From: Alphaproteobacteria bacterium
GTDB taxonomy: Bacteria; Pseudomonadota; Alphaproteobacteria; Rickettsiales; 21-14-0-20-44-7
Direction: 5' to 3'
DNA: 64,000 nucleotides
Assembly: GCA_043757405.1 (NCBI GenBank)
Contig: JAYVPI010000024.1
Coordinates: 16,412 to 80,411 of the forward strand
Shown here: piece by piece, positions 1-64,000 of the stretch
Position numbering within the stretch: the stretch's first letter is position 1
Layout of the letters: every line of letters begins with the position of its first letter
Translations under genes and position numbers: made by a program
Notes under the pieces: model-generated
Seen by the model: the letters and a program-made list of their open reading frames with translations, nothing else
What the model was told of the DNA's origin: nothing
The model's database searches: none

Positions 1-659
1 CACCAGATATGGGCTGGCATACCCGCCGTAAATCCCAACATTTCGAGAGTTACGATTCTGTCGCCACCGAATTCGCCGAATATTTCGGCATCGACCCGTG
101 GTTGATTTCCACCCTCCACCAAAAATGCGGTAAAATTGATTTCAAAAAAGGCGAAGGCTTTGAATGCCTGGCCGACAATGCCAACAACCTCCTTTCCGAA
201 ATCCGCAGCAAATACAACAAATACGGCATCGAAACTGATCCCTATCTCTTCATCAAGGCCGATTCCGGCACTTTCGGCATGGGCATCATGACTATCAAAT
301 CGATCATGGAAATCACCGAGATGAACAAAAAACTCCGCAACAAAATGGACCGCATCAAGGAAGGCGTGCAGAACTCCCAAGTCATTATCCAGGAAGGCGT
401 CCCCACCATCAATAAACTCGATGGCAAATCCGCAGAGCCATTCATCTATTGCATCGGCGGCAAACCCATCGGCGCCATCTTGCGCGTCAACGAAACCCGC
501 GACGAATTCGCCAACCTAAACTCCGCCGGCATGACTTTCGAGCCAATGCAATGCGCCCAAATCGCCGAACCCTGCGACTTTTCCCCCATCGGCATAATCG
601 CCCGCCTGGCCAGCCTAGCCGCCATAGACGAAGCGGCAAAGATGCAGGCTGCGGCTTAA
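1..659 (+). CDS. C-terminal part of a GshA-type glutamate--cysteine ligase-like protein; 5-prime end lies outside the window
   Basis: The frame is open from the window edge to the stop at 657-659. The run YLFIKADSGTFGMGIMT...VIIQEGVPT resembles the proteobacterial GshA family from memory; no search was run. Confidence 0.45.
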   Translation, partial: PDMGWHTRRKSQHFESYDSVATEFAEYFGIDPWLISTLHQKCGKIDFKKGEGFECLADNANNLLSEIRSKYNKYGIETDPYLFIKADSGTFGMGIMTIKSIMEITEMNKKLRNKMDRIKEGVQNSQVIIQEGVPTINKLDGKSAEPFIYCIGGKPIGAILRVNETRDEFANLNSAGMTFEPMQCAQIAEPCDFSPIGIIARLASLAAIDEAAKMQAAA

Positions 660-662
660 TAA

Positions 663-1802
663 TTATGTTCGAGTTACGGGCCTTACTTTGTTACGGCGAC
701 CTGCTTCCTTTATAGTCTCTTTGCACAATTCCTCTAATTCTTGAAGAAATTCATCCGGCGTTGCTCTTTTAACAGCTGACCATAACTTATAAGTGTCTCT
801 AGAATTTCTTTCTATAGCCAGGAAGAACTTTGTGCTATTTGCAACCGCTATTGAAAGAAGCCCCCTCTCTATGAGATTAGCGATCAACTCATCCTGAGGA
901 TAAAGATAAGCGGTATTTCTAAACTTCGTCTTTTCAATAACTTTAACAAGAAATTCCTGTTCTTTAATTATTGTTGCCAATACTTGAGGAGTCGCTTTGG
1001 TCATAACTTCAAATAATTTTACTTCTACCTTCCCCCTTGGCTCGCGAGTATCAGCAGCTAATATATGGGTCAAGACATTTGAATGATGACAAATCACTCC
1101 TGCATTTTCACAATTTGCGAGTAATCGTAACTTCTCTATTTTATGTCCATTAGTTGGAGTATTGGCATCAATTAATAAGACAGCTTGTTCTGCATTCTTC
1201 AATATCTCACCTGTATAATTACCATTGGCAAGTACTGGCAAGGCTGACATACAAGAATCATAATAAGGAAATGCTCTCAAAATAGCAGAAACAGCCGCCG
1301 GATTATCAAGCATTTGTTGTAGACAAACTCCATTAACGACAGATTCAAAAACACTTTCTTCTGCACTAAAGAATGTTCTACCCCGGCTAACAAGTTCCTG
1401 AATTTGCCGCAAGGCTACGAAATCATCGATTCTTCTTATTACCAGTTCAGCATTGGGACTGTTTGCCAAAGATAGAAAATCTTCACCCCTAGGTTGATTT
1501 TCAAACATAGCCGCCCTTTCAGCAGCCTGCATATTCCGTAATAATAAATCCCTATGGACAGCTCCAACTAGTTGATAAATATCTTCGCCTAGTCTCTCTA
1601 TTGTCCTTAGCTCATAATGATCATCCCCCTCACCCGGCTTTGACGGGGGTATATATATTTTTTCACTGAACATGCGTCTCAGAAACTCTACCTGGGAGAT
1701 TTCCAATTTTGCGATATAATTAACTATTGCACCGCTGTGCTCAGCGGGCATTCTATTTAATATAAAAATAGCTAATAATTTTGCTAAGCTCTCATTATCC
1801 AT
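663..1802 (-). CDS. hypothetical protein, 379 aa, orphan
   Basis: Long uninterrupted ORF that fills the whole gap between its neighbours. It is visibly more A+T-rich than flanking genes. No motif recognised. Confidence 0.55.
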   Translation of the reverse strand: MDNESLAKLLAIFILNRMPAEHSGAIVNYIAKLEISQVEFLRRMFSEKIYIPPSKPGEGDDHYELRTIERLGEDIYQLVGAVHRDLLLRNMQAAERAAMFENQPRGEDFLSLANSPNAELVIRRIDDFVALRQIQELVSRGRTFFSAEESVFESVVNGVCLQQMLDNPAAVSAILRAFPYYDSCMSALPVLANGNYTGEILKNAEQAVLLIDANTPTNGHKIEKLRLLANCENAGVICHHSNVLTHILAADTREPRGKVEVKLFEVMTKATPQVLATIIKEQEFLVKVIEKTKFRNTAYLYPQDELIANLIERGLLSIAVANSTKFFLAIERNSRDTYKLWSAVKRATPDEFLQELEELCKETIKEAGRRNKVRPVTRT

Positions 1803-1840
1803 GCATACGAATTAATAGAAATTAACTGTTAAGTCAACCC

Positions 1841-2332
1841 TTAAAACACCAGCCCAACCAGCGCCATCAGCCCCATTCCGGCATTCTCGACAATACTAAC
1901 CGTTGACAGCGGCACCTTCAATGCCGTGCCCAGACACGCACATTGCACATCCATCCCCGAGCCCAACGCCTTCATGACACCGGCGGCACTCAAACACATC
2001 AGCGCCAGCGTCATCACATCTGTCACCATCAGCGCCGTTCCCGATAAATATAAAACCCCAAGTATCATCTCAATAAACGGATAAGCTACCCCATATTGCC
2101 AAAATTTCCTGGTAACAATGTCATACATTGCAAAGCCTTTCACAAATCCCGGCAGGTCGAACAGTTTGAACATGGCAAACACCATGAAGAACACGCCCAT
2201 GAAATTATGCATAAACCCGATCGGCGAACGATAATTGATCGCCAAAGCCATCACCAGGATAACCGCCAAAATCACACCCAGCGGCTTGAAATCTTCATAC
2301 GAAAACTGCTTCTTCTTTTTCTTCACTTTCAT
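1841..2332 (-). CDS. MauE/DoxX-like integral membrane protein
   Basis: About four hydrophobic helices. The C-terminal CACLG motif and overall layout resemble MauE-type (methylamine utilisation) membrane proteins. Confidence 0.55.
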   Translation of the reverse strand: MKVKKKKKQFSYEDFKPLGVILAVILVMALAINYRSPIGFMHNFMGVFFMVFAMFKLFDLPGFVKGFAMYDIVTRKFWQYGVAYPFIEMILGVLYLSGTALMVTDVMTLALMCLSAAGVMKALGSGMDVQCACLGTALKVPLSTVSIVENAGMGLMALVGLVF

Positions 2333-2335
2333 TGC

Positions 2336-2518
2336 CTAATTCCTGGTAAGCGCACTTGCCTTAAAACTATAAGTCCCACTATCATCCAGCAAATACCCCT
2401 GCTGCGGATAGTGTTTCGGCGGCCGCGAAGTCCCGATTAAACTATCCTGGCTATATTTACCACCCCCTTCGGCACAAGCCGCAAGCAGCGTCAACCCAAT
2501 CATTAATACTATGCGCAT
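2336..2518 (-). CDS. small putative lipoprotein (60 aa from the internal ATG)
   Basis: The internal Met gives MRIVLMIGLTLLAAC, a signal peptide with a lipobox. The longer ORF-track start at 2608 would overlap lptF. Confidence 0.4.
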   Translation of the reverse strand: MRIVLMIGLTLLAACAEGGGKYSQDSLIGTSRPPKHYPQQGYLLDDSGTYSFKASALTRN

Positions 2519-2562
2519 AATCCTTTTCTCCAGCCGTTTCCTATTATATAACTGCTGTAGAC

Positions 2563-3690
2563 ATGAAAATCTACATCGATTACGTATTAAAAAACCTAGC
2601 CGCCCCAACAGCGTTCATCACCTGTTCGCTGGTCTCTGTCGTGTGGCTGACACAATCCTTGCGCTTCATCGACCTAATCATCAATCAAGGCCTCCCCGTC
2701 TATGATTTCATGCGCCTGATCATCCTCCTTCTCCCCTCCCTTTTCGGCCAGGTGCTGCCCATCGCCATGCTTTGCTCGACAATTTACACCTACAACAAAC
2801 TCAACCACGAAAGTGAGATCCTTGTCCTCAAAGCCGCCGGCGTCAGCCGTTTTGGCATCGCCATCCCTTGTATAATCCTCGCCATTTTCGTCACCATAGC
2901 CGGTTACGCCATCTCCGCCTATTTCCTCCCCGCCTCCTACCGTGAATTCAAAGACACCCAAAATTATTTCCGCGATAACTACGCCTCGTTGATGTTGGAA
3001 GAAGGCATTTTCAATACCCCCTTGAAAGGCGTAATGGTCTATGTCAGAAAACGCGAAACGCCGGATATACTGCAAGGCATCCTGATCCAGGACTCCCGCA
3101 TCCCCAACAAACCAATAACCATGATGGCCGAAAACGCGATGGTCGAACGCGGCGCCAACGGCCTGCAATTCATGCTCCACAACGCCACCCGCCAACAAAT
3201 CGACCGCCGCACCGGCGAAGTCAATTTGCTTTATTTTGATTCCTATCCTTTCGACATGGGCTTTTATACCATTGCCGAAAAAACCCGCGGCCGCAAATCC
3301 GACGAGATGTTCATCAACGAACTCCTCCACCCCGATCCGGCACTCCCCAAAAAGACCCAGCGCAAACAATTAGCCGACGGCCACAACCGCATCCTCTGGC
3401 CCCTAAACAACCTCTCCCTGCCCTTGATGGTAATGGCAATAATGCTTTCCGGTGATTATAACCGCCGCGGCCAATCCCGACGCATTATCACCTGCATCGC
3501 CATCTCAATTGTCCTGATCGCTTCCAGCCTGGCCTTGAAAAACCTGGCCGCCAGCGGCAAAAATTCCGCAATTATCTTGATGTACCTCCCCATGATCTTC
3601 ACCATCCTCATCTCCCTATATACGCTGATAATCGGCAGAAATCCCTTCGAGAAAAAGATCGGTGCGCAACCTTCAATGGAGTTTGCCTAA
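2563..3690 (+). CDS. lptF: LPS export ABC transporter permease LptF
   Basis: YjgP/YjgQ-type layout: N-terminal transmembrane helices, a periplasmic insert, then C-terminal transmembrane helices. Followed directly by its paralogue. Confidence 0.8.
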   Translation: MKIYIDYVLKNLAAPTAFITCSLVSVVWLTQSLRFIDLIINQGLPVYDFMRLIILLLPSLFGQVLPIAMLCSTIYTYNKLNHESEILVLKAAGVSRFGIAIPCIILAIFVTIAGYAISAYFLPASYREFKDTQNYFRDNYASLMLEEGIFNTPLKGVMVYVRKRETPDILQGILIQDSRIPNKPITMMAENAMVERGANGLQFMLHNATRQQIDRRTGEVNLLYFDSYPFDMGFYTIAEKTRGRKSDEMFINELLHPDPALPKKTQRKQLADGHNRILWPLNNLSLPLMVMAIMLSGDYNRRGQSRRIITCIAISIVLIASSLALKNLAASGKNSAIILMYLPMIFTILISLYTLIIGRNPFEKKIGAQPSMEFA

Positions 3691-4787
3691 TGCGCTTCCC
3701 CGCAAAAATCAGCCTTTACATGGCAGTGCAATTCCTACTCTGGCTCGGTATCGGGCTTTTGGTTTTTATCGGCCTCATCTTCCTCATCGATACAGTGGAA
3801 GTCCTGCGCAAAAGTGCCAGCCGCAGCGTTCCTTCTGCCGTAGTCCTCCAAATCTCACTCCTCCATCTCCCTAACCTCCTCCAGCAGATCGCGCCCTTCT
3901 CCTTCCTATTCGGCGCCATTCTCTGTTTCACCAAACTAACCCGCACCCGCGAACTGGTAGTCACCCGCGCCTCCGGCATTTCCGTCTGGCAATTCCTCCT
4001 CCCCTCAATCGGCCTTAGCCTTTTAATCGGCGGCTTTATCATCTGCATCTTCAATCCGCTAAGCGCCCTGATGAACGCTAAAGCGGCGCAATTGGAAAAC
4101 AAATATTTTGATAACGACTCCAGCATCATCACCTTCTCAAAAGGCGGCTTGTGGCTGAAACAACGCGGCGAAGCCGGTGATGGCGAAACCCTGATCACCG
4201 CCAGCAGCATCTCCCCCGATAACCAGCATTTCCGCGACCTGATCATTTTTGAATTCGACAAAGAAAAACGCTTCACCCGCCGCATCGACGCCCAACAAGG
4301 AACACTCGCCGATCAGCAATGGACCTTCAACAACGTCATCATCAACAAACCAGGCATTCCCACTGAAAAAATCCCCGAATATAAAATGGCCACCACGCTT
4401 TCCCTGGCGCAAATCCAGGACAGCTTCAGCTCCCCCGATACAATCTCGTTCTGGGCGCTCCCAGAATTCATCCAGACCCTGGAAGAATCCGGCTTCTCCG
4501 CGCTGCGCCATAAATTATACTACAACAGCATCCTCACCACCCCAATCATGCTTGCAACAATGGTACTGATCGCTGCCGTATTCTCGCTTCGCTTCTCCCG
4601 CCGCGGCAAAAACAGCCTCCTCATCAGCGGCGGCGTCTTCACCGGTTTCATCTTCTATTTTATCACCAAACTAACCGCCAGCTTCGGCATGGCCGGCGAC
4701 ATGCCCATTATTTTAGCCGCCTGGACACCGACGCTGATCTTCATATTAATTGGAATTTGGCTGCTATTGCACCTGGAAGATGGCTAA
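3690..4787 (+). CDS. lptG: LPS export ABC transporter permease LptG
   Basis: Paralogous YjgP/YjgQ permease. Its start overlaps the lptF stop (ATG at 3690). Confidence 0.8.
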   Translation: MRFPAKISLYMAVQFLLWLGIGLLVFIGLIFLIDTVEVLRKSASRSVPSAVVLQISLLHLPNLLQQIAPFSFLFGAILCFTKLTRTRELVVTRASGISVWQFLLPSIGLSLLIGGFIICIFNPLSALMNAKAAQLENKYFDNDSSIITFSKGGLWLKQRGEAGDGETLITASSISPDNQHFRDLIIFEFDKEKRFTRRIDAQQGTLADQQWTFNNVIINKPGIPTEKIPEYKMATTLSLAQIQDSFSSPDTISFWALPEFIQTLEESGFSALRHKLYYNSILTTPIMLATMVLIAAVFSLRFSRRGKNSLLISGGVFTGFIFYFITKLTASFGMAGDMPIILAAWTPTLIFILIGIWLLLHLEDG

Positions 4788-4793
4788 AATCAA

Positions 4794-4856
4794 GAGCCGT
4801 CAGCCCGCCGCATCCGGCGGCGCGTAGCAAAAGCGTGCTTTTGCGAAGCAATTAAT
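4794..4856. repeat. ~60 nt dispersed repeat, family C copy 1 (two nested hairpins)
   Basis: gagccgtcagcccgccgcatccggcggcg...aaaagcgtgctttt...caatta recurs at 32507-32567 in the same orientation with few mismatches. Confidence 0.85.
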
Positions 4857-4859
4857 AAT

Positions 4860-5276
4860 TCACCCCATCTTCTTGGTCAGCCCCGACAAAGTCACCGGCA
4901 CCACGCGGCCATCAGAGATCTTGCACTCCCCAACCGCACCGGAAGTAATCCCAAGCCGCGGCTCAGAAACATTAAAATCACATTTCATACTATGCCCTTG
5001 GTTGCCCACCAGCACCGCATACGCTTTTGAATAATATCGTGATTTAGAATCATAGAAATCGTCATTCTGACTTTTGATCCCCACCGCCTCGCCATTAAAA
5101 ATCTCGCCATCATCCGTCACCGCCGTAACTTTGCCATTATTACCAAAATTAGTGGTGAACGTAATATGCATCTTCCCGCGCTGCTTCCCCGCCCCGTCCT
5201 GAATCGGGCTATCCGTAGAATTCACAATCGGCGAACACGCTGAAATTGCCAAAAGCGCAACAATAATTTTTTTCAT
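4860..5276 (-). CDS. putative lipoprotein, 138 aa
   Basis: N-terminus MKKIIVALLAISAC carries a signal peptide plus lipobox. No other motif recognised. Confidence 0.55.
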   Translation of the reverse strand: MKKIIVALLAISACSPIVNSTDSPIQDGAGKQRGKMHITFTTNFGNNGKVTAVTDDGEIFNGEAVGIKSQNDDFYDSKSRYYSKAYAVLVGNQGHSMKCDFNVSEPRLGITSGAVGECKISDGRVVPVTLSGLTKKMG

Positions 5277-5331
5277 AACCGGCCCTTATTTTTCAGCATT
5301 ATTTCTATCCCGCCAAAAAATCTGAGTCAAC

Positions 5332-5625
5332 TTATATGGGTTTTAATACAGTTTTAACTACATCCGGCCTTCTTGAGGCAATCGCCAAAAGCGCCAGCGC
5401 CGCGCCGGAAGGGTTCCTTTTCCCTTGTTCCCAAGCCTGCAATGTGCGGACGCTGACCCCCAGCAATTGGGCCAGACCCATTTGGCTGACGTCAAGATTT
5501 AACCTTATAAGCCTGATATCATCCGGCCCATTAATTATATATCTTTTGCCCCCGCCATTTTTTATCTCGCCAACCGCTGCCAGCAATTCTTGCCCGATAT
5601 TGCGTTTTTTCATATTATTCCTCAA
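5332..5625 (-). CDS. HTH (XRE-type) antitoxin of a HigBA-like type II toxin-antitoxin pair
   Basis: The stretch LDVSQMGLAQLLGVSVRTLQAWEQGKRNPSGAA is a classic helix-turn-helix. The gene lies immediately downstream of, and overlaps, the toxin gene. Confidence 0.75.
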   Translation of the reverse strand: MRNNMKKRNIGQELLAAVGEIKNGGGKRYIINGPDDIRLIRLNLDVSQMGLAQLLGVSVRTLQAWEQGKRNPSGAALALLAIASRRPDVVKTVLKPI

Positions 5626-5926
5626 ATTTCTCTTTAAGTTTTTTCAAAATATTTGCGGGTATATTTGTTTCTTCATTTTTGCTATATATGGTTAGCAACC
5701 AAATTTCCCCTGCCGCATTTTTCCAATAATAAATCACTCTTACACCGCCTCTTTTTCCTTTACTTTTTGCCGCCCAACGCAACTTCCTTAAACCTCCGCT
5801 CCCTGGGATCAAATCACCTTCTTCCGGGTTTGCCGAGATATTATTTTGCAATAACCTAAGCTCTTCCTCATCCAGATATTTATTTACGATTTTGCTAAAA
5901 ATGCTGGATTCGATAAAGGTTATCAT
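5615..5926 (-). CDS. RelE/HigB-family toxin (toxin-first arrangement)
   Basis: GSGGLRKLRWAAKSKGKRGGVRVIYYW...IWLLTIYSKNE matches the HigB-2/RelE-like toxin pattern. It overlaps the antitoxin start. Confidence 0.75.
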   Translation of the reverse strand: MITFIESSIFSKIVNKYLDEEELRLLQNNISANPEEGDLIPGSGGLRKLRWAAKSKGKRGGVRVIYYWKNAAGEIWLLTIYSKNEETNIPANILKKLKEKFEE

Positions 5927-5964
5927 ATAATATACTACAATGTAGGAGTAAAAGCAAGTAAAAA

Positions 5965-6978
5965 CTATTCGATAGTTTCTTCAATCTCCGCCTTTTCCGG
6001 AAATTTCATCCCCAAATGCTCAAACGCCGAGCGCGTTAAACACCTCCCGCTAGGCGTGCGCTGGATAAATCCCTGCTGCAACAAATACGGCTCAATTGTT
6101 TCCTCAATCGAATCAACCTGCTCCGACAACCCCGCTGAAATCGTCCCGATCCCCACCGGCCCGCCATCATAATTCTCAGCAATAAACCGCAAATATTTCC
6201 GATCCGATAAATCCAGCCCCAGCCCGTCCACATCCAGCTTCTTCAAGCCCGAATTCGCCAGTTTGGCATTAATCTCCGACCCCTCCATCTCCGCAAAATC
6301 CCGAATCCTTCTTAACAACCGCAAAGCAATCCGCGGCGTCCCACGCGATCGCCGCGCAATTTCATTCGCCCCATCATCGGTAATTTTCGCCCGCAAAATC
6401 TCCGCGCCGCGCATCACCAAATTCTTCAACTCGCCCTGATTATAAAACTCCAGCTTCAACGGAATTCCAAACCTGTCCCGCAACGGGTTGGCAATCAACC
6501 CCAGCCGCGTCGTCGCCCCGATCAGCGTAAATTTCGGCAAATCAATCCGCACCGTCCGCGCCGCCGGCCCTTCGCCGATGATCAGATCCAATTTAAAATC
6601 CTCCATCGACGGATAAAGAATCTCCTCCACAGATGGGCTCAACCGGTGAATTTCATCAATAAACAAAACATCATTCGGCTGAAGATTAGTAAGCACCGCC
6701 GCCAGATCCGCCGCCTTGGTCAATATCGGCCCCGATGTCGCCCGGAACCCCACTCCCAACTCATTAGCAATAATCTGCGCCAGCGTAGTTTTACCAAGAC
6801 CCGGCGGCCCATAAAGCAGCACATGATCCAAATGCTCCCCACGTTTCCGCGCCGCATTAATAAACACCTGCAAATTCTCACAAAGCTTCTCCTGCCCCGT
6901 AAAATCCGCCAGGCTCAACGGGCGTAGCGAAATTTCGCTACCCTCTTCTTCCACCGCCAGATTTTTAAGTATGCTCAT
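5965..6978 (-). CDS. ruvB: Holliday junction branch migration helicase RuvB
   Basis: Walker [10 protein letters not shown] plus the RuvB winged-helix C-terminus. I set the start at the internal ATG (MSILKN...). The 30 upstream codons in the ORF track are read out of the heptamer repeat. Confidence 0.9.
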
Positions 6979-6996
6979 AATTCCATAATAATTTAT

Positions 6997-7070
<74 letters not shown>

Positions 7071-7075
7071 AACCG

Positions 7076-7681
7076 TCACCGTCCCACCTCTTTCAACGCA
7101 TCAGTAATCACCTGCTCCAATTTCTTATCGTCATTAGCCACCTTATTCACCGCCAAAAACGCATCCATCCGCGCAATCCCCAAATTGGTCAACGCCGAAA
7201 TCGCATCATTCCTCATATTATCCATTGCCGGTTGCCTGCCTTTTAAATCGGGAATCGGCAATCGTGAATCGGCAATTATGGAGCCCACCTTATCCTTCAA
7301 CTCCGTCACCAGCCGCAGCGCCAATTTCGGCCCCACGCCTGTCGCCTTGGACAAAAACGCCTTATCCTGCGCCGCAATCGCCTGCATCATTTCATTGGGT
7401 GTAAACGCCGAGAGCAAAGCCAGCGCCACTTTCGCGCCCACGCCTTGAACATTAGTCAAAATCCGGAACCACTTCTGCTCAGCTTCCGTCGCAAACCCAT
7501 ATAAATGAATATGATCCTCGCGCACATGCGTTTCAATAAACAACGCCGCGCCACTTCCCGAACCGCCGACTGAATGCAAAGTTTTGCCCGAACAAAAAAC
7601 CAGATATCCAACCCCGCCGACATCAATAATCAGCCTGTCTTCATCAACCGCGTCGATAATTCCTTTGAGCCTGCCGATCAT
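7076..7681 (-). CDS. ruvA: Holliday junction DNA-binding protein RuvA, carrying an in-frame repeat insertion
   Basis: N-terminus MIGRLKG with OB-fold and HhH domains, and a C-terminal domain III. It lies directly upstream of ruvB. Confidence 0.9.
   Translation of the reverse strand: MIGRLKGIIDAVDEDRLIIDVGGVGYLVFCSGKTLHSVGGSGSGAALFIETHVREDHIHLYGFATEAEQKWFRILTNVQGVGAKVALALLSAFTPNEMMQAIAAQDKAFLSKATGVGPKLALRLVTELKDKVGSIIADSRLPIPDLKGRQPAMDNMRNDAISALTNLGIARMDAFLAVNKVANDDKKLEQVITDALKEVGR
7222..7276. repeat. heptamer-arm hairpin element inside ruvA
   Basis: ccattgccggttgcctgcc - tttta - aatcgggaatcggcaatcgtgaatcggcaat. It is read as IADSRLPIPDLKGRQPAM in RuvA. Confidence 0.8.
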
Positions 7682-7761
7682 TGGTCAACTCTGGCACAAA
7701 TAGCGCCCCGCGTCTAGCGGCAAGTAAGTAGAAACTCTCTAAATCTATTAGAGAAACAGTT

Positions 7762-8745
7762 CTACAACATTCCTTTTTCTTTGAAGTAACGCGCCGCACC
7801 TTTGTGAAGCGGAGCCGTATTACCTTCATGAACCAGTTTGCTAGGATCCAGCAAACCAAATACCGGATGCAAAGTTTTGAAATTATCGAAATTATCAAAC
7901 ACCGCTTTCACCACCTGATAAATTGTCTCATCATCAGTTTCCGCCGTAGTCACGAAAGTTGCCTTAACACCGATAGTTTTGATATCGCCAGGGGTGCCGC
8001 TATACATGCCGCCCGGAATTACCGTATAAGCATAATATGGATTAGTAGAAATCATCTTATCAATATCCGGCCCATCAACAGGAATGATTTTAGTTTCGCA
8101 AGTCGTCGTAACTTCCTGCACCGCACCGTTTGGATGGCCGGCAGTATAAATCATCACATCGATATCTTTGTTACACAAAGCCGCAGTCTGTTCAGACGGC
8201 TTCAACTCAGTAACCTTGGCAAAATCAGCATTTTTCCAGCCTTTTTGCTTAATCACGAAATCCATAGTCGCGCGGATACCGGAACCAACAGAACCGAAAT
8301 TTACTTTTTTGCCTTTAATCTGGTCAAATTTATCAATCCCAGAATCCTTACGCACAATCACCGTGAACGGCTCGCTATGTAATGAGAACAAAGAGCGCAT
8401 ATTTTTCATCGGCTTTTCTTTCGCGAAGAAATCAGTGCCGTTATAAGCATGGAACTGCCAGTCAGATTGCACTACCGCGATATCAACTTCGCCTTTGCGC
8501 AACATTTCGATGTTATCGATCGAACCACCGGTTGATTCCACCGAGCAACGAATTCCGTGAGTTTTACGCCCGCGATTGACCAGACGGCAAATTGCACCAC
8601 CTGCAGGATAATAAACCCCAGTAACTCCGCCCGTACCAATCGTGATTAGTTTTTTATCTCCGGCCGCATTAGCGTTTCCACCTAATAAAGGTGCTGCCAA
8701 CACTGTGATCGACACAACTAAAAAGGCATAGATACTTGTTTTCAT
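7762..8745 (-). CDS. TAXI-family TRAP transporter solute-binding protein
   Basis: Signal peptide plus TIGTGGVTGVYYPAGGAICRLVN, the TAXI signature. No permease gene is adjacent. Confidence 0.8.
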   Translation of the reverse strand: MKTSIYAFLVVSITVLAAPLLGGNANAAGDKKLITIGTGGVTGVYYPAGGAICRLVNRGRKTHGIRCSVESTGGSIDNIEMLRKGEVDIAVVQSDWQFHAYNGTDFFAKEKPMKNMRSLFSLHSEPFTVIVRKDSGIDKFDQIKGKKVNFGSVGSGIRATMDFVIKQKGWKNADFAKVTELKPSEQTAALCNKDIDVMIYTAGHPNGAVQEVTTTCETKIIPVDGPDIDKMISTNPYYAYTVIPGGMYSGTPGDIKTIGVKATFVTTAETDDETIYQVVKAVFDNFDNFKTLHPVFGLLDPSKLVHEGNTAPLHKGAARYFKEKGML

Positions 8746-8837
8746 ATAAGATTTTCCCTGCTTAAAAAATAAATACAGTTAACTAACGCGCGCATTATAT
8801 CAACTAAACCTCTTCTGGCAATACACCATTTCATTAA

Positions 8838-9152
8838 TTATAAATGAGATTGGATCTCCGCCTTAATAAAGCTTTGCAAATCACGCCCATTTGCCGTTTC
8901 CGCGCGTTTCGGCACCCATTTCGCGCCATCAAACTCAAAATATCCCGCCCCGCTGTAAGGCGAAGAAACCCAAATTTGGCGGCTCGGCATGTGCTTGTTA
9001 ATAACATATTCCCGCCCATCCGGCATCATTACTGAAAGAATCCCTTCTCCCAACTCTGCCTCAATTTCAAACTTGCTCTCCAACTCCTCAGCAAATTCCA
9101 ACAACTCCTGCAAAGGCGGCGAAGCGGCAATATGATATTCTGTTTCGTCCAT
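8838..9152 (-). CDS. cyaY: frataxin homologue CyaY
   Basis: About 104 aa with an acidic N-terminal helix and the motif INKHMPSRQIWVSSPYSG. Confidence 0.8.
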   Translation of the reverse strand: MDETEYHIAASPPLQELLEFAEELESKFEIEAELGEGILSVMMPDGREYVINKHMPSRQIWVSSPYSGAGYFEFDGAKWVPKRAETANGRDLQSFIKAEIQSHL

Positions 9153-9156
9153 AATT

Positions 9157-9236
9157 GGTTACATAGTTACATGGTTGCGTGGTTATAGAGTTTGCCATAT
9201 AACCATGCAACCATGCAACCACGCAACTACATAACC
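9157..9236. repeat. hairpin element with tandem-octamer arms
   Basis: Left arm ggttacat/agttacat/ggttgcgt/ggttat, a loop, then right arm ataacc/atgcaacc/atgcaacc/acgcaact/acataacc. It fills the divergent cyaY/PBP spacer. Confidence 0.85.
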
Positions 9237-11267
9237 AGCCTTTTGGGCGGAATCACTCCAGGAAAACCGCCACGCCGCAAAAAACCTTCCAGCGGCGGCA
9301 AAAAACCGCGCAAGAAAAAATCCGGCCCGAAAAAATTCGCCAAAACCCGTATCCTATTGAAGCTAGCTTCCGCCTTCGCTGCCGCATGTTTCATCGTTCT
9401 CTTCCTACTCATCATCATCTACGGCCATGACCTCCCAGATATCGACAAACTCTACGATGACAACCTCCAGCAAAGCGTCACCATCCTCGATTACAAAGGC
9501 AATACCATCGCTACTTATGGCGATTACTTTACTGAATTCGTGCAATATCGCGACATCCCCGAAGACCTAATAAACGCCGTTGTCGCCACCGAAGACCGCC
9601 GCTTCTTCAACCATTGGGGCCTCGACCCGCGTGGCATGATACGCGCTATGGCCAGCAATATCCTCCACGGCCATGTCGGCCAGGGCGGCAGCACTGTCAC
9701 CCAACAGCTCGCCAAAATAGTTTTCCTAAAACCCGAGCGCAAACTGAAGCGCAAAATCCAGGAAGCCATGCTCGCCATTTGGCTGGAGAAAAAATTCACC
9801 AAGGAACAAATCATCACCATGTATTTGAACCGCGTTTATCTCGGCAGTGGCGTATATGGCGTCGATGCCGCGGCACATAAATACTTCAACAAGAACGCCC
9901 GCCAATTGAACTTATACGAATCCGCCATGCTCGCCGGGATGCTTAAAGCCCCATCAACATATTCCCCCGCCAACAACCCAAATCTCGCCGCCGAGCGCAC
10001 TAAACAAGTTTTGCTCAACATGGTCGATGACGAAAAAATCACCGAAAAACAAATGAACCGCGCTTTGAAAACCGGCGCCCAAGTAAAAATCCAAACCATC
10101 AATCCCAGCACCAAATATTATGCAGATTTCGTAATCGACCAAATCGAAGAAATCATCGGAAAAACTTCGGATAACATTGTCGTAAAAACCACCTTCCGCC
10201 CCGATCTCCAGGCAATGGCTGAACAAAGCATTTCCAAAACCATGCTCGAATTCGCTGATAAGAAAAAAGCCGGACAGGCCGCGCTTGTCGCCATGAAGCC
10301 AAACGGCGCAGTCCTCGCCCTAATCGGCGGCGTTGATTATGCCGAAAGCCAATTTAACCGCGCCACGCAAGCCCAACGCCAGCCCGGCTCCTCCTTCAAA
10401 CTCTTTGTCTATACCGCCGCCATGATGTATGGCAAAAACCCTGATGACTTAATCAATGACGAACCAACCCGCATCGGCCAGGGGAAAAATTCTTGGACGC
10501 CATCAAACTATGACGGCAAATATCACGGCATGGTGACCTTGCGCGAAGCCTTTGCGCATTCATACAATGCCGCCGCCGCCAACCTCGCCCAAGAAATTGG
10601 CATCAGCAACGTAGTCTTCGTCGCCAAAAAAATGGGCATCAAATCCCAACTCGCCCAAGTTCCCAGTATCGCTCTCGGCTCCAGCGAAGTTAACCTGCTC
10701 GAACTAACCACCGCCTATGCCCATATCGCCAATAATGGCAACGCAGTCTATCCATATGCGGTAGAAGAAATCAAAACCCAGGGCGGCCAAATTCTCTATC
10801 AACGCGCCGATATCGGCATCCCGCAAATCATCGATCCCGAAACCGTACATAAAATGAATGATCTCATGAAAGCCGTTGTCACCCAAGGCACCGCCCGCGG
10901 CGCACAAATCGGCCGCGATGTCGCCGGCAAAACCGGCACCAGCCAAGATTTCCACGACGCCTGGTTCATCGGCTTCACCCCGCAGCTCATCACCGGAGTT
11001 TGGGTCGGTAATGACGACAATGCCGAGATGAACAAAGTCACCGGCGGCTCCCTCCCTGCCCGTATCTGGGCCCAATTCATGCGTCCGGCATTGGCTGGCG
11101 CACCTGCGCTTGCTATCAATTCCAGTTATGGCGGCTTCGGCGGTTTCACCAATAGCATTTCCGGCGGCGTTCAAAGCTTCTGGGATAGTTTAACCGGCGA
11201 TAGCGATGATACCCCGCCACGCCGCCAACCAGAAAATAATCCACGGAGTCTTTATCATGGCCATTGA
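9213..11267 (+). CDS. mrcA: class A penicillin-binding protein (PBP1A-type transglycosylase/transpeptidase)
   Basis: Glycosyltransferase motifs ATEDRRFFNHWG and GGSTVTQQLAK, plus transpeptidase motifs SSFK and KTGT. The start is ambiguous: the ORF track uses TTG at 9192, and the first ATG is at 9213. Both lie inside the octamer repeat. Confidence 0.85.
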   Translation: MQPRNYITSLLGGITPGKPPRRKKPSSGGKKPRKKKSGPKKFAKTRILLKLASAFAAACFIVLFLLIIIYGHDLPDIDKLYDDNLQQSVTILDYKGNTIATYGDYFTEFVQYRDIPEDLINAVVATEDRRFFNHWGLDPRGMIRAMASNILHGHVGQGGSTVTQQLAKIVFLKPERKLKRKIQEAMLAIWLEKKFTKEQIITMYLNRVYLGSGVYGVDAAAHKYFNKNARQLNLYESAMLAGMLKAPSTYSPANNPNLAAERTKQVLLNMVDDEKITEKQMNRALKTGAQVKIQTINPSTKYYADFVIDQIEEIIGKTSDNIVVKTTFRPDLQAMAEQSISKTMLEFADKKKAGQAALVAMKPNGAVLALIGGVDYAESQFNRATQAQRQPGSSFKLFVYTAAMMYGKNPDDLINDEPTRIGQGKNSWTPSNYDGKYHGMVTLREAFAHSYNAAAANLAQEIGISNVVFVAKKMGIKSQLAQVPSIALGSSEVNLLELTTAYAHIANNGNAVYPYAVEEIKTQGGQILYQRADIGIPQIIDPETVHKMNDLMKAVVTQGTARGAQIGRDVAGKTGTSQDFHDAWFIGFTPQLITGVWVGNDDNAEMNKVTGGSLPARIWAQFMRPALAGAPALAINSSYGGFGGFTNSISGGVQSFWDSLTGDSDDTPPRRQPENNPRSLYHGH

Positions 11268-12588
11268 TAATATTACCTTCGCTGAGAAACTAATCGCCAA
11301 ATGCAAAACCTTCGGCGCCACCGATGCCGAAGTCATGACCGGCGCCGGTGCCGATATTTCCGTCACTATCCGCAACGGCAAATTAGAAGACCTAATCCGC
11401 GCCGAAAGCTCCGGCTTTTCACTTCGCGTTTTCGTCGACAACCGCTCCGGCACAATCTCTTCCTCCAAATTCGCCGATGCCGATAAGCTAGCCGAAACCG
11501 CCGTCAATATGGCCAAAGCCGCGCCAGTTGATGAATTTTCCCAACTCGCGCCAAAGAAACTTTTATACAAGGCCAGCCTGGATTTAGATATCTACGACCC
11601 GCAAGAACCACCCGAAAACAAATTAATCGACCTCGCCATGAGCGTCGAAGCCACCGCGCTCGCCGTCAAAGGCATCACCAATTCCGAAGGCGGCGATGCC
11701 AGCTTCGCCAGTTATGAAAACACCCTGGTCACCTCTCACGGTTTCGCCAAAAGCCACAAATCATCCCGCACCGGCCTCTCTGTCCGCGTCCTCGCCGGCA
11801 GCGGAACCGGCATGCAACGTGATTATGATTATTCCGCCGCCCGTTATTTCAGCGACCTCGAATCTCCTGAAAAAATTGGCCTTGAAGCCGCCCGCCGCGT
11901 CCTGGAAAAACTAAACCCGCGCAAAGTCCCCTCTGGCCGCTATCCCGTAATTTTTGACCCGCGCATTTCCCGCAACTTAGTCTCTGATTTCGCCACCGGC
12001 GTCAGCGGCTCATCAGTGGCCCGCGGCACTAGCTATCTCAAAAGCAAAATGGAAGAAAAACTATTCCCCATCAACATCAACATCATCGACGACCCCCATA
12101 TCAAACGCGGCCAGGCCAGCAAACCTTTCGACGGCGAAGGCGTCGCCAACGCCAAATTAAAACTGGTAGAAAACGGAGTATTGAAATCCTGGCTCCTCGA
12201 CACCCGCTCCGCCAACCAATTAAAGCTAATCACCAATGGCCGCGCCAGCCGCGGCGGCGGCGGCCCATCATCGCCATCCAATACAAACCTATATTTGGAA
12301 AACGGCACTCTTCCGGTTGAAAAAATGCTCGCCGAAATCAAATCCGGCTTCTATGTCACCGAAGTTTTCGGCATGGGCATCAACTACACCAATGGTGATT
12401 ATTCCCAAGGCGCCGCCGGTTTCTGGATCGAAAACGGCGAGCTGGCCTATCCAGTCAGCGAAGTAACTCTCGCCGGAAATCTCCTCGAAATGTTCCAAAA
12501 CCTCACCCCGGCAAATGACCTGAAAATGAAATACTCCACCAACGCCCCCACGTTAAGAATCGACGGTATGACCCTGGCGGGAATATAA
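11257..12588 (+). CDS. pmbA: metalloprotease PmbA/TldE
   Basis: PmbA/TldD-family pattern with a C-terminal GDYSQGAAGFWIENGE motif. The start is taken at MAIDNITF and overlaps the PBP stop by 11 nt. Confidence 0.85.
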   Translation: MAIDNITFAEKLIAKCKTFGATDAEVMTGAGADISVTIRNGKLEDLIRAESSGFSLRVFVDNRSGTISSSKFADADKLAETAVNMAKAAPVDEFSQLAPKKLLYKASLDLDIYDPQEPPENKLIDLAMSVEATALAVKGITNSEGGDASFASYENTLVTSHGFAKSHKSSRTGLSVRVLAGSGTGMQRDYDYSAARYFSDLESPEKIGLEAARRVLEKLNPRKVPSGRYPVIFDPRISRNLVSDFATGVSGSSVARGTSYLKSKMEEKLFPININIIDDPHIKRGQASKPFDGEGVANAKLKLVENGVLKSWLLDTRSANQLKLITNGRASRGGGGPSSPSNTNLYLENGTLPVEKMLAEIKSGFYVTEVFGMGINYTNGDYSQGAAGFWIENGELAYPVSEVTLAGNLLEMFQNLTPANDLKMKYSTNAPTLRIDGMTLAGI

Positions 12589-12596
12589 AGATGAAA

Positions 12597-14981
12597 TTAA
12601 CGCCCGCTATTGACCAATGCGGCATTAGTTTGCGCCGACAGTAGCTGCAGTAATTGGTTGGAAGCACTAATCGCCGATTCAAGCGCCGCGAACTTAGTCA
12701 AAAGCTGATCGCGGAAAGTAGTCACCCGATCGTTGATTGTATCAATCGATTTCTGCAATGTCTTATCAGTTTCCTGCAGATTCTTGATCGCATCGTCGAT
12801 CAAACCGATTGAACCGCTAAGACCATCACCGTTTAACATTCCGTCAAGCGAGTTAAACATTTTATCGGCAACACCTTGCACCATTGAAATGTTAATCACA
12901 TCTGTGCCATCACCGGTATAAATCATTTCCAGGCCTTTAAAATCTGTCCCGGTTTTCCCCGATATTTTGGTTGAGCCGCCACTGGTTACATAATCCATAT
13001 AAATCGGCGTTGTCAGCGTCGCCCCGAATATTTTGGTCACGCTGGCACGCTGGGCTGCAATCTGGCCGGTATCGATATTTAAGGTAATATCCTTATTACT
13101 GATATTGGCAGTTCTGGTAATTGAATCATTACCATTACCCGCATATGTCGTATTAAAACCTTCCAGACCAGTGCCTGCCCGCCCGCTTATTACAGGCGTT
13201 GTGCTGGTAGTGGTAAATATCGCAGTAGTCGGCAAAACTTGTGAAGGATCGGTGAAATTGATACCGCTGGTTCCATTTGCCGTACCTTTTAGCACAAGGC
13301 GATAATCACCAGTGCCGTTTTTAACGATGCTGGCACTAACGCCGCTATTTGCTGACGCCAAATTGATGGCATTCATAACCCCAGTCAGCGTCATACCTTG
13401 GGCCAGCGTTACGTTTTGGCCGTTAATCTGGAATGTCCCTGCCGCAAACGCACCCGGAGTATCTGTACCGCCGGCATTAACAAAACTGCTGACATCCTTA
13501 TCCAAGAACGCCGAACTCGTAAATACTGATGCCGTTTTATAATCAAGGGCAATGCCTGCAGTCAATGCCGAACCGCTAATAGTCATGACTTTTGCCTGGC
13601 TGCCAATAGGCTGGCTAGTATCCACAGTAATGCCAAATGTTGAGGCAGTAATACCGTTACTGCGTTTATAAATTCCCAGGCTCGGGCTTGAAGATGAGAA
13701 ACTGAATTGGAATATATTGCTACTTTTATCAAAATAGCTCTCAAGCGCTGCATTGAGCTTTGGCGCATCCAAATCCAAAGTATTGGTAATCGCCGGAGTA
13801 GGTTTACCATCCGCATCGACACCGGCATTCACGTTGCTAAGCGTAATCCCCAAATCACCAAGACGAAGCGGTGCTGTAACTACGCCTGAACCATAAAGGC
13901 TAGGAATTGCAATCGACGCTTGCCCAGAGATCAATGACGATAGCTGGTTGATTATCGTATTCATCGTCGAGTTATTATTAAGCACAGCCGTTTCTACCAA
14001 AGCCCCGTTTGCATCTCGCTGCTGTTGCTGCGCCTGGAATGTACGCACTGAATTATATGACGTAACAAAATCCCCAATAGTTTTTGAAATCCCGACATTA
14101 TCCTTATCGATATCAAGAGTAACAGTTTCGCTATTGGTTCTGCCATAAAGCGAGAAAGTCACATTATCAATCAAATCACTTATTTTGTTCGAAGCGCGGG
14201 TAACTGTTTGTCCATTAAATTCGATTTCAGCATCAGCAGCATTCTGCGTTCTGCTGATAATTGGCGTCATCACACCCGGCGCATATGGCATTACACGATC
14301 AGTATCGGTAATAGTAATCGCGTTGGCAGCTCCGGTATTTTTGCCTGTCAGCACCAGTTTATAATCCGTATCCGAGTATTTGACGATATTTGCAGTAACA
14401 TTGCTTCTATCCGCAACTGAATTAATCGCCGCAGCAATATTATTCAGCGAATCACCTTGATTGAAAGTAACGTTAATACCGTTGATCTGGAAAGTACCTG
14501 CCGCAAAATGTCCGGCTGTATTGGTAGCCGCAGCGTTAACAAGGCTGGATGTGCGGTCAGTGAATGAAATACTTTGGCGGATTTCCGCTGTCGCTAATCG
14601 GTTCACTTCAAGCGTATATTTCCCGATCGGCGCACCATTGGCAGTCGCAACTCCGATATAATCCGAAACCGTCTGCCCGTTAGTAACACTTAAAAACGGC
14701 GTCCGCGCCGCAAATGCATTGGTCGAACTAGAGCCGAAACTTGGATTGCGCAATGAATCAACACTTTTTTGTAATGTCTGTAAAGCAGTCTTCAAACTGG
14801 TCAACGTGCTTATTTTTGTTTGATTGGCGGTTATCTTATTCGTCATCTGCGTTGCCGGCAGCGCTTTGGCTTTGGTCAATGCTTCAACCAATGCATTAGT
14901 GTCTATCCCCGACTGCGAGCCGGAAAGAACGGTTTTACCGTTTATAGTATTTACACTGCCAAAACTTATATTCGATACCAT
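12597..14981 (-). CDS. fliD: flagellar filament cap protein FliD (794 aa, with an internal duplication)
   Basis: Typical FliD N-terminal heptads (GIDTNALVEALTKAK...) and C-terminal coiled coil (FAALESAISASNQLLQLL). Confidence 0.85.
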   Translation of the reverse strand: MVSNISFGSVNTINGKTVLSGSQSGIDTNALVEALTKAKALPATQMTNKITANQTKISTLTSLKTALQTLQKSVDSLRNPSFGSSSTNAFAARTPFLSVTNGQTVSDYIGVATANGAPIGKYTLEVNRLATAEIRQSISFTDRTSSLVNAAATNTAGHFAAGTFQINGINVTFNQGDSLNNIAAAINSVADRSNVTANIVKYSDTDYKLVLTGKNTGAANAITITDTDRVMPYAPGVMTPIISRTQNAADAEIEFNGQTVTRASNKISDLIDNVTFSLYGRTNSETVTLDIDKDNVGISKTIGDFVTSYNSVRTFQAQQQQRDANGALVETAVLNNNSTMNTIINQLSSLISGQASIAIPSLYGSGVVTAPLRLGDLGITLSNVNAGVDADGKPTPAITNTLDLDAPKLNAALESYFDKSSNIFQFSFSSSSPSLGIYKRSNGITASTFGITVDTSQPIGSQAKVMTISGSALTAGIALDYKTASVFTSSAFLDKDVSSFVNAGGTDTPGAFAAGTFQINGQNVTLAQGMTLTGVMNAINLASANSGVSASIVKNGTGDYRLVLKGTANGTSGINFTDPSQVLPTTAIFTTTSTTPVISGRAGTGLEGFNTTYAGNGNDSITRTANISNKDITLNIDTGQIAAQRASVTKIFGATLTTPIYMDYVTSGGSTKISGKTGTDFKGLEMIYTGDGTDVINISMVQGVADKMFNSLDGMLNGDGLSGSIGLIDDAIKNLQETDKTLQKSIDTINDRVTTFRDQLLTKFAALESAISASNQLLQLLSAQTNAALVNSGR

Positions 14982-15179
14982 ACCTGGTCCTTTGCAATAT
15001 TCGTGCCTACGTGGCGTAAGAAAAACTCTATTTACTATTATTAAACAAATAGATTAAGATAGGGTTAAAGAAGTGAAATATGCATATTTATATGCATTTT
15101 AAGATTAATCCAACTCGCTATATAACTCAGTAGTTTGTCACAATTCTGAAATATAAATTAACAAGTGGTTAAAAAACCC

Positions 15180-15208
15180 TTGACTTCGCCAACGGATGTT
15201 AATATATT
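15180..15208 (+). promoter_or_regulatory. candidate sigma-70 promoter for the 15242 ORF
   Basis: TTGACT (15180-15185), a 17 nt spacer, then TATATT (15203-15208), about 35 nt upstream of the ATG. Confidence 0.35.
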
Positions 15209-15241
15209 CCGACCCTGGGAAATGAACGAAGTATTGGGATA

Positions 15242-15640
15242 ATGCAAGAAGCAGCCTCTAATTTCGATGACCAAGTGCACAAGCTCCATGAGCTCAAAGC
15301 CTCTGTGGCAGATGATCTTTCTGTTGTGGTGAAGGAAATTGCTCAAACCGGCTATAATCCACAAAACATCCTCACCGACATTATCAAACTCGCCCGCCTC
15401 CTCGATATTTCCGCCCCCGCCCCGCGCACTACTGCCAGCACCATTGCCGACCCGCGCTATAATTTACTGGAATATATAAAACGCCACGCCAATTCCTCGG
15501 TCCTGCGTGAAATCCACGGCGATGAAATCTTATTTGATAGAAAAAAACCTTTTACCTGTATCAGCCAAATCCAAGAAATTTTTGAAGACGTCTCCGAAAA
15601 ACTAACGCATAATTTTACAAAGCAGGCCGAATATGCATAG
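15242..15640 (+). CDS. hypothetical protein, 132 aa, divergent from fliD
   Basis: Clean ORF with a promoter-like sequence upstream. No motif recognised. Confidence 0.45.
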   Translation: MQEAASNFDDQVHKLHELKASVADDLSVVVKEIAQTGYNPQNILTDIIKLARLLDISAPAPRTTASTIADPRYNLLEYIKRHANSSVLREIHGDEILFDRKKPFTCISQIQEIFEDVSEKLTHNFTKQAEYA

Positions 15641-15786
15641 AGATACACCCCCGCATGTTGTTACCGCTGCCAACCATATCGCCGCAAATCTTGCTCCATT
15701 TGCAAAAGATACCGCCGCCGCAGCTCAAATGGCCGCTAAAGTCGAACACCGCCAAGCTCAATTATTACAAATAGTACGCAGCTAAT
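15634..15786 (+). CDS. possible small ORF (50 aa), coupled to the preceding ORF
   Basis: ATGCATAG start/stop overlap with the 15242 ORF. Encodes MHRDTPPHVVTAANHIAANLAPF... It falls below the ORF-track length cutoff. Confidence 0.25.
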
Positions 15787-15789
15787 AAT

Positions 15790-16497
15790 TTAAATCAGCC
15801 CATTACTCTTGAAACTGTAATGCTCGGTTTCAGAAATAATCAAATGATCATGCACTTTCAGCTCCAGTGGTTTCGCCGCTGCGATAATTGCTTGAGTCAA
15901 ATCGATATCCGCCCGCGATGGTGACGGATCGCCACTCGGATGGTTATGCACCAGAATAATCGATGACGCCGCCAGCTCCAAAGCCCGTTTCACAATTTCA
16001 CGCGGATAAGCCAGCGTATGGTTGATCGTCCCCTCTTGCTGCACCTCATCACCAATCAGCATATTTTTGGAGTTCAAAAACACAATCCTGAATTGTTCAT
16101 TCTTCAAATGCCCCATTTCCGCGCGGCAATAATCCAATAATTTCAGCCACGAATTCAACACCGGCTTTTCCTTAGCTTCCGTCAGCAACAGCCGCGACGA
16201 TGCTTCCTGCACCGTCTTAATCGCCGCAATCGCCGCTTCATTAACCCCATCAATCTTCGATAATGCCGCCTTATCCGCCGTCAGCACTTTTGCCAGTGAA
16301 CCAAACTTCGCTATCAATTCTTTCGCCAATGGTTTCACGTCAAAGCGCGGCGAGGATGCAAATAATATAACCTCCAGCAATTCATAATCCGCCAACGCTT
16401 TCGGCTGTTTCAAAAATCTTTCGCGTAATCTTTTTCGGTGGCCGGTATAATGCGGCACTTCTTTTATTTTCTCCGCCGCGCCGAATAAATCAGCCAT
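15790..16497 (-). CDS. radC: RadC-like JAB-domain protein (UPF0758)
   Basis: N-terminal GHRKRLRERF and HhH region, plus the JAMM motif HNHPSGDPSPS. The start is taken at MADLFG. Confidence 0.85.
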   Translation of the reverse strand: MADLFGAAEKIKEVPHYTGHRKRLRERFLKQPKALADYELLEVILFASSPRFDVKPLAKELIAKFGSLAKVLTADKAALSKIDGVNEAAIAAIKTVQEASSRLLLTEAKEKPVLNSWLKLLDYCRAEMGHLKNEQFRIVFLNSKNMLIGDEVQQEGTINHTLAYPREIVKRALELAASSIILVHNHPSGDPSPSRADIDLTQAIIAAAKPLELKVHDHLIISETEHYSFKSNGLI

Positions 16498-17407
16498 TTT
16501 GCAAATGCTCCAGAATCGCCTGCCGCACCGGCACGCCAATCTCCACCTGCTCCAAAATCAAACTCCGCGAGCGGTCATCAGCCACATCGGAATCAATCTC
16601 CACTCCACGATTAATCGGCCCCGGCGCCATTACTTTCGCATCTGGACGCGCAATTTTCAGCTTCCTCGCCGTCAGGCCATAATCGGCATGGAACTGTTTC
16701 TCCGATGGGATTTCCGAACTGAGCATCCGCTCTTTTTGCACACGCAGCATCATCACAATATCCACATTCTCCAAGCCTTCGCGCATATCGGTAAAGACCT
16801 CAACATTCTTTTCCTTCAAACTATCATCATGCGGTAAAAACGATTTTGGCGCGATCACCCGCAAATTGGCGCCCAGCTTGGAAAACATCAATATATTGGA
16901 ATGCGCCACCCTTGAGTGCAAAATATCGCCGCAAATCGCGATATTCAAACCCGCGATCCTGCCGATCGAATTCCTGATCGCCGCCGCATCAACCAAGGCT
17001 TGCGAAGGATGCTCATTAGTCCCGTCCCCGGCATTAATCACTGAACAATCCATAAATTCCGCCAACTGACGCACCTCACCGCTGACATTGTGGCGGATCA
17101 CGATAAAATCCGGGTGCATCGCGTTCAAAGTCATCGCCGTATCGCCCAGCGACTCCCCCTTAACCGTAATCGATGATTTCTCCACATTCATGTTAATCAC
17201 ATCCGCATCCAGCCGCTTCGCCGCCAATTCAAAGCTAATCAGCGTCCGTGTGGAGGTTTCGACAAAAAGGTTGATCAGCGTCCGCCCAGTCAGCAAGTGC
17301 TGCTTTTTATTGGCTTTCCGGTTAATTTCCGCATGGAAATTGGCGCGGTCCAGTATATTGGTGATTTCTTTGACCGAAAGGTCATTTATGCTGAGCAAAT
17401 GTCTCAT
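16490..17407 (-). CDS. pyrB: aspartate carbamoyltransferase catalytic subunit
   Basis: Motifs STRTLISFE, HPSQAL and APGPINRG. Confidence 0.9.
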   Translation of the reverse strand: MRHLLSINDLSVKEITNILDRANFHAEINRKANKKQHLLTGRTLINLFVETSTRTLISFELAAKRLDADVINMNVEKSSITVKGESLGDTAMTLNAMHPDFIVIRHNVSGEVRQLAEFMDCSVINAGDGTNEHPSQALVDAAAIRNSIGRIAGLNIAICGDILHSRVAHSNILMFSKLGANLRVIAPKSFLPHDDSLKEKNVEVFTDMREGLENVDIVMMLRVQKERMLSSEIPSEKQFHADYGLTARKLKIARPDAKVMAPGPINRGVEIDSDVADDRSRSLILEQVEIGVPVRQAILEHLQNG

Positions 17408-17473
17408 ATCCGGAGGGCAAAGGTAAACAAAAACCTAGCCAAAGACAAGGATTATATGTTAAAAGTGCAGCCT

Positions 17474-18448
17474 ATGAAAAAGCTCATATTGCCAGCCTGT
17501 CTTATCGTTCTCGCCTCCTGCAGCCTCCTTCCGGCAAAGCATAGTAGCGAGGATAACAAGAAAGAATTAGACGCAGCGCTCAAAAGCGTCGACGTCCCAA
17601 CCATGGAAAACACGCTTTATGATTCCGGCGTCGCCGCGCTTAATGCCGGTGATTCACTCAAAGCTGAATATTATTTCAACCAGCTTATCAAGAAAGCCCC
17701 GGACAACCCAACCTACAAATATAAATATGCCGAAGCTTTGCGCCGCCGTGGCGCCTGCAACGATGCGCTGCCGCTTTATGACGATGTCCTAAAGGCAAAA
17801 CCCGGTGATACTGATGCCCGCGAAGGACAGGCGCTGTGCCTTGTCTCCATCGGCGAATTCCAAAAAGCCGGCCCAATCCTCACTGACATTATACGTACTG
17901 ATTCCACCCGCTGGAAATCCATCAATGCCGCCGGCCAGATTTTCGCCGCCAACAACAAGCTGGACGAAGCCAACCAATATTTCACCCTGGCCGCCGATGT
18001 TTCCAACCACAACCCTACTGTGTTGAACAACCAGGCCCTGGTAAAAGCCCTCACCGGCAATAACGAAGACGCGATCAGAATTTTGAGGGAAGCCTCCTTA
18101 CGCGCCGGAGAAGGCACAGCGCAAAAACGCAATATCGATCTGAACCTGGCCATAGTTTATGGCATTTCCAAAAACATTGACATGGCCGAAGCCACCGCCA
18201 AACCTTGGCTGACCACACCACAGCTTTACAACAATATGGGCATCTATGCCGAACTTGGCAAAAACCCTGAGCTGGCCCGCACTTTCCTGGATAAAGCCCT
18301 GATGGGCACATCAGTCTATTACGACCGCGCCTGGGAAAACCTGGAGCGTTTGGACGCCAGCCGCGGCCACAAAACCCCAACTCCCGAGGCCGCAGATACT
18401 GACCCAGCCCCGCAGCCACAAGCCAAGTCAGTAAAACGTAAAAAATAA
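17474..18448 (+). CDS. TPR-repeat lipoprotein
   Basis: The internal start gives MKKLILPACLIVLASC (lipobox), followed by several TPR-like repeats. The ORF-track start at 17297 runs antisense through pyrB. Confidence 0.7.
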   Translation: MKKLILPACLIVLASCSLLPAKHSSEDNKKELDAALKSVDVPTMENTLYDSGVAALNAGDSLKAEYYFNQLIKKAPDNPTYKYKYAEALRRRGACNDALPLYDDVLKAKPGDTDAREGQALCLVSIGEFQKAGPILTDIIRTDSTRWKSINAAGQIFAANNKLDEANQYFTLAADVSNHNPTVLNNQALVKALTGNNEDAIRILREASLRAGEGTAQKRNIDLNLAIVYGISKNIDMAEATAKPWLTTPQLYNNMGIYAELGKNPELARTFLDKALMGTSVYYDRAWENLERLDASRGHKTPTPEAADTDPAPQPQAKSVKRKK

Positions 18449-18457
18449 TATCCGCTT

Positions 18458-18540
18458 AATGAGGGAGGGCTTGCCCCGACCGAGCGAGCCCATTGAGGGC
18501 GATAGCTCGCGAAGCGATGCGCGGCGCTTGAGCGCAAATT
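18458..18540. repeat. ~85 nt REP-like repeat, family B copy 1
   Basis: aatgagggagggc..gaccgagcgagcccattgagggcga..gcgcggcgcttgagcgcaaatt. It ends 4 nt before the aas stop codon. Confidence 0.85.
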
Positions 18541-18544
18541 AAAA

Positions 18545-20701
18545 TCACTCGACCCCAAAGTCTTTTTCAAACACGTGCTGCTCTTCCACTACTTTCTGTA
18601 GTTTCGGATAATCAACCTTACCAGAACCAAGCAGCGGGATTTCCGCCACAACGAGTTTGCGCGGGCTGGCAATATCCGCCAAACCGTTCTTCTTTGCATA
18701 ATCCTTAAACTCAGCCAGAGTATATTTCTTATCCGGCACCACCAGCACCAATTGCTCGCCTTTCTTATCATCCTTCACCGCCACCACGGCTGTCGCCACA
18801 CCCGCCCATAGTTTGTGCGCATATTCCTCAACCAGCGGCAAGCTCACCATCTCACCAGCCACTTTCGCAAAGCGTTTGGCGCGGCCTATAATGGTTATAT
18901 ATTTATCCGCATCCACGGAAACAATATCACCCGTCCCATACCATCCATCTTTCGGCGGCTGCAAAACTCCCGGTTTATCGAGCTTGATATAGCCCAACAT
19001 AATATTTGGCCCCTTGACCCACAATTCTCCACCCTCAGTAATTCCTGCTACTTTGCGCAGTTCAATTTCAACACCAGGAACAATTTTGCCAACACTGCCA
19101 GCCTTGGAAAACATCGGCGTATTGACCGCCAGAAACGGCGAAGTTTCCGTCACCCCATAACCTTCCAAAATCCGTATCCCGAATTTCTGCGCCCACAACT
19201 GCTGTGTCGAAACCTTCAATTTTTCCGCCCCCGCAATCACATAACGCATGCTGAAAAAATCATAAGGATGCGCCATTTCACCATAACGGCTGAGGAATGT
19301 ATCCGTGCCAAACAGCATCGTCGCCCGGATCGCATATGAGATTTCCGGAATGATATTATAATGCAGCGGCGTTGGATAAAGGAAAGTTTTGACGCCCGAA
19401 ACTAGCGGCAGCAATGTGCCCACCGTCAGCCCAAAACAATGGAACATCGGTAGCACATTGAGCGCGATATCTTTCGATGAGAAATCGATCATGCTCGCCG
19501 CTTGCGCCACATTGGCAATGATATTTTTATGCGACAACGCCACACCTTTCGGCGCACCCTCCGAGCCGGAAGTGAACAACAATGCCGCCGCCGATTGCGG
19601 GTTATGTTTCAGCGCCTGAGCAAAAGCTTTCTTCGGAAAATATGAGAGCAACAACGCCTTGGCCTTATCGCCGCCGGTGATATTTTTGGCGATATCTTCC
19701 AAATATATCATCTCCACATTCTTAATCTGCTTCACCAGCTCCTCCAACCCCGCCTTTTTGATAAAGAGCTTGGAAGTCAGCACAATTTTTATATCTGCCG
19801 TTTTACACGCATTGTTTATATTCGCCGCGCCGCTGGTGAAATTTATCATCGCTGGAACCTTGCCCAAATTATGCAAAGAAAAAAACGTCACCAGATTCCC
19901 CACTGAATTCGGCAATAACACGCCAACATATTCGCCCTTAATCTGATTCGCCAACGCCCCTGACAACGCATATACACGCGTAAATAACTGCCCATAATTC
20001 ATCGCCTGGCGCCCGATATCTTCCGCCACCACATGTTTGCGTCCGTGCGTAGTCGCCGCCTCAATCACCGCCGCCAATATTGGCCGCTCAGTATCAGTAG
20101 ACGCAAATTGCGCCTCCGATAACATCCGCTGTAATTGGTTGGTAATATCCGTACGCCGCAACTTCCCAATCTGTTTCGATTCCAATTTGAACGGCGGCAA
20201 AATTGTAATCACAATTTTCGGGAACCACCGCTGCCGCACCCTGCCCTTCAACCGTGAAACTTTAGAATATTGCGCCCCTTCAATATGCACGGGGAGAATC
20301 ATCGCCTCCGCCTTTTCCGCAATCATCCCCGGCCCGTCAAATACTTTCATTAGTGAGCCAGTAACCGTGATCCGCCCCTCCGGAAAAATCACCACCTTGT
20401 TATCCTTCTGCAAAAACTCAATCAGCGATTTCGCCGACATCGGATTGGTCGGATCCATTTTGAAAACCTTGAACATCCCCAGCACAATCCGCACATACCA
20501 TTGCTGCGCGATGATGGTGTTGATGGCAAAATTCGGCTGGTCGGGAAGGAAAGCCGTCAATAATGGTGGATCCAGGAACGATACGTGGTTGGGCATTATT
20601 ACAACGCGCTTGCCGGCGGCCGCGTAATTCTCCATCCCCCGCACTTCAACGCGGAAGGCCAGTTTCAAAATCGCCCTTAATATCATGAATGTTATTTTCA
20701 T
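18545..20701 (-). CDS. aas: bifunctional 2-acylglycerophosphoethanolamine acyltransferase / acyl-ACP synthetase (Aas)
   Basis: N-terminal PlsC-type HX4D motif (NHVSFLDP) followed by the AMP-binding motif LLFTSGSEGAPKGV. The start is taken at MKITFMILR. Confidence 0.8.
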   Translation of the reverse strand: MKITFMILRAILKLAFRVEVRGMENYAAAGKRVVIMPNHVSFLDPPLLTAFLPDQPNFAINTIIAQQWYVRIVLGMFKVFKMDPTNPMSAKSLIEFLQKDNKVVIFPEGRITVTGSLMKVFDGPGMIAEKAEAMILPVHIEGAQYSKVSRLKGRVRQRWFPKIVITILPPFKLESKQIGKLRRTDITNQLQRMLSEAQFASTDTERPILAAVIEAATTHGRKHVVAEDIGRQAMNYGQLFTRVYALSGALANQIKGEYVGVLLPNSVGNLVTFFSLHNLGKVPAMINFTSGAANINNACKTADIKIVLTSKLFIKKAGLEELVKQIKNVEMIYLEDIAKNITGGDKAKALLLSYFPKKAFAQALKHNPQSAAALLFTSGSEGAPKGVALSHKNIIANVAQAASMIDFSSKDIALNVLPMFHCFGLTVGTLLPLVSGVKTFLYPTPLHYNIIPEISYAIRATMLFGTDTFLSRYGEMAHPYDFFSMRYVIAGAEKLKVSTQQLWAQKFGIRILEGYGVTETSPFLAVNTPMFSKAGSVGKIVPGVEIELRKVAGITEGGELWVKGPNIMLGYIKLDKPGVLQPPKDGWYGTGDIVSVDADKYITIIGRAKRFAKVAGEMVSLPLVEEYAHKLWAGVATAVVAVKDDKKGEQLVLVVPDKKYTLAEFKDYAKKNGLADIASPRKLVVAEIPLLGSGKVDYPKLQKVVEEQHVFEKDFGVE

Positions 20702-20716
20702 ATTTCTCCCAAATCT

Positions 20717-20795
20717 GTCATTGCAAGCCCGAACGAAGCGCGGCAATCCAGGGTTCCGCCCAACCCGGGATTGCTTCGCTCAGGCTCGCAATGAC
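20717..20795. repeat. CGTCAT-type palindromic element (P1)
   Basis: gtcattgcaagcccgaacgaagcgcggcaatccaggg ... cccgggattgcttcgctcaggctcgcaatgac, in the lplT-aas spacer. Confidence 0.85.
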
Positions 20796-20805
20796 GAGTT
20801 CAATT

Positions 20806-22194
20806 TTAGCCTATCTTCCTCAACAATGTTTTAATAAACAGCGCATATCCAAGGTTCAAAACCGCCATAATCAGGAAAATCCCCGGCACGCTGATATGCA
20901 GCGTCAGCAGCCCGGAAACCGCCCCCCCGGCCAATACCATGAATATCGCGTTATAGATATTATCCCCGCCAATCACCCGTGAGCGCGATTTTTCATCCGC
21001 GCGCGTCTGAATAATCGCTTTGAGCGGCACCGTATAAATCCCCCCGAAAAACGAGATACCGAAAATGCCGAGCAGGATACAAATATTGGGCAGATGCGAG
21101 AAGAACTGCATTGGCGAAAGCAGATGGGTCGAAACATAAATCCGCGCCGCCACTTCCTCCCCTTTTGACATCAATCCCTGATGCAGCCGGTGGTCGATAT
21201 CAATCACGTGCTGCGGCGGCAAATACGCAAAATGCGTCGCTACCAATAATACAAAAATACATATGGTCATTCCGATCAAAGCATTAGGCGCAAATTTGGC
21301 CGTGATTTCCCCTTTCAAAATCTTTGCGCAGACTACAGAACCAACCGCCACACCAATCGAAAACACCGCCAGGAAAACCGTATAAACATCCGGCGTCGCA
21401 AATAAAACTTCGCGCCCATAAGCCGGAAACTGCGACATAAACACCGATCCAATCGCCCAAAACCATGACGTCCCCATCACCGCATAAAATACCGGCGGGT
21501 TGCCGTGTACTATCCCCAAAACTTCCCAAGTACTCGCCAAAATATTTTTCTTCACCTTCAATTTCGGCGAAGCAGGTTTTGCGCGCGGAATGAACAGCGA
21601 AGAAACTATCCCCAATGCTGAAATCACCACCAAAGAAACCGCGATATAAAGCGAAGTCTTAGGCTTATCCAAATCAATCAAATTCCCAAACTGCGTCCCC
21701 AAAATCGACCCCATCAATATCGCCAGAAACGTCCCGCCCTCGATGAACCCATTGCCGGTAATCAACTCATCCTTATGCAAATGGTCCGGCAAAACCGAAT
21801 ATTTCATCGGCGAAAAAAACGTCGCCTGCAATCCGGCGGCAAATAACAACCCCAGTAACAGATGCACATTATTAGTATAAAACCCATACCCCGCAGCCAA
21901 CATCACGAATATTTCAAAAATCTTGGTATAACGCATCAAGCTGCTACGCTCATACTTATCCGCCAACTCCCCCGCCAACCCAGAGAAAAATATATAAGGC
22001 GCAATCAACAACACCGCCGCAATCGTCGCCAAAATCTTCGGATCCGCCCCCAATGCTTCGGCAGAAACAATCTTGAAAGTGATGAGCGTCACCAACCCAT
22101 TCCGCATCAGGTTGTCATTAAAAGCCCCAAAAAACTGGGTGACAAAAAGCGGAAAGAAACGACGTTTGGTGAGAATATCGTATTTAGGCTTCAT
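20806..22194 (-). CDS. lplT: MFS lysophospholipid transporter LplT
   Basis: 12-TM MFS layout with N-terminus RRFFPLFVTQFFGAFNDNL. It lies upstream of aas, as in the known lplT-aas pair. Confidence 0.75.
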   Translation of the reverse strand: MKPKYDILTKRRFFPLFVTQFFGAFNDNLMRNGLVTLITFKIVSAEALGADPKILATIAAVLLIAPYIFFSGLAGELADKYERSSLMRYTKIFEIFVMLAAGYGFYTNNVHLLLGLLFAAGLQATFFSPMKYSVLPDHLHKDELITGNGFIEGGTFLAILMGSILGTQFGNLIDLDKPKTSLYIAVSLVVISALGIVSSLFIPRAKPASPKLKVKKNILASTWEVLGIVHGNPPVFYAVMGTSWFWAIGSVFMSQFPAYGREVLFATPDVYTVFLAVFSIGVAVGSVVCAKILKGEITAKFAPNALIGMTICIFVLLVATHFAYLPPQHVIDIDHRLHQGLMSKGEEVAARIYVSTHLLSPMQFFSHLPNICILLGIFGISFFGGIYTVPLKAIIQTRADEKSRSRVIGGDNIYNAIFMVLAGGAVSGLLTLHISVPGIFLIMAVLNLGYALFIKTLLRKIG

Positions 22195-22242
22195 TCTTAA
22201 ATTCTACCTAGTCCCAAGGGAAAGTCCAAGATTCATTTGCAA

Positions 22243-22292
22243 ACGTCATCCTGAGCATAGCGAAGGATCCTTCGCTATGCTCAGGATGACGT
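22243..22292. repeat. perfect 50 nt palindrome, CGTCAT-type (P2)
   Basis: acgtcatcctgagcatagcgaagga|tccttcgctatgctcaggatgacgt, centred on GGATCC. Confidence 0.95.
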
Positions 22293-22300
22293 TTTGGCAA

Positions 22301-24813
<2,513 letters not shown>

Positions 24814-25002
24814 GATTAGGTCTGTATAGCCGGATTTGCCGTGAAATCTAGAGTTAAGTTAGCGAGTTTGCAATCCCCCAATTGTTTTGCCCCGGCATGT
24901 GACAATCAAGCCTTCACTTATTTACCTATAGAAATGGGCATTTGTCATATTTCTGTCATATCCGTTTGTTATTGTTAACGAACAATTCATTTGGGATATG
25001 TT

Positions 25003-25401
25003 ATGGGAAAATTTAGTCACGACGATGGCGACAAAAAAGCAAAACCAATATATCGCCACATCATGCCAGAATCAGTTGACATTGATGCCTATATGAAAGG
25101 GCTGGAACAAATTTATCGTGCCGCGGATAAGGGCGACGGGTTTTTCAATCTTCACGGCAAACATGACGGCAAGTTATCACGAACTGAATTAAGAGATGCA
25201 TTTGAAGCAAGATATAACATGCCCATAAGCGCCAAACAGGAGGAAGCTCTTGAACGTATCATACCCAAAGAAGGCATTAATATCGATGCCGCCCTACAAA
25301 AAGCCCGCAAACAACTAGAAAAAGCCGATCTTAACCATGACGGCATTTATGACGCAAAAGACCTGCCCAACCCCCCAGCAACGCATCATACGCAGAAATA
25401 A
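25003..25401 (+). CDS. hypothetical protein with EF-hand-like loops
   Basis: DLNHDGIYDAKDL and HGKHDGKLSRTEL resemble 12-residue Ca-binding loops. The first ATG is at 25003; the ORF track uses TTG at 24991. Confidence 0.45.
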   Translation: MGKFSHDDGDKKAKPIYRHIMPESVDIDAYMKGLEQIYRAADKGDGFFNLHGKHDGKLSRTELRDAFEARYNMPISAKQEEALERIIPKEGINIDAALQKARKQLEKADLNHDGIYDAKDLPNPPATHHTQK

Positions 25402-25480
25402 TTATACACTATAATACATCACAAACTCAATCGGATGCGGCGCTGTCTCGTATGTCAACAACCCCTCCCTCTTCAAATCC
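25402..25480 (-). pseudogene. orphan duplicate of the last ~26 codons of glnA
   Basis: Reads [25 protein letters not shown], compared with [25 protein letters not shown] at the true glnA end (26263-26341). The Ser codon differs (AGT versus TCG). Confidence 0.85.
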
Positions 25481-25522
25481 GCGCAGTTTGACTTGCGCTT
25501 CAGACTTTGGTATTATTAACTC

Positions 25523-25735
25523 ATGACATTACAGCAAATTGAAAATCAGGTATCCAACCTCGCCCCCACTGATCTGGCCGCTTTCGCCAAATGGTTCGGC
25601 ACGTTTGTCGCTGCGCGGCTTGATTATGATAATTGGGACATGCAGATGATTGCCGATTCCCAAAACGGGAAATTTGATAAGATAATTGCCAAAGTCGATG
25701 CCAATTTCGAAGCGGGTAAATGCAAACCAGTTTAA
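25523..25735 (+). CDS. putative antitoxin (70 aa) of a ParE-like toxin module
   Basis: Small acidic ORF whose 3-prime end overlaps the start of the toxin-like reading frame by 16 nt. Confidence 0.45.
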   Translation: MTLQQIENQVSNLAPTDLAAFAKWFGTFVAARLDYDNWDMQMIADSQNGKFDKIIAKVDANFEAGKCKPV

Positions 25736-25990
25736 ATCACTTCACGGATCCTGATTACTGGCTTTATTATAAAAATATACCCGAAAACATACTCAAACCG
25801 CGCCGATAAAAACTTTCTGCTCTTGAAAGATAATCCAAGCCATCCGTCGTTACATTTCAAAAAGCTTGATGATAATTTATGGTCGGCGCGAATCGGTTCC
25901 TACCGCGCCGTTGCCAGAAAAAGAAAGGAAGGCTTCATCTGGTTCTGGATCGGCCCGCATGCGGAATATGATAAATTAATTGGGAAATAA
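25720..25990 (+). pseudogene. frameshifted ParE-like/RelE-superfamily toxin gene
   Basis: Frame 1 reads MQTSLNHFTDPDYWLYYKNIPENILKPRR* and stops at 25807-25809. The next frame, from ~25793, reads ADKNFLLLKDNPSHPSLHFKKL..WSARIGSYRAVARKRKEGFIWFWIGPHAEYDKLIGK*. Confidence 0.6.
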
Positions 25991-26260
25991 TTATTGAGAC
26001 TGATTTTTCAATTTCTCATATTGGCGCATTAACGAATACCATAATAATTGGCCAAAGCACAATATTCCCCATATAAATGAAATAATAATACTTATAATAT
26101 GATCACTCGATCCATGATGTGAGTTTACGGATAAAGTAAACTCAAATATTGACATGCCTAATGCCCATATACTTCCATATACAAGCGAAAACCGCCATTT
26201 ACCTAATTTTTTAGTTTTTTCCAGTTTAGCTAATCTCTTTTGCTCTTTTTCTGTAAGCAT
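25991..26260 (-). CDS. small membrane protein, 89 aa
   Basis: Two hydrophobic helices and A+T-rich sequence. Its ATG lies 2 nt downstream of the glnA stop on the same strand. Confidence 0.4.
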   Translation of the reverse strand: MLTEKEQKRLAKLEKTKKLGKWRFSLVYGSIWALGMSIFEFTLSVNSHHGSSDHIISIIISFIWGILCFGQLLWYSLMRQYEKLKNQSQ

Positions 26261-26262
26261 TA

Positions 26263-27708
26263 TTATACCGAATAATACATCACAAACTCAATCGGATGCG
26301 GCGCTGTCTCGTATGTCAACAACTCCTCCCTCTTCAAGTCCATATATGCGTCAATCTGGTCATCGCTGAACACGTCGCCTTTTTTCAAGAACGCGCGGTC
26401 TTTATCCAGTGCTTCCAAAGCCTCGCGCAGTGAACCGCAAACAGTCGGCACATCTTTCAATTCCTCCGGCGGCAAGTCGTACAAATTCTTATCCATCGCC
26501 TCACCCGGGTGAATCTTGTTCTCAATCCCGTCCAGCCCCGCCATCATCATCGCCGCGAAAGCATAATATGGATTGGAAGTCGCATCCGGGAAACGCACTT
26601 CAATCCGTTTCGCCTTCGGTGATGCCACATATGGAATCCGGATCGAAGCCGAGCGGTTACGCGCAGAATATGCCAGCAGCACCGGCGCTTCGTAACCTGG
26701 AACCAAACGTTTGTAGCTGTTGGTAGAAGGGTTGGTAAAAGCGTTAAGCGCCTTAGCGTGTTTGATAATTCCGCCGATGTAATAAAGCGCCATCTCCGAC
26801 AAATCCGCATAACCATTGCCAGCGAAAAGCGGTTTGCCGCCTTTCCATAATGATTGGTGGCAGTGCATGCCTGAACCATTATCGCCAAAAATCGGCTTTG
26901 GCATAAACGTCGCCGTTTTGCCATATGAATGCGCCACGTTATGCACGCAATATTTATAAATCTGCAAATTATCCGCCGTGCGGATTAGCGTCGAAAACTC
27001 AATCCCCAATTCGCATTGCGAAGGCGCAACTTCGTGATGGTGAAGCACCGCTTTCAAGCCCATTTTCTCCATCATCAAAATCATCTCGGCGCGGATATCG
27101 TTCAAAGAATCCACCGGCTGCACCGGAAAATATCCGCCCTTGGTGCGCGGACGGTGGCCATGATTGCCGCCTTCAAATTCATGATCCGACATTTCCGGAT
27201 CTTCAACCGAAGTCACTTGGTAAAATGATTTGGTCTGGTTGGTTTTATATTTCACATCATCGAAAATAAAAAACTCCGCTTCCGGCCCAAAATATGCCGT
27301 ATCGCCGATGCCTGTATATTTCAAATATTCCTCAGCCCGTTTCGCCGTAGAACGCGGATCACGAATATAACCCTGTCCGGTGGAAGGCTCAATTACATCA
27401 CAAAAAATTATCAAAGTAGTCTGCACCGTAAACGGATCCAGAACCGCAGTCGATGCATCCGGCATCAAAATCATGTCCGATTCATTAATCCCCTTCCAAC
27501 CCGCAATCGAAGAACCGTCGAACATAATCCCATCAGAAAACGAATCCTCATTGACGAATGAGGCGCGGTATGAAGTATGGTGAGTTTTGCCGCGCGGATC
27601 AGTAAAGCGGAAATCGACAAACTCGACCTCCTCTTTCTTGATCAAATCAAGCACAGATTTAGCATCGGATTTTGAATCAGATTTTGCCAAAGATTTTTGA
27701 TTGGCCAT
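26263..27708 (-). CDS. glnA: glutamine synthetase type I
   Basis: Motifs [21 protein letters not shown] and [12 protein letters not shown]. Confidence 0.95.
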
Positions 27709-27792
27709 ATATTTTCCCAGAATTATAAATTATCCAAGGCGGAAGGTAATTTGTAGCTACAAAGATGTCAATTGAGAAGTTGTTATAAGCGC

Positions 27793-28251
27793 CTAAGCGC
27801 TGAAATCAGCGTTGATTTTTTCAGGATTTTCACTTGTCGCTTCGGTTTTCGGCATGCCGATAGGTAATGACAGCTCGTGATCGATCTTTTCCCAGGCTTC
27901 GCGCATCATTTTGATTTCTTCAATAATCCCGTCACAATCAGCCGGACTATTGCTGCGGTTCAGATCCATCATCCGCAAATCAATGGCGAAATAGAAATTA
28001 TTAAGCATATGCGAAATTTCGCCGCCTTTTTCAAAATCCAGCGCCCCATGCAGGCCGCTTATGATATTTCCGGCTTTACTCAAGAAATTGAAGCGGTCTT
28101 CAAACCGCTTTTCTTCCATCGCCAGGCGCGATTGCTTCAAAAGCCGCAAAACCGCATCATAAAGCATAACCAACTGGCGCGTTTTCTGCACCGTAACGTT
28201 AGCCATCTGATATGACGCTAATTGCTGAGAATAGACCATTTTCTGGCTCAT
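27793..28251 (-). CDS. fliS: flagellar export chaperone FliS
   Basis: Four-helix FliS pattern: LVMLYDAVLRLL ... IISGLHGALDFEKGGEISHMLNNFYFAI. Confidence 0.85.
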   Translation of the reverse strand: MSQKMVYSQQLASYQMANVTVQKTRQLVMLYDAVLRLLKQSRLAMEEKRFEDRFNFLSKAGNIISGLHGALDFEKGGEISHMLNNFYFAIDLRMMDLNRSNSPADCDGIIEEIKMMREAWEKIDHELSLPIGMPKTEATSENPEKINADFSA

Positions 28252-28320
28252 TTAATTTCCTATTGCCACGAAACCAAGCCTAGCAAACCAAACTTAAAAT
28301 ATAATTAAAATTATTAGAAT

Positions 28321-28392
28321 TCGCGCTAGAAGCGCCGCGTTAAGTGAGCTGCGGCCCTCAATGGGCCTGGTCGCCCCGCTCCGCCCATAGCA
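28321..28392. repeat. family B repeat, partial inverted copy
   Basis: The reverse complement contains ggcccattgagggccgcagct..cgcggcgcttctagcgcga. Confidence 0.7.
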
Positions 28393-28412
28393 TATATAGT
28401 TACAAAGCCACC

Positions 28413-28511
28413 AATGAGGGAGGGCTTGACCCGACCGAGCGAGCCTAAAATTTTAATCTTGAGGGCGATAGCTGCGCTCTCCGGACGCATGCGCGGCGCT
28501 TAAGCGCAATT
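28413..28511. repeat. family B repeat copy with an internal A/T insertion
   Basis: aatgagggagggcttgacccgaccgagcgagcc[taaaattttaatc]ttgagggcgatagctgc...gcgcggcgcttaagcgcaatt. Confidence 0.85.
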
Positions 28512-28546
28512 GATATTGCCAAAAAAGCCGGAGAAGTGGAAACCTC

Positions 28547-28630
28547 CCTGAGGGAGGGCACTAGACCCGACTGAGCGAGCCCATTGAGGGCGACAGCTGC
28601 CCATAGGGCATGCGCGGCGCTTGAGCGCAA
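28547..28630. repeat. family B repeat copy
   Basis: cctgagggagggcactagacccgactgagcgagcccattgagggcgacagctgcccatagggcatgcgcggcgcttgagcgcaa. It ends exactly at the stop codon of the 28631 gene. Confidence 0.9.
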
Positions 28631-29131
28631 TTAAAATAGCCTTATTAGCGCATCCAACCCGTCCCGGAACTTGGCCAATTCCTGGGTATTTTGCTTGATT
28701 TGCGCCTTGGAATATACTGCCAGCCGCTTCAAAAACTTTGGCGCATAGTTAAATACGGCCACATTCATCACCATTTTTAAGGCTCCGGCACTACGCAATT
28801 TTTCCACCGCCATCGCATATTCCTTTTCCCGTTCCGCCTGCCAAATTTCATCATTATTACGAATTTCGCGGCCAAAACAGCTGTTCAGATCAACCGCCGA
28901 AACTCCCGGCGCACCAAATCTTAGCGTATAAAGCCAGCGGAAATGCAGCGCTGCGGAATATTGTTCATCGCTTATAATGCTTTTCTGCTTACATATATCA
29001 ATCGGCTCCGAGGTCAAACCCTTGGCCCGCCGCGCCTGCAATTCCAATGTGCCAAGATCCTTTTGCTGGCGTAGTTTAATCTCAGTATTTACTGCGTTTT
29101 TTGGCCTTCCGCGGCGAGATGTAAAACCCAT
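28631..29131 (-). CDS. hypothetical protein, 166 aa, with an AT-hook-like N-terminus
   Basis: The N-terminus MGFTSRRGRPKNAV contains an RGRP core. No other motif recognised. Confidence 0.5.
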   Translation of the reverse strand: MGFTSRRGRPKNAVNTEIKLRQQKDLGTLELQARRAKGLTSEPIDICKQKSIISDEQYSAALHFRWLYTLRFGAPGVSAVDLNSCFGREIRNNDEIWQAEREKEYAMAVEKLRSAGALKMVMNVAVFNYAPKFLKRLAVYSKAQIKQNTQELAKFRDGLDALIRLF

Positions 29132-29138
29132 AAAAATC

Positions 29139-29645
29139 CTATTGTTTAATTTTATTCTGATGTTTCCTGCCTTTTCGTACTGAACTATCCTTCCTCAGTG
29201 TACGAAAGTTAAATCCATTCATTACTTCCTCGCCCCTTTCCCGCACTTCTTTGGCAATGGCCAGAATGCGCGTTGGGACTAAATCCGCCAGCAGGCAAAT
29301 ATACTCAAAATCGCTCTCATCCACATCATCTCCTCTCACCGCGAACCACGCCAAGCCTTCCGCACGAGTCAGGCGGCGCTCTAAGTTACCGCCATGTCCG
29401 GATATATCATAAAGCGCCTGCACCACTACTGAACGCCATAAAACAGCACATAAATCAGTCTCACTTTCGTCAATCGGGATCACTTTGCGCGGCAATGAAA
29501 TTGCATTTTCACGCACCCGGTGCTTGAACTTCCTTTTACGCGGGAAATCAGGCCCTGCAGCTTTCCTTTCAAGAAACTTTTTTTCTTTTGGCAGCTTATC
29601 GCCACAGAAATCCGCTTCATTATTCCACACCCTTTCAAGCAGCAT
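29139..29645 (-). CDS. hypothetical protein, 168 aa, with basic patches
   Basis: Lies 7 nt upstream of the 28631 gene on the same strand. Contains PRKRKFKHRVR and a C-terminal KGRKHQNKIKQ. A+T-rich non-coding DNA lies upstream. Confidence 0.5.
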   Translation of the reverse strand: MLLERVWNNEADFCGDKLPKEKKFLERKAAGPDFPRKRKFKHRVRENAISLPRKVIPIDESETDLCAVLWRSVVVQALYDISGHGGNLERRLTRAEGLAWFAVRGDDVDESDFEYICLLADLVPTRILAIAKEVRERGEEVMNGFNFRTLRKDSSVRKGRKHQNKIKQ

Positions 29646-30011
29646 TTTTTCCTCAAATTGATTAGTTGTTGGCTTAATATTCGGTCAATTTATACAACCT
29701 AGGCTAGTTTTATTGTTTAGAGTTAAGATGCATCATAAAACACCATAATTAGGTTAATAAATCGTTAATCCCCCAGATTTATTGGCTTACAGGCCGTTTT
29801 TTGTACATGCGCCTCCTTCTTATTTTCGCTCTATGGTTGTATATATCAAAAATAATAGCCCGACCTATCCCATTAGGCAAATTAACTAAATGAAATAATT
29901 TTGTTGACTTCCAAAGCAGCTTCCACGGTGCTTTTCGCATAAACAATCCCTATCGGATTTAAAATTTTTAGCTTATGAACGAATAGTCGCCCCCAGCTAA
30001 AAAATAGATTC

Positions 30012-30038
30012 TTGACACTGGGCCAGAAGTCTTATAAA
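30012..30038 (+). promoter_or_regulatory. candidate sigma-70 promoter for rpsP
   Basis: TTGACA (30012-30017), a 15 nt spacer (short), then TATAAA (30033-30038), about 40 nt upstream of the rpsP ATG. Confidence 0.3.
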
Positions 30039-30077
30039 AGGCGCGGCTCACCTCAAATAAATTACAAAAAAGACTTT

Positions 30078-30494
30078 ATGGCTGTAAAAATCAGACTTTC
30101 CCGCGGCGGCTCAAAAAATCGCCCTTATTACACGATAGTGGCTGCCGATGGGCGCTCACCGCGCGATGGTGCTTTTATCGAAAAGCTGGGCAGCTATAAT
30201 CCAACTTTGCCCAAAGATTCTGCCGATCGTTTCAAATTTAAAAAAGAGCGCGTCCAACATTGGCTCGATCACGGCGCACAAGCTTCCGATCTCGTAACGC
30301 GCTTTTTAGTAAAAGCCGGCCTGCTTAAAGAATCTAAAAAAACTATCGCCCTTCGTGATAAAGCTAAACTTCGCCAACAAACCCTAAAAGCTGAAGCAGC
30401 AAAAAAAGCCGCTGATGAAGCCAAGGCCGCCGAAGCCGCCGCCGCTCCTGCACCAACTCCACAAGCTGCCGCCGCAGAAGCCCCAGCCGCATAA
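30078..30494 (+). CDS. rpsP: 30S ribosomal protein S16 with an Ala/Lys-rich C-terminal tail
   Basis: N-terminus [24 protein letters not shown]. The ORF-track start at 30012 is upstream of the real ATG. Confidence 0.9.
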
Positions 30495-30563
30495 TACTTG
30501 CCACCAATTCCCATCTACTTTATATCTCGCCCTCGCGCGTCATAAATTGCGCTAAGATACGGC

Positions 30564-30640
30564 GAAAATAATTATTTTGAGAGCACCGAAGCGGAGCGTA
30601 CTTTAGTACGTGAGCATCGAAGCGCAGAAAATTATTATTT
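30564..30640. repeat. imperfect palindromic element upstream of tRNA-Arg
   Basis: The arm aaaataattattttgagagcaccgaagcggagcgtac faces gtacgtgagcatcgaagcgcagaaaattattattt. Confidence 0.6.
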
Positions 30641-30675
30641 GCAGCCCATCATAGTAGCAATTGATGACGTGCAAG

Positions 30676-30752
30676 GCACTCGTAGCTCAACTGGATAGAG
30701 CGTTGCCCTCCGAAGGCAAAGGTTTCGGGTTCGACTCCCGACGAGTGCACCA
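30676..30752 (+). tRNA. tRNA-Arg (anticodon CCG), CCA encoded
   Basis: Hand-folded cloverleaf: acceptor gcactcg/cgagtgc, D arm gctc..gagc, anticodon stem ttgcc/ggcaa with loop cTCCGaa, T arm tcggg-ttcgact-cccga. Confidence 0.9.
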
Positions 30753-30830
30753 TACTTCCTTTTGGTTATCATTATGCTCTAAAAGCGGCGTTGTTGCATG
30801 GTTAAAGATTCTATAGCAGGAATAAAGACC

Positions 30831-30922
30831 GTCATCCTCAAACCGAAGGTTCGGGGATCCAGGGCTACAGCCACCGGCGGAGTGTTTGACCATGGATCCC
30901 CGCCCAAACGGGCAAGGATGAC
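30831..30922. repeat. CGTCAT-type palindromic element (P3)
   Basis: gtcatcctcaaaccgaaggttcggggatccaggg ... ccatggatccccgcccaaacgggcaaggatgac. Confidence 0.85.
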
Positions 30923-31279
30923 CAAGTTTATTTCTGATAATCAAATATCAATAACTTACCGAACTATGTAACAACGCCTCTAAAAGCTTGATGAGAGCGT
31001 CTTTGGAGCGGTTCCAATCTCGTATCACGGTGATAAGGGATTTTGTCAGCGAAAATCACCCGCAACCTGCTGCGCTTTTACTTGAAGTTGCCACTATCCA
31101 AAGCTGGCGTCGGGCACATTAATTACCCCTAGTTAGTTTAATTTTACGTTGTTAATAAAGTCCAACGTATATTAAACAACTAGCGTGCCGGGAATAACCA
31201 TCCCACAGTAATTTGATCTTACTACAGAATCAGTCTGTCAACCCTATTTGGGCAGAGCGGCCTTGGGTAAAATGCAGAG

Positions 31280-31435
31280 TTATATTCGCCCTGTCAGCAG
31301 CAAGACCAGCAAGACAACCACAATTAGTGACAACCCGCCACTGGGACCATATCCCCATCCCTTACTATGCGGCCAAGCTGGCAGTGCGCCAAGCAACATC
31401 AATACTAATACAACTAATAAAATAGTTCCTAACAT
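31280..31435 (-). CDS. DUF3309-like small membrane protein (51 aa)
   Basis: MLGTILLVVLVLMLLGALPAWPHSKGWGYGPSGGLSLIVVVLLVLLLTGRI is the typical DUF3309 pattern. Confidence 0.6.
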   Translation of the reverse strand: MLGTILLVVLVLMLLGALPAWPHSKGWGYGPSGGLSLIVVVLLVLLLTGRI

Positions 31436-31527
31436 AAACCCTCCTATATGATTCACAGGAATTATATAAGCAGCATTCGGGGATGCGATTATGTTTTGGG
31501 GCAAAAGTTATAAGTAAGTGATAAGGA

Positions 31528-32463
31528 TCAATCCAAAAGCTTTGCCAGATCCCGTTTGGCATGGACTGCGGCAATTGCGGCCAATGCGAATTCCTGGCTG
31601 AAACTATTATTTGCCAGCGTATCCACAAGTTGCTTATCAGCACAGCCTAGCCGGATATTTTCCTCCAGCCATTTCCCCCATTCCGCGTTTACAGTATCAT
31701 CCCTCCCCTGTGGCGCGAGGCCGAATAAACGGTTGAGCAATGCATCATCAATAATTTTATTCACCCGCATATATTCCACCACCGCATGTGGCGAGTTATG
31801 TAGCGGAAATAATTTTACTCCCGGAAGGTCACAAAACGCCAATGCATGCGCGGCGTCATAATTCACGGCTTCATTGCGCTCTGCACCCCCACCTGGATTT
31901 GTGCCATAAAATATCTCAAATTCAGTTTTTGATTTCGTCCCTCTCAGCAGTTTCGGTAGATCATCATAAAAAATCTCCGGCGGCTCGGCAGCAACTTTCT
32001 TCACTAACTCCATCCACCGATAATCACGCAAAATCTCCAGTTTGGCGGTATCAAAACACGATAACGGCCCAAATGAGATCGCTTTATCCACTTCAAGCAG
32101 CGCACCATACATAATCGCCGCATATCCGCCCATCGACTGCCCGATCGTAATAATTTTCGACGGTTTTATTTGTTTGATTATATTGTTAATACCCGCAACA
32201 GTTTGCTCCACATTCCCGCCAAGTCCGGCAATTCCATAATGATACCAGGAACTGCTTTTATCGCGCAGCAACAATTTATTGATTTTTTTGCCCGATAAAA
32301 CCTCAAGCTTCTTTAGGCGCTTATAAAAATCAAATTGCGGATTTCCCGCCGCATCATAAAAACCAAAACAAATCGCCAATAACTCACCCTCACCTTGAAA
32401 ATCCAGCAAATACGATTCGCTGCTGGCATCGACTATTTCATTGGTGATTGGTGCTAATTCCAT
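31528..32463 (-). CDS. alpha/beta-hydrolase-like protein with a C-terminal WLEENI..GC module
   Basis: The nucleophile-elbow-like motif GQSMGG sits in a beta-strand/helix context. The C-terminal ~40 aa resemble the N-terminus of the neighbouring cupin gene. Confidence 0.55.
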   Translation of the reverse strand: MELAPITNEIVDASSESYLLDFQGEGELLAICFGFYDAAGNPQFDFYKRLKKLEVLSGKKINKLLLRDKSSSWYHYGIAGLGGNVEQTVAGINNIIKQIKPSKIITIGQSMGGYAAIMYGALLEVDKAISFGPLSCFDTAKLEILRDYRWMELVKKVAAEPPEIFYDDLPKLLRGTKSKTEFEIFYGTNPGGGAERNEAVNYDAAHALAFCDLPGVKLFPLHNSPHAVVEYMRVNKIIDDALLNRLFGLAPQGRDDTVNAEWGKWLEENIRLGCADKQLVDTLANNSFSQEFALAAIAAVHAKRDLAKLLD

Positions 32464-32506
32464 GTTCTTTCTTTAACTTATAACTTCCGATTTGTCTCCG
32501 ATAAAG

Positions 32507-32567
32507 GAGCCGTCAGCCCGCCGCATCCGGCGGCGTGAAGTAAAAGCGTGCTTTTATGGAACAATTA
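32507..32567. repeat. family C repeat copy 2
   Basis: gagccgtcagcccgccgcatccggcggcgtgaagtaaaagcgtgcttttatggaacaatta matches 4794-4856. Confidence 0.85.
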
Positions 32568-32571
32568 AAAA

Positions 32572-33588
32572 TCAATAGGCCGTATCGGCCGGATAGCCGA
32601 TAAACTCATTCGGCGCGTTGAAATTGGTGAAGCTCATGCTGATGCTGGTTTCCAAACCAATGACATGATGCCACCAACCGATTGGAACAAACAAGGCGTC
32701 TCCCGCCTCGACATCGACTTCGATAATATTAACCTTGCTATAATCGGGATGCGTTTCCTTGTTATGTTTGAGTAAATTCACTTCACTGTAAACATGCTTG
32801 TTATTATACATATAAGGCACCTGCAGCGACGGAATCAGCCGCCATTTTTTCTTGCCATAAAACTGGATGAAAAAATTATTCGTCAAATCATGATGCAGCG
32901 GCGTAATAATTCCCTTCGGCCCAATCCACAGGAAAATCCTATCCATCTCCTGTGCCGGATCAAGATAGCCGTCGCCAATATCACTCGTACCAGCCAATAA
33001 ATTCCGCAAATTGGAATTCCGAAACGCCTTATTGCCTGCCGTCAGGTAAAAATTATTGGTCTCGCCAGCATTCTCAACCATATCAATAAACTCGCCAAAC
33101 TTGATATCGCGGCGGTAATTATTGCTGTTCGGCTCATAATTCTCATCCTTGTCGCGGTCATATTGGATCTGCACGATCGAATCTGCGCCGACAATCGGCA
33201 CCAGGTCACGCGGCGTCCACTTCCGCGCCGGCCAATGATCAGCCGCGCCGGAGAAAAAACCCAACCGGTTCTTATAATAATAATCCCGCAAAAAATCCTT
33301 GAACGGCGGCAGCGGCACTTTCTCGATCTTCAAATAATCCGGCTGCCCCTTCGCCAAATCATCCAGTGTTTTCAACAACGCCTCGCGTTTTCTGGCCCTA
33401 TCAAGATATCTCCGCCCCGTATTCATCGCCGCCACGACATATGGATGCCCAGCCGCCGCAGCCAATTCCCGCTCCGCCTCATCCGGCGAAACCCCCGCCG
33501 CCAGCAATGCCGGTTTCAACTGTTCCGGAACACATCCACTGATGATATTCTCCGCAATCCAAGTCTGTAATTCTTTCGCTATCGCCAT
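32572..33588 (-). CDS. JmjC/cupin-8-like 2-oxoglutarate/Fe(II) oxygenase-fold protein
   Basis: GIITPLHHDLTNNFFIQFYGKKKWRLIP provides the HxD, and GDALFVPIGWWHHV provides the distal His. Confidence 0.7.
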   Translation of the reverse strand: MAIAKELQTWIAENIISGCVPEQLKPALLAAGVSPDEAERELAAAAGHPYVVAAMNTGRRYLDRARKREALLKTLDDLAKGQPDYLKIEKVPLPPFKDFLRDYYYKNRLGFFSGAADHWPARKWTPRDLVPIVGADSIVQIQYDRDKDENYEPNSNNYRRDIKFGEFIDMVENAGETNNFYLTAGNKAFRNSNLRNLLAGTSDIGDGYLDPAQEMDRIFLWIGPKGIITPLHHDLTNNFFIQFYGKKKWRLIPSLQVPYMYNNKHVYSEVNLLKHNKETHPDYSKVNIIEVDVEAGDALFVPIGWWHHVIGLETSISMSFTNFNAPNEFIGYPADTAY

Positions 33589-33643
33589 AGCTAACTAATT
33601 TAATGTTTTTGTATTAATAAAAAACTAAAATCTACGCCCGACC

Positions 33644-33714
33644 TGTCACCCCGTCGCATGACGGGGTCCAGCCGTCCTTGTAAACGCTAGACCCCGTCAT
33701 GCGACGGGGTGACA
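33644..33714. repeat. palindromic element with nested hairpins (P4)
   Basis: tgtcaccccgtcgcatgacggggtcc ... gaccccgtcatgcgacggggtgaca. It abuts the tsaD stop. Confidence 0.85.
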
Positions 33715-33715
33715 A

Positions 33716-34705
33716 TTATACTGCCAGTGGCCATCTAGCACGAGGCTTGAAATCCAGGCCATCCGCCAATCCCAGCCTCAATCTCTCAATTCCCGCCCAG
33801 GCAATCATCGCCGCGTTATCAGTACACAATCCAGGAGGCGGGCAGATAATTTGGATGTCCATTGAAGCCGCCAATTCCTTAAAACCTTCGCGCAAATGCA
33901 AATTTGCCGCCACTCCTCCGGCAATCACCACCCTCTCCACCGGACAAATCTTCAAAGCCTGGCACAATCTATCAACCAAAATCTCCCGGACCTTCTGTTG
34001 GAAAGTTGCACATATATCCTCACGCCTATGCTTTTTCTCATCAACAACCTTCTTCACCGCCGTCTTCAACCCAGAAAACGAAAAATCGCAACCTTTCCTC
34101 CCCAAAAGCGGATTCGGCAATTCAAACGCACAGCTATTGCCCCCACGCGCCATTGCCTCAACCTTCGGCCCGCCCGGCATCCCTAAATCCAGCATCTTCG
34201 CCAATTTATCAAATGACTCTCCCACCGCATCATCAAGCGTCTCGCCCAATAACTTATATTTCCCGACACCCTCAACAAACAATATCTGGCAATGCCCCCC
34301 TGAAACCAGCAGCAATAAATACGGAAAACTCACATCATCCGTCAGCCGCGCCGTCAACGCATGCCCCTCCAGGTGATTCACAGCAATAAATGGCTTCCCC
34401 AACGCACTGGCAAGCGCCTTTGCCTCCATCAATCCGACAATCAAACCCCCAATCAGCCCCGGCCCAGCAGTAACCGCAATCCCATCAATCTCCCCAATCG
34501 CCAAACCCGCCTCAGCCAGCGCCTGCTCGATTATCCCATCCAGAAACTCAATATGCGCCCGGCTGGCAATTTCCGGCACCACACCACCATAAACCGCATG
34601 CTCTTGCACCTGGCTACGCACAATATTAGCCAATATCTCCCGATCAGCCGTCACCACCGCCGCCGCCGTCTCATCACAACTGGTTTCAATGCCCAAAATT
34701 CTCAT
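33716..34705 (-). CDS. tsaD: tRNA N6-adenosine threonylcarbamoyltransferase TsaD
   Basis: Motifs [25 protein letters not shown] and GGVAAN. Confidence 0.9.
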
Positions 34706-34743
34706 AACCTATCAATAACCCTTCCAAACACCTTAGGCAACAC

Positions 34744-34830
34744 CCTGAGGGAGGGCACTAGACCCGACCGAGCGAGCCCATTGAGGGCGACAGCTGCCCG
34801 CAGGGCATGCGCGGCGCTTGAGCGCAAATT
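34744..34830. repeat. family B repeat copy
   Basis: cctgagggagggcactagacccgaccgagcgagcccattgagggcgacagctgcccgcagggcatgcgcggcgcttgagcgcaaatt. It ends 4 nt before the stop of the ankyrin gene. Confidence 0.9.
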
Positions 34831-34834
34831 ATAA

Positions 34835-35794
34835 TTACTTCGTGTTTTGTCTATATTGCTGCATATCCATTTTACTGGCATTCCACTTCCCGGCGATTTT
34901 CTGGCAGCGATTGTTCAAATCCTCGTCCGTGCCGATCCCGTTTAACTCGCGGTTTTCGTTGGTTTCATAAAATCTCAATTGCGTAATAATTTCTCCCCTG
35001 GAAGAAATTTGTATACTCCTCAACTCAGGATCAGTCATACGGAACAGCATTTTTATCCGGATTGCCGTATCATCAATTTCCGCACTATTAGCGGTAATCA
35101 CATTATTAAACGCCACCATATTGATGCCCTTGGGTTGTGTGGAAATATAAAAGTTCAAATATTCACTGGCGCAGCTGAGAAATGAATATTGCTGGACTAG
35201 CTTGATGAAATTATCTTGGCTTTTCAAGGACTCGACTTTGTCTTTTTCATTCTCCAAACCCGCATTTAATATTTTTACGATCTGCAAATTCCCCCGCGTC
35301 TCAGCAATCGTCAGCAAATCATTTCCTTCGTGGTCACGCACCGCTCCCAATACTGCCCGGTTATCAATTAATATCTGCAATACATCCGGCCTTCCGCCCC
35401 TCACCGCCTCCAAAACCGCCATATTGCCGTCTATGGCTATCTTGTTGACGTTGGATCCGCCTTTAATCAGAGCCTCAACAATTTTTGGCCCCTCATCATC
35501 CTTCCTAATCGTGGCAATTAGCAAAACCGGCAGGCCAGCCGCATTCTTTGCTTCCGGATCGGCGCCTTTATCCAATAATAACTTAACATCATCTGCACGC
35601 CCGAAAGCGGCGCGATAAACCAAATCCTGCGTTAGCGATGCATCGATAGGCTTTTTTATAACTGCATCTTTTTTGCCCTTATCCCGGCTTGCCGCGAAAT
35701 ATGACTTTTGCTCCGCCGCATAACTCGAAACACACGAAATTAATGCCAAAACCAGCACAAATACGGCAAAAATGGTGTTTTTATTTGTTATCAT
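34835..35794 (-). CDS. exported ankyrin-repeat protein
   Basis: Signal peptide/lipobox (FVLVLALISC) followed by ankyrin repeats (LLLDKGADPEAKNAAGLPVL, ALIKGGSNVNK, ILIDNRAVLGAVRDHEGNDLL). Confidence 0.8.
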   Translation of the reverse strand: MITNKNTIFAVFVLVLALISCVSSYAAEQKSYFAASRDKGKKDAVIKKPIDASLTQDLVYRAAFGRADDVKLLLDKGADPEAKNAAGLPVLLIATIRKDDEGPKIVEALIKGGSNVNKIAIDGNMAVLEAVRGGRPDVLQILIDNRAVLGAVRDHEGNDLLTIAETRGNLQIVKILNAGLENEKDKVESLKSQDNFIKLVQQYSFLSCASEYLNFYISTQPKGINMVAFNNVITANSAEIDDTAIRIKMLFRMTDPELRSIQISSRGEIITQLRFYETNENRELNGIGTDEDLNNRCQKIAGKWNASKMDMQQYRQNTK

Positions 35795-35835
35795 TGTTAT
35801 ACAAGCTATTATAACAGAAATTATTATGTATTTAA

Positions 35836-37074
35836 ATGATATACAAGCAGATTACCGATTATTGTACCGGCGATAATGTTGTTACCAAGGACGAGATCAA
35901 AGCCTTGCAGCTTGAGGCGGCAGAAATCCTCAAAACCCTCAAAAACGATGAAAGCTCCGGCAAATTGCCCATCATCTCCCTTGCCCGCCGCACGGATGAC
36001 CTTCCCGAAATCGAAGAATTCGCCGCTAATATCCGCAAAAATTTCGATAATTTAGTCGTGCTTGGTACCGGCGGCTCCTCCCTTTGCGGCCATGCCGTTG
36101 CCGGTTTCATGCAAAACGAATTCACCAAAAACTCCCCCAAACTCATATTCATGCAGAATATCGATCCAAAAACCTTCGCCGATTTCTTCGCCACCATCAA
36201 TTTAAAACGCACCGCCTTCCTCGCCATTTCCAAATCCGGCGTAAGCGTCGAAACCCTGATGCAATTATTACTTTGCCTTGAACAAGCCAAAAACCTGGAT
36301 ATCAAACACCACTTCTTCGCCATTACGGAACCCGGTAATAATATCCTCCGCAACATCGCCGCCAAACACGGTATCAAAGTTTATGACCATGACGCAGGAG
36401 TCGGTGGCCGCTTCTCCATCCTTTCGCTCGTAGGCCTAATGCCCGGAGTCATCGCCGGAATCGACGCCAAACAATTCCGCACCGGCGCCTGGGAATTTTT
36501 TGATAAACACGCCGGACTAGCCGCCGAAGCCGCCGCCATCCATGTCGCATTAATGCGCAAAGGCATCTGGCAAAATGTATTGATGACATATCCCGACCGC
36601 CTGGAACATTTCAACATCTGGCACCGCCAAATCTGGGCAGAGTCCCTGGGCAAAAACGGCGCCGGCTCCACCCCAATAAAAGCCACCGGCACACTCGACC
36701 AGCACAGCCAGATGCAATTATATTTGGATGGCCGCAAAGACAAATTCTTCAGCTTTATCATCCTCGACCATCAAGACAAACTCTCCATCGGCAACGACAT
36801 CAACCCCGAACTCGCCTATTTAAACGGCAAAACTTTGGGCGACTTAATCAACGCCGAACAACGCGCCACGATAGAAACCCTCTGCAACCGCAAACGCCCA
36901 GTCCGCGTAATCTGCCTGCAAACCCTGACCGCGGAAACCTTCGGCATGCTAACCATGCACCTAATGCTCGAAACCATAATCACCGCCCATTTACTGGGCG
37001 TGAACCCCTATGACCAACCGGCGGTAGAGGCAGGTAAGGTTCTGACTCGCAAGATTATGAGCGGGATTTTATAA
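35836..37074 (+). CDS. pgi: glucose-6-phosphate isomerase (short form)
   Basis: SIS-domain motifs LGTGGSSL and ISKSGVSVET, plus GGRFSILS. Confidence 0.85.
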   Translation: MIYKQITDYCTGDNVVTKDEIKALQLEAAEILKTLKNDESSGKLPIISLARRTDDLPEIEEFAANIRKNFDNLVVLGTGGSSLCGHAVAGFMQNEFTKNSPKLIFMQNIDPKTFADFFATINLKRTAFLAISKSGVSVETLMQLLLCLEQAKNLDIKHHFFAITEPGNNILRNIAAKHGIKVYDHDAGVGGRFSILSLVGLMPGVIAGIDAKQFRTGAWEFFDKHAGLAAEAAAIHVALMRKGIWQNVLMTYPDRLEHFNIWHRQIWAESLGKNGAGSTPIKATGTLDQHSQMQLYLDGRKDKFFSFIILDHQDKLSIGNDINPELAYLNGKTLGDLINAEQRATIETLCNRKRPVRVICLQTLTAETFGMLTMHLMLETIITAHLLGVNPYDQPAVEAGKVLTRKIMSGIL

Positions 37075-37623
37075 CCCCAGTGCCGCTTCTCTAGACATAT
37101 TTCTTTTGGCAATTTGCCCAATTTCATCCACACGTCTTTTTGCATTCCATATCGGACGCAAATCAGGATGGAGTAACTCAATCATTTCAGCTTCTTGCGC
37201 ATCTACAGCTTTTCTAAGAGTGTCATAAAGTTGTAGCGCCCCTTCTCCCCCCGCTTCCCAAGTTCTGCGGTCGGCGTCAATTTCTAATTCATCGGATTTA
37301 TAGGCCTGTATCAGCATCATTGCGCTAACTACATCATAACCGCAAAACTCATTAGCGAATGCTGTAAAGACAGTATTCATATCAAATTTAAGCCTTCTCG
37401 ATAGGCTCTGCACCTTCTCCCAAGGTGTTTCTCTACCGGCCCTAACTCTAAGCATCGCTCCGATTAAGATAAGTTTTCCGGGAAAATCATGATGAAATTT
37501 TTGATGAAAATTCATCTTAGGTCTTTCGGTGTTTGCAGGAATTTTTATTATCACTTCAGTACAAAACTCTGCAGCTTCGCTGCAAAGTCTTTTTGTTCTA
37601 TCAATATCACTTTCATCAGGCAT
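37069..37623 (-). CDS. hypothetical protein, 184 aa, orphan
   Basis: A+T-rich ORF convergent with pgi. The two stop codons share the palindrome TTATAA. Confidence 0.45.
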   Translation of the reverse strand: MPDESDIDRTKRLCSEAAEFCTEVIIKIPANTERPKMNFHQKFHHDFPGKLILIGAMLRVRAGRETPWEKVQSLSRRLKFDMNTVFTAFANEFCGYDVVSAMMLIQAYKSDELEIDADRRTWEAGGEGALQLYDTLRKAVDAQEAEMIELLHPDLRPIWNAKRRVDEIGQIAKRNMSREAALGL

Positions 37624-37660
37624 AGATTTAAATATAAAGAAATTTTAATTATTGTCAATA

Positions 37661-39292
37661 TCAAGCCATCAGCTTCGCCGCCGCCGCACGCGCTTCGTCG
37701 GTAATCTCCGCACCCGCCAGCATCCGCGCTAGTTCTTCCTTGCGCTCGGTGGCTTTCAACTCCACCACGCTGGTGACGTTTTGTTTGGCTTTCACCGCTT
37801 TGGAAACCTTCAAATGATGCTCCGCCAGCGCCGCTACCTGCGGCAGATGCGTCACCACGAAAACCTGTAATTCCTTGCCCAGTTTCGCCAGCCTCTCGCC
37901 AATCGATGCCGCAATCGAGCCGCCTGTGCCTGTATCAATCTCATCAAATATAATCGTCGGCGCTGATGACGCCCCCAATAACACAACCTTAAACGCCAGC
38001 ATAAACCGCGAAATTTCTCCGCCGGAAGCAATATCCGCCAGCACCGATAACGGCGTCCCCGGATTAGTGGACGCCAAAAACTCCACCCTATCAACACCCC
38101 TGGCATTCGCCACCTGCGCTTCAAACTTCACCTGGAATTTCGTCCCGCCCATCGCCAGCGGTTTCAACTCCGCCAATAATTTCTGCTCAATCTTTTTCGC
38201 CGCGACTTTCCTTTTCTCAGAAATCGCGCCAGCTTGTTTTGTATATTCAGCAGCTAATTCCCCCACACGTTTTTCCAACGCCTTCAAATCAACTTCTTCG
38301 TCACCAAGCAGCTTCAACTTCTCCTGAATTTCGATGAGCAACTCCGCCAACTGGTCCGGATGCCGCTCATATTTGCGCGATAATTCCCGAATCTTGAACA
38401 AGCGCTCCTCTAACATCCCCAACTTATCCGGATTAACATTAATATCATTCTCCAGCCGCTCAATCTCGGCAAAAGCCTCACCCATCTCAACTGATGCTTT
38501 CTCCAAAGAATCAATCGCTTTCACAAACTTGGAATTATTCGCGCGCACCAAAATCTTCTGCGCTTTAACGATTGCTGAATCAATATTCTTATCCCGCGTC
38601 AACTCCTCAACTACATCACGCAAAACCTTGGTGATCTTCTCATAATCCATCATCTCCCGCCGCTCATCCGCCAGTTTTTCTTCCTCACCCGGCAGCGCCT
38701 TCAATTCCGCCAATTCATCCGCAACATGGCGCAAATAATCTTCCTCTTTCTTCGCCTCCGCAATTTTATTTCGCCTGTCGCCGAGTTCTTTTTCCGTATC
38801 TTTCCACTCACCAAACGCCTTTCCCAACTCCACCAAATCTTTATCAAGTTTCGCATATTTATCGATGATATCGCGTTGAGCTATCGCATCCAAAAGCCGG
38901 GATTGATCATGCTGCCCATGAATCTCCACAATATTCTGCCCAATCTCCTCCAATAATTTCACCCCAACCGGCGTATCATTCACAAACGCTTTCGATTTCC
39001 CATCCGCGCCAATTTTCCGCCGAATCACCAACGCGTCATTATCAATTTCATTCTCCGCCAGAATCGCCCTCACCTGTTTATTCGGCACAAACTCCCCCGT
39101 CACTTCCCCAGTTTCCACCCCAAAGCGCAAAATAGAAGCATCCGCCTTTTTACCCAGCAATAAACCCAGCGACGTCAAAACAATAGATTTCCCCGCCCCG
39201 GTCTCACCCGTCAGCGCCGTGAAACCGGACTTAAATTCCAGTTCCAAATTCTCAATCAGGACAATATTCTTGATATGTATCGATTGCAGCAT
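37661..39292 (-). CDS. recN: DNA repair protein RecN
   Basis: Walker A GETGAGKS, a long coiled coil, and the C-terminal SGGEISR signature. The start is taken at MLQSIHIKNI. Confidence 0.9.
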   Translation of the reverse strand: MLQSIHIKNIVLIENLELEFKSGFTALTGETGAGKSIVLTSLGLLLGKKADASILRFGVETGEVTGEFVPNKQVRAILAENEIDNDALVIRRKIGADGKSKAFVNDTPVGVKLLEEIGQNIVEIHGQHDQSRLLDAIAQRDIIDKYAKLDKDLVELGKAFGEWKDTEKELGDRRNKIAEAKKEEDYLRHVADELAELKALPGEEEKLADERREMMDYEKITKVLRDVVEELTRDKNIDSAIVKAQKILVRANNSKFVKAIDSLEKASVEMGEAFAEIERLENDINVNPDKLGMLEERLFKIRELSRKYERHPDQLAELLIEIQEKLKLLGDEEVDLKALEKRVGELAAEYTKQAGAISEKRKVAAKKIEQKLLAELKPLAMGGTKFQVKFEAQVANARGVDRVEFLASTNPGTPLSVLADIASGGEISRFMLAFKVVLLGASSAPTIIFDEIDTGTGGSIAASIGERLAKLGKELQVFVVTHLPQVAALAEHHLKVSKAVKAKQNVTSVVELKATERKEELARMLAGAEITDEARAAAAKLMA

Positions 39293-39311
39293 GGAGATTA
39301 ATATAAAGCAT

Positions 39312-39652
39312 CTAATCAGAATACTCAAACCTATCCCGATAAACCGTAACCAGTTTATTATCAGAGGAAAGTTTTGCAATCTCCGGCCAATATTTCTCTA
39401 TAAAAGATAAAAATTCCCTGCGCTTCATATTTCCGGTTTTCAAATGGATGACTTTTGGCGGCGGGCCGGAGATTTTAATTTTACCGACAAAATCAGAATC
39501 TTTGGTAACAATAGTCATTTCATGCTTCGTCGCATATTCCCAAATAACTTCATCTGAGGGGCGTTCTGATATATTTATGGCTAGGCCACCGGTAAATCAG
39601 TTATACAGTCTATTCCGCAATGGATATTTTCATCAATGAGATAGGATTTCAT
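39312..39652 (-). pseudogene. frameshifted DUF5615-type PIN-like toxin gene
   Basis: MKSYLIDENIHCGIDCITDLPVA* and then, in another frame, GLAINISERPSDEVIWEYATKHEMTIVTKDSDF... The ATG overlaps the upstream stop as TAATG. Confidence 0.55.
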
Positions 39653-39879
39653 TATAAAGTGATGATATTATACGGATGGTTCATGGATTTCGCCGCATAA
39701 TCTATGCAGGCATATATATCAGCCTCAGTAACTCTGGGATAAGACTTCAAAACTTCCGCCATCGGGTCACCCGCCGCCAATTGCTCAAGCACGGCACTCA
39801 CGGTAACTCTGGTTCCCGCTACTACCGGTTTGCCGCTGCAAACTCCGCTCTCAATCTCATTCTGCCGAATCTCATATGT
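39652..39879 (-). pseudogene. DUF433-type antitoxin gene lacking an in-frame ATG
   Basis: Reads ..EIESGVCSGKPVVAGTRVTVSAVLEQLAAGDPMAEVLKSYPRVTEADIYACIDYA.. The only nearby ATG is in a different frame. Confidence 0.5.
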
Positions 39880-39906
39880 TTATGTTAGCAGAACCAACGC
39901 AAACGT

Positions 39907-40713
39907 CTACCAGAACTTCCACCACGCGTCCTTAGTTCCAGCCTTATCTGTATTTGGGATTTTCCCATTCGTCAGCAAACCATACGAATCCTCATACCAC
40001 GGACTACCCGGATAATTATGCCCCAGCACCGCCGCATATTTTTGCGCCTCCGGAACGATACCAAGCGCAAGATAACATTCAACCAAGCGATGCAGAGCTT
40101 CTTCAATCTGCGCCGTTTTTGGATATTGCTCCAATACAACTTTGAAACGGTTAATCGATGCCACATATTGCTTGCGCTTGAGATAATACCGCCCGACTTC
40201 CATCTCTTTCCCCGCCAGCTGATCCTCCGTCAACTCCAGCTTAAACTGCGCATCCCGCGCATAATCCGAATCCGGATAACGGGCAATCACATCTTTCAAA
40301 GACTGCCGCGCCTGCACCGTCATATCCTGGTCGCGGCCAACATCGGAAATCCGGTTGTAATATGAGAGTGCGATCAAATAATAAGCATATGGCACATCCG
40401 GCGAACCAGGGCTCATTTTGATAAAACGCTGCAGAGTATTAACCGCGTCATCATATTGTTCTGCCTTATAATATGAATAAGCCGCCTGGATCTGCGCCCC
40501 GCCCGCCCATTTGGAATATGGATGCTGGCGCTCAACTTCCAGGAAATCTTTCGCCGCGATCTTATAATTGTTTTCATCCAGCTTTTTCGCCGCTTCATTA
40601 TATAAAACTTCCGGCGGCCGCGTATCGTCCTTGTCCAAATCCTTCTTCTCCCCACCGCAAGCAGCAAGTGTAAGAAGCACTAAAACGCTTAAAATCATTG
40701 TTTTTACATGCAT
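39907..40713 (-). CDS. bamD: outer membrane protein assembly factor BamD
   Basis: Lipobox LLTLAAC plus TPR-like repeats (YNEAAKKLDENNYKIAAKDF..). The ATG at 40713 is preferred over the ORF-track TTG at 40731. Confidence 0.85.
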   Translation of the reverse strand: MHVKTMILSVLVLLTLAACGGEKKDLDKDDTRPPEVLYNEAAKKLDENNYKIAAKDFLEVERQHPYSKWAGGAQIQAAYSYYKAEQYDDAVNTLQRFIKMSPGSPDVPYAYYLIALSYYNRISDVGRDQDMTVQARQSLKDVIARYPDSDYARDAQFKLELTEDQLAGKEMEVGRYYLKRKQYVASINRFKVVLEQYPKTAQIEEALHRLVECYLALGIVPEAQKYAAVLGHNYPGSPWYEDSYGLLTNGKIPNTDKAGTKDAWWKFW

Positions 40714-40736
40714 CGTAGCTGTATAAATCAATAACT

Positions 40737-42278
<1,542 letters not shown>

Positions 42279-42287
42279 ACCACCCCC

Positions 42288-44470
<2,183 letters not shown>

Positions 44471-44474
<4 letters not shown>

Positions 44475-44821
44475 TGTGTGTGCCCATGCGGCTGCAATTG
44501 CCCGATTGCTTCTGCTATTGTTCTTATCATTAAATCTGTTCGCGGAGTTGGGTTGCTTCTTCTCACTTCTTTCACGACTCCTCTATGCTCCTGGTAATAT
44601 TCTCTCAGAGTTCCTAAAAACTCCACCTCGCCATTTAGAGGCTGGCCATTTTGCGCCATGCGCTTAACACCTTGATAAATCACTTTGTCAGGTTTATCAG
44701 ATTTTTCAGCGCCAGAAAAATAAGCTGGATATTTATTCTCAAACTCCCCATATAAATGTCTGCTTAATATTCTTGCGCCCACTATTGTATCATCATCTGC
44801 TTCTGACATGGGTAAAACCAT
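44471..44821 (-). CDS. hypothetical protein, 116 aa, orphan
   Basis: A+T-rich ORF convergent with purL. The stop codons overlap in TTAA. Confidence 0.4.
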
Positions 44822-44850
44822 TGTTTATAATTCTTTATACAAGTTAATTT

Positions 44851-45075
44851 ATGCCCATTTCAAGAGAAGATTTAGAAAAAGCTATAAAATCCGCCTTCCC
44901 CGCCTCCCGGATCAAAATAACCGATCTTGCCGGTGACAACGACCATTGGTCATTGGAAATAGTCGATGAAGCTTTCAGAAATCTCCCCCGTATCGCGCAA
45001 CATAAACTGGTTCAAGCCGCGATATCATCACACGATATACATGCATTACAAATCAAAACTTCCGTTGATCATTAA
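44851..45075 (+). CDS. BolA-family protein
   Basis: 74 aa with ..HWSLEIVDEAF..PRIAQHKLV.. It lies directly upstream of a monothiol glutaredoxin, the known BolA-Grx pairing. Confidence 0.75.
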   Translation: MPISREDLEKAIKSAFPASRIKITDLAGDNDHWSLEIVDEAFRNLPRIAQHKLVQAAISSHDIHALQIKTSVDH

Positions 45076-45134
45076 TTGTTAATCGTTTATCGTAAGATAA
45101 GAACCTCAATAATGAACGATTAACGATGAACGAT
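45075..45134. repeat. hairpin element with heptamer arms (GTTAATC / GATTAAC)
   Basis: attgttaatcgtttatcgt - loop - aatgaacgattaacgatgaacgat. It spans the whole bolA-grxD spacer and includes the grxD ATG. Confidence 0.8.
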
Positions 45135-45455
45135 CTCACAGAACATTTTAAAAAAGAAACCGCCGAAAACGATGTCGTCATATATATGAAAGGCACGCAG
45201 GCCATGCCCATGTGCGGATTTTCCGCAGCAGTCACGGCAATTTTCCAAAAGCTCGGCGTCAAATTTCATGATGTCAACGTCCTCGCCGATGAAGCCGTGC
45301 GCGATGGCATCAAAAAATTCTCCGATTGGCCAACCATCCCGCAAATTTACATCAAAGGCGAATTCATCGGCGGCTGCGACATAACCAAAGAAATGTACGC
45401 TTCTGGCGAATTACAGGAATTGCTAAAAGAAAAAGGCATTCAAATCGCTGCTTAG
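45126..45455 (+). CDS. grxD: monothiol glutaredoxin (Grx4 family)
   Basis: CGFS active site within VVIYMKGTQAMPMCGFS, plus the WPTIPQIYI motif. Confidence 0.9.
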   Translation: MNDLTEHFKKETAENDVVIYMKGTQAMPMCGFSAAVTAIFQKLGVKFHDVNVLADEAVRDGIKKFSDWPTIPQIYIKGEFIGGCDITKEMYASGELQELLKEKGIQIAA

Positions 45456-45730
45456 GCAGGCAAACCACGTTGCGTTGGAACCCCAGGATTGAAGGCTTCT
45501 TTCTGCTTTACCGGCGCCAATTTATCTAGCAACGAATTATTGCTTGCAGATAAACCGCCAGTTCCAAGCTGTCTTTCACTAACTTCACTGTGAGCACTAG
45601 CACCAGTATCCTGCCATTGCTGGGCTAATTGAGCAAAATATGCGGTATTACCGCTAATAATAGCTTGAATCGCTTGTTGCACTTGCGGTGGTATTTGCGG
45701 AGTATTTAAAGCTTGTGATGGCATACTCAT
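45452..45730 (-). CDS. hypothetical protein, 92 aa, divergent from flagellin
   Basis: Q/A-rich ORF whose stop overlaps the grxD stop. No motif recognised. Confidence 0.35.
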   Translation of the reverse strand: MSMPSQALNTPQIPPQVQQAIQAIISGNTAYFAQLAQQWQDTGASAHSEVSERQLGTGGLSASNNSLLDKLAPVKQKEAFNPGVPTQRGLPA

Positions 45731-45925
45731 ATATATTAGCCATAAACCCCCTATTTTTCAATAGAAAACATGCGTTCTTCGCTAACATAATAATTGTCAG
45801 CTTGTTAACCGTTAATTAATCTTTACCTGGTAATCTGGGATTTATTAAGAACCATATAGTCGGCATAGTGTCAGCGATATGGGGGCAGGAAGCCCAAGAA
45901 CTAATAATCCAAGTAGGAGAACTCT

Positions 45926-47698
45926 ATGTCTTCAATCAACACCAACATCGCAGCATATTATGCGCAGAACAACTTACGTACTGCCGCTAACGCTGCTCAA
46001 GCATCTATCGCTCGTTTGTCTAGCGGTAATGCAATCGTATCAGCTTCAGATAACGTAGCTGCACTTTCAATCGGTACAATTCTTCGTACTACAGTTTCAA
46101 CTTTAAGAACAGCTGCTACCAACGCTGGCCAAGGTACAACATTGCTTCAAGTTGCTGATGGCGCCCTTTCTTCACTCGGCGAAATTTTGCAACGTCAGAA
46201 AGCTCTCGCAGTACAAGCTAACTCTGGTACGCTTTCTAACAACGAACGTAGCTACCTGAACCAAGAGTTCCAAGCTCTTAAATCAGAATATGATCGTATC
46301 GTTACTAAAACAAACTTCAACGGCGTAAACTTGCTTGATGGTACTTTAGCAGCTTCTAAAACCGCTATCGCTACAGAAATACCATCTGCAGTCGGTAAAT
46401 TTACCAATGCTCTGACTTCTACCACAAACACAATCAACACTGCCGTTCTTACCGGTGGTTTGACTGCTTTGACGGTTGCCACAGTCGGTACCAGCGACAC
46501 TGCTTTGTTAGCTTATCAAGGTGATATGTCTAATGTTAAAGTTAGCGCTGTAGTATCTGCTACTGCAGGTCTTGGTCAGTTGAGTGTTAATATCAATGGC
46601 GTGAACTTCGCTTCTTCTTTCAACGGCTTTGATAACACTAACACTAACACCAACATCGTGTTGACTCAAATCTTAAACGCCGCTGATACTGCTGCTGGTA
46701 AAACAGCAATGGTGTTAAACCTTGACGTAGCCGATTTGAACGCTGCCAACTCTCAAGCTGGTATGAACTCTTCTGCTGCTTCTATCCAAGCTGAACTTGC
46801 TAAAATCTCTATTTATCAAGATCGCGGCTTAGAAAACACAGCTGCTACTAGCAACACTGCAATCACAACTACCAAATTTGCTGGTACTGTATTGCAAGGT
46901 ATGTCTGGTAACGACTTCGTGTTCAGAGGCAAAGGGTTTGATACTACTACTGGCTTCGCACCAACACTGTCTGATTTCTCAATCACATCAAACAGCCCTA
47001 CCAATGCTTCGTTCTCAGTAAAAGTAAATGGCGTTATTTATAACTCTGCTAGCACTCCGGGCAACACTACCGGTGTTACAGTAAGCGCTACTTCCGACGC
47101 TGTTGACTTGGATGGTTCTACTGGCGGTGCTACAGGTGTGCTTCGCTTAACTTCAGTTGATGATGCTAACGCTTATATCGATATCGATCTGGCTACTAAC
47201 ACTCCAGGTAATATCAGCATCACTACTCAATCTGAAGCTGATGGCCTTGCTGCTGCTCTTAACGGTGGTTTCGGTTCAGGCTCAACTGGTGGCTTAAGCT
47301 TCCAAGTTGGTACTGATTCAAGAGATACTATCGGTATCGCTGTATCAAGCATCAAATCAACCGCAGTGTATAAAGACTCTACTGGTGCAACGCAAGCTCT
47401 TGATATTTCTACTCAAGACGGCGCGATCACTGCTTCAGACGTACTCGATATCGCGATTAAAACCATCACGTCTACTCGTGCAGACATCGGTGCGTTGCAA
47501 TCACGATTCAGCTATGCTTCAGCAACTCTCAGCACTTCAATCCAAAACTTGGACGCGGCTCGCGGACAATTCTTGGATACAGATGTGTCAGCAGAGTCTA
47601 CACGCTTCGCAACTCAGCAAGTTCTGCAACAAGCTGCGATCTCCGTGTTAGCTCAAGCTAACCAAATTCCACAAAACCTCCTGAAACTTATCGGGTAG
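45926..47698 (+). CDS. fliC: flagellin (590 aa, long variable central region)
   Basis: Conserved N-terminal (INTNIAAYYAQNNL..RLSSG) and C-terminal (RADIGALQSRF...LAQANQIPQNLLKLI) flagellin domains. A strong Shine-Dalgarno sequence (aggaga) precedes the start. Confidence 0.9.
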   Translation: MSSINTNIAAYYAQNNLRTAANAAQASIARLSSGNAIVSASDNVAALSIGTILRTTVSTLRTAATNAGQGTTLLQVADGALSSLGEILQRQKALAVQANSGTLSNNERSYLNQEFQALKSEYDRIVTKTNFNGVNLLDGTLAASKTAIATEIPSAVGKFTNALTSTTNTINTAVLTGGLTALTVATVGTSDTALLAYQGDMSNVKVSAVVSATAGLGQLSVNINGVNFASSFNGFDNTNTNTNIVLTQILNAADTAAGKTAMVLNLDVADLNAANSQAGMNSSAASIQAELAKISIYQDRGLENTAATSNTAITTTKFAGTVLQGMSGNDFVFRGKGFDTTTGFAPTLSDFSITSNSPTNASFSVKVNGVIYNSASTPGNTTGVTVSATSDAVDLDGSTGGATGVLRLTSVDDANAYIDIDLATNTPGNISITTQSEADGLAAALNGGFGSGSTGGLSFQVGTDSRDTIGIAVSSIKSTAVYKDSTGATQALDISTQDGAITASDVLDIAIKTITSTRADIGALQSRFSYASATLSTSIQNLDAARGQFLDTDVSAESTRFATQQVLQQAAISVLAQANQIPQNLLKLIG

Positions 47699-47710
47699 TT
47701 TTGAATAATT

Positions 47711-47746
47711 GGGGACGGGAGAGGCCTAAAAAACCTCTCCCTCCCC
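47711..47746 (+). terminator. GC-rich hairpin downstream of fliC
   Basis: ggggacgggagagg - cctaaaaaa - cctctccctcccc. No clear U-tract follows. Confidence 0.45.
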
Positions 47747-47880
47747 AAGGGAATACAAGGTTTAAATTCTTCAGAACATATCAAGGAATATTTTGAGGAA
47801 TTTAAGCTAGGGGAATAAGACAGGGGGTTTTAATTCCATTGGTTAGATTGATATGCAGCGCCTCCTAAATAAAGGATGTG

Positions 47881-48261
47881 ATGCATGGGGGAATTATGGA
47901 TATACTGAATATAACTTTGCCAACTAGCGGCGCTACATTCCAAGGGGGAAGCCCGCCGGTAGTTGCCAAACCTGTTGTTCAAGCTCCGGTTGCTGAAATC
48001 AAACAGGAGCAACAAGCTCCTCAAACTGCTGACAAAGCCCGTTTCGCGGAAATTGAAAAAGCCGCCCAAACTATTCAAAGCAATTATTACATAGTTTCCG
48101 ACGTCCGCTTCACCATTTTCAAAGACATTACCGGCGATTACGTCACCCGCTTCACTTCCTTAAAAGACGGCCACGTAACTTATTACCCGCAAAAATCGCT
48201 CTTCGAGATGATGCAGATCCGCCGCACCCAAGACGCCGCCATCTTCCATACCCAAGCCTAA
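47881..48261 (+). CDS. flaG: FlaG-family flagellar protein
   Basis: The C-terminal pattern VRFTIFKDITGDYVTRFTSLKDGHVTYYPQ is typical of FlaG. The gene lies downstream of flagellin. Confidence 0.7.
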   Translation: MHGGIMDILNITLPTSGATFQGGSPPVVAKPVVQAPVAEIKQEQQAPQTADKARFAEIEKAAQTIQSNYYIVSDVRFTIFKDITGDYVTRFTSLKDGHVTYYPQKSLFEMMQIRRTQDAAIFHTQA

Positions 48262-48305
48262 CCGGCCTAAAAAAATTTGCGCTTTTATACAACCTAAGAT
48301 TGCCG

Positions 48306-48370
48306 ACGTCATCCTGAACGAAGTGAAGGATCTGCCATAGCGGGATCCTTCACTTCGTTCAGGGTGACGT
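48306..48370. repeat. CGTCAT-type palindromic element (P6) in the metE leader
   Basis: acgtcatcctgaacgaagtgaaggatc ... gatccttcacttcgttcagggtgacgt. Confidence 0.9.
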
Positions 48371-48437
48371 ATTTCTTCCTTGCGTTCGCTAGGCTTTTGG
48401 CGCTATAAAGTCCGTCCAAATTAAATCAGGACATAAA

Positions 48438-50762
48438 ATGGCTAATGTAATTGCAACAAACCTCGGTTTCCCGCGCGTCGGCGCTTTTCGTGAATTGAAG
48501 AAAGCTGTTGAATCTTATTGGAAAGGTGACTCCCAATTGGACGCTTTGCAAGCAGAAGCCAAAAAAATCCGTGCTGAAAACTGGAAATTCCAAGCTGATA
48601 ACGGCATCCAGCACATTCCTTCCAACGATTTCTCCCTCTATGACCATGTCCTCGACACAATCGCCCTCCTCGGCGCTGTTCCACCACGTTACAAATTTGA
48701 AGGCTCCCAGGTCGATGCCGATACATATTTCGCCATGGCCCGCGGCGGCCGCACTGGCAAACTAGCCAATGTCCCAGCCATGGAAATGACAAAATGGCTC
48801 GATACAAATTATCACTACATTGTGCCTGAGCTTTCTAAATCCACAAAATTCGCCCTTTCATCCACCAAAATCTTTGATGAATACAACGAAGCCAAAGCAC
48901 TCGGCGTCAACACTCGGCCCGTATTGCTCGGACCAGTTTCCTTCCTCCTCCTCGGTAAGGAAAAAGACGGCGGCAATGTATTGGAACTCCTCCCAGCAAT
49001 TCTCCCAGTTTACAAAGAAATCCTTTCTAAACTAGCAACCGCTGGCGCGGAATGGATCCAATTGGATGAACCGGCATTGGTTCTCGACCTCAATAACGAC
49101 CAACGCGCTGCTTTCAAAACTGCTTATGCAGAGTTGAGCAAAGCAACCGCTCCAAAAATCCTGGTCGGCACATATTTCACTGACCTCGGCGCAAACCTTG
49201 AAACAGCTTTGAACCTCCCAATCCAAGCATTGCACCTGGATATCGTTCGTGGTGAAAAACAGCTTGATGAAGCGTTGAAAACCGCTCCGGCAAACTTGAT
49301 CCTCTCCCTCGGCGTAGTCGAAGGCCGCAATATCTGGAAAACAGATTTCGAAAAAGCCCTCGGCAAACTCGAAAAAGCAGTAGCAAACCGCGGTGCCGAT
49401 AAAATCTTCGTTGCCCCTTCTTGCTCACTCCTCCACTCTCCGGTTGATCTGGATTCTGAAACCAAGCTCGATGCCGAACTCAAAAACTGGCTCGCTTTCG
49501 CCCGTCAAAAAATCAAAGAAATCAGCACTCTCACCAAAGCTCTCAGCAATGGCCGTGATTCAGTAAAAGCTGAACTCGAAGCCAACAAAGCTGCAATGCA
49601 ATCCCGCGCCACTTCAAAACGCATCCATAATGATGCAGTGAAAAAACGCGTTGCCGAAATCACCCCTGCACTTGCTAACCGCAAATCCGCATATCCTGCC
49701 CGCGCGGCAATTCAAGGTGCAAAACTGAACCTCCCATTGTTCCCAACAACAACAATCGGCTCATTCCCGCAAACTGAAGACGTCCGTGCTGCCCGCGCTG
49801 CCAACAAAGCCGGTAAAATGTCTGACGCGGATTACACAAAGTTCCTGCAAAAAGCGACTGCGGAATGTATCCAATGGCAAGATGAAATCGGCCTGGATGT
49901 CCCCGTCCACGGTGAATTTGAGCGTAACGACATGGTCGAATATTTCGGCGAACAGCTCTCCGGTTTCGCGTTCAGCCAATTCGGTTGGGTTCAAAGCTAC
50001 GGCTCACGCTGTGTGAAACCGCCAATCATTTTCGGCGATGTCTCCCGCCCAAAACCAATGACCGTCGAATGGGCAACTTTCGCGCAAAAACAAACTAAAA
50101 ACCCAATGAAAGGCATGCTCACCGGCCCCATCACCATCCTTCAATGGAGCTTCGTGCGCGACGACCAGCCGCGTGAAGCCACAACCAAACAAATCGCCCT
50201 CGCGATTCGTGATGAAGTTGTGGATCTGGAAAAAGCCGGAATCAAAGTAATCCAAATCGACGAAGCCGCCCTCCGCGAAGGCCTGCCTTTGCACCGTTCT
50301 GAGTGGAATGATTACCTCCGCTGGGCCGTCGAAGCTTTCCGCATCACCGCATCAGGCGTGCAGGACAAAACCCAAATCCACACCCATATGTGCTACAGCG
50401 AGTTCAACGACATCATCCAAGCCGTCGGCGCAATGGATGCAGACGTGATTTCAATCGAAACCAGCCGCTCACAAATGGAACTCCTCGACGCTTTCGTCGG
50501 CTATAAATATCCAAACGAAATCGGACCCGGCGTTTATGATATCCATAGCCCAATCGTTCCAACCCAAGAACAAATGACTGGTTTGTTACAAAAAGCCCTA
50601 AAAGTCCTCGACGCCAAACAAATCTGGGTAAACCCCGATTGTGGCCTTAAAACCCGCGGCTGGAAAGAAACCAAACCGGCGCTTGAAGCCATGGTTGCTT
50701 CTGCCAAAGCACTCCGCGCCCAAGTCAGCGGCGCCAATGGTAAGAAAGCGGCGAATGGTTAG
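48438..50762 (+). CDS. metE: cobalamin-independent methionine synthase
   Basis: Two-domain MetE of 774 aa, with GFPRVG near the N-terminus and the C-terminal Zn-site region HTHMCYSEF ... NPDCGLKTR. Confidence 0.95.
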   Translation: MANVIATNLGFPRVGAFRELKKAVESYWKGDSQLDALQAEAKKIRAENWKFQADNGIQHIPSNDFSLYDHVLDTIALLGAVPPRYKFEGSQVDADTYFAMARGGRTGKLANVPAMEMTKWLDTNYHYIVPELSKSTKFALSSTKIFDEYNEAKALGVNTRPVLLGPVSFLLLGKEKDGGNVLELLPAILPVYKEILSKLATAGAEWIQLDEPALVLDLNNDQRAAFKTAYAELSKATAPKILVGTYFTDLGANLETALNLPIQALHLDIVRGEKQLDEALKTAPANLILSLGVVEGRNIWKTDFEKALGKLEKAVANRGADKIFVAPSCSLLHSPVDLDSETKLDAELKNWLAFARQKIKEISTLTKALSNGRDSVKAELEANKAAMQSRATSKRIHNDAVKKRVAEITPALANRKSAYPARAAIQGAKLNLPLFPTTTIGSFPQTEDVRAARAANKAGKMSDADYTKFLQKATAECIQWQDEIGLDVPVHGEFERNDMVEYFGEQLSGFAFSQFGWVQSYGSRCVKPPIIFGDVSRPKPMTVEWATFAQKQTKNPMKGMLTGPITILQWSFVRDDQPREATTKQIALAIRDEVVDLEKAGIKVIQIDEAALREGLPLHRSEWNDYLRWAVEAFRITASGVQDKTQIHTHMCYSEFNDIIQAVGAMDADVISIETSRSQMELLDAFVGYKYPNEIGPGVYDIHSPIVPTQEQMTGLLQKALKVLDAKQIWVNPDCGLKTRGWKETKPALEAMVASAKALRAQVSGANGKKAANG

Positions 50763-50829
50763 TCAAACAAGACGCTGACCTCAGCGGCCCACAAAAGCTT
50801 TATAAAAGGAGCGCAGGGAATTTTTTGCG

Positions 50830-51576
50830 CTATTGATAACTGGCGGCAGTGCCGGTCGCAGTGCCGAAATGTATATGCACGGTACAGGCATAACCGGTAG
50901 TGGAAAGGTTATATGCATATGCGCCGCCGCCCGCAGCTGTTGAACAGGCGCCGCCGCCAAAACCAAAAGCTACAAAATTCCCACCTGTATTTCCTCCCGC
51001 CCAGGTCGTATCCATCGCCATGCCGTCATCGATTTTCAAATCAATCGCTTTGGCATCAACCGGCTTTAGCGGGTCTCCTGTCGCGGTTTCAAAACCTGTC
51101 CCCGCACGCTGATTATAATAATCAAGGGTAGGGATTGTAGCTGTGCCACCCGCTGCACTATCATAAACTATTAAACATGGTTGATTGGCAGTATTCTGGT
51201 CGATATTAAACTTCGGGCAACCGCTCTCATTGGCACCGGCAGTATCGGGATTAAAAGCCGCCGTGTAAGCAGAGCCTTTATAGTTCATCAATCCGACGCC
51301 CAATGATAAATGATACCAAAAGTTATATTGCTCGGCTACAGCATCATAATAACCATTATTATTCCCGGCATTTGTAAGCAAACTGGAGTCACCCGGCAAT
51401 TGGTTGTATTTGGTTTTAAAATTGCTTATTGCAACATCATATTGGGTTAATTGCCTTACGACACCCTGAACTTTAGTAGTTCCAACCATACTCTGCGCCG
51501 CCAGAATCCCGCCGATCAGCAGACCTATAATCACCAGCACAATCGAAAGCTCAACGAGCGTAAACCCTTTTTTCAT
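50830..51576 (-). CDS. prepilin-type N-terminal cleavage/methylation-domain protein (248 aa)
   Basis: MKKGFTLVELSIVLVIIGLLIGGI is the class III signal peptide (G|FTLVE). No assembly genes lie nearby. Confidence 0.75.
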   Translation of the reverse strand: MKKGFTLVELSIVLVIIGLLIGGILAAQSMVGTTKVQGVVRQLTQYDVAISNFKTKYNQLPGDSSLLTNAGNNNGYYDAVAEQYNFWYHLSLGVGLMNYKGSAYTAAFNPDTAGANESGCPKFNIDQNTANQPCLIVYDSAAGGTATIPTLDYYNQRAGTGFETATGDPLKPVDAKAIDLKIDDGMAMDTTWAGGNTGGNFVAFGFGGGACSTAAGGGAYAYNLSTTGYACTVHIHFGTATGTAASYQ

Positions 51577-51703
51577 AAACCAAATCTACTAAATTATTAT
51601 ATGTAATCAAGCCGCCAGCCCTAACACTAGCTATATAACCCCTATTTTTATCGCTTGAGTTACTTCTCCGTTGTCAAAGCCGCGTTTCAAATTATTAGGA
51701 TTA

Positions 51704-51961
51704 TTATCGGGATTTATGAACTTCCTCGCTAGCCTGAACCTCTTCCAACCATGAGCTTACATAACCTCTCTCTTCCATCGCCGCACCCATTTGATATGGA
51801 AAATTAAATTTAGCCGGAACCCCGGCTTCATATAAAACTTTGCCCGGCCCCGCTTGTAAACCTTCTGTTACATTTTTGAGCACCGCCACCCGGTTCACCC
51901 AGCCACAATAGGCCATCCCTATCCAAGCAGCTGCACCAACCCATTTTAAATTTTTACTCAT
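51704..51961 (-). CDS. hypothetical protein, 85 aa
   Basis: ORF only; no motif recognised. Confidence 0.35.
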   Translation of the reverse strand: MSKNLKWVGAAAWIGMAYCGWVNRVAVLKNVTEGLQAGPGKVLYEAGVPAKFNFPYQMGAAMEERGYVSSWLEEVQASEEVHKSR

Positions 51962-51992
51962 ACAAACATGATAGTTTACATTACTTAACTAA

Positions 51993-52103
51993 TCAAGCCC
52001 CTACTTCCGTTCCACCAACCGTCATCGACGAAATCAACAGCGAAGGCTGCCCAACCCCCACCGGCACGCCTTGCCCATCCTTGCCGCAAGTACTGATGCC
52101 GGG
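51993..52103 (-). pseudogene. orphan duplicate of the last ~34 codons of tldD
   Basis: Reads [36 protein letters not shown], compared with [34 protein letters not shown] at the real tldD end. The nucleotide sequence differs at many synonymous sites. Confidence 0.85.
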
Positions 52104-52268
52104 GCCAGCCGTCTCACTACAATTATCAGCGTGAACAAAAATTAGTAGACTTTCACCGCTTATTACTATATATGTTGCCTTCTTCCCATAAGAATCATAT
52201 TTTCACTACAAAAGCTTATATAAAACAAAATAGATTGTGTTTAACTGCAATTGAAATAGTAATTTATC

Positions 52269-52856
52269 ATGAAACTGGCGCTTGCAACACAAAATAGCTT
52301 TACTGGAAATAATTTGTCTAAAAAAGACCGTTTGAAAGAAATTATCATAAAAAAATCCCTTAAAAAGGGGGATTTCACTTTAGCGTCCGGAGCTAAAAGC
52401 GATTATTTGTTTGATTTGAAAGCCACCCTGATGGATTCCGAAGGCGCCAATCTGGCCGGGCACTTGATCCTGGAAAAAATAGCCGAGGATATCGACGCTA
52501 TCGGCGGCCTGGAACTAGGCGCCTGCCCTGCCATAGATGCCGCCAATATCATAAGCTTCCAACTCAACCGCAAACTAAAAGCCTTTTACGTCCGCAAAGA
52601 GAAAAAAGGCCGCGGCACAGACCAGCTTATTGAAGGTTGCCAGCTTAACCATGGCGATAAGATTGTAATTCTTGACGATGTAACCACCAAAGGCGGTTCG
52701 GTTAAGGAAGCGATAAAAGCCGTTCAAGATCTTGGGTGCAAAGTTGTTAAAGTCCTCTCTGTCGTTGATAGAAATGAAGGCGCTGAAGCGAACCTGGCCA
52801 AAGATGGGATCGGGCTTGATTATATCTTTTCCAAAGATGAATTGCTGAACTCATGA
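52269..52856 (+). CDS. pyrE: orotate phosphoribosyltransferase
   Basis: FTLASGAKSDYLFD and the PRPP-binding loop IVILDDVTTKGGS. Confidence 0.8.
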   Translation: MKLALATQNSFTGNNLSKKDRLKEIIIKKSLKKGDFTLASGAKSDYLFDLKATLMDSEGANLAGHLILEKIAEDIDAIGGLELGACPAIDAANIISFQLNRKLKAFYVRKEKKGRGTDQLIEGCQLNHGDKIVILDDVTTKGGSVKEAIKAVQDLGCKVVKVLSVVDRNEGAEANLAKDGIGLDYIFSKDELLNS

Positions 52857-52860
52857 CCAA

Positions 52861-53202
52861 ATGAGCGTTCATAATTTCTTACCAAAAAAAGCAGAAGTTA
52901 TATTATCCACAGCTGCAAAAAACGGCTCCATAAGCTTGGACGAAATCTCCGATTTCTGCAAATATATCGGTGAATATTATAAAACCGCGAATTCGGGACG
53001 GCGGGTGATTTCCTATATCTTGTGGCGAGTTTTCTTAAAATATCAGGATAAATATGAAGCAGATTATATGACCCTGGAAGATTCGGAGAATTTAATAGCC
53101 AAACTTCAGCCAATCGACAGATTTTTAAAATATCTTCAAGGAAATATTGAATTAGAACCCGACGAGATAATTAAAATTTGTGACAATATAACCCGCTTAT
53201 AA
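52861..53202 (+). CDS. hypothetical protein, 113 aa, orphan
   Basis: A+T-rich ORF 4 nt downstream of pyrE. No motif recognised. Confidence 0.45.
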   Translation: MSVHNFLPKKAEVILSTAAKNGSISLDEISDFCKYIGEYYKTANSGRRVISYILWRVFLKYQDKYEADYMTLEDSENLIAKLQPIDRFLKYLQGNIELEPDEIIKICDNITRL

Positions 53203-53212
53203 TAATCAAGCC

Positions 53213-54658
53213 TTAAACCTCCGTCCCCCCTACCGTCATGGAGCTAATCAGCAACGAAGGCTGCCCCACTCCCACCGGCACCCCCTGCCCATCCTTGCCA
53301 CAAGTCCCAATCCCCGGATCAAGCTGCATATCATTCCCCACCATCGAAATCTTCTGCATCGCGTCCAACCCGTTGCCAATCAGCGTCGCCCCCTTCAAAG
53401 GCCGCGTCACTTTCCCGTTTTCAATCCGGTAAGCCTCCGTCGCGCTGAACACGAACTTGCCTGAAACAATATCCACCTGCCCGCCGCCGAAATATGGCGC
53501 GTAAATCCCGTTCTTCACCGATGCAATCATCTCATCTTGCGTATGCGTCCCCGCTTCCATAAACGTATTCGTCATCCTTGGCAGCGGCTTATGCGCATAG
53601 CTTTCCCGCCGTCCGTTCCCAGTCGGGGGCAAACCCATCAGCCGTGCATTTAACCTATCCTGCATCATGCCCACCATAATCCCGTCCTCAATCAAAACAT
53701 TCCTTTGCGTCGGCGTTCCCTCATCATCAATATTCAAAGACCCGCGCCGGTTCGGAATCGTCCCATCATCAACAACATTAACACCTTTCGATGCCACACG
53801 CTTCCCCATCATCTCCGAATAAACGGATGTTTTCTTGCGATTAAAATCCCCCTCAAACCCATGCCCGATCGCCTCATGCAACAACACCGCCGGCCATCCC
53901 GGCCCCAGCACCACCGGAAACTCCCCCGCCGGCGCCGGAATCGATTCCAGATTCACCAATGCCTGGCGCAACGCATCATCAGCCTGCGCCCGCCACTTAT
54001 CGGCTGAAATAAATTCCAGATATCCCGCACGTCCGCCAACCCCATTCCCGCCACGCTCCATGCGCTTGTTATCCTCAACCGTAACCGAAATATTCAACCG
54101 CACCAATGGCCGAAAATCCGTAGCAATCCGCCCATCCCCGCGCAACACCATCACCGACTGATGCTCCCCCGATATCGAAACCGAAACCTGCCGCACCCGC
54201 GGATCCCGCCCACGCAGATAAGCGTCGATGTCTTGCAGCAGTTTCACCTTTTCAGCAAAGCCAAGCCCATGAATCGGGTTAGTTTCAACATATAATTGCC
54301 GATTCTCGATTGACGATTGCCGATTTTTTCCCTTCAATCGAGAATCGGCAATCGGCAATCGGCAATCCCTTCCCTTCACCGCCCCCATCGTCCCCGCCGC
54401 CCGCAAAATCGCCTCCTCACTCAAAACTGAGGAGTGCGCATAAGCCACCGCCTCATCCACCACCCCACGCAAACCAAACCCTTGTGACTGATCAAACGAA
54501 GCGTTCTTCAACTTCCCATCATCAAATACTAAAGACTCACTCTCCGAAATCTCGATGAACAACTCGCCATCATCAAGCTTGCCGATAGAACCAGCAACAA
54601 TGCGAGAGAGCTTGGCTTCGGATGTGTCGGCGGCCTGTAAAAATATATCTTTATTCAT
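53213..54658 (-). CDS. tldD: metalloprotease TldD, carrying an in-frame repeat insertion
   Basis: HEAIGHGFEGD metalloprotease motif and the TldD/PmbA C-terminal domain. Confidence 0.9.
   Translation of the reverse strand: MNKDIFLQAADTSEAKLSRIVAGSIGKLDDGELFIEISESESLVFDDGKLKNASFDQSQGFGLRGVVDEAVAYAHSSVLSEEAILRAAGTMGAVKGRDCRLPIADSRLKGKNRQSSIENRQLYVETNPIHGLGFAEKVKLLQDIDAYLRGRDPRVRQVSVSISGEHQSVMVLRGDGRIATDFRPLVRLNISVTVEDNKRMERGGNGVGGRAGYLEFISADKWRAQADDALRQALVNLESIPAPAGEFPVVLGPGWPAVLLHEAIGHGFEGDFNRKKTSVYSEMMGKRVASKGVNVVDDGTIPNRRGSLNIDDEGTPTQRNVLIEDGIMVGMMQDRLNARLMGLPPTGNGRRESYAHKPLPRMTNTFMEAGTHTQDEMIASVKNGIYAPYFGGGQVDIVSGKFVFSATEAYRIENGKVTRPLKGATLIGNGLDAMQKISMVGNDMQLDPGIGTCGKDGQGVPVGVGQPSLLISSMTVGGTEV
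54294..54368. repeat. 75 nt heptamer-arm hairpin element inside tldD
   Basis: aattgccgattctcgattgacgattgccgatt - ttttcccttc - aatcgagaatcggcaatcggcaatcggcaatcc, read as [25 protein letters not shown]. Confidence 0.9.
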
Positions 54659-54698
54659 AAATTGATCCTATCATGTTTGCTCACAAATTAATAATCAA

Positions 54699-55032
54699 AT
54701 GAAAATTCTACTGATACTAAGTTTTTTATTGCTGGCACTAATAGCCATTTTTTATTTCAAATAATTTTTTAGCACCTAGCCTCGAAGAGCGTAAAGCGCA
54801 AGGCGATAGAATCATTTTAGCTATTGAAGAGTACAAAAAAGAAACGGGTAAATATCCTATTAGTTTAAATGAACTTCACCTTGAAAAGGATTTAGACAAA
54901 TATAAGTCTGACTTCAGCTACCAGCTCAATAAGAATGATAGTTATTTAATTGAATTCGGCTATGGATTTATGAAAGACTGCTTGCGTGATAAAAATTCTC
55001 GTTGGTTAGGGCATTGCAACTCACAGAATTGA
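54699..55032 (+). pseudogene. small secreted or anchored protein gene split by a frameshift in a T-run
   Basis: MKILLILSFLLLALIAIFYFK* (stop at 54762). The next frame then stays open from 54745 to 55032 (..APSLEERKAQGDRIILAIEEYKKETGKYPISLNEL..). The run tttttt lies at 54748-54753. Confidence 0.35.
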
Positions 55033-55104
55033 GCTGTAAAATATTTTATTCCACAGAAATAATTTGCACTTTCCCTTCAAACTATGCTACTATATAAGCG
55101 CATC

Positions 55105-56826
55105 ATGACTGAAAACCCGCCGCCAAAACCAGAGAAAAAACCCGTTGCTCAAGAAGCGATGAAGCGGGAATCTAACTATCTGCGCGGCCAAATCAAGCAG
55201 GAGCTCGAAGACACATCCAACCTCGAAGTCACCGACGCCACCTACGAACTCCTCAAATTCCACGGCTCCTATTTCGGCTATGACCGCGACACGCAGACCG
55301 AGCGCAAAAAGGCCGGGTTGGAAAAAGAATGGGAGTTCATGCTGCGCATGAAATGCCCGGGCGGAAAACTCAAAGCCGATCAATATCTTGCGCTCGACCG
55401 CATCTGCGAACATTTCGCCAACGGCACTTTGCGCATCACCACCCGACAGACTTTCCAGTTCCACAATATCTTGAAACCCGCGATGCGCCCGATGGTCCGC
55501 GCCATAATCGAGGCCGAACTCTCCACCCTCGGCGGCTGCGGCGATGTCAACCGCAATGTCCTCGCCTGCCCCGCCCCCATCAAGGATGAGCAGCACAAAA
55601 TAATGCAGGACACCACCGACCAGCTCGCCGAACATTTCGCGCCAAAATCCAGCGCCTATCTTGAAGTATGGATGGACGAGGAAAAACTCGATTTCGGAAC
55701 GCCGGAAGAAGTCGAGCCAATTTATAAAGACGTCTATATGCCGCGCAAATTCAAAATGGCCATCAACGAGCCGCATGATATGTGCGTCGAGCCAATGGTC
55801 AACGACCTCGCGCTGTTACCGATGTTTGAAAACGGCAAACTACAAGCCTGGAACCTCGCCATCGGCGGCGGCCTTGGCATGAACCACAACCAGCCGGAAA
55901 CCTACCCCCGCACCGCCACCATGCTCGGCGCAGTCGCCCCCGGCGACATCGTCGCAGCGGCACAAAGCATTGTTGAATTACAAAGAGATTTCGGCGACCG
56001 CACCAACCGCAAACACGCCCGCCTCAAATATGTAGTCGAAGAAAAAGGTATGGATTGGTCCCGCGAAATCGCCGAAAAATACTTCGGCAAAAAATTCTCC
56101 CCCGCCATGCCGGTCAAAAAATGGGGCATCGAAGACCATATGGGCTGGTTCGAACAAGGCGACGGAAAATGGTTCCTCGGCCTGCCGATATCATCCGGCC
56201 GCATCAAAGATAGCTACCGCGAAGGCATCCGCGAGCTTGTGAAAAAATACACAATGGACATCCGCCTGACCGCCGACCAGAATATTATTTTCTGCGATAT
56301 CGAAACCGGAGCCAAAGCCGAAATCGAAGCCCTGCTCAAAAAATATGAAATCAAACTGACAAATGAAATCACCCAAATCGACCGCTGGGCGCTCGCCTGC
56401 GTTGCCCTCCCAACCTGCGGCAAAGCCCTGACCGAAGCCGAGCGCATCCGCGACCCGCTAATCCGCGAACTGGAAAAAACCCTCGACAAACACGGGCTGC
56501 TGGACGAAAAAATGACCTTCCGCATAGCAGGCTGCCCCAACGGCTGCTCCCGCCCCTATGTCGGCGATTTCAGCATAGTCGGCCGCATGCCCGGCCACTA
56601 CAAACTCTACATCGGCGGCGATTTCGAAGCCACTAAACTAGGCGCCGAAATCTTCGACAAAGTCCCCTTAGAGGATGTGCCACTAGCATTAGACCCAATG
56701 TTCGCATTATTCGCCGCCAACAAAAAACCCGACGAAGGCTTCGGCGATTTCATCTCACGGTTTGGGCTGGATAATGTAAAAGAAAACGCGAAAGCTGCAC
56801 TAGCCGGCAAGAAGTGGGCAGCTTAA
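55105..56826 (+). CDS. cysI: assimilatory sulfite reductase hemoprotein subunit
   Basis: LKFHGSYFGYDRD and TTRQTFQFHNI, plus siroheme/4Fe-4S Cys motifs (ACVALPTCG, CPNGCSRP). An alternative ATG lies at 55084. Confidence 0.85.
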   Translation: MTENPPPKPEKKPVAQEAMKRESNYLRGQIKQELEDTSNLEVTDATYELLKFHGSYFGYDRDTQTERKKAGLEKEWEFMLRMKCPGGKLKADQYLALDRICEHFANGTLRITTRQTFQFHNILKPAMRPMVRAIIEAELSTLGGCGDVNRNVLACPAPIKDEQHKIMQDTTDQLAEHFAPKSSAYLEVWMDEEKLDFGTPEEVEPIYKDVYMPRKFKMAINEPHDMCVEPMVNDLALLPMFENGKLQAWNLAIGGGLGMNHNQPETYPRTATMLGAVAPGDIVAAAQSIVELQRDFGDRTNRKHARLKYVVEEKGMDWSREIAEKYFGKKFSPAMPVKKWGIEDHMGWFEQGDGKWFLGLPISSGRIKDSYREGIRELVKKYTMDIRLTADQNIIFCDIETGAKAEIEALLKKYEIKLTNEITQIDRWALACVALPTCGKALTEAERIRDPLIRELEKTLDKHGLLDEKMTFRIAGCPNGCSRPYVGDFSIVGRMPGHYKLYIGGDFEATKLGAEIFDKVPLEDVPLALDPMFALFAANKKPDEGFGDFISRFGLDNVKENAKAALAGKKWAA

Positions 56827-56827
56827 T

Positions 56828-57205
56828 ATGAGTGAAAGCTCATACGCGATACTTAGCACGCACCAAACCACTAACTACACAGGCTCTCCATCAACATTAG
56901 CCAGCGACGTATTCGATAAAATTTTTAACCTGTTGATGGGCACACTAGGTTGGCAAGAACCAATTAATAAACAAGTTTTTAAAGCTTCATTTTCAGGAAG
57001 TGGCGAATATAAAATCAAAGCTAAACAATTAGCAGACGAATTAAATAGAGTAAGAATACTTCCACGGGAGCATGCGCGTGAAGTTTTCACCAAGATATTT
57101 GGAATATTAAGCAGAACCAATCCAGAAGCCATGCACCATATTCGCCGATTGGAACAAGCCATGAAAATTTTAGGAATTGGGAAAGTGCGCGAAGGAAAAT
57201 TATAA
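56828..57205 (+). CDS. hypothetical protein, 125 aa, wedged between cysI and the sirC-like gene
   Basis: Starts 1 nt after the cysI stop. Its own stop overlaps the next ATG as TAATG. No motif recognised. Confidence 0.45.
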   Translation: MSESSYAILSTHQTTNYTGSPSTLASDVFDKIFNLLMGTLGWQEPINKQVFKASFSGSGEYKIKAKQLADELNRVRILPREHAREVFTKIFGILSRTNPEAMHHIRRLEQAMKILGIGKVREGKL

Positions 57206-57711
57206 TGCTCCCCGTCACCCTAAACACCTCCGCCCACAAAACCCTCCTCATCGGCACCGGTGAAAAGCTCCGCGCCCGTGAGAAGAAGCTGCGCGAACTC
57301 GGCATCGAAAAACTCACCATCATCGAACCGCCATTCGACAAAATCAATTTCCGCAATTTCGCCTTCGTCCTGATTGTCGGGCTGGATGAGGACACAAGCG
57401 CCAAACTATACAAAAAAGCCAAAACCATGGGCGCCCTCGTCAATGTCGAGGACAACAAAAAATACTGCGACTTCTTCTTCCAAAGCTTCGTCAAACGCGG
57501 CAATTTATTGCTTAGCGTCTCCACCAACGGCAAAACCCCCGGCACCGCAAAAATCATCCGGGACAAACTAGAAGACCTATTCCCCGAAATCTGGGGGGAG
57601 CGCATTGACGAAATCTCTAATAAAAGACAAGAATGGAAAGCCTCGGGCAAATCATATGATGAAGTAAATAACCTAACAAAACAGTATATTAAAGACAAAA
57701 ACTGGCTCTAA
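57205..57711 (+). CDS. precorrin-2 dehydrogenase / sirohydrochlorin ferrochelatase (SirC or CysG N-terminal domain type)
   Basis: Rossmann-like LLIGTGEKLRAREKKL plus the motifs VNVEDNKKYCDFFFQSFVKRGNLLLSVSTNGKTPG. Confidence 0.7.
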   Translation: MLPVTLNTSAHKTLLIGTGEKLRAREKKLRELGIEKLTIIEPPFDKINFRNFAFVLIVGLDEDTSAKLYKKAKTMGALVNVEDNKKYCDFFFQSFVKRGNLLLSVSTNGKTPGTAKIIRDKLEDLFPEIWGERIDEISNKRQEWKASGKSYDEVNNLTKQYIKDKNWL

Positions 57712-57720
57712 CCCAACCCC

Positions 57721-57798
57721 CGTCATTGCGAGCGAAGCGCGGCAATCCAGGGTCACGGGCGCCAACCCTGGATTGCTTCGCTAATGCTCGCAATGACG
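57721..57798. repeat. CGTCAT-type palindromic element (P7)
   Basis: cgtcattgcgagcgaagcgcggcaatccaggg ... ccctggattgcttcgctaatgctcgcaatgacg. Confidence 0.9.
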
Positions 57799-57856
57799 AT
57801 ATCTACAGATGAACCATGTGGAAATAAATATTTCACATAAATTCCTTGCATTTCTA

Positions 57857-57865
57857 TGCTATAAT
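57857..57865 (+). promoter_or_regulatory. candidate extended -10 promoter (TGCTATAAT) upstream of cysH
   Basis: TGnTATAAT is matched exactly about 90 nt upstream of the cysH ATG. No good -35 element is present. Confidence 0.3.
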
Positions 57866-57886
57866 CCTATATAAACCTAACCCAAT

Positions 57887-57948
57887 CAGTCGGTAGTCCG
57901 TAGCTTATAGTCTGTAGCTACAGACCACAGACTACAGCCAACAGACTA
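57887..57948. repeat. hairpin element with heptamer arms (TAGTCTG / CAGACTA)
   Basis: cagtcggtagtccgtagcttatagtctgtag|ctacagaccacagactacagccaacagacta. It ends 4 nt before the cysH ATG. Confidence 0.85.
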
Positions 57949-57952
57949 ACCC

Positions 57953-58729
57953 ATGCTAGATTCCCTCCAAGGCCTCAACGCCGCCACCGAAAAACAAAAA
58001 GACCGCCTGACGCGGCTAGAGGCGTTCTATGCCGATATGGACACGCGCCAGCTCATCAAAACCATGCTGCATAAGGAATTCAAAAACGAAATCGCCCTCT
58101 TCTCCAGCTTCGGCGCTGATTCGGCATTGCTGATTTCCTTAATCGCCGAAATCGACCCAAGCGCCCCAATCCTTTTCCTCGACACCGAAAAACATTTCAA
58201 GGAAACACTGGAATATGTCGAAACCTTAGCAACGCAATTCGGCCTCAAAGACATCCGCATCCTGAAACCCGACCCCAACATCGTCAAAAACATCGATCCA
58301 AATGGCGATCTTTGGAGTAAGCAACCCAACCGCTGCTGCTGGATGCGCAAAGTCGAGCCGCTGCAGCGTGCTGTCCGCGAAATGGGCATCCACGCCCTCA
58401 TAACAGGGCGCAAACGCTACCAGACCGACGAGCGCCAGGACATGGGTTATTTCCAAATCGACGAAGACGGCGTCTTCCGCATCAATCCGCTCGCCTTCTG
58501 GACACGTGAGCAAATCAAAGAGGAATTCGCCAAACGCAACCTGCCGAAACACCCGCTAGTCGCTTCAGGCTACAAATCCATCGGCTGCCAACCCTGCACC
58601 TTGCCGGTGGCGGAAGGCCAAAACGAACGCGACGGAAGATGGGCGCATACGATGAACCTGTACGGAGAGAAAAAGAACGAGTGCGGGTTGCATTTGGATA
58701 AGCATACGACTAGTGAGTGGAGCGTTTAA
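57953..58729 (+). CDS. cysH: phosphoadenosine phosphosulfate (or APS) reductase
   Basis: PAPS-reductase fold (ALFSSFGADSALL) with C-terminal Cys motifs CCWMRKVEP and KSIGCQPCT. Confidence 0.85.
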   Translation: MLDSLQGLNAATEKQKDRLTRLEAFYADMDTRQLIKTMLHKEFKNEIALFSSFGADSALLISLIAEIDPSAPILFLDTEKHFKETLEYVETLATQFGLKDIRILKPDPNIVKNIDPNGDLWSKQPNRCCWMRKVEPLQRAVREMGIHALITGRKRYQTDERQDMGYFQIDEDGVFRINPLAFWTREQIKEEFAKRNLPKHPLVASGYKSIGCQPCTLPVAEGQNERDGRWAHTMNLYGEKKNECGLHLDKHTTSEWSV

Positions 58730-59253
58730 TGTCAAATCATGCAGAACTTGGTAGCTACAACAATGAGAGCGCCGTCCGCATTTTGAGAAAGCCTTTTCAA
58801 TATGGCGAAATGCTCATGGATATCGCCATGATTTTTAATCAGCCAGTTTATTTGAGCCAATTCCCAGCAATTGAAGACTTAGCAAACCAACTTAGAGACT
58901 TCGGTGAGAACAAAGTTGGGCCAATGCGTGGAAGTTTTGACAATATAAAAACTGCCGATGCGGCCATTGTAATTGCATTTCATAGGGCCAAACAATTCCT
59001 AACTTCATTCGTAGAAAATGACCAATATGGTCGCATATTTTTTACAGTTGAAAGTATGGAGTTAGAACCATCACAATTCCCAAAAAGCACCGGCCCCGCC
59101 CGTATCGAATTCCTCGACCATATAATTTCCCACACCCCAAAGGTGACTTATACTTTATCATCCGAAGATGAAGCCTTATTGCAAACAATCGCCGAAGGTT
59201 TAAGAAAACAACCCCCAACCCGTAATAAAACTGAAGAAGTAAGAGCATTATGA
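58729..59253 (+). CDS. hypothetical protein, 174 aa, wedged between cysH and cysD
   Basis: TAATG overlap with the cysH stop and ATGA overlap with the cysD start. More A+T-rich than its neighbours. No motif recognised. Confidence 0.45.
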   Translation: MSNHAELGSYNNESAVRILRKPFQYGEMLMDIAMIFNQPVYLSQFPAIEDLANQLRDFGENKVGPMRGSFDNIKTADAAIVIAFHRAKQFLTSFVENDQYGRIFFTVESMELEPSQFPKSTGPARIEFLDHIISHTPKVTYTLSSEDEALLQTIAEGLRKQPPTRNKTEEVRAL

Positions 59254-60125
59254 CAAATCAAAAATCAGCAATCGGCAATCAGCAATCGGCAATGGACCAC
59301 CTCGACAAACTCGAGGCCGAATCCATCTACATCTTCCGCGAAGCCTTCCACAAAATCAAAAAGCTCGGTATGTTGTGGAGTTTCGGCAAAGACTCCAACG
59401 TCATGTGCTGGCTGGCGATGAAAGCTTTCTACGGCAAAATCCCATTCCCATTGATCCAGCTCGACACCGAATTGGAAATGGACGAAGTTTACGCCTTCCG
59501 TGACCATTATAAAAAAGAATGGAACGTCAACCTCATCCAGGAAATCTGCCCGCCATATGAATCCACCGATCCATCTCTCCCACACAGCGCCCGCATCGCC
59601 GCCCGCAAAACCGGCGGCTTGAAACAAGTCCTCGACCGCGAACGCTTCGACGGAATCATCGCCGGCATCCGCCGCGACGAGGAAGGCACCCGCGCCAAAG
59701 AACGCTATTTCTCCCCCCGCGGCGTCGATAATGATTGGAACGTAAAAGACCAACCCCCAGAATTCTGGGGCCAATACATGACCGATTTCCCTCCGGGAAC
59801 GCATGTCCGCATCCACCCGCTTTTGCACTGGACCGAGCTAGACGTCTGGCTCTACATCAAACGCGAGGGCCTGCCAATCGTGCCATTATATTTTGCCAAA
59901 CCCTACAACGAATTCTACGGCGAAGATTACAAGGGCGCGATGATGCGCTTTAGGTCATTGGGCGAAAAAGGCATCACCTATCCGCTACCATCCACCGCCA
60001 CCAACATTGACGAAATCATTGAAGAATTGAAGACCACCAAAGTCTCCGAACGCGCCGGAAGACCAATGGGTGGGAATGAAGATGAGTCGAGTTTTGAGAG
60101 ATTGAGAGCTGCCGGATACATGTAA
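59250..60125 (+). CDS. cysD: sulfate adenylyltransferase subunit 2
   Basis: LEAESIYIFRE and WSFGKDS (PP-loop), plus the RRDEEGTRAKER motif. Confidence 0.9.
   Translation: MTNQKSAIGNQQSAMDHLDKLEAESIYIFREAFHKIKKLGMLWSFGKDSNVMCWLAMKAFYGKIPFPLIQLDTELEMDEVYAFRDHYKKEWNVNLIQEICPPYESTDPSLPHSARIAARKTGGLKQVLDRERFDGIIAGIRRDEEGTRAKERYFSPRGVDNDWNVKDQPPEFWGQYMTDFPPGTHVRIHPLLHWTELDVWLYIKREGLPIVPLYFAKPYNEFYGEDYKGAMMRFRSLGEKGITYPLPSTATNIDEIIEELKTTKVSERAGRPMGGNEDESSFERLRAAGYM
59255..59293. repeat. tandem heptamer array (AATCRGC)n forming the first codons of cysD
   Basis: aaatcaaaaatcagcaatcggcaatcagcaatcggcaatg, read as NQKSAIGNQQSAM. Confidence 0.9.
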
Positions 60126-60134
60126 CACCAACCT

Positions 60135-60167
60135 TGTCATCCTCGGGCTCAACCCGAGGATCCAGGG
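60135..60167. repeat. solo half of a CGTCAT-type element (P8)
   Basis: tgtcatcctcgggctcaacccgaggatccaggg matches either arm of the 63793-63882 element. Confidence 0.8.
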
Positions 60168-60188
60168 CTAACGGACTGAGAACTAAAT

Positions 60189-60449
60189 ATGAAAAAATTG
60201 TTACTAGCTTATACGAAAACAAAAATCGCTTTCTCGCTTTTATTCACAGTGATAATAGGCTCCATCATTCTTGACCACAATCCACAAAACGAATTTTGTA
60301 TTACAACTCCTAATGCATGTGAAAGCATCTTTAATCTTACAAAAGCCTTCTTTATTTTTGAAGCCGTATTTTTTATCGAATGTTTTGCAGTCTCAACTAT
60401 TTTAATTTCAATCTATCTTTTCATCACTAAAAAATTAAAGAAAAAATAA
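60189..60449 (+). CDS. small membrane protein, 86 aa
   Basis: Three hydrophobic segments and A+T-rich sequence. TAATG overlap with the next ORF. Confidence 0.4.
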   Translation: MKKLLLAYTKTKIAFSLLFTVIIGSIILDHNPQNEFCITTPNACESIFNLTKAFFIFEAVFFIECFAVSTILISIYLFITKKLKKK

Positions 60450-61009
60450 TGCCCAACCTCTACATCATAGCCGGACCGAACGGCGCGGGGAAAACGACGA
60501 TAGCTCTAAGTGCGGTGAGAGCGTTCGGCTGCAAGGAATTCGTCAATGCAGATTTGATTGCCTCCGGCCTTTCACCCTTAGCTCCTGAAAAATCTGCAAT
60601 CCATGCGGGCAGGATAATGCTAGAAAGACTTGATACTTTAATTAAGGCCAATGCGACCTTCGCTTTTGAAACGACTTTGGCTTCGCGTCATTTAGTGAAT
60701 CTTATCAAGTTAGCGCGAAAACAAGGTTATGAAATCAATCTTATTTTTGTGCGTCTTGAAAATGCAGAACTTGCCTTGAAACGAGTTAAGCTGCGGGTTT
60801 CCAAGGGCGGCCATAATATCGAGCCCAAAGTTATAAAGCGGAGATTCAAACGCGGGTTGGAGAATTTTTTCTCTCTCTATTCCGATATTGCCAATAATTG
60901 GGTATTATTGGATAACTCTGAAACACCGATCATCGTTGCCGAATCAAACAATAAAATATTAAAAATCCACAAGGAGGAAATATGGCGAAAGCTAAAAAGC
61001 AAAAAGTAA
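60449..61009 (+). CDS. zeta-toxin-like P-loop kinase/ATPase (COG4185-type)
   Basis: Walker A in YIIAGPNGAGKTT and the overall ~185 aa zeta/AAA_33-like pattern (FVNADLIA.., FETTLASR). Confidence 0.7.
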   Translation: MPNLYIIAGPNGAGKTTIALSAVRAFGCKEFVNADLIASGLSPLAPEKSAIHAGRIMLERLDTLIKANATFAFETTLASRHLVNLIKLARKQGYEINLIFVRLENAELALKRVKLRVSKGGHNIEPKVIKRRFKRGLENFFSLYSDIANNWVLLDNSETPIIVAESNNKILKIHKEEIWRKLKSKK

Positions 61010-61122
61010 AGCCAAAAAGTTTTGGCAGCGAAGTGTTAAAAATTGCCCGCAGGGCGGTTAAAAAGACTCTTGCCGAAAACGACCTTCTTCTAAAACTACA
61101 AAAAATCCGAACCAGTAAATAA
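60982..61122 (+). CDS. possible small basic ORF (46 aa) overlapping the 3-prime end of the zeta-like gene
   Basis: The strong Shine-Dalgarno sequence aaggagga lies 4 nt upstream of the ATG at 60982. Encodes [28 protein letters not shown]... and ends 1 nt before the cysN ATG. Confidence 0.3.
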
Positions 61123-61123
61123 C

Positions 61124-63058
61124 ATGCCAAACACCGCACTAGCACATAAGCAAATCGACGTAACCGAGCACCAGAAAGAGCAGCTCAAAATCGTAATCGT
61201 CGGCCATGTCGACCACGGCAAATCGACGCTCGTCGGGCGTTTGTTTTATGAAACTGATTCATTGCCGGAAGGCCAATATGAGAAGGTGAAAAAATCCTCC
61301 GAGCGGCGCGGCATGCCGTTTGAGTGGAGCTTCCTCACCGATGCGTTGCAGTCCGAGCGCGACCAGGGCATCACCGTTGATACAACGCAAATCTGGTTCA
61401 AAACCCCAAAGCGCGATTATGTAATCATCGACGCGCCGGGCCATAAAGAATTCCTGAAAAACATGATCTCCGGCGCGGCCAGCTCAGAAGCTGCATTGCT
61501 CATCATCGACGCAAAAGAAGGCGTGAAGGAACAATCCAAGCGCCACGGTTATCTCTTGCACTTGCTCGGCGTTCAACAAATCGCTGTTGCCGTGAACAAA
61601 ATGGACCTCGTCAATTATGACGAAAAAGTCTTTAAAACTATCGAGAAAGAATATACCGCATATTTGAAATCCATTGGCGTCATCCCGAAATTCATCATCC
61701 CGATCGCCGCGCGCGAAGGCGACCTCATCACCAAAAAATCCGAAAACATGAAATGGTACAAAGGCCCAGCCATCACCGAAGCGCTTGACCAATTCCAACA
61801 ACTTCCTTCCTTAAACCAACTCCCGCTGCGATTTCCGGTACAGGATGTTTACAAATTCGACGAACGCCGCATTATCGTTGGCCGTATCGAATCCGGGCGT
61901 TTGAAAGTTGGTGATAAAATCATCTTCAACCCATCCAACCGCGTCGAAACCGTCAAATCCATCGAGGTCTGGAACTCACCGGCAACTTCAGAAGTTACCG
62001 CCGGAATGTCCGTTGGCGTCACACTCGAATCACAAATCTTCGTCGAACGCGGCCAGGTTGCCAGCCATTTGAAAGACGCGCCGAAACTCACAAATATTTT
62101 CCGCGCCAAAATTTTCTGGCTCCATGACAAGCCGCTTGAAGAGGGCCGCAAATTCAAACTCAAACTAGCCACTGCCGAATATCAAGTCGAAGTCAAAACT
62201 GTCGAAAAAATCGTCGATACGACAGATCTCGCCCATTCCACCTCCAAAAAACTCGAACGCCTCGGCGTCGGCGAAGTAATCCTGCGCAGCCGTTCATTAA
62301 TCAGCGTTGATGACTTCACCAACAACCAAAAAACCGGCCGCTTCATGCTTCTCGACGGCTATGACGTCGCCGGCGGCGGCATTATCGACACAACCGGTTT
62401 CGCCGACCAGCGCAAAAACTCACATGTCAAATCCGAAAACATCAAATCGGTAGATTTCAAAATCAGCCGCAAAGAACGCGAACTCGTCAACGGCCATCGC
62501 GGCGGCGTATTATGGTTCTCCGGCCTTTCCGGCTCCGGCAAATCCACACTCGCCAACGAGCTGATGACCCGCCTCTACCGCAAAGGTTTGAATGTTTACG
62601 TCCTCGACGGCGACAACGTCCGCCAGGGCTTAAACTCCGATCTCGGCTTCTCCCACGAAGACCGTGCCGAAAACTTGCGCCGCGTCGCCGAAGTCGCCAA
62701 CTTGTTCGCCGACAACGGCACCATCACCATCACCAGCTTCATCAGCCCCTATAAAAAAGAACGCGACTACGCCCGCTCAATTTCACCGGATAATTTCCAC
62801 TCAGTATACATCAAAGCCGACTTGAAAACCGTCGAATCCCGCGACCCCAAAGGCCTCTACAAAAAAGCCCGCGCAGGCGAAATCAAAAACTTCACCGGCG
62901 TCAATGACACGTTTGAAGAACCGGAAAACGCAGATTTGGTAATCGACACCTGCAAGTCAGATATCGAACAAAGCTTGGAAACATTGATCAACTATGTCGA
63001 AGAAAACTTCATAAAACCACTACGCGACGCACGTGATTATGAGGGTAGCGATATATGA
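61124..63058 (+). CDS. cysN: bifunctional sulfate adenylyltransferase subunit 1 / adenylylsulfate kinase (CysN-CysC fusion)
   Basis: GTPase motifs [14 protein letters not shown] and NKMD, followed by the APS-kinase P-loop GLSGSGKST. Confidence 0.9.
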
Positions 63059-63333
63059 TGAGTTATATAAAAGTAAAATGGCTTCATTCCAACGAAGATT
63101 ATCCTGTTTGGCTTTACAGTGAGCTGGATGCTGAACGTTGGGAAAAACGTAAAGTCGAAATTTATAAAGATGGCCAATCCAATTATGCAGATAAAACTAT
63201 TTCAACAGGCTCAACGTGTTTAGGTGAAGCTTCAATACCGCTTTTAGCAAAAATAGCTACCGATACCCAATTTGAGCCAATTGAAATCACTAAGGAAGAA
63301 TTCGAAGAAGTGTGGAAAAAATGCCAGAACTAA
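63055..63333 (+). CDS. hypothetical protein, 92 aa, orphan
   Basis: ATGA overlap with the cysNC stop. A+T-rich. No motif recognised with confidence. Confidence 0.45.
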
Positions 63334-64000
63334 ACCTCTCCCACAACCTGACCTTCCAAGACCTCTACGCCCGCGACGGGCTGGTGAAGATTGATGAGCT
63401 ATTCGTAAAATTTCTCGAAACCGCAAATGTCGAGCTGCATAATAAACTAGTCGCCGCCCGTGCCTCCGTACTTCGTCATCCTGAGCAACGCGAAGGATCT
63501 TTCACCCACTCAGGCACCGCTGGATCCTTCGCTACGCTCAGGATGACGGGGTTGGAGGCAAAAGACGAATCCAATCTCTTAATCGCCATTGCGCCGATAT
63601 TGGAAGATTTCATCGCTGAGCTTTTCAACATCCGCGCCGAGGTTTCCAAACTCCAATTCGCACATAACGAACTAGGCGATCTCTACACCGCCAAGCGCCT
63701 CTTCGTCCAACGCGCTGCTGCCAAGTTTTCTAAAGCGGCGGAATTAACAGAACTAAACGGCGAAGAACTCCGCGCCCAGCTCAACACACTCATGTCATCC
63801 TCGGCGCAGGCGGGGGATCCAGGGTCGCATACTCCGCCAGCGCAAGCAGCCCTGGATCCTCGGGTCAAGCCCGAGGATGACAGTATTGGGGGAACGGATG
63901 ACAGTGAGTGGGAAAAGTTATATGCGAAAAACATTGTCCGTTGGATGGACGCCAACGACATCGAGAAACAAACCGTCGCTGCGAAATATGCCAACTGGGC
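63321..64000 (+). CDS. N-terminal part of an unidentified protein, open to the window end, carrying two in-frame palindromic elements
   Basis: My hand translation from the ATG at 63321 finds no stop through 64000 ([28 protein letters not shown]...). It is absent from the ORF track, presumably because it has no stop within the window. Confidence 0.55.
   Translation, partial: MPELNLSHNLTFQDLYARDGLVKIDELFVKFLETANVELHNKLVAARASVLRHPEQREGSFTHSGTAGSFATLRMTGLEAKDESNLLIAIAPILEDFIAELFNIRAEVSKLQFAHNELGDLYTAKRLFVQRAAAKFSKAAELTELNGEELRAQLNTLMSSSAQAGDPGSHTPPAQAALDPRVKPEDDSIGGTDDSEWEKLYAKNIVRWMDANDIEKQTVAAKYANW
63474..63548. repeat. CGTCAT-type palindromic element (P9), 75 nt, in frame
   Basis: cgtcatcctgagcaacgcgaaggatc ... 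ggatccttcgctacgctcaggatgacg, read as RHPEQREGSFTHSGTAGSFATLRMT. Confidence 0.9.
63793..63882. repeat. CGTCAT-type palindromic element (P10), 90 nt, in frame
   Basis: tgtcatcctcggcgcaggcgggggatccaggg ... ccctggatcctcgggtcaagcccgaggatgaca, read as SSSAQAGDPGSHTPPAQAALDPRVKPEDD. Confidence 0.9.

Follow-up and report, generated by a model that had tools for sequence, protein, structure and literature searches.

The window analysed here, a 64,000-nt stretch of a 115.6-kb contig, belongs to the metagenome-assembled genome of an uncultured alphaproteobacterium (1.86 Mb in 35 contigs, 91% complete). It contains an intact gene for a type I glutamine synthetase, glnA, whose terminal codons occur twice in direct orientation, with a small group of genes enclosed between the two copies (Table 1). 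The first-pass annotation had reported this duplication, together with an antitoxin ORF, a frameshifted ParE-like gene and an 89-aa membrane ORF lying 2 nt past the glnA stop. All of these were found, and the coordinates given were accurate to within 1-3 nt.

Table 1. Coordinates of the glnA-ctaC region, counted from the first letter of the window.
Feature	Position	Strand	Basis or remark
glnA (type I glutamine synthetase, 481 aa), intact	26263..27708	-	Pfam Gln-synt_C 7.1e-142, Gln-synt_N 1.7e-31
Repeat copy R1, functional glnA end (25 codons, stop, 4 nt), equivalent of attL	26259..26341	-	
52-nt core in R1, identical to 25411-25462	26272..26323	.	Presumed crossover segment
Gene for predicted two-helix membrane protein, 89 aa, 31% GC	25991..26260	-	
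ParE-like toxin gene, one frameshift near 25798-25803	25720..25990	+	Three-frame translation, PF24732, homologue alignment
Antitoxin gene, 70 aa, intact	25523..25735	+	Homology to partners of homologous toxins
Candidate sigma-70-like promoter of the toxin-antitoxin operon	25488..25516	+	Consensus match only
Repeat copy R2, orphan glnA end (DLKREGLL...YYSV*, Ser = AGT), in no ORF, equivalent of attR	25398..25480	-	
52-nt core in R2	25411..25462	.	Comparison of both copies
EF-hand-like orphan gene, 132-136 aa	24991..25401	+	Located between R2 and ctaC
ctaC (cytochrome oxidase subunit II)	23908..24813	-	Next gene after glnA in all relatives

The two repeat copies agree at 77 of 83 nt (93%) and are spaced 861 nt apart. 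Each comprises the last 25 codons of glnA, the stop codon and 4 further nt, and the end of the repeat lies only 4-7 nt beyond the stop. Within the repeat, a core of 52 nt is perfectly identical in both copies. As had been claimed, the orphan encodes the same peptide except for a change from glutamate to glycine (GGG instead of GAG), and it specifies serine by AGT where the functional end has TCG, a difference of three adjacent bases. An aspartate codon differs synonymously (GAT in the orphan, GAC in the functional copy), and the remaining difference is a single base directly past the stop codon. The repeat occurs at no third place in the 1.86-Mb genome, a search for a decayed third copy between ctaC and the orphan end gave no alignment above shuffled controls, and no sequence flanking the repeat on the outside is duplicated.

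The DNA between the repeats measures 782 nt and has a GC content of 38.9%, compared with 47.8% for the window; in the membrane protein gene the value falls to 31.1%. The composition of the insert is thus foreign. The insert is 94% coding and contains neither pseudogene debris nor non-coding arm DNA. At one end, a promoter-like site lies 7 nt from the orphan repeat; at the other, the ATG of the membrane protein gene follows the glnA stop after 2 nt (TAATAATG), an arrangement in which glnA transcription probably now reads into this gene. The toxin and membrane protein genes converge, and their stop codons abut with 0 nt between them. An exhaustive search with the membrane protein returned 11 matches, 10 of which are full-length proteins of 86-114 aa, and a profile search returned 24. 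These proteins form a rare, uncharacterised family, and the homologues occupy non-mobile chromosomal contexts. One homologue appeared at first to share a contig with glnA of the family genome G002, but this was a coincidence of length, both contigs measuring 11,333 nt. Word-index homology searches with the membrane protein and the antitoxin gave self matches only, and no protein of the cassette matched any NCBIfam or PADLOC model.

The organisation of the other two genes is that of a putative type II toxin-antitoxin (TA) module of the ParE/RelE superfamily (PF24732): a small antitoxin ORF of 70 aa lies upstream of the toxin gene and overlaps its start by 16 nt, and it is preceded by a promoter-like site of its own (TTGACT-17-TATTAT with an extended TG). 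The antitoxin is 28-46% identical to the partners of homologous toxins on contig C34 of the same genome and in G263, G247 and G013, and the pairing of antitoxin and toxin is repeated at these four homologous loci. The toxin is 41-48% identical to intact homologues of 84-92 aa. A small upstream antitoxin that overlaps a toxin of about 85-90 aa is a trait of modules of this kind. The pair differs from such modules in that the antitoxin fits no curated family, and the toxin, which scores 20.2-20.4 bits against PF24732 (ParE_like) and hence remains under the cut-off of 24.4 bits, has a reading frame that is broken once. The homologous toxin of G263 exceeds the same cut-off with 27.8 bits. The frame break may be a sequencing error. 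As is common for modules of this superfamily, the distribution is patchy; members of this mobile family are present in 4 genomes among the 301 of the order and on cyanobacterial plasmids, and contig C34 carries an intact paralogue, with the toxin gene at 30352-30630.

The surroundings of glnA in other genomes bear directly on the origin of the islet. In the two closest metagenomic relatives, L041 and L052, whose glnA products are 95% and 93% identical to ours at the amino acid level, ctaC directly follows glnA; the same order is found in three genomes of the family (G002, G003 and G004). These loci represent the empty sites that the first-pass annotation had proposed to look for. L041 and L052 contain one copy of the glnA end and no insert. 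An orphan glnA end was found at none of 89 other glnA loci drawn from relatives, metagenomes and GTDB genomes. Three apparent extra tails were rejected, those of G009 C5 and L097 being located at contig ends and that of Bartonella clarridgeiae being a truncated glnA pseudogene. A short contig of another genome (G025 C146) opens with a glnA fragment of 45% identity. On the evidence of gene order, DNA was genuinely inserted here by horizontal transfer, at the very 3' terminus of glnA.

Since the genome is a 35-contig metagenome assembly, we considered whether the contig could be an artificial path through the glnA ends of two strains or through a small replicon of separate origin. Exact-protein look-ups recorded proteins identical to those of glnA, fliS, the antitoxin gene and the membrane protein gene in no other assembly, and proteins identical to those of ctaC and the EF-hand-like gene only on short Logan contigs that end in the repeat. 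One of these contigs, L131, is 100% identical to positions 23606-25440 of the window and ends within the core, after precisely k-1 = 30 nt, as would happen if the sample contained both flanks of the core. Breakage of Logan contigs at the repeat could also be expected of an artefact, but this contig is independent and agrees completely up to the core, and the identical stretch of 52 nt is shorter than ordinary reads and the large k-mers of the final assembly. Moreover, TA promoter DNA and a glnA-like end meet at the junction 25481/25480, which presupposes a real recombinant molecule whatever the assembly path. We consider an assembly artefact distinctly improbable.

The differences between the copies are informative about how they came together. 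Because a three-base change from AGT to TCG stands beside 52 unchanged nt, the two copies appear as different alleles at the time when they were joined and not as a fresh duplication. Lineage-specific states that set them off from the nearest relatives (AGG, TTG TTG and GAG) are common to both, and they agree with one another in 77 of 83 positions, whereas each matches L041 and L052 at just 70-74 of 84 nt. These sites place the source of the incoming copy in a close relative. The fact that the copies are each other's closest relatives would also be in line with a duplication of the glnA end in situ, followed by divergence and by later insertion of the cassette between them. Such a history would, however, require three adjacent substitutions that pass through non-serine codons in a gene under selection, while the neighbouring 52 nt stayed identical. 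It is further at odds with the unduplicated flanks and with the relatives and other glnA loci, all of which lack a duplication. It is very unlikely, and a local tandem duplication, which had been named as part of what would overturn the insertion, can be set aside.

Instead, the triple difference in the serine codon indicates that the incoming DNA carried its own copy of the glnA end and that crossing over took place in the core. The insert probably supplied the final three codons of glnA, stop included (TCG GTA TAA). As for the question of which copy is native, the 3' part of the displaced orphan is probably the original glnA end of the host. The evidence is weak: an AGY serine codon is found at this position (as AGC) in both closest relatives and in two of the three family genomes, G003 and G004, and 9 of the 11 nt past the orphan stop equal those of L052. 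TCN serine codons also occur at the glnA end within the family, and the assignment hangs on few sites. Sliding identity comparisons of glnA with L041 and L052 showed no break of the kind that a recombinant 3' segment inside the gene would produce.

We favour the view, with a probability of roughly 45%, that the islet is the insertion scar of an element of the site-specific tyrosine recombinase type that was later reduced to a small derivative. The incoming DNA would have been a compact 782-nt cassette alongside a glnA end (the last ~80 nt) of its own, and would have brought the two-helix membrane protein gene and a ParE-like TA operon with its promoter. One Campbell-type crossover, whose geometry we infer from the allele pattern, would have occurred within the 52-nt stretch common to the incoming and resident ends. 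The glnA reading frame would thereby have stayed full, with TCG GTA TAA and everything beyond supplied by the insert, while the resident end (AGT GTA TAA and the resident downstream DNA) would have been pushed 861 nt away, headed by the glnA-like arm of the insert (GAT...GGG). The enzyme responsible would presumably have been a site-specific tyrosine recombinase encoded by an element that targets the glnA end and carries a replacement for it. What is left would be a minimal derivative without integrase between attL and attR, in which a later frameshift inactivated the toxin gene and left the antitoxin intact. Such a unit would no longer be mobile by itself, but recombination by the host between the two 52-nt cores could still delete it.

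This reading has a precedent at the same gene. SPbeta-like prophages enter Bacillus glnA at its 3' end by means of a tyrosine integrase; a stretch of 106 bp is duplicated and the gene remains intact, and B. subtilis 168 has a degenerate remnant adjoining glnA (bioRxiv 10.1101/2021.11.22.469490). Our islet lies at the same end of the same gene, which is likewise intact, and its duplication measures 83 bp. In contrast, these prophages exceed 120 kb, encode an integrase and reside in Firmicutes, whereas the islet occupies 0.78 kb in a different phylum, has no integrase and no phage gene between its repeats, and shows no sequence relationship to them. A structural parallel is offered by CIMEs (cis-mobilizable elements), decayed ICE or IME derivatives at the 3' end of a target gene that have lost integration and transfer genes but retain attL and attR (PMC5704250). 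Like them, the islet is small and integrase-less, lies between direct repeats that take in the 3' end of a housekeeping gene, keeps its target gene intact by a replacement end and carries an addiction module. The 83-nt repeat with its 52-nt core would correspond to attL and attR, and the mosaic of alleles is what a crossover within the core would produce, one that may or may not have been site-specific. The parallel ends at several points: no related ICE, IME or prophage with an integrase of matching specificity was found, there are no gene remnants and no non-coding arms, and the host is an uncultured alphaproteobacterium, not a streptococcus.

The absence of an integrase, which the first-pass annotation had already noted, extends to the whole 115.6-kb contig, on which neither PF00589 (tyrosine recombinases) nor PF00239 (serine recombinases) has a match. 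The genome as a whole has no serine recombinase. Its six strongest matches to phage-type tyrosine recombinases all adjoin a tRNA gene or a tRNA-like repeat. Duplications of tRNA 3' ends, 40-49 nt in length, flank three islands that encode tyrosine integrases. As judged from the layout of the repeats, this is the same architecture as that of the glnA islet, found elsewhere in the same genome. A parent element with a glnA-like attP was sought in the genome, at the 89 other glnA loci, in viral contigs and in plasmids, and was absent from all of them. Neither the glnA-tail pattern nor the antitoxin was found in viral contigs, and the plasmid collection held no cassette DNA. Within the insert itself, which consists of the TA genes and the membrane protein gene, no phage gene or excisionase was present. 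A transposon-type target-site duplication was rejected, as the repeat is long and differs in allele between the copies, and neither terminal inverted repeats nor a transposase ORF was found. The earlier proposal of an integrative element with a replacement end is borne out as regards the insertion, its foreign composition and the in-frame replacement of the last codons; its integrase-borne origin did not find the same backing, given that no parent element was detected.

It had also been suggested that the cassette is mobilised in trans. A still-mobile minimal cassette, moved by a recombinase whose gene lies on a co-resident element or in the 9% of the genome missing from the assembly, would agree with the compact organisation, with the intact core in both flanking repeats and with the incompleteness of the assembly. 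Nevertheless, the integrases scanned lie at tRNA genes or a tRNA-like repeat, the rest of the genome has nothing similar to the glnA core, a second copy of the cassette was found neither there nor in viral contigs or plasmids, and the toxin gene is already broken. Mobilisation by a resident integrase finds no support in these data, and the broader form of the idea is unlikely.

A more substantial competitor to the favoured reading is an insertion without any integrase. The insert contains no debris, arm DNA, excisionase or integrase, which speaks against an integrase-borne origin; random decay of a larger island would seldom leave so clean a result. Insertion with long target duplication has reportedly been described for restriction-modification (RM) gene complexes by Nobusato et al. 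in 2000. For this class, Furuta, Abe and Kobayashi (2010; PMC2853133) listed as operational features an insert of less than 20 kb, a selfish gene complex, the lack of a mobility gene, and repeats of more than 30 bp that align to single-copy sequence in genomes without the insert. Each of these is seen at the glnA islet, with 782 nt of inserted DNA, a selfish TA pair next to a membrane protein gene, no mobility gene, and 83-nt repeats that align to single-copy sequence in the genomes with empty sites. The repeat pairs tabulated in that study span 30-420 bp, some overlap the 3' ends of genes, and their identities are similar to ours (e.g. 384/412); a post-segregational-killing cassette standing alone with a GC content below that of the host is a further likeness. 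The class was defined on RM genes and not on TA genes (PMC2853133), and the cargo here is a type II TA pair with a membrane protein gene.

The cassette could thus have entered as a selfish unit through host recombination or repair, for example by homology-facilitated illegitimate recombination after DNA uptake, and the repeat-flanked unit could then have spread from strain to strain by homologous recombination. In that second step, the copy of the glnA end would have served as a portable homology arm and the AGT/TCG mosaic would have been formed. The wider TA family is consistent with this: other members occur as bare cassettes within core operons, for instance between nuoB and nuoC and between yidC and rnpA, without repeats or mobility genes, from which it follows that integrase-free routes exist for this family. 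Around the paralogous and orthologous TA insertions we found no direct repeats, and no orphan rnpA end lies next to the paralogue on contig C34. The lack of orphan ends at other glnA loci also gives no sign of a dedicated family of elements that targets glnA. On the other hand, a target duplication begins with identical copies, whereas those at glnA differ at 6 of 83 nt; the three-base difference beside 52 identical nt means that a second event is needed, in which a pre-formed unit was moved to another strain. In addition, a repeat that ends 4-7 nt past a stop codon fits a carried replacement end and would be a coincidence for an arbitrary staggered target, and long target duplication itself has no proven mechanism. 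We regard insertion without an integrase as possible, though somewhat less likely than the favoured reading.

A bolder version, which we hold to be doubtful, treats one copy of the glnA end and the 782-nt insert as a self-sufficient, integrase-free mobile cassette with a portable homology arm. It would loop out across the 52-nt core, be taken up as DNA and be re-inserted behind glnA in related cells by host recombination, and DNA breaks made by the ParE-type toxin might aid insertion. If this were true, the life cycle proposed for RM genes by the group of Kobayashi would be extended to toxin-antitoxin modules.

By either route, the islet is a real and fairly ordinary scar of horizontal gene insertion. 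It provides a small example of a selfish TA cassette that settled behind an essential metabolic gene without damage, the duplicated end both preserving glnA and recording the recombination event. Its value would reach beyond this single locus only if integrase-less cassettes with a carried gene-end homology were a general and active form of gene mobility.

Finally, the EF-hand-like gene between the orphan end and ctaC is missing from all relatives examined and so constitutes a second accessory piece in the same intergenic site. It is not assigned to the 782-nt cassette, and the spacer between glnA and ctaC is a spot where accessory DNA accumulates in this uncultured alphaproteobacterial lineage.

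The 3' end of glnA was found to be present twice in direct orientation, at 26259-26341 as the functional end and at 25398-25480 as an orphan copy. This is the outstanding direct repeat of the region (83 nt, 93% identity, spacing 861 nt); a BLAST search with either copy located these two places only in the whole 1.86-Mb assembly, and the pair also appears among the local repeats in the genome self-comparison. The copies show six differences in all: one base immediately 3' of the stop codon, three bases of a serine codon (AGT in the orphan, TCG in glnA), a synonymous GAT for GAC, and a GGG for GAG, which replaces E with G in the orphan. Between the serine codon and the E/G codon lies a core of 52 identical nucleotides (25411-25462 and 26272-26323), and 5' of the orphan end the glnA frame is shut by stops. 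Repeat search, translation and BLAST confirmed everything the first-pass annotation had reported on the duplicated end and the intervening genes.

Features of the glnA locus, intact homologues of its toxin-antitoxin (TA) pair, and integrase islands of the same genome
Feature	Location	Strand	Remarks
glnA, type I glutamine synthetase	26263..27708	minus	Pfam Gln-synt_C 7e-142
89-aa ORF, two-helix membrane protein	25991-26260	opposite to TA genes	starts 2 nt past glnA stop (TAATAATG)
ParE-like toxin gene, broken	25720 to 25990		overlaps 70-aa ORF by 16 nt
70-aa ORF, antitoxin	25523-25735		aligns with upstream partners of homologous toxins
Promoter-like site	25488-25516		TTGACT-17-TATTAT, extended TG; starts 7 nt from orphan repeat
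EF-hand-like gene, 132-136 aa	24991-25401	+	Pfam EF-hand matches all below cut-offs
Intact TA homologue, own genome	C34:30177-30630		between yidC and rnpA
Intact TA homologue, G263	L116 1292-1755		between nuoB and nuoC
Intact TA homologue, G247	L117 1235-1698		between nuoB and nuoC
Intact TA homologue, G013	L115 1295-1764		next to typA
Tyrosine-integrase island, own genome	C11:59556-65747		6.1 kb; 48-nt duplication of tRNA-Val-tac 3' end
Tyrosine-integrase island, own genome	C16:212082-219462		7.3 kb; 49-nt duplication of tRNA-Gly-gcc 3' end
Tyrosine-integrase island, own genome	C19:18750-31028		12.2 kb; 40-nt duplication of tRNA-Ala-tgc 3' end

The 782 nt between the copies (25481 to 26262) are nearly all coding (94%) and have a GC content of 38.9% (31.1% in the membrane gene), compared with 47.8% for the window. 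Two of the genes are predicted to form a ParE-like type II TA operon in which the antitoxin is intact and the toxin frame is interrupted once, near 25798-25803, where a sequencing error may be an alternative explanation. The first toxin frame opens at 25720 and meets a stop at 25807-25809, and the next carries on to 25990; once joined, the two parts can be aligned end to end with intact 84-92-aa toxins (41-48% identity). On Pfam ParE_like (PF24732) the window toxin scores 20.4 bits, below the cut-off of 24.4, and a homologue 27.8 bits. The stop of the 89-aa ORF abuts that of the toxin without any spacer. A word-index search gave no match for its product; an exhaustive HMMER search gave 11, ten of them full-length (86-114 aa), sharing the two-helix layout and having G/W positions conserved, and a profile built from the homologues found 24 proteins. 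Given these homologues, the ORF is a real gene, a distant member of a rare uncharacterised family, for which Pfam has no model. The homologues examined occupy ordinary chromosomal contexts beside polyprenyl synthetase on Bacteroidota-like contigs (L121-L130), where they represent a conserved small gene divergent from the synthetase gene and adjoining a DUF5686/CarboxypepD_reg protein.

With regard to related genomes, the downstream region of glnA was found to be an empty site in all five relatives compared. In three members of the same family (G002, G003 and G004; glnA 81-85% identical in amino acids), ctaC comes immediately after glnA, with ctaD, an MFS gene and a 733-aa gene next in order, and the glnA-ctaC spacers of about 107, 165 and 560 nt, respectively, contain no TA genes, EF-hand gene or second glnA end. 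A search with a degenerate nucleotide pattern of the glnA tail retrieved two much closer metagenomic contigs, L041 and L052; their glnA is 95% and 93% identical in amino acids, respectively, and about 83% in nucleotides. Both retain the window's order (168-aa ORF, 166-aa ORF, fliS, glnA, ctaC). As their glnA-ctaC gaps measure only 178 and 248 nt, the window has about 1.45 kb more DNA at this place, comprising the cassette, the orphan end and the EF-hand-like gene. The latter, which was found neither in L041 and L052 nor in any of 60 related genomes searched, is a second accessory gene in the same spacer; no third copy of the repeat was found beside it. Among the 90 glnA loci collected, only in that of the window does the glnA end recur downstream (alignment score 133, versus at most 27 elsewhere). 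A mid-contig locus of Bartonella clarridgeiae ATCC 51734 (NZ_JADC01000016.1, L071 1471-2217) encodes only the C-terminal half of glnA as a 248-aa ORF; this is a truncated gene, unrelated to the duplicated end.

The genome was assembled from a metagenome (35 contigs, 91% completeness), yet an assembly artefact is very unlikely to have produced the repeat-flanked cassette, since a junction of TA promoter and orphan repeat requires a real recombinant molecule. The independent Logan contig L131 (run SRR23617274) matches 23606-25440 at 100% identity and ends exactly 30 nt inside the core, as a branch with k = 31 should do by its k-1 overhang; both left flanks, AGT and TCG, were therefore present in that sample. 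L131 and a second such contig, L132 (23614-24938), both break within ctaD, 8 nt apart (23606 and 23614), which suggests a repeat or strain-variable site there.

The two copies share states absent from L041 and L052 (AGG against ATG, TTG TTG against CTG, GAG against GAA) and agree with each other at 77 of 83 nt, as against just 70-74 of 84 with the relatives; the second copy therefore came from the window lineage or a very close one. The three-base difference between AGT and TCG beside 52 unchanged bases is firm, and shows that the copies were already different alleles when joined. It excludes both a plain in-situ duplication and a fresh target duplication, and leaves a negligible chance to an in-situ duplication with later divergence. 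The pattern is that expected of a crossover within the core, which would have joined the resident glnA end to incoming DNA bearing a glnA-like end left of the TA promoter. The 3' part of the orphan may be the native end: its GAT is the relatives' state, its AGT belongs to the same codon family as the AGC of L041, L052, G003 and G004, and the 11 nt 3' of its stop match L052 at nine positions. This suggestion is weak, because G002, L057 and L038, also of the family, have TCN serine codons and TCG is the commonest serine codon in the genome; in addition, the functional copy has the relatives' GAG.

The insertion would have left the C-terminus of the glnA product unchanged while displacing the native downstream region, whose counterpart in L041, the closest relative, holds a strong, long and perfect hairpin directly 3' of the stop (3410-3470; CCGTCATCTTGAGCGCAAGCG...CGCTTGCGCTCAAGATGACGG). 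Because of this displacement, and as no terminator-like site was found in the window between glnA and the membrane gene, read-through from glnA into the membrane gene with coupled translation is likely. The TA operon converges on this gene. Since the toxin is broken, recombination between the two cores could remove the cassette unopposed. It may be speculated that the retained antitoxin neutralises the paralogous toxin on contig C34 (antitoxins 39% identical).

The first-pass annotation had attributed the locus to an integrative element, a reading that the analysis supports in part. A horizontal insertion with a replacement glnA end is well supported, whereas the part played by an integrase is putative; none is present on the contig. 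Our leading reading, a site-specific integrative element that has since been reduced, is tentative (probability about 45%). It fits an insertion into the very 3' terminus of a conserved gene, with a repeat that stops just beyond the stop codon, so that the insert brings a replacement end. Three tyrosine-integrase islands in the same genome are flanked by 40-49-nt duplicated tRNA 3' ends; further integrases adjoin tRNA-Val(gac) and tRNA-His. SPbeta-like phages of Bacillus use the glnA 3' end through a tyrosine integrase, duplicating 106 bp and leaving the gene intact (bioRxiv 10.1101/2021.11.22.469490). However, the genome has no serine recombinase, all six scanned phage-type tyrosine recombinase loci adjoin a tRNA gene or tRNA-like repeat, BLAST found no core-like sequence elsewhere in the assembly, and no parent element was found in viral contigs, plasmids or other glnA loci. 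The remnant is also suspiciously clean, being 94% coding without debris, with convergent genes that touch and no non-coding arm DNA beside either repeat. Moreover, the same TA family, detected in just 4 of 301 genomes from the order as well as on plasmids of cyanobacteria, occurs as bare cassettes, each about 0.5 kb long, within core gene clusters, without flanking repeats or mobility genes. That the cassette is still mobile and served in trans is improbable.

A documented route that needs no integrase fits about as well, and we regard it as a possible, though somewhat less probable, origin. In the "insertion with long target duplication" of Furuta, Abe and Kobayashi, selfish restriction-modification cassettes inserted alone, mostly in competent species; the direct repeats on either side, 30 to over 400 bp long, can be aligned with targets that are single-copy in genomes with an empty site, and some of them overlap gene 3' ends (PMC2853133). 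The glnA locus agrees with that operational description, except that its cargo is a TA pair rather than restriction-modification genes and its repeats are two alleles; the latter would require a further move of a pre-formed unit by homologous recombination. Under either reading, the glnA scar belongs to an already known kind of insertion. An integrase-free mobile cassette, for which the gene end would serve as portable homology arm, is unlikely. Between fliS and the 166-aa ORF, REP-like repeats about 85-125 nt in length form a cluster (28321-28630; families D2, D8, D13 and I3), with more copies elsewhere on the contig.

Follow-up and report, generated by a model that had tools for sequence, protein, structure and literature searches.

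The 3′ end of tldD occurs twice in the 64-kb stretch of DNA analysed here (the window), once at the end of the intact gene and once as a short stub 1.2 kb downstream, with pyrE and a gene encoding a 113-residue protein (orf113) between the two. The codon-by-codon comparison of the copies supports the view that purifying selection acted on them in different lineages while they diverged, and that import from a relative later brought them together. As to the route, we favor, with somewhat more confidence than doubt, a one-sided homologous recombination inside tldD that was completed by an illegitimate join and pushed the original gene end aside.

The two tldD ends and the DNA between them

The features of the locus are listed below by window coordinates.

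48438–50762, plus strand: metE, which is conserved and borders the variable tldD-metE spacer on its far side
50830–51576, minus strand: pseudopilin gene with an N-terminal methylation motif (Pfam N_methyl)
51704–51961, minus strand: 85-aa ORF (ORF85), directly downstream of the stub, also gene-called in Logan contigs
51990–52103, minus strand: copy A, the displaced, non-functional tldD stub (PGISTCGK...TEVGA*), with no start codon
52104–52268: AT-rich spacer (30–34% GC) preceding pyrE, meeting the stub on the left at a sharp junction
52269–52856, plus strand: pyrE, orotate phosphoribosyltransferase, 195 aa (TIGR00336)
52861–53202, plus strand: orf113, 113 aa, convergent with tldD, the stop codons 10 nt apart
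53203–53317, minus strand: copy B, the gene-attached tldD 3′ end (PGIGTCGK...TEV*) with its 10-nt GGCTTGATTA tail
53213–54658, minus strand: tldD, an intact metalloprotease gene, 481 aa (ORF and Pfam PmbA_TldD_1st, 2nd and 3rd)
54293–54367: palindromic repeat element of 75 bp, an in-frame insertion inside tldD and a separate event

The tldD gene is full length and encodes all three PmbA/TldD domains (Pfam E-values of 1.6e-69, 1.1e-16 and 6.6e-13), and its product shares 84–89% amino acid identity with the TldD proteins of the relatives L019, L020 and L021 (P0002–P0004). Its paralogue PmbA is encoded separately at 11206–12588. The gene-attached end reads ..GAGGTTTAAGGCTTGATTA, and its TEV* ending is a natural variant that is also present in L020; the tail of the stub, ..TEVGA*, resembles the TEVA* and TEVAA* endings of L007, L001, L019 and L021. 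ORF85 matches no family, a search of positions 50000–56000 against Rfam gave no matches, and the small ORFs have only below-threshold PHROGs hits of unknown function.

Self-comparison of the window by BLASTN aligns the two tldD ends at 81.6% identity over 103 bp (E = 3e-20), the last 34 codons of the gene (53216–53317, minus strand) being present again at 52002–52103. The minus strand from 51993 to 52103 translates to 36 residues and the true gene end (53213–53317) to 34; the original prediction had located this end correctly but closed it at 53316, one base short. It had also described a duplicated end with about 20% nucleotide divergence and mostly synonymous differences, and this is borne out by the alignment, in which 21 of 102 bases differ, distributed 4, 1 and 16 over the first, second and third codon positions. 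The differences fall in 18 codons, 17 of them synonymous (including a TCG/AGC serine switch), and the single non-synonymous change is a serine in the stub at a position that is glycine in all of the relatives and otherwise invariant. Nei-Gojobori estimates for the pair are pS 0.61, dS about 1.3 and pN 0.054. Homology between the copies runs about 10 nt beyond the stop codon of copy B, through GGCTTGATTA, which within the stub forms its final codons and stop. This block, at the 3′ edge of the repeat, is identical in both copies; the longest identical run, 14 nt, is internal, and no identical core was found at the 5′ edge. A tblastn search with the TldD C-terminus found no tldD-like coding sequence beyond codon 446 near the stub. 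The same 10-mer, which may be a promoter-like box, also occurs at 51604–51613 and was considered as a third, decayed tldD end, but the similarity does not extend and a promoter-like −35 box accounts for it at least as well; GGCTTGATT is likewise present upstream of other minus-strand genes and fits such a −35-like box.

Lacking a usable start codon, the stub cannot have been held synonymous by selection in its present position. The divergence of the two copies must therefore date from a time when each was part of a working tldD gene in a lineage of its own. Simulation gives the same answer. In 20,000 runs, 21 random substitutions produced at least 6 amino acid changes in every run (mean 13.4), and even 10 random substitutions produced at least 2 in every run (mean 6.9). 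The one change observed thus contradicts neutral drift of the stub in place (P < 5e-5). This agrees with the original prediction, which had argued for purifying selection in different lineages and for import from a relative in preference to a recent local duplication.

The tldD-metE spacer and the pyrE pair in relatives

Comparison of the tldD neighbourhoods, suggested with the original prediction, shows that the spacer between tldD and metE is variable, being empty in one relative and carrying differing genes in two others. In L021 tldD is convergent with metE across a spacer of only 164 bp, corresponding to an empty site, and in L020 the two genes are also convergent with 3 kb between them; in both L019 and L020 tldD is followed by the pseudopilin gene and other genes. 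The window has the order tldD, orf113-pyrE, stub, ORF85, pseudopilin, metE, such that the succession of stub, ORF85, pseudopilin and metE parallels the tldD-pseudopilin order of L019 and L020. By this gene order the stub retains the ancestral context, in which the pseudopilin gene lay downstream of tldD. A second tldD end is absent from all five relatives examined (L001, L007, L019, L020 and L021), and self-searches of 110 kb of the relatives' loci revealed no further gene-end duplications.

The two copies are roughly equally far from L019, with synonymous-codon differences of 14/32 for copy A and 16/33 for copy B, and the nucleotide differences (16 versus 21) are not significant for polarising them. 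The three-way site pattern among A, B and L019 is 11, 6 and 6; copy A matches L019 at 11 sites and copy B at 6, so that the stub leans to L019 by a difference that is not significant. It had been reasoned beforehand that equal closeness to one relative would be compatible with an old in-situ duplication; the equidistance is found, but it does not rescue that reading, since a stub without a start codon cannot stay synonymous. It indicates instead an unsampled donor lineage, at about the distance of L019. Both copies share a derived GCTTGATTA tail that is absent from L019, L020 and L021. The tldD gene itself shows a mosaic signal, its synonymous-codon difference to L019 rising from 0.38 over codons 1–334 to 0.59 over codons 335–481, with a change-point at codon 335 (permutation p = 0.0035) whose polarity is not assignable; when L020 and L021 serve as outgroups, every distance approaches saturation. 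The signal fits a donor tract reaching upstream of the repeat, and could equally reflect a recombinant L019. The similarity search that was to identify the donor did not find it: only three TldD sequences above 80% identity are present in the protein collection, none with pyrE downstream, and no record of an identical TldD protein was found. The donor arrangement, tldD followed directly by orf113-pyrE, is seen in none of five tldD contexts and five pyrE contexts, and a scan of viral contigs with the TldD C-terminus yielded nothing beyond a full-length tldD of bacterial type on a GVMAG contig.

The PyrE of the window scores 137.1 bits against TIGR00336, above the curated equivalog cutoff of 106.8, and its nearest homologues (75–79% identical) are from the same alphaproteobacterial MAG clade. 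The neighbouring orf113, previously taken for an orphan, has homologues directly behind pyrE in L022/L023, L024, L026/L027 and L033, each of 115 aa and 52–60% identical. A gene of this type lies downstream of pyrE in every relative examined, with a different neighbourhood around the pair each time, and orf113 is thus no orphan but a clade-restricted and conserved downstream partner of pyrE. It falls in a single 50%-identity cluster among 1.84 billion representative proteins, and a metagenome scan with the orf113 alignment recovered two loci only, one of them already known. There is no match to Pfam or NCBIfam and only one below-threshold PHROGs hit, of unknown function; an AF2 single-sequence model suggests an all-helical protein, at low confidence (pLDDT 56). 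In a search for boundaries, nucleotide homology between the window and other pyrE loci was limited to coding sequence. No flanking repeats surround the pair in four other genomes, and in the four other contexts examined, within a thin sampling of close relatives, the pyrE-orf115 pair is not near tldD. In L022 the frameshifted N-terminus of a P4-type integrase lies just downstream of the pair.

A parallel at glnA and the route of import

A similar arrangement is present behind glnA, as the original prediction had recognised, with the 3′ end of the gene (26263–26341) found again at 25398–25480.

24991–25401: ORF136, convergent with glnA, its stop codon adjoining the stub
25398–25480, minus strand: copy A2, the displaced glnA 3′ stub
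25481–26262: cargo region, low in GC, with a broken toxin-antitoxin module
25523–25735, plus strand: putative antitoxin, 70 aa
About 25720–25990, plus strand: broken ParE-like toxin
25991–26260, minus strand: 89-aa membrane ORF (GC3 0.28)
26259–26341, minus strand: copy B2, the 3′ end attached to glnA (26263–27708)

The glnA copies differ at 5 of 75 coding nucleotides, with one amino acid change and an AGT/TCG serine switch. In L031 it is the intact glnA that abuts the ORF136 homologue, in precisely the arrangement that the stub has with ORF136 in the window; in L032 the site is empty. The mosaic test gave no signal in glnA (p = 0.55). Judged from sequence, the architecture is the same as that at tldD.

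The favored explanation, recombination with one homologous and one illegitimate end, would proceed as follows. A fragment of a relative's DNA would have carried the 3′ part of the donor tldD followed by the convergent orf113-pyrE pair and the AT-rich upstream region of pyrE. At one end it would have entered by a homologous crossover inside tldD, probably at or upstream of codon 446 and possibly near codon 335; at the other it would have been joined illegitimately to the recipient DNA, not beyond tldD but within it, at about codon 446, leaving a probable join at 52103/52104, the left edge of the spacer. As a result tldD would read through the donor-type end B, and the recipient's original last 36 codons would remain 1.2 kb downstream as the untranslated copy A. 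We thus infer that copy B is the foreign one. Copy A, which lacks a start codon and has a single replacement, at an invariant glycine, is as expected for a recently stranded relic. No dedicated recombinase would be needed, and the same route could have placed the toxin-antitoxin cassette behind glnA. Against this mechanism, both illegitimate joins lie within the last 25–36 codons of the anchor gene, which has the look of a coincidence; however, joins further downstream leave no visible repeat, so ascertainment accounts for part of it.

The original prediction had allowed for integration as well as recombination. Site-specific integration of an islet carrying a surrogate tldD end, its integrase since deleted or supplied in trans as for a satellite, is a possible but rather doubtful source of the arrangement. 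Imperfect direct repeats that cover the 3′ end of a gene and flank foreign DNA (53203–53317 and 51990–52103) give the classic attL/attR picture, and the empty site in L021, the hotspot-like spacer with different cargo in each relative, the identical GGCTTGATTA block at the 3′ edge and the integrase fragment beside the pyrE pair in L022 all agree with it. However, the repeats enclose nothing but pyrE and orf113, with no recombinase gene, and a Pfam scan of the 61 window ORFs of at least 70 aa detected no integrase, transposase or recombinase family, the only recombination genes found in the window being RuvAB and a RecN-like protein. A biosynthetic gene pair is atypical cargo for such elements, the 5′ edge, where an attP that restores the gene would cross over, lacks an identical core, the 3′ block is open to the −35-like reading of GGCTTGATT, the pair has no flanking repeats elsewhere, and the use of both tldD and glnA as targets would demand two specificities. 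The opposite polarity, in which copy B and orf113-pyrE are native and the stub was imported together with ORF85 and the pseudopilin gene through a homology anchor on the metE side, seems quite improbable. The structure by itself is symmetric, distance to L019 does not separate the copies, and copy B ends in TEV*, a naturally occurring variant, but the donor would already have had to hold a truncated tldD end beside that DNA, an extra event; moreover, it is the stub-pseudopilin order that recurs in L019 and L020, towards the former of which the stub also leans (not significantly), while tldD-orf113-pyrE is not found in the other contexts examined.

That the tldD end, or an entire paralogue that was mostly deleted later, was duplicated long ago and diverged in place is very improbable, and we regard this reading as effectively refuted. 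It would accommodate the near-equal distances of A and B from L019 and the GCTTGATTA tail that they have in common, but an untranslated stub would drift, and had just 10 of the 21 substitutions occurred there, a mean of 6.9 changes would already be expected, against the single one observed (none of 20,000 simulations gave one change or fewer). In addition, the TCG/AGC serine switch requires long evolution under selection, and two tldD copies or ends are found in no relative examined. That the assembly merged two strain variants is hardly credible either: the contig is probably metagenome-derived, which would allow it, but the Logan assemblies L016, L017 and L018, from other runs, are 100% identical to it where they overlap positions 50500–54365. 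L016 and L017 cross both junctions, so the arrangement is not an assembly chimera, and the copies share at most 14 identical nucleotides, too short for a mis-join in a k-mer graph.

Implications and comparison with known systems

In this uncultured and probably host-associated alphaproteobacterium, the stub represents a dated molecular fossil of chromosomal exchange with relatives at about species-to-genus distance, and spacers between core genes (tldD-metE and glnA-coxB) acquire cargo without visible mobile-element machinery. The relocation of pyrE and its conserved partner as a pair is relevant both to metabolic reconstruction and to synteny-based orthologue calls in these MAGs, and in annotation such stubs are to be treated as pseudogene fragments, not as small ORFs. 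We speculate, while thinking it improbable, that the clade owns a recurrent integrase-independent route that places small cassettes exactly at the 3′ ends of conserved genes together with replacement ends, by which pyrE would roam as a two-gene mobile module with a 113–115-aa partner that may be needed for movement or maintenance.

Several known systems resemble the tldD locus in part. At icd of E. coli, the approximately 15-kb element e14 and phage 21 likewise place foreign DNA in the 3′ end of a housekeeping gene, bringing a near-synonymous end with them and leaving the old one as a short pseudogene on the far side. For e14 this remnant is a 163-bp icd′ pseudogene (PMC6379469). However, e14 encodes an integrase and has a defined identical core, whereas the tldD insert is 1.1 kb long, has neither a recombinase nor a core at its 5′ edge, and carries pyrE and a partner gene as cargo.

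In experimental transformation, homology-facilitated illegitimate recombination usually deletes recipient DNA and does not leave a duplicated stub. The process is described for transformation in Acinetobacter, S. pneumoniae and P. stutzeri and for conjugation in E. coli (PMC3240628). As proposed for tldD, one homologous anchor and one illegitimate join put foreign DNA beside a conserved gene; the tldD locus differs in retaining the duplicated stub, and a DNA-uptake route in this organism is only presumed. The same process has been proposed to displace 3′ ends in T6SS effector-immunity arrays and rhs genes (PMC5361080, citing Jackson 2009, PMC2935791). There too, with no integrase involved, an allele anchored upstream replaces the 3′ end, and the former end moves downstream along with the genes next to it; but the new ends encode different toxins and novelty is selected, whereas at tldD the protein remains the same and the payload follows the gene.

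The tldD locus also shares its hotspot character and partial repeats with genomic islands and integrase-less satellite islets at the 3′ ends of tRNA and tmRNA genes, islands of the tycheposon type among them, in which partial target repeats bracket small cargo in hotspots between conserved genes. Those islands have RNA-gene targets and near-identical att sites from a known recombinase family, and the tldD locus has neither. Set beside these systems, the tldD case is a clear, if unexceptional, record of recombination among related bacteria.

The tldD end and its second copy

The segment downstream of tldD contains the following features:

53213..54658, minus: tldD, 481 aa, three PmbA/TldD domains
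53216-53317, minus: copy B, the last 34 tldD codons, the gene's own end, reading PGIGTCGK...TEV*
52861..53202, plus: orf113, a 113-aa ORF between the copies
52269..52856, plus: pyrE (TIGR00336, 137 bits against a cutoff of 106.8)
Between copies A and B: AT-rich spacer, 165 bp
52002-52103, minus: copy A, a second version of the last 34 tldD codons

The tldD end is duplicated at a second site, as originally predicted; BLAST of the window against itself aligns the two copies over 103 bp at 81.6% identity (E = 3e-20). The predicted difference at about one base in five, almost all synonymous, is borne out by a codon-by-codon count: 21/102 coding bases are unlike (4, 1 and 16 at codon positions 1, 2 and 3), and 17 of the 18 differing codons are synonymous, including a TCG/AGC serine switch that no single step can produce. 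The sole amino acid difference is a serine in copy A where glycine is invariant across all relatives; dS is about 1.3 and pN 0.054 (Nei-Gojobori). The homology runs 10 nt past the copy B stop (GGCTTGATTA), a stretch providing the final codons and stop of copy A, which has no start codon and is in no listed ORF. Over their overlap with 50500-54365, three independent Logan assemblies match the window at 100%, and because two of them cross both junctions we discount an assembly chimera with near certainty.

Duplication of the tldD end within this genome, followed by drift in place, is very improbable. A drifting stub should carry mostly peptide-altering changes, but the single change observed is below every outcome in 20,000 simulations of random substitutions in the tldD end (at least six residues changed with 21 substitutions, at least two with 10), and no second tldD end is present in the five relatives whose tldD locus was readable. 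The scarcity of residue changes, in a copy lacking a start codon, argues that the divergence built up while each copy still terminated a functional tldD gene in its own separate genome, and the proposal of selection in separate lineages followed by import thus stands.

A 75-bp palindromic element (CGGCAATCGGCAATCG family) lies in frame within tldD at 54293-54367. Compared with L019, L020 and L021, the loci of the closest relatives, it lengthens a variable linker by a net nine codons; both Logan contigs break there. Further copies (6997-7071, 7245-7279, 41939-41979, 59261-59301) overlap or abut other ORFs, and the element resembles Rickettsia palindromic elements.

The tldD-metE spacer and its cargo

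The closest TldD proteins all belong to uncultured alphaproteobacteria and share 89% (L019), 87% (L020) and 84% (L021) identity with that of the window; more distant TldD-bearing MAGs are labelled Rickettsiales or Alphaproteobacteria. With tldD set forwards, the gene orders are:

L021: cysI, tldD, 164-bp spacer, convergent metE
L020: tldD, 55-aa ORF, pseudopilin, three further genes, metE
L019: tldD, pseudopilin, additional genes
Window: tldD, orf113, pyrE, stub A, ORF85 (85 aa), pseudopilin, metE

By these orders the tldD-metE spacer is a variable hotspot that is empty in L021, and stub A occupies the ancestral context. Counted in synonymous codons, copies A and B and the end of L019 tldD lie at nearly equal distances (17/33, 14/32, 16/33). 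Equal distance to one relative had been named as contradicting import; it is roughly what is seen against L019, but an in-situ origin is not revived by it. L020 and L021 are farther from all three ends (21–29 of 33–34) than these are from each other, which points to an unsampled donor within this narrow clade, roughly as divergent as L019; distance alone does not identify the native copy. Synonymous divergence between window and L019 tldD rises from 0.38 (codons 1–334) to 0.59 (codons 335–481; change-point permutation p = 0.0035). This abrupt shift indicates a recombination mosaic in one lineage or the other; it would fit a donor tract beginning well upstream of the repeat, with L019 as the recombinant equally possible.

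The nearest PyrE homologues (75–79% identity) are from the same MAG clade, so pyrE is not derived from a distant phylum. Its neighbor orf113 was thought to be an orphan and is instead a conserved pyrE partner, with a 115-aa homologue (52–60% identity) directly after pyrE in L022/L023, L024/L025, L026/L027 and L033. All its members fall into one 50%-identity cluster (1.84 billion representative proteins searched). Pfam and NCBIfam give no match, and PHROGs gives only a hit of unknown function, below threshold; a single-sequence structure model, of low confidence, predicts an all-helical protein. The two genes are always together, and the neighborhood differs in each genome:

L022, 6038-7700: adjoins Na/Ala symporter
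L024, 8001-8894: downstream of GGDEF-EAL gene and 207-aa ORF, upstream of ADC-family gene
L026, 7109-8031: adjoins T4SS cluster
L033, 775-1713: adjoins CBS and Iso_dh genes
Window, 52269-53202: behind tldD

Both genes are AT-richer than the surrounding host locus in every genome, and outside the window the pair is not bounded by repeats in any of the genomes. The L022 pair is closely followed by a frameshifted P4-type integrase N-terminus.

glnA and other probable insertions in the window

26263-26341: attached glnA end, last 25 codons and stop
25398-25480: second copy, a stub abutting ORF136 (convergent, 24991..25401)

The glnA 3′ end is likewise repeated, in agreement with the original prediction. 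The copies differ at 5/75 coding bases; one amino acid is changed, and one serine codon switches between AGT and TCG. Random substitution would alter so few amino acids with a probability of P = 0.007. The intervening 782 bp contain an 89-aa membrane ORF (GC3 0.28, the lowest in the window), a broken ParE-like toxin and a putative antitoxin. L031 carries a homologue of ORF136 (convergent, 227 aa) that glnA abuts exactly as the stub abuts ORF136, and in L032 coxB lies 135 bp after glnA. From this arrangement and the empty L032 site the architecture is the same as at tldD, and the donor was far nearer (dS about 0.1).

The small low-GC genes that split the sulfate-assimilation (cys) operon vary from genome to genome, which points to frequent gain of small cassettes between conserved genes:

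Window, 56828-57205, 58717-59253, 60189-61009: Zeta toxin and 86-aa ORF, two ORFs without family
Relatives: bAvd/23S_rRNA_IVP and Zeta toxin (L019), Imm53 (L020), DUF4357 (L021)

Intergenic repeats of ~93 bp (74–95% identity; 18460-18549, 28413-28509, 28546-28637, 34743-34835) sit immediately 3′ of minus-strand genes, and shorter palindromic or inverted intergenic repeats are at 57729-57799 and 20730-20797, 22241-22294, 33644-33714 and 48306-48370. The 9-mer AATCAAGCC (GGCTTGATT on the minus strand) occurs six times against 1.6 expected, including 24904-24912, 51605-51613, 51991-51999 and 53204-53212. Three copies are upstream of minus-strand coxB, pseudopilin and ORF85, at −35-like distances from weak −10 boxes, and a promoter of the downstream genes may coincide in part with the stop region of tldD.

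Proposed origin of the displaced gene end

On balance we lean towards import by homologous recombination in tldD with an illegitimate join as the most parsimonious reading. A donor fragment carrying tldD-3′, orf113, pyrE and the pyrE upstream region would have recombined homologously within tldD, and its other end would have joined illegitimately near codon 446 of the recipient gene, pushing the old end downstream. The longest identical run common to A and B is 14 bases, and the only recombination-related proteins in the scanned ORFs are RuvAB and a RecN-like protein. The chief alternative to this is an integrase-dependent islet, its integrase since lost or supplied in trans, for which e14 at icd is a precedent (PMC6379469); we consider it unlikely, as no recombinase or transposase family was found between the repeats or among the 61 scanned window ORFs of at least 70 aa, and there is no identical core at the repeat's 5′ edge, the expected crossover point of a gene-restoring attP. 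That stub A and its downstream DNA are instead the imported part is more doubtful still, requiring an extra event and gaining no support from synteny.

On the islet reading, the counterpart of stub A is the 163-bp icd′ pseudogene that e14 leaves (PMC6379469). For import with displacement, the same logic has been proposed for rhs C-terminal displacement and T6SS effector-immunity arrays (PMC5361080). The tldD case is a known kind of event, in which DNA imported from a relative displaces the end of a gene. It is a clean, reproducible example in a lineage about which little is known, and its housekeeping cargo is unusual; the glnA cargo is of the typical selfish type.

Follow-up and report, generated by a model that had tools for sequence, protein, structure and literature searches.

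A heptanucleotide-repeat hairpin read in frame at a variable linker of TldD in an alphaproteobacterium

Introduction

Tandem arrays of heptanucleotides have been described in bacteria. In Geobacter metallireducens, arrays of four heptanucleotides of the GGGACCG family are present in 49 intergenic and intragenic copies (PMC2700814), and arrays of GGGAATC and GGGGA(C/T)T heptamers have been reported from Xanthomonas and Nostoc (PMC4692102). Rickettsia palindromic elements (RPEs) are about 100-150 bp long and have a family consensus that encodes a conserved peptide, and the whole element is added on insertion (PMC10969869). In Coxiella burnetii, the intervening sequence (IVS) of the 23S rRNA, which bears the ORF S23p, has a terminal inverted-repeat stem of about 28 bp, tandem GACAGAT heptamers in the arm and a PF05635 four-helix-bundle protein as cargo (PMC4990558).

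We analysed a hairpin built of heptanucleotides that lies in the tldD gene of an alphaproteobacterium. The stretch of DNA studied (the window) comprises 64,000 nucleotides and belongs to a small, metagenome-assembled genome (G000) of 35 contigs that is 91% complete. The partnership of TldD and PmbA (TldE) in a heterodimer, and the roles of the TldD HExxxH zinc motif and clamp Cys/Lys residues, are taken from PMC5810440. A reading of the window without database searches (the original prediction) had proposed that a complete heptamer hairpin is inserted in frame in tldD, parallel to RPEs although of a different type.

Results

The tldD gene is intact

The gene and its partner are located in the window as follows:

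53213-54658, minus strand: tldD coding sequence, 481 aa, intact, with the hairpin inside it (ORF list, Pfam and structure match)
11206-12588, plus strand: pmbA/tldE, 460 aa, intact (ORF with a paralogue match to TldD, 27% identity)

All three PmbA/TldD domains (PF01523, PF19290 and PF19289) were above the cut-off in the 481-aa ORF, which matched E. coli TldD (5NJ5_A) with E = 2e-148. Similarly, the AF2 model of the protein matched 5NJ5_A with a TM of 0.92 (Foldseek). Residues H261, E262, H266, E269, D271, C453 and K455 are invariant in 120 homologues, and the HExxxH motif and the clamp Cys/Lys are intact. When tldD was compared with its closest relative (L150), with the linker excluded, a dN/dS of 0.037 was obtained. 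It is clear from the open frame, the retained catalytic residues, this low dN/dS and the intact pmbA that tldD is not a pseudogene, in line with the original prediction.

Anatomy of the hairpin

Within tldD, the hairpin and the short direct repeat associated with it occupy these positions:

54295-54325, minus strand: 3' arm in the mRNA (left arm on the plus strand), units GGC GTC GAG GGC
54326-54335, minus strand: loop TTTTCCCTTC (plus-strand letters), translated within L-K-G-K
54336-54367, minus strand: 5' arm in the mRNA (right arm on the plus strand); unit ends, outward from the loop in the AATC orientation, GAG GGC GGC GGC
54328-54336, no strand assigned: 9-nt direct repeat TTCCCTTCA, copy 1, read from the sequence
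54370-54378, no strand assigned: 9-nt direct repeat TTCCCTTCA, copy 2, read from the sequence

The hairpin is 73 nt long (54295-54367) and consists of two inverted heptamer arrays of 31-32 nt (ATTGCCG/AATCGGC) separated by a 10-nt loop; on the plus strand the left arm reads ATTGCCGATTCTCGATTGACGATTGCCGATT and the right arm AATCGAGAATCGGCAATCGGCAATCGGCAATC. The arms are 84% complementary over 31 nt, and moving the register by two units yields a stem of 19-20 perfect base pairs. Folding of the mRNA strand gave -35.9 kcal/mol (z = -3.9), which was equalled by one of 200 shuffled sequences, and folding as DNA gave z = -6.0, with none of the 200 shuffles reaching the same value. At -0.463 kcal/mol per nt, as compared with a median of -0.468 for the intergenic copies, the stem matches the intergenic hairpins in stability. 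No promoter or terminator was predicted at the hairpin, and comparison with Rfam gave only sub-threshold chance matches.

In the protein, the hairpin corresponds to 25 aa, residues 97-121 or, with the codon boundaries at 54293-54367, residues 98-122. The 54295-54325 arm is translated as NRQSSIENRQ, the 'sense' NRQSAIG reading, and the 54336-54367 arm gives the 'antisense' ADCRLPI reading. The arrays, the folding z-scores and the intact ORF bear out the original prediction of a complete, in-frame hairpin of 25 codons, and its readings of the parts (the GCCGATT arm as CRLPIAD, the AATCGGC arm as NRQS.I and the loop as KGK) were correct. The place was also correct, and the codon boundaries, given as 54294-54368, were wrong by a trivial one base (54293-54367). 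A plus-strand ORF antisense to tldD (54310-54558, 82 aa) was discarded as spurious, being a low-complexity read-through of the heptamer repeat.

The GAG unit that the two arms share is offset by two units between them, so that they are not mirror images, and an origin of one arm by fold-back copying of its partner was rejected. Each arm matches a different haplotype present elsewhere in the genome. The haplotype of the 54336-54367 arm recurs at G000 C11:124499, while the 54295-54325 arm is identical in 30 of 31 nt to the right arm of a cassette encoding a four-helix bundle (G000 C7:15404-15434). The loop is unique to the tldD copy, and other AATCGGC hairpins carry unrelated loops.

The two copies of TTCCCTTCA flank the right arm with a period of 42 nt (14 codons). 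Among 210 arrays genome-wide no flanking repeat is longer and no other reaches 9 nt, where about 0.35 cases are expected by chance. The repeat could fit a discrete insertion step, although it does not prove a target duplication and may be due to chance.

The hairpin stands in place of a coil linker

Between the KG and LY anchors of TldD, all 30 of 30 relatives have an unrelated coil linker of 14-19 aa, as compared with 25 aa here. The three closest TldDs (85-90% amino-acid identity) have exactly 16 unrelated residues at the site and no hairpin, and E. coli TldD also bears a hypervariable linker at this position. The insertion of 25 aa into an ordinary TldD that had been proposed is thus not what the orthologues indicate. 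Judging from the aligned sequences, the hairpin overwrote the linker, with 75 nt replacing about 48 nt, a net gain of 27 nt or 9 aa. The expected lineage specificity was nevertheless confirmed: no homologous 25-aa segment was found in the orthologue alignment, and the hairpin is absent from the genomes of 40 relatives. AATCGGC arrays as such were found in none of these 40 genomes. In addition, two scans of other metagenome assemblies, one with the flanks and a variable gap and the other with the loop and inner arms, detected no exact copy of the tldD hairpin.

The AF2 model of TldD had a mean pLDDT of 89.8, and its sole long stretch below 50 was residues 97-116; in the TldD of a hairpin-less relative the site is likewise coil, with a pLDDT of 52-70. 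In these models the hairpin site is a low-confidence coil joining two helices of the N-terminal domain, in agreement with the loop that the original prediction expected there, and the peptide encoded by the hairpin is predicted to be disordered.

Different heptamers are found at the same place in different genomes. In the tldD linker the unit is AATCGGC in this genome, whereas the sister genome has AGAGGTC and the closest relative a further sequence of period 7; heptamer periodicities other than AATCGGC are seen in the linkers of relatives L023 and L150. When the tldD site was compared with the arrays of the sister genome, the only shared in-phase feature was a TC dinucleotide, which is not significant. 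Similarly, in a ubiH-like gene the segment directly preceding the conserved GADG motif bears AATCGGC, CTTCATC or CAACCAT in three genomes, and the hairpin replaces a segment of 28-30 aa with a net change of -4 or -5 aa (-12 to -15 nt). In purH, a single array is present in place of codons, with a change of +2 or -2 aa. In sister genomes from separate assemblies, other units behave in the same way and form in-frame hairpins as well. Since arrays replace codons and related genomes differ in the heptamer at the same spots, our data suggest that some bacterial 'hypervariable linkers' are repeat-derived.

The undecayed stem, with its perfect pairs and its stability equal to that of the intergenic copies, could mean that the hairpin is kept for a function, either in the tldD message, as a control element at the RNA level such as an RNase III site or a translational pause, or in the protein, as a longer tether that alters TldD/PmbA behaviour. 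The genome does encode RNase III, and IVS stems of like design are cut by this enzyme (PMC4990558). However, neither the hairpin nor the sequence of the site is conserved in any relative, the same two array peptides occur at about 30 positions in unrelated proteins, and the peptide is predicted to be disordered. The lack of a promoter, terminator or Rfam match also argues against such a role, and a recent origin, to which the absence of the AATCGGC family from all relatives points, would account for the intact stem just as well. We therefore consider a retained function very unlikely.

The array family in the genome

In the whole genome we found 303 period-7 arrays, with a modal length of 30-33 nt, and 50 inverted-pair hairpins with arms of about 31 nt and a total length of 60-90 nt. 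Four of the 50 lie deep in ORFs, all of them in housekeeping genes (tldD, the ubiH-like gene, gpsA and priA). Arrays of the AATCGGC unit make up about 45 arms or loci, and in the window (AATCGGC)2 with at most two mismatches occurs 23 times, as compared with 1.26 expected. The window also contains the following copies:

6997-7069, no strand assigned: intergenic sibling hairpin (ATTGCCG x4.7, loop and AATCGGC-type arm), unit and polarity as in the tldD hairpin
7246-7276: third array
41941-41972, plus strand: single in-frame (AATCGGC)4.6 array in a 514-aa ORF, translated, 10 aa
59263-59293, plus strand: AATCAGC/AATCGGC array directly after a start codon (MTNQKSAIGNQQSAM...)

A misassembly at a palindrome, or a recent inactivation of tldD, might be suspected in a fragmented and incomplete metagenome-assembled genome, the more so as the exact hairpin is absent from the other assemblies scanned. 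This is hardly credible in view of the 481 open codons, the conservation of the sequence to either side, the complete set of catalytic residues, the dN/dS value, the 50 like hairpins and roughly 300 arrays distributed over many contigs, and the sister genomes, assembled separately, with their own in-frame hairpins.

None of the six reading frames of AATCGGC contains a stop codon, and the unit is tolerated in genes for this reason. When the units are stop-free in both orientations, 44 of 79 arrays lie deep in ORFs, whereas only 5 of 44 do so when the units contain stops both ways (Fisher p = 9e-7). Among the 22 single intragenic AATCGGC arrays, 20 are in the sense and 2 in the antisense orientation (p = 1e-4). 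Taken together, 31% of arrays are deep in ORFs as against a coding density of 89%, so that they are under-represented in genes.

The AATCGGC arrays are fixed in length and phase, ATT(GCCGATT)4 = 31 nt, with no spread in copy number, and the arms are single more often than paired. A rare double-variant unit, AATCGAG, is present in five arms: one belongs to the cassette, two form the tldD hairpin and the remaining two are in further copies. All seven close AATCGGC hairpins share one polarity with the cassette (p = 0.008).

An ordinary heptanucleotide microsatellite could have grown in place by polymerase slippage and gained its inverted array through chance or template switching, with no connection to four-helix-bundle genes. 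Heptanucleotides are the most abundant long simple sequence repeats in many prokaryotes, and a four-unit preference and inverted pairs are on record (PMC4692102; PMC4679880; PMC2700814); the other periodicities in the L023 and L150 linkers would also fit. Nevertheless, this origin is unlikely given the fixed length and phase, the double variant shared by five arms and the presence of AATCGGC at about 45 loci here and in none of 40 relatives. The unit also follows one protein subfamily across phyla and is kept with orthologous cassettes in the sister genome (see below). A G-quadruplex explanation (PMC4692102) was rejected for AATCGGC, a unit without G-tracts.

The stereotyped size of the roughly 50 hairpins, their in-frame copies in four housekeeping genes and the 9-nt repeat around one tldD arm would be expected if a mobile palindrome, similar to an RPE or a MITE, had transposed into tldD as one unit of about 75 nt. 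In that case, however, tldD should have gained 75 and not 27 nt, and the ubiH-like gene should not have become shorter. The loops are unrelated between copies, single arms outnumber pairs and no consensus is fixed past the repeated unit. Flanking direct repeats around the arrays had the same distribution as in permuted controls, i.e. there is no family-wide target duplication. In addition, profile searches showed that a reverse transcriptase (PF00078) is absent from the genome, as is a Y1/RAYT transposase (PF01797), for which control genomes were positive. Transposition of the hairpin as a whole is thus quite unlikely. Retrohoming of the DGR/Avd type was rejected on account of the missing PF00078 reverse transcriptase.

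Link to four-helix-bundle cassettes

The genome contains 10-11 four-helix-bundle genes (PF05635/TIGR02436), each located between inverted arrays of its own unit. One of them carries AATCGGC arms (cassette G000 C7:15009-15435, ATTGCCG...AATCGGC), and the tldD hairpin has the same unit, the same polarity and the AATCGAG variant in common with it. The tldD copy has no four-helix-bundle ORF, its arms being separated by the 10-nt loop alone, and it is at most a gene-less derivative of an IVS-type cassette.

The related genomes lack the AATCGGC-type cassette, and its nearest relatives are found in other phyla. We examined contigs of Acidobacteriota, Planctomycetota and Verrucomicrobiota that had been picked solely for the presence of (AATCGGC)3.5, a choice that tests only the direction from array to protein subfamily. 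On these contigs, 12 four-helix-bundle loci matched only the AATCGGC-armed paralogue, with 38-57% identity, and 11 of the 12 were flanked by AATCGGC or a one-mismatch variant. A single member of this subfamily from outside the genome has TCCGCAC arms instead. In the sister genome G001, orthologous cassettes (84-87% amino-acid identity) retain their units, and in G004 the intragenic ubiH arrays are built from units of that genome's own cassettes. Two abundant unit families, AAACGAT/AACGATT, with about 35 arrays, have no cassette in the 91%-complete assembly.

Discussion

The tldD hairpin is probably the pair of arms of an IVS-type cassette without its gene, carried as a translated passenger. 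This reading builds on what was observed directly: the anatomy of the hairpin, the replacement, its lineage specificity, the intact gene, the census of arrays, the shared arms and the unit-protein link across phyla. According to it, this lineage would first have acquired a cassette of the AATCGGC type, its unit would then have spread as arrays to about 45 sites, and at tldD these arrays would have overwritten the DNA of a coil linker, unconstrained in sequence, between the halves of the N-terminal domain. Presumably the arms did not grow in place but derive from other copies through ectopic templating or conversion, and the four-helix-bundle protein may recognise the heptamer unit; the searches for a reverse transcriptase and a Y1 transposase identified no copying enzyme. 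It seems likely that the 25-aa peptide is expressed as a disordered, neutral tether with no adaptation of TldD, and that the mRNA stem of about 20 bp is a substrate for the RNase III of this genome, as IVS stems are. The copy would persist because the unit is stop-free, its length keeps the frame and the site tolerates any sequence and extra length. It counts against this explanation that we saw no movement of an array, no donor-recipient pair and no filled versus empty site at the strain level. The missing copying enzyme, the two unit families without a cassette, the subfamily member with TCCGCAC arms and the 9-nt repeat around one tldD arm also speak against it.

More tentatively, each PF05635/TIGR02436 (Avd-like) subfamily may specify its own 7-nt unit, which is actively written into the genome, so that the arrays of a newly arrived cassette bloom; in housekeeping genes they would overwrite, at the same permissive sites, both older arrays and loops under no constraint. 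We regard this as possible but rather doubtful. If it were true, the permissive sites would be stable in position and fluid in sequence, a protein-repeat system without a transposase would be remodelling protein linkers, and it would become clear why bacteria have the excess of heptanucleotide repeats that has long been noted.

The tldD hairpin represents a clean and well-controlled case of repeat DNA translated inside a conserved enzyme, and it displays the conditions that enable this: the unit is stop-free, the length leaves the frame unchanged and the coil linker is free in sequence. It also corrects the picture of an 'insertion', in that arrays replace codons with a small net change in length and different heptamers are present at the same spots across genomes. 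In addition, a specific heptamer is tied to a specific '23S rRNA IVS protein' subfamily, both within one genome and across phyla, which makes the abundance of 7-nt repeats in bacteria approachable by experiment. Segments of this kind can mislead annotation, the trimming of alignments and dN/dS scans, as well as the quality control of metagenome-assembled genomes.

Comparison with known systems

With its 303 arrays, about 45 AATCGGC arms and 50 inverted pairs, the genome belongs among those with heptanucleotide tandem arrays, and the 'heptamer-built type' of the original prediction is not unprecedented; similar arrays with inverted and intragenic copies are documented in PMC2700814 and PMC4692102. 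The arrays of Geobacter, Xanthomonas and Nostoc resemble ours in the 7-nt unit, the preference for about four copies, the dispersal and the species-specific unit. Convergent inverted pairs are likewise frequent, and some arrays are intragenic, with ORFs under-represented. In contrast to those arrays, the unit here is not G-rich. The parts of the two reports that we consulted do not describe a translated inverted pair in a conserved enzyme, replacement of codons or a tie to four-helix bundles.

The parallel with RPEs drawn by the original prediction stands as far as function is concerned: in both cases an alphaproteobacterium has a palindrome in unrelated housekeeping genes that is translated in frame, at positions which the fold permits, and with which no transposase is associated. 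It does not extend to structure. The tldD element has half the size (73 nt), its loop is unique and no consensus exists past the 7-nt unit; arms of this type also occur singly, there is no family-wide target duplication, and sequence is substituted whereas in RPEs the full length is added. By this description, lacking both the consensus and the full-length addition, the hairpin is set apart from RPEs. With MITEs it shares the inverted arms, but target duplications are not enriched and, of the two enzyme types searched for, neither a Y1 transposase nor a reverse transcriptase is present.

REP/REPIN sequences with their RAYT (PMC8049555) are alike in being short inverted-pair hairpins with tens of copies and vertical persistence, and in the single-copy protein gene flanked by the same repeats. 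They differ in that no Y1/RAYT gene (PF01797), and hence no cognate RAYT flanked by repeats, is found here, the arms are tandem 7-mers, many copies are intragenic and the associated protein is a small four-helix bundle without known catalytic activity.

The Coxiella IVS differs from the tldD copy in several respects. The tldD copy has the inverted arrays of fixed polarity, but no ORF between the arms; it lies in a protein-coding frame and not in rRNA, and it must be translated through and not excised, cleavage by RNase III being only inferred at tldD. The full-length cassette at C7:15009-15435, on the other hand, has exactly the same build as the IVS of Coxiella.

The hairpin and its host gene

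The tldD locus comprises the following features (window positions):

54295-54325, left arm, + strand sequence ATTGCCG ATTCTCG ATTGACG ATTGCCG ATT
10 nt between the arms, loop TTTTCCCTTC
54336-54367, right arm, + strand sequence AATCGAG AATCGGC AATCGGC AATCGGC AATC
53213..54658, - strand, tldD host ORF, 481 aa

A repeat search gave arms of 31 nt with 84% complementarity, and a register shift of two units produces 19 bases with perfect complementarity. Folding of the mRNA strand gave -35.9 kcal/mol (z = -3.9; equalled by 1 of 200 shuffles) and the DNA strand gave z = -6.0 (0 of 200). The window contains 23 matches to (AATCGGC)2 with up to two mismatches, where 1.26 would be expected. The ORF carries three PmbA/TldD Pfam domains and matches E. 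coli TldD (5NJ5_A, E = 2e-148), and the hairpin encodes a 25-aa peptide, residues 98-122. The original observation of a heptamer hairpin lying in frame in tldD is thus confirmed, and the sequence around it is of the TldD type.

The right arm lies between the copies of a 9-nt direct repeat, TTCCCTTCA (54328-54336 and 54370-54378), spaced at a period of 42 nt (14 codons). The second arm could have been inserted separately, and the repeat would fit a two-step history in which a single 'sense' array served as an 11-aa linker before the inverted arm was added. None of the other 210 arrays examined has so long a flanking repeat, but chance alone would give about 0.35 of this kind, so we rest nothing on it.

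That the hairpin is an assembly artefact, or sits in a dead gene, is hardly credible, even though it was not found in any independent metagenome assembly. Comparison with the closest relative, leaving out the linker, gives a dN/dS of 0.037 (dS about 1.4), the HExxxH, Cys and Lys residues, which have zinc-binding and clamp roles (PMC5810440), are invariant among homologues, and the partner gene pmbA (11206-12588) is intact. By these three properties tldD looks like a working gene and is not a pseudogene. A second copy of the last ~36 tldD codons lies 1.2 kb downstream (51995-52110, - strand; 92% protein identity), separated from the live end by two + strand ORFs (52269-53202), one of 195 aa that resembles a phosphoribosyltransferase and an orphan of 113 aa. 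This second copy has the look of an old end of the gene that recombination displaced and left behind.

The hairpin replaces an existing linker

The closest named TldD homologues belong to 'Alphaproteobacteria bacterium' genomes. We compared TldD with its counterparts in 27 genomes of the same order and with the three closest proteins from a large protein collection, which are 90, 88 and 85% identical, and the DNA encoding them, and measured the linker between the conserved anchors ...V/I-K-G and L-Y. It was 14-19 residues long in every relative and exactly 16 in the three closest, whereas in the source genome it has 25. The 16-residue linkers are mutually unrelated (TSRDIKSQMPDVRKQK, KEVTAVGEKQPGKAHQ and TDATVAAEKKSEVPKK), and the HMMER alignment with E. 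coli TldD leaves a gap of only 8 residues at the site. The 75 nt of the hairpin therefore occupy the place of ~48 nt in relatives, a net gain of 27 nt. The 25 residues are indeed peculiar to this genome, as had been proposed from the sequence alone, but they are not a 25-aa insertion.

In an AlphaFold2 model built with 120 homologues (mean pLDDT 89.8; TM 0.92 to 5NJ5_A), residues 97-116, which lie between helices 81-95 and 128-131, form the sole long segment with pLDDT below 50; the equivalent segment of the closest hairpin-less relative is likewise coil (pLDDT 52-70). The TldD N-terminal domain has pseudo-twofold symmetry, and its pairs of helices lie on the outer, convex side of a long sheet (PMC5810440); we infer that the linker connects the domain halves on the outside of the particle. 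Where a surface loop had been expected, the model has a low-confidence coil between helices.

Heptamer arrays in the genome

The source assembly (1.86 Mb, 35 contigs, 47% G+C) contains 303 period-7 arrays by TRF, outnumbering every other period, with a length peak at 30-33 nt. Only 67 of the 213 arrays of at least 24 nt (31%) lie deep in ORFs, taken as crude longest-ORF calls, against a coding density of 89% (p ~1e-86). The arrays are therefore selected against within genes, yet many remain. Most of the deep arrays consist of units with no stop in either orientation: such arrays are deep in 44 of 79 cases, and those with stops both ways in 5 of 44 (Fisher p = 9e-7). AATCGGC is stop-free both ways: all frames of one strand read NRQSAIG and all those of the other ADCRLPI; 30 of the 42 arms scored, among ~45 in the genome, are genic. 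Single intragenic AATCGGC arrays take the NRQSAIG orientation 20 times and ADCRLPI twice (p = 1.2e-4), which suggests either that the encoded peptide is under selection or that orientation follows a rule tied to transcription.

Elsewhere in the window, AATCGGC arrays form an intergenic hairpin at 6997-7069, and 177 nt beyond it, within the next ORF, comes a third array of this type (7246-7276) in the rare reading ADSRLPIPD. Two arrays begin right after start codons and so encode N-termini: 40737-40778 (ATGACCAATCAAATCAAAAATCAAAAATC..., MTNQIKNQKSK) and 59250-59293 (ATGACAAATCAAAAATCAGCAATCGGC..., MTNQKSAIGNQQSAM).

The genome has 50 close pairs of inverted arrays, with loops of at most 38 nt, and four are deep in ORFs: tldD and the following three (C numbers denote contigs of the source genome).

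C11:31753-31823, UbiH-family monooxygenase hairpin, AATCGGC units
C19:99895-99968, gpsA hairpin, units CGTTAAT/GATTAAC
C34:18722-18782, priA hairpin in the zinc-finger region, units TGATCGT/AACGATA

As a rule the arrays overwrite existing sequence, and one position is used by different arrays in different genomes. The hairpin peptide of the UbiH-like gene takes the place of a 28-30-residue segment preceding the conserved LLIGADG, and the protein is 4-5 residues shorter than in three relatives; the gpsA hairpin region has 17 residues more than 3K96, and in purH a single array changes the length by +2 or -2 residues relative to two solved homologues. The tldD linker of the same-genus sister genome, G001, contains (AGAGGTC)3.4 ending at the same L-Y boundary, and that of the closest relative has a lag-7 self-match of 0.45 (~0.25 in most others). 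Before LLIGADG in ubiH, G001 has (CTTCATC)3.6 and the family-level relative G004 has (CAACCAT)4.6 (locus L159, 1620-1651), with its own in-frame hairpin further along the gene (1833-1897; GAGAATC/CGACTCC). Such coincidences are not background, because the relatives' loci hold just 14 period-7 arrays in ~172 kb; descent with unit turnover or independent hits on one site could each account for them.

In a TruB-like gene (C11:41204-41425), two inverted AATCGGC arrays, in frame and 158 nt apart, bracket a conserved ~50-residue enzyme segment, a piece of the host gene in the position of cassette cargo.

Four-helix-bundle cassettes

The source genome has 10-11 PF05635 genes. Every one is framed by inverted arrays of a unit, 7 or 8 nt long, that differs from gene to gene; one of the genes contains an internal TGA and another is a fragment.

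PF05635 genes by contig and position
C1:258737, C34:7791, C22:11863, C11:76439, C5:23910, C31:32060
C1:49385, C7:69496, C34:22768, C7:15078, C1:42532

Several arm units are abundant dispersed heptamer families of the genome; for two abundant families no cassette was found in the 91%-complete assembly. The cassette at C7:15009-15435 has AATCGGC/AATCAGC arms around a TIGR02436 four-helix-bundle protein related to PDB 2RLD. Arm haplotypes are given here by the three final bases of every unit. The right arm of this cassette, GGC GGC GAG GGC, is identical to C5:115318 and one base off the tldD 3' arm (GGC GTC GAG GGC), and the tldD 5' arm (GAG GGC GGC GGC) shares its haplotype with C11:124499. Of the ~45 AATCGGC arms, only five carry the double-variant unit AATCGAG, namely both tldD arms, the C7 cassette, C5:115318 and C11:124499. 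All seven close AATCGGC hairpins and the C7 cassette have the polarity ATTGCCG...AATCGGC (p = 0.008). The shared haplotypes and uniform polarity argue for arms templated on other copies and against growth in place, and plain slippage at tldD is unlikely.

No AATCGGC arrays were present in 40 relatives searched, and among the 15 PF05635 loci in G001 and G004 there is no C7-type cassette. More than 119 contigs from other phyla carry an AATCGGC 25-mer. Among contigs picked solely for the array, a sample of array-bearing contigs only, ten yielded a total of 12 four-helix-bundle loci whose only match is the core of the C7 paralogue (38-57% identity over ~110 residues), and AATCGGC or a one-mismatch unit flanks 11 of them; the nine other paralogues matched two loci, both distant from arrays. 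Two cassettes with orthologues in G001 (84-87% aa identity) have kept their units, and the intragenic ubiH units of G004 match its own cassette arms (L167, L165; TGGTTGA equals CAACCAT, AGAATCC is close to GAGAATC). Unit and protein lineage therefore travel together. A Limisphaerales protein of the C7 subfamily (L082:184-522; 50% identity) is flanked by GTGCGGA/TCCGCAC instead of AATCGGC; a TCCGCAC inverted pair also occurs at C17:26450-26585.

Origin of the hairpin and comparison with known systems

We consider it probable that the tldD hairpin is the gene-less arm pair of an AATCGGC-type, IVS-like cassette, copied into the linker and kept as a passenger. The cassette would have entered the lineage, the arm pair would then have been copied into the linker-coding stretch without the cassette gene, and the hairpin would have been retained because it is compatible with translation at a site where sequence is free. 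Transposition of the hairpin as one unit, in the manner of MITEs or the Rickettsia palindromic elements to which it had been likened, is distinctly unlikely; the genome yielded no reverse transcriptase and no Y1/RAYT transposase, and target duplication was not found as a family-wide feature among the 210 arrays. Maintenance for a function is improbable: the hairpin matches no Rfam family and has no promoter or terminator. Its stem has the same per-nucleotide stability as that of intergenic hairpins. As a side effect, RNase III, encoded in this genome, might plausibly cut the ~20-bp stem in the tldD message, by analogy with the heptamer-bearing Coxiella IVS stem, an RNase III substrate (PMC4990558).

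In the literature we found no conserved enzyme in which a complete heptamer hairpin is translated, no replace-not-insert behaviour of heptamer arrays, no reuse of sites with different units and no link between heptamer unit and protein subfamily. The tldD hairpin is one instance of a wider pattern. Arrays of four heptanucleotides lie in and between genes of G. metallireducens (PMC2700814), Xanthomonas and Nostoc have heptanucleotide arrays including inverted pairs (PMC4692102), Rickettsia has in-frame palindromes (PMC10969869), and in 23S rRNA IVSs heptamer-bearing stems surround a PF05635 gene (PMC4990558).
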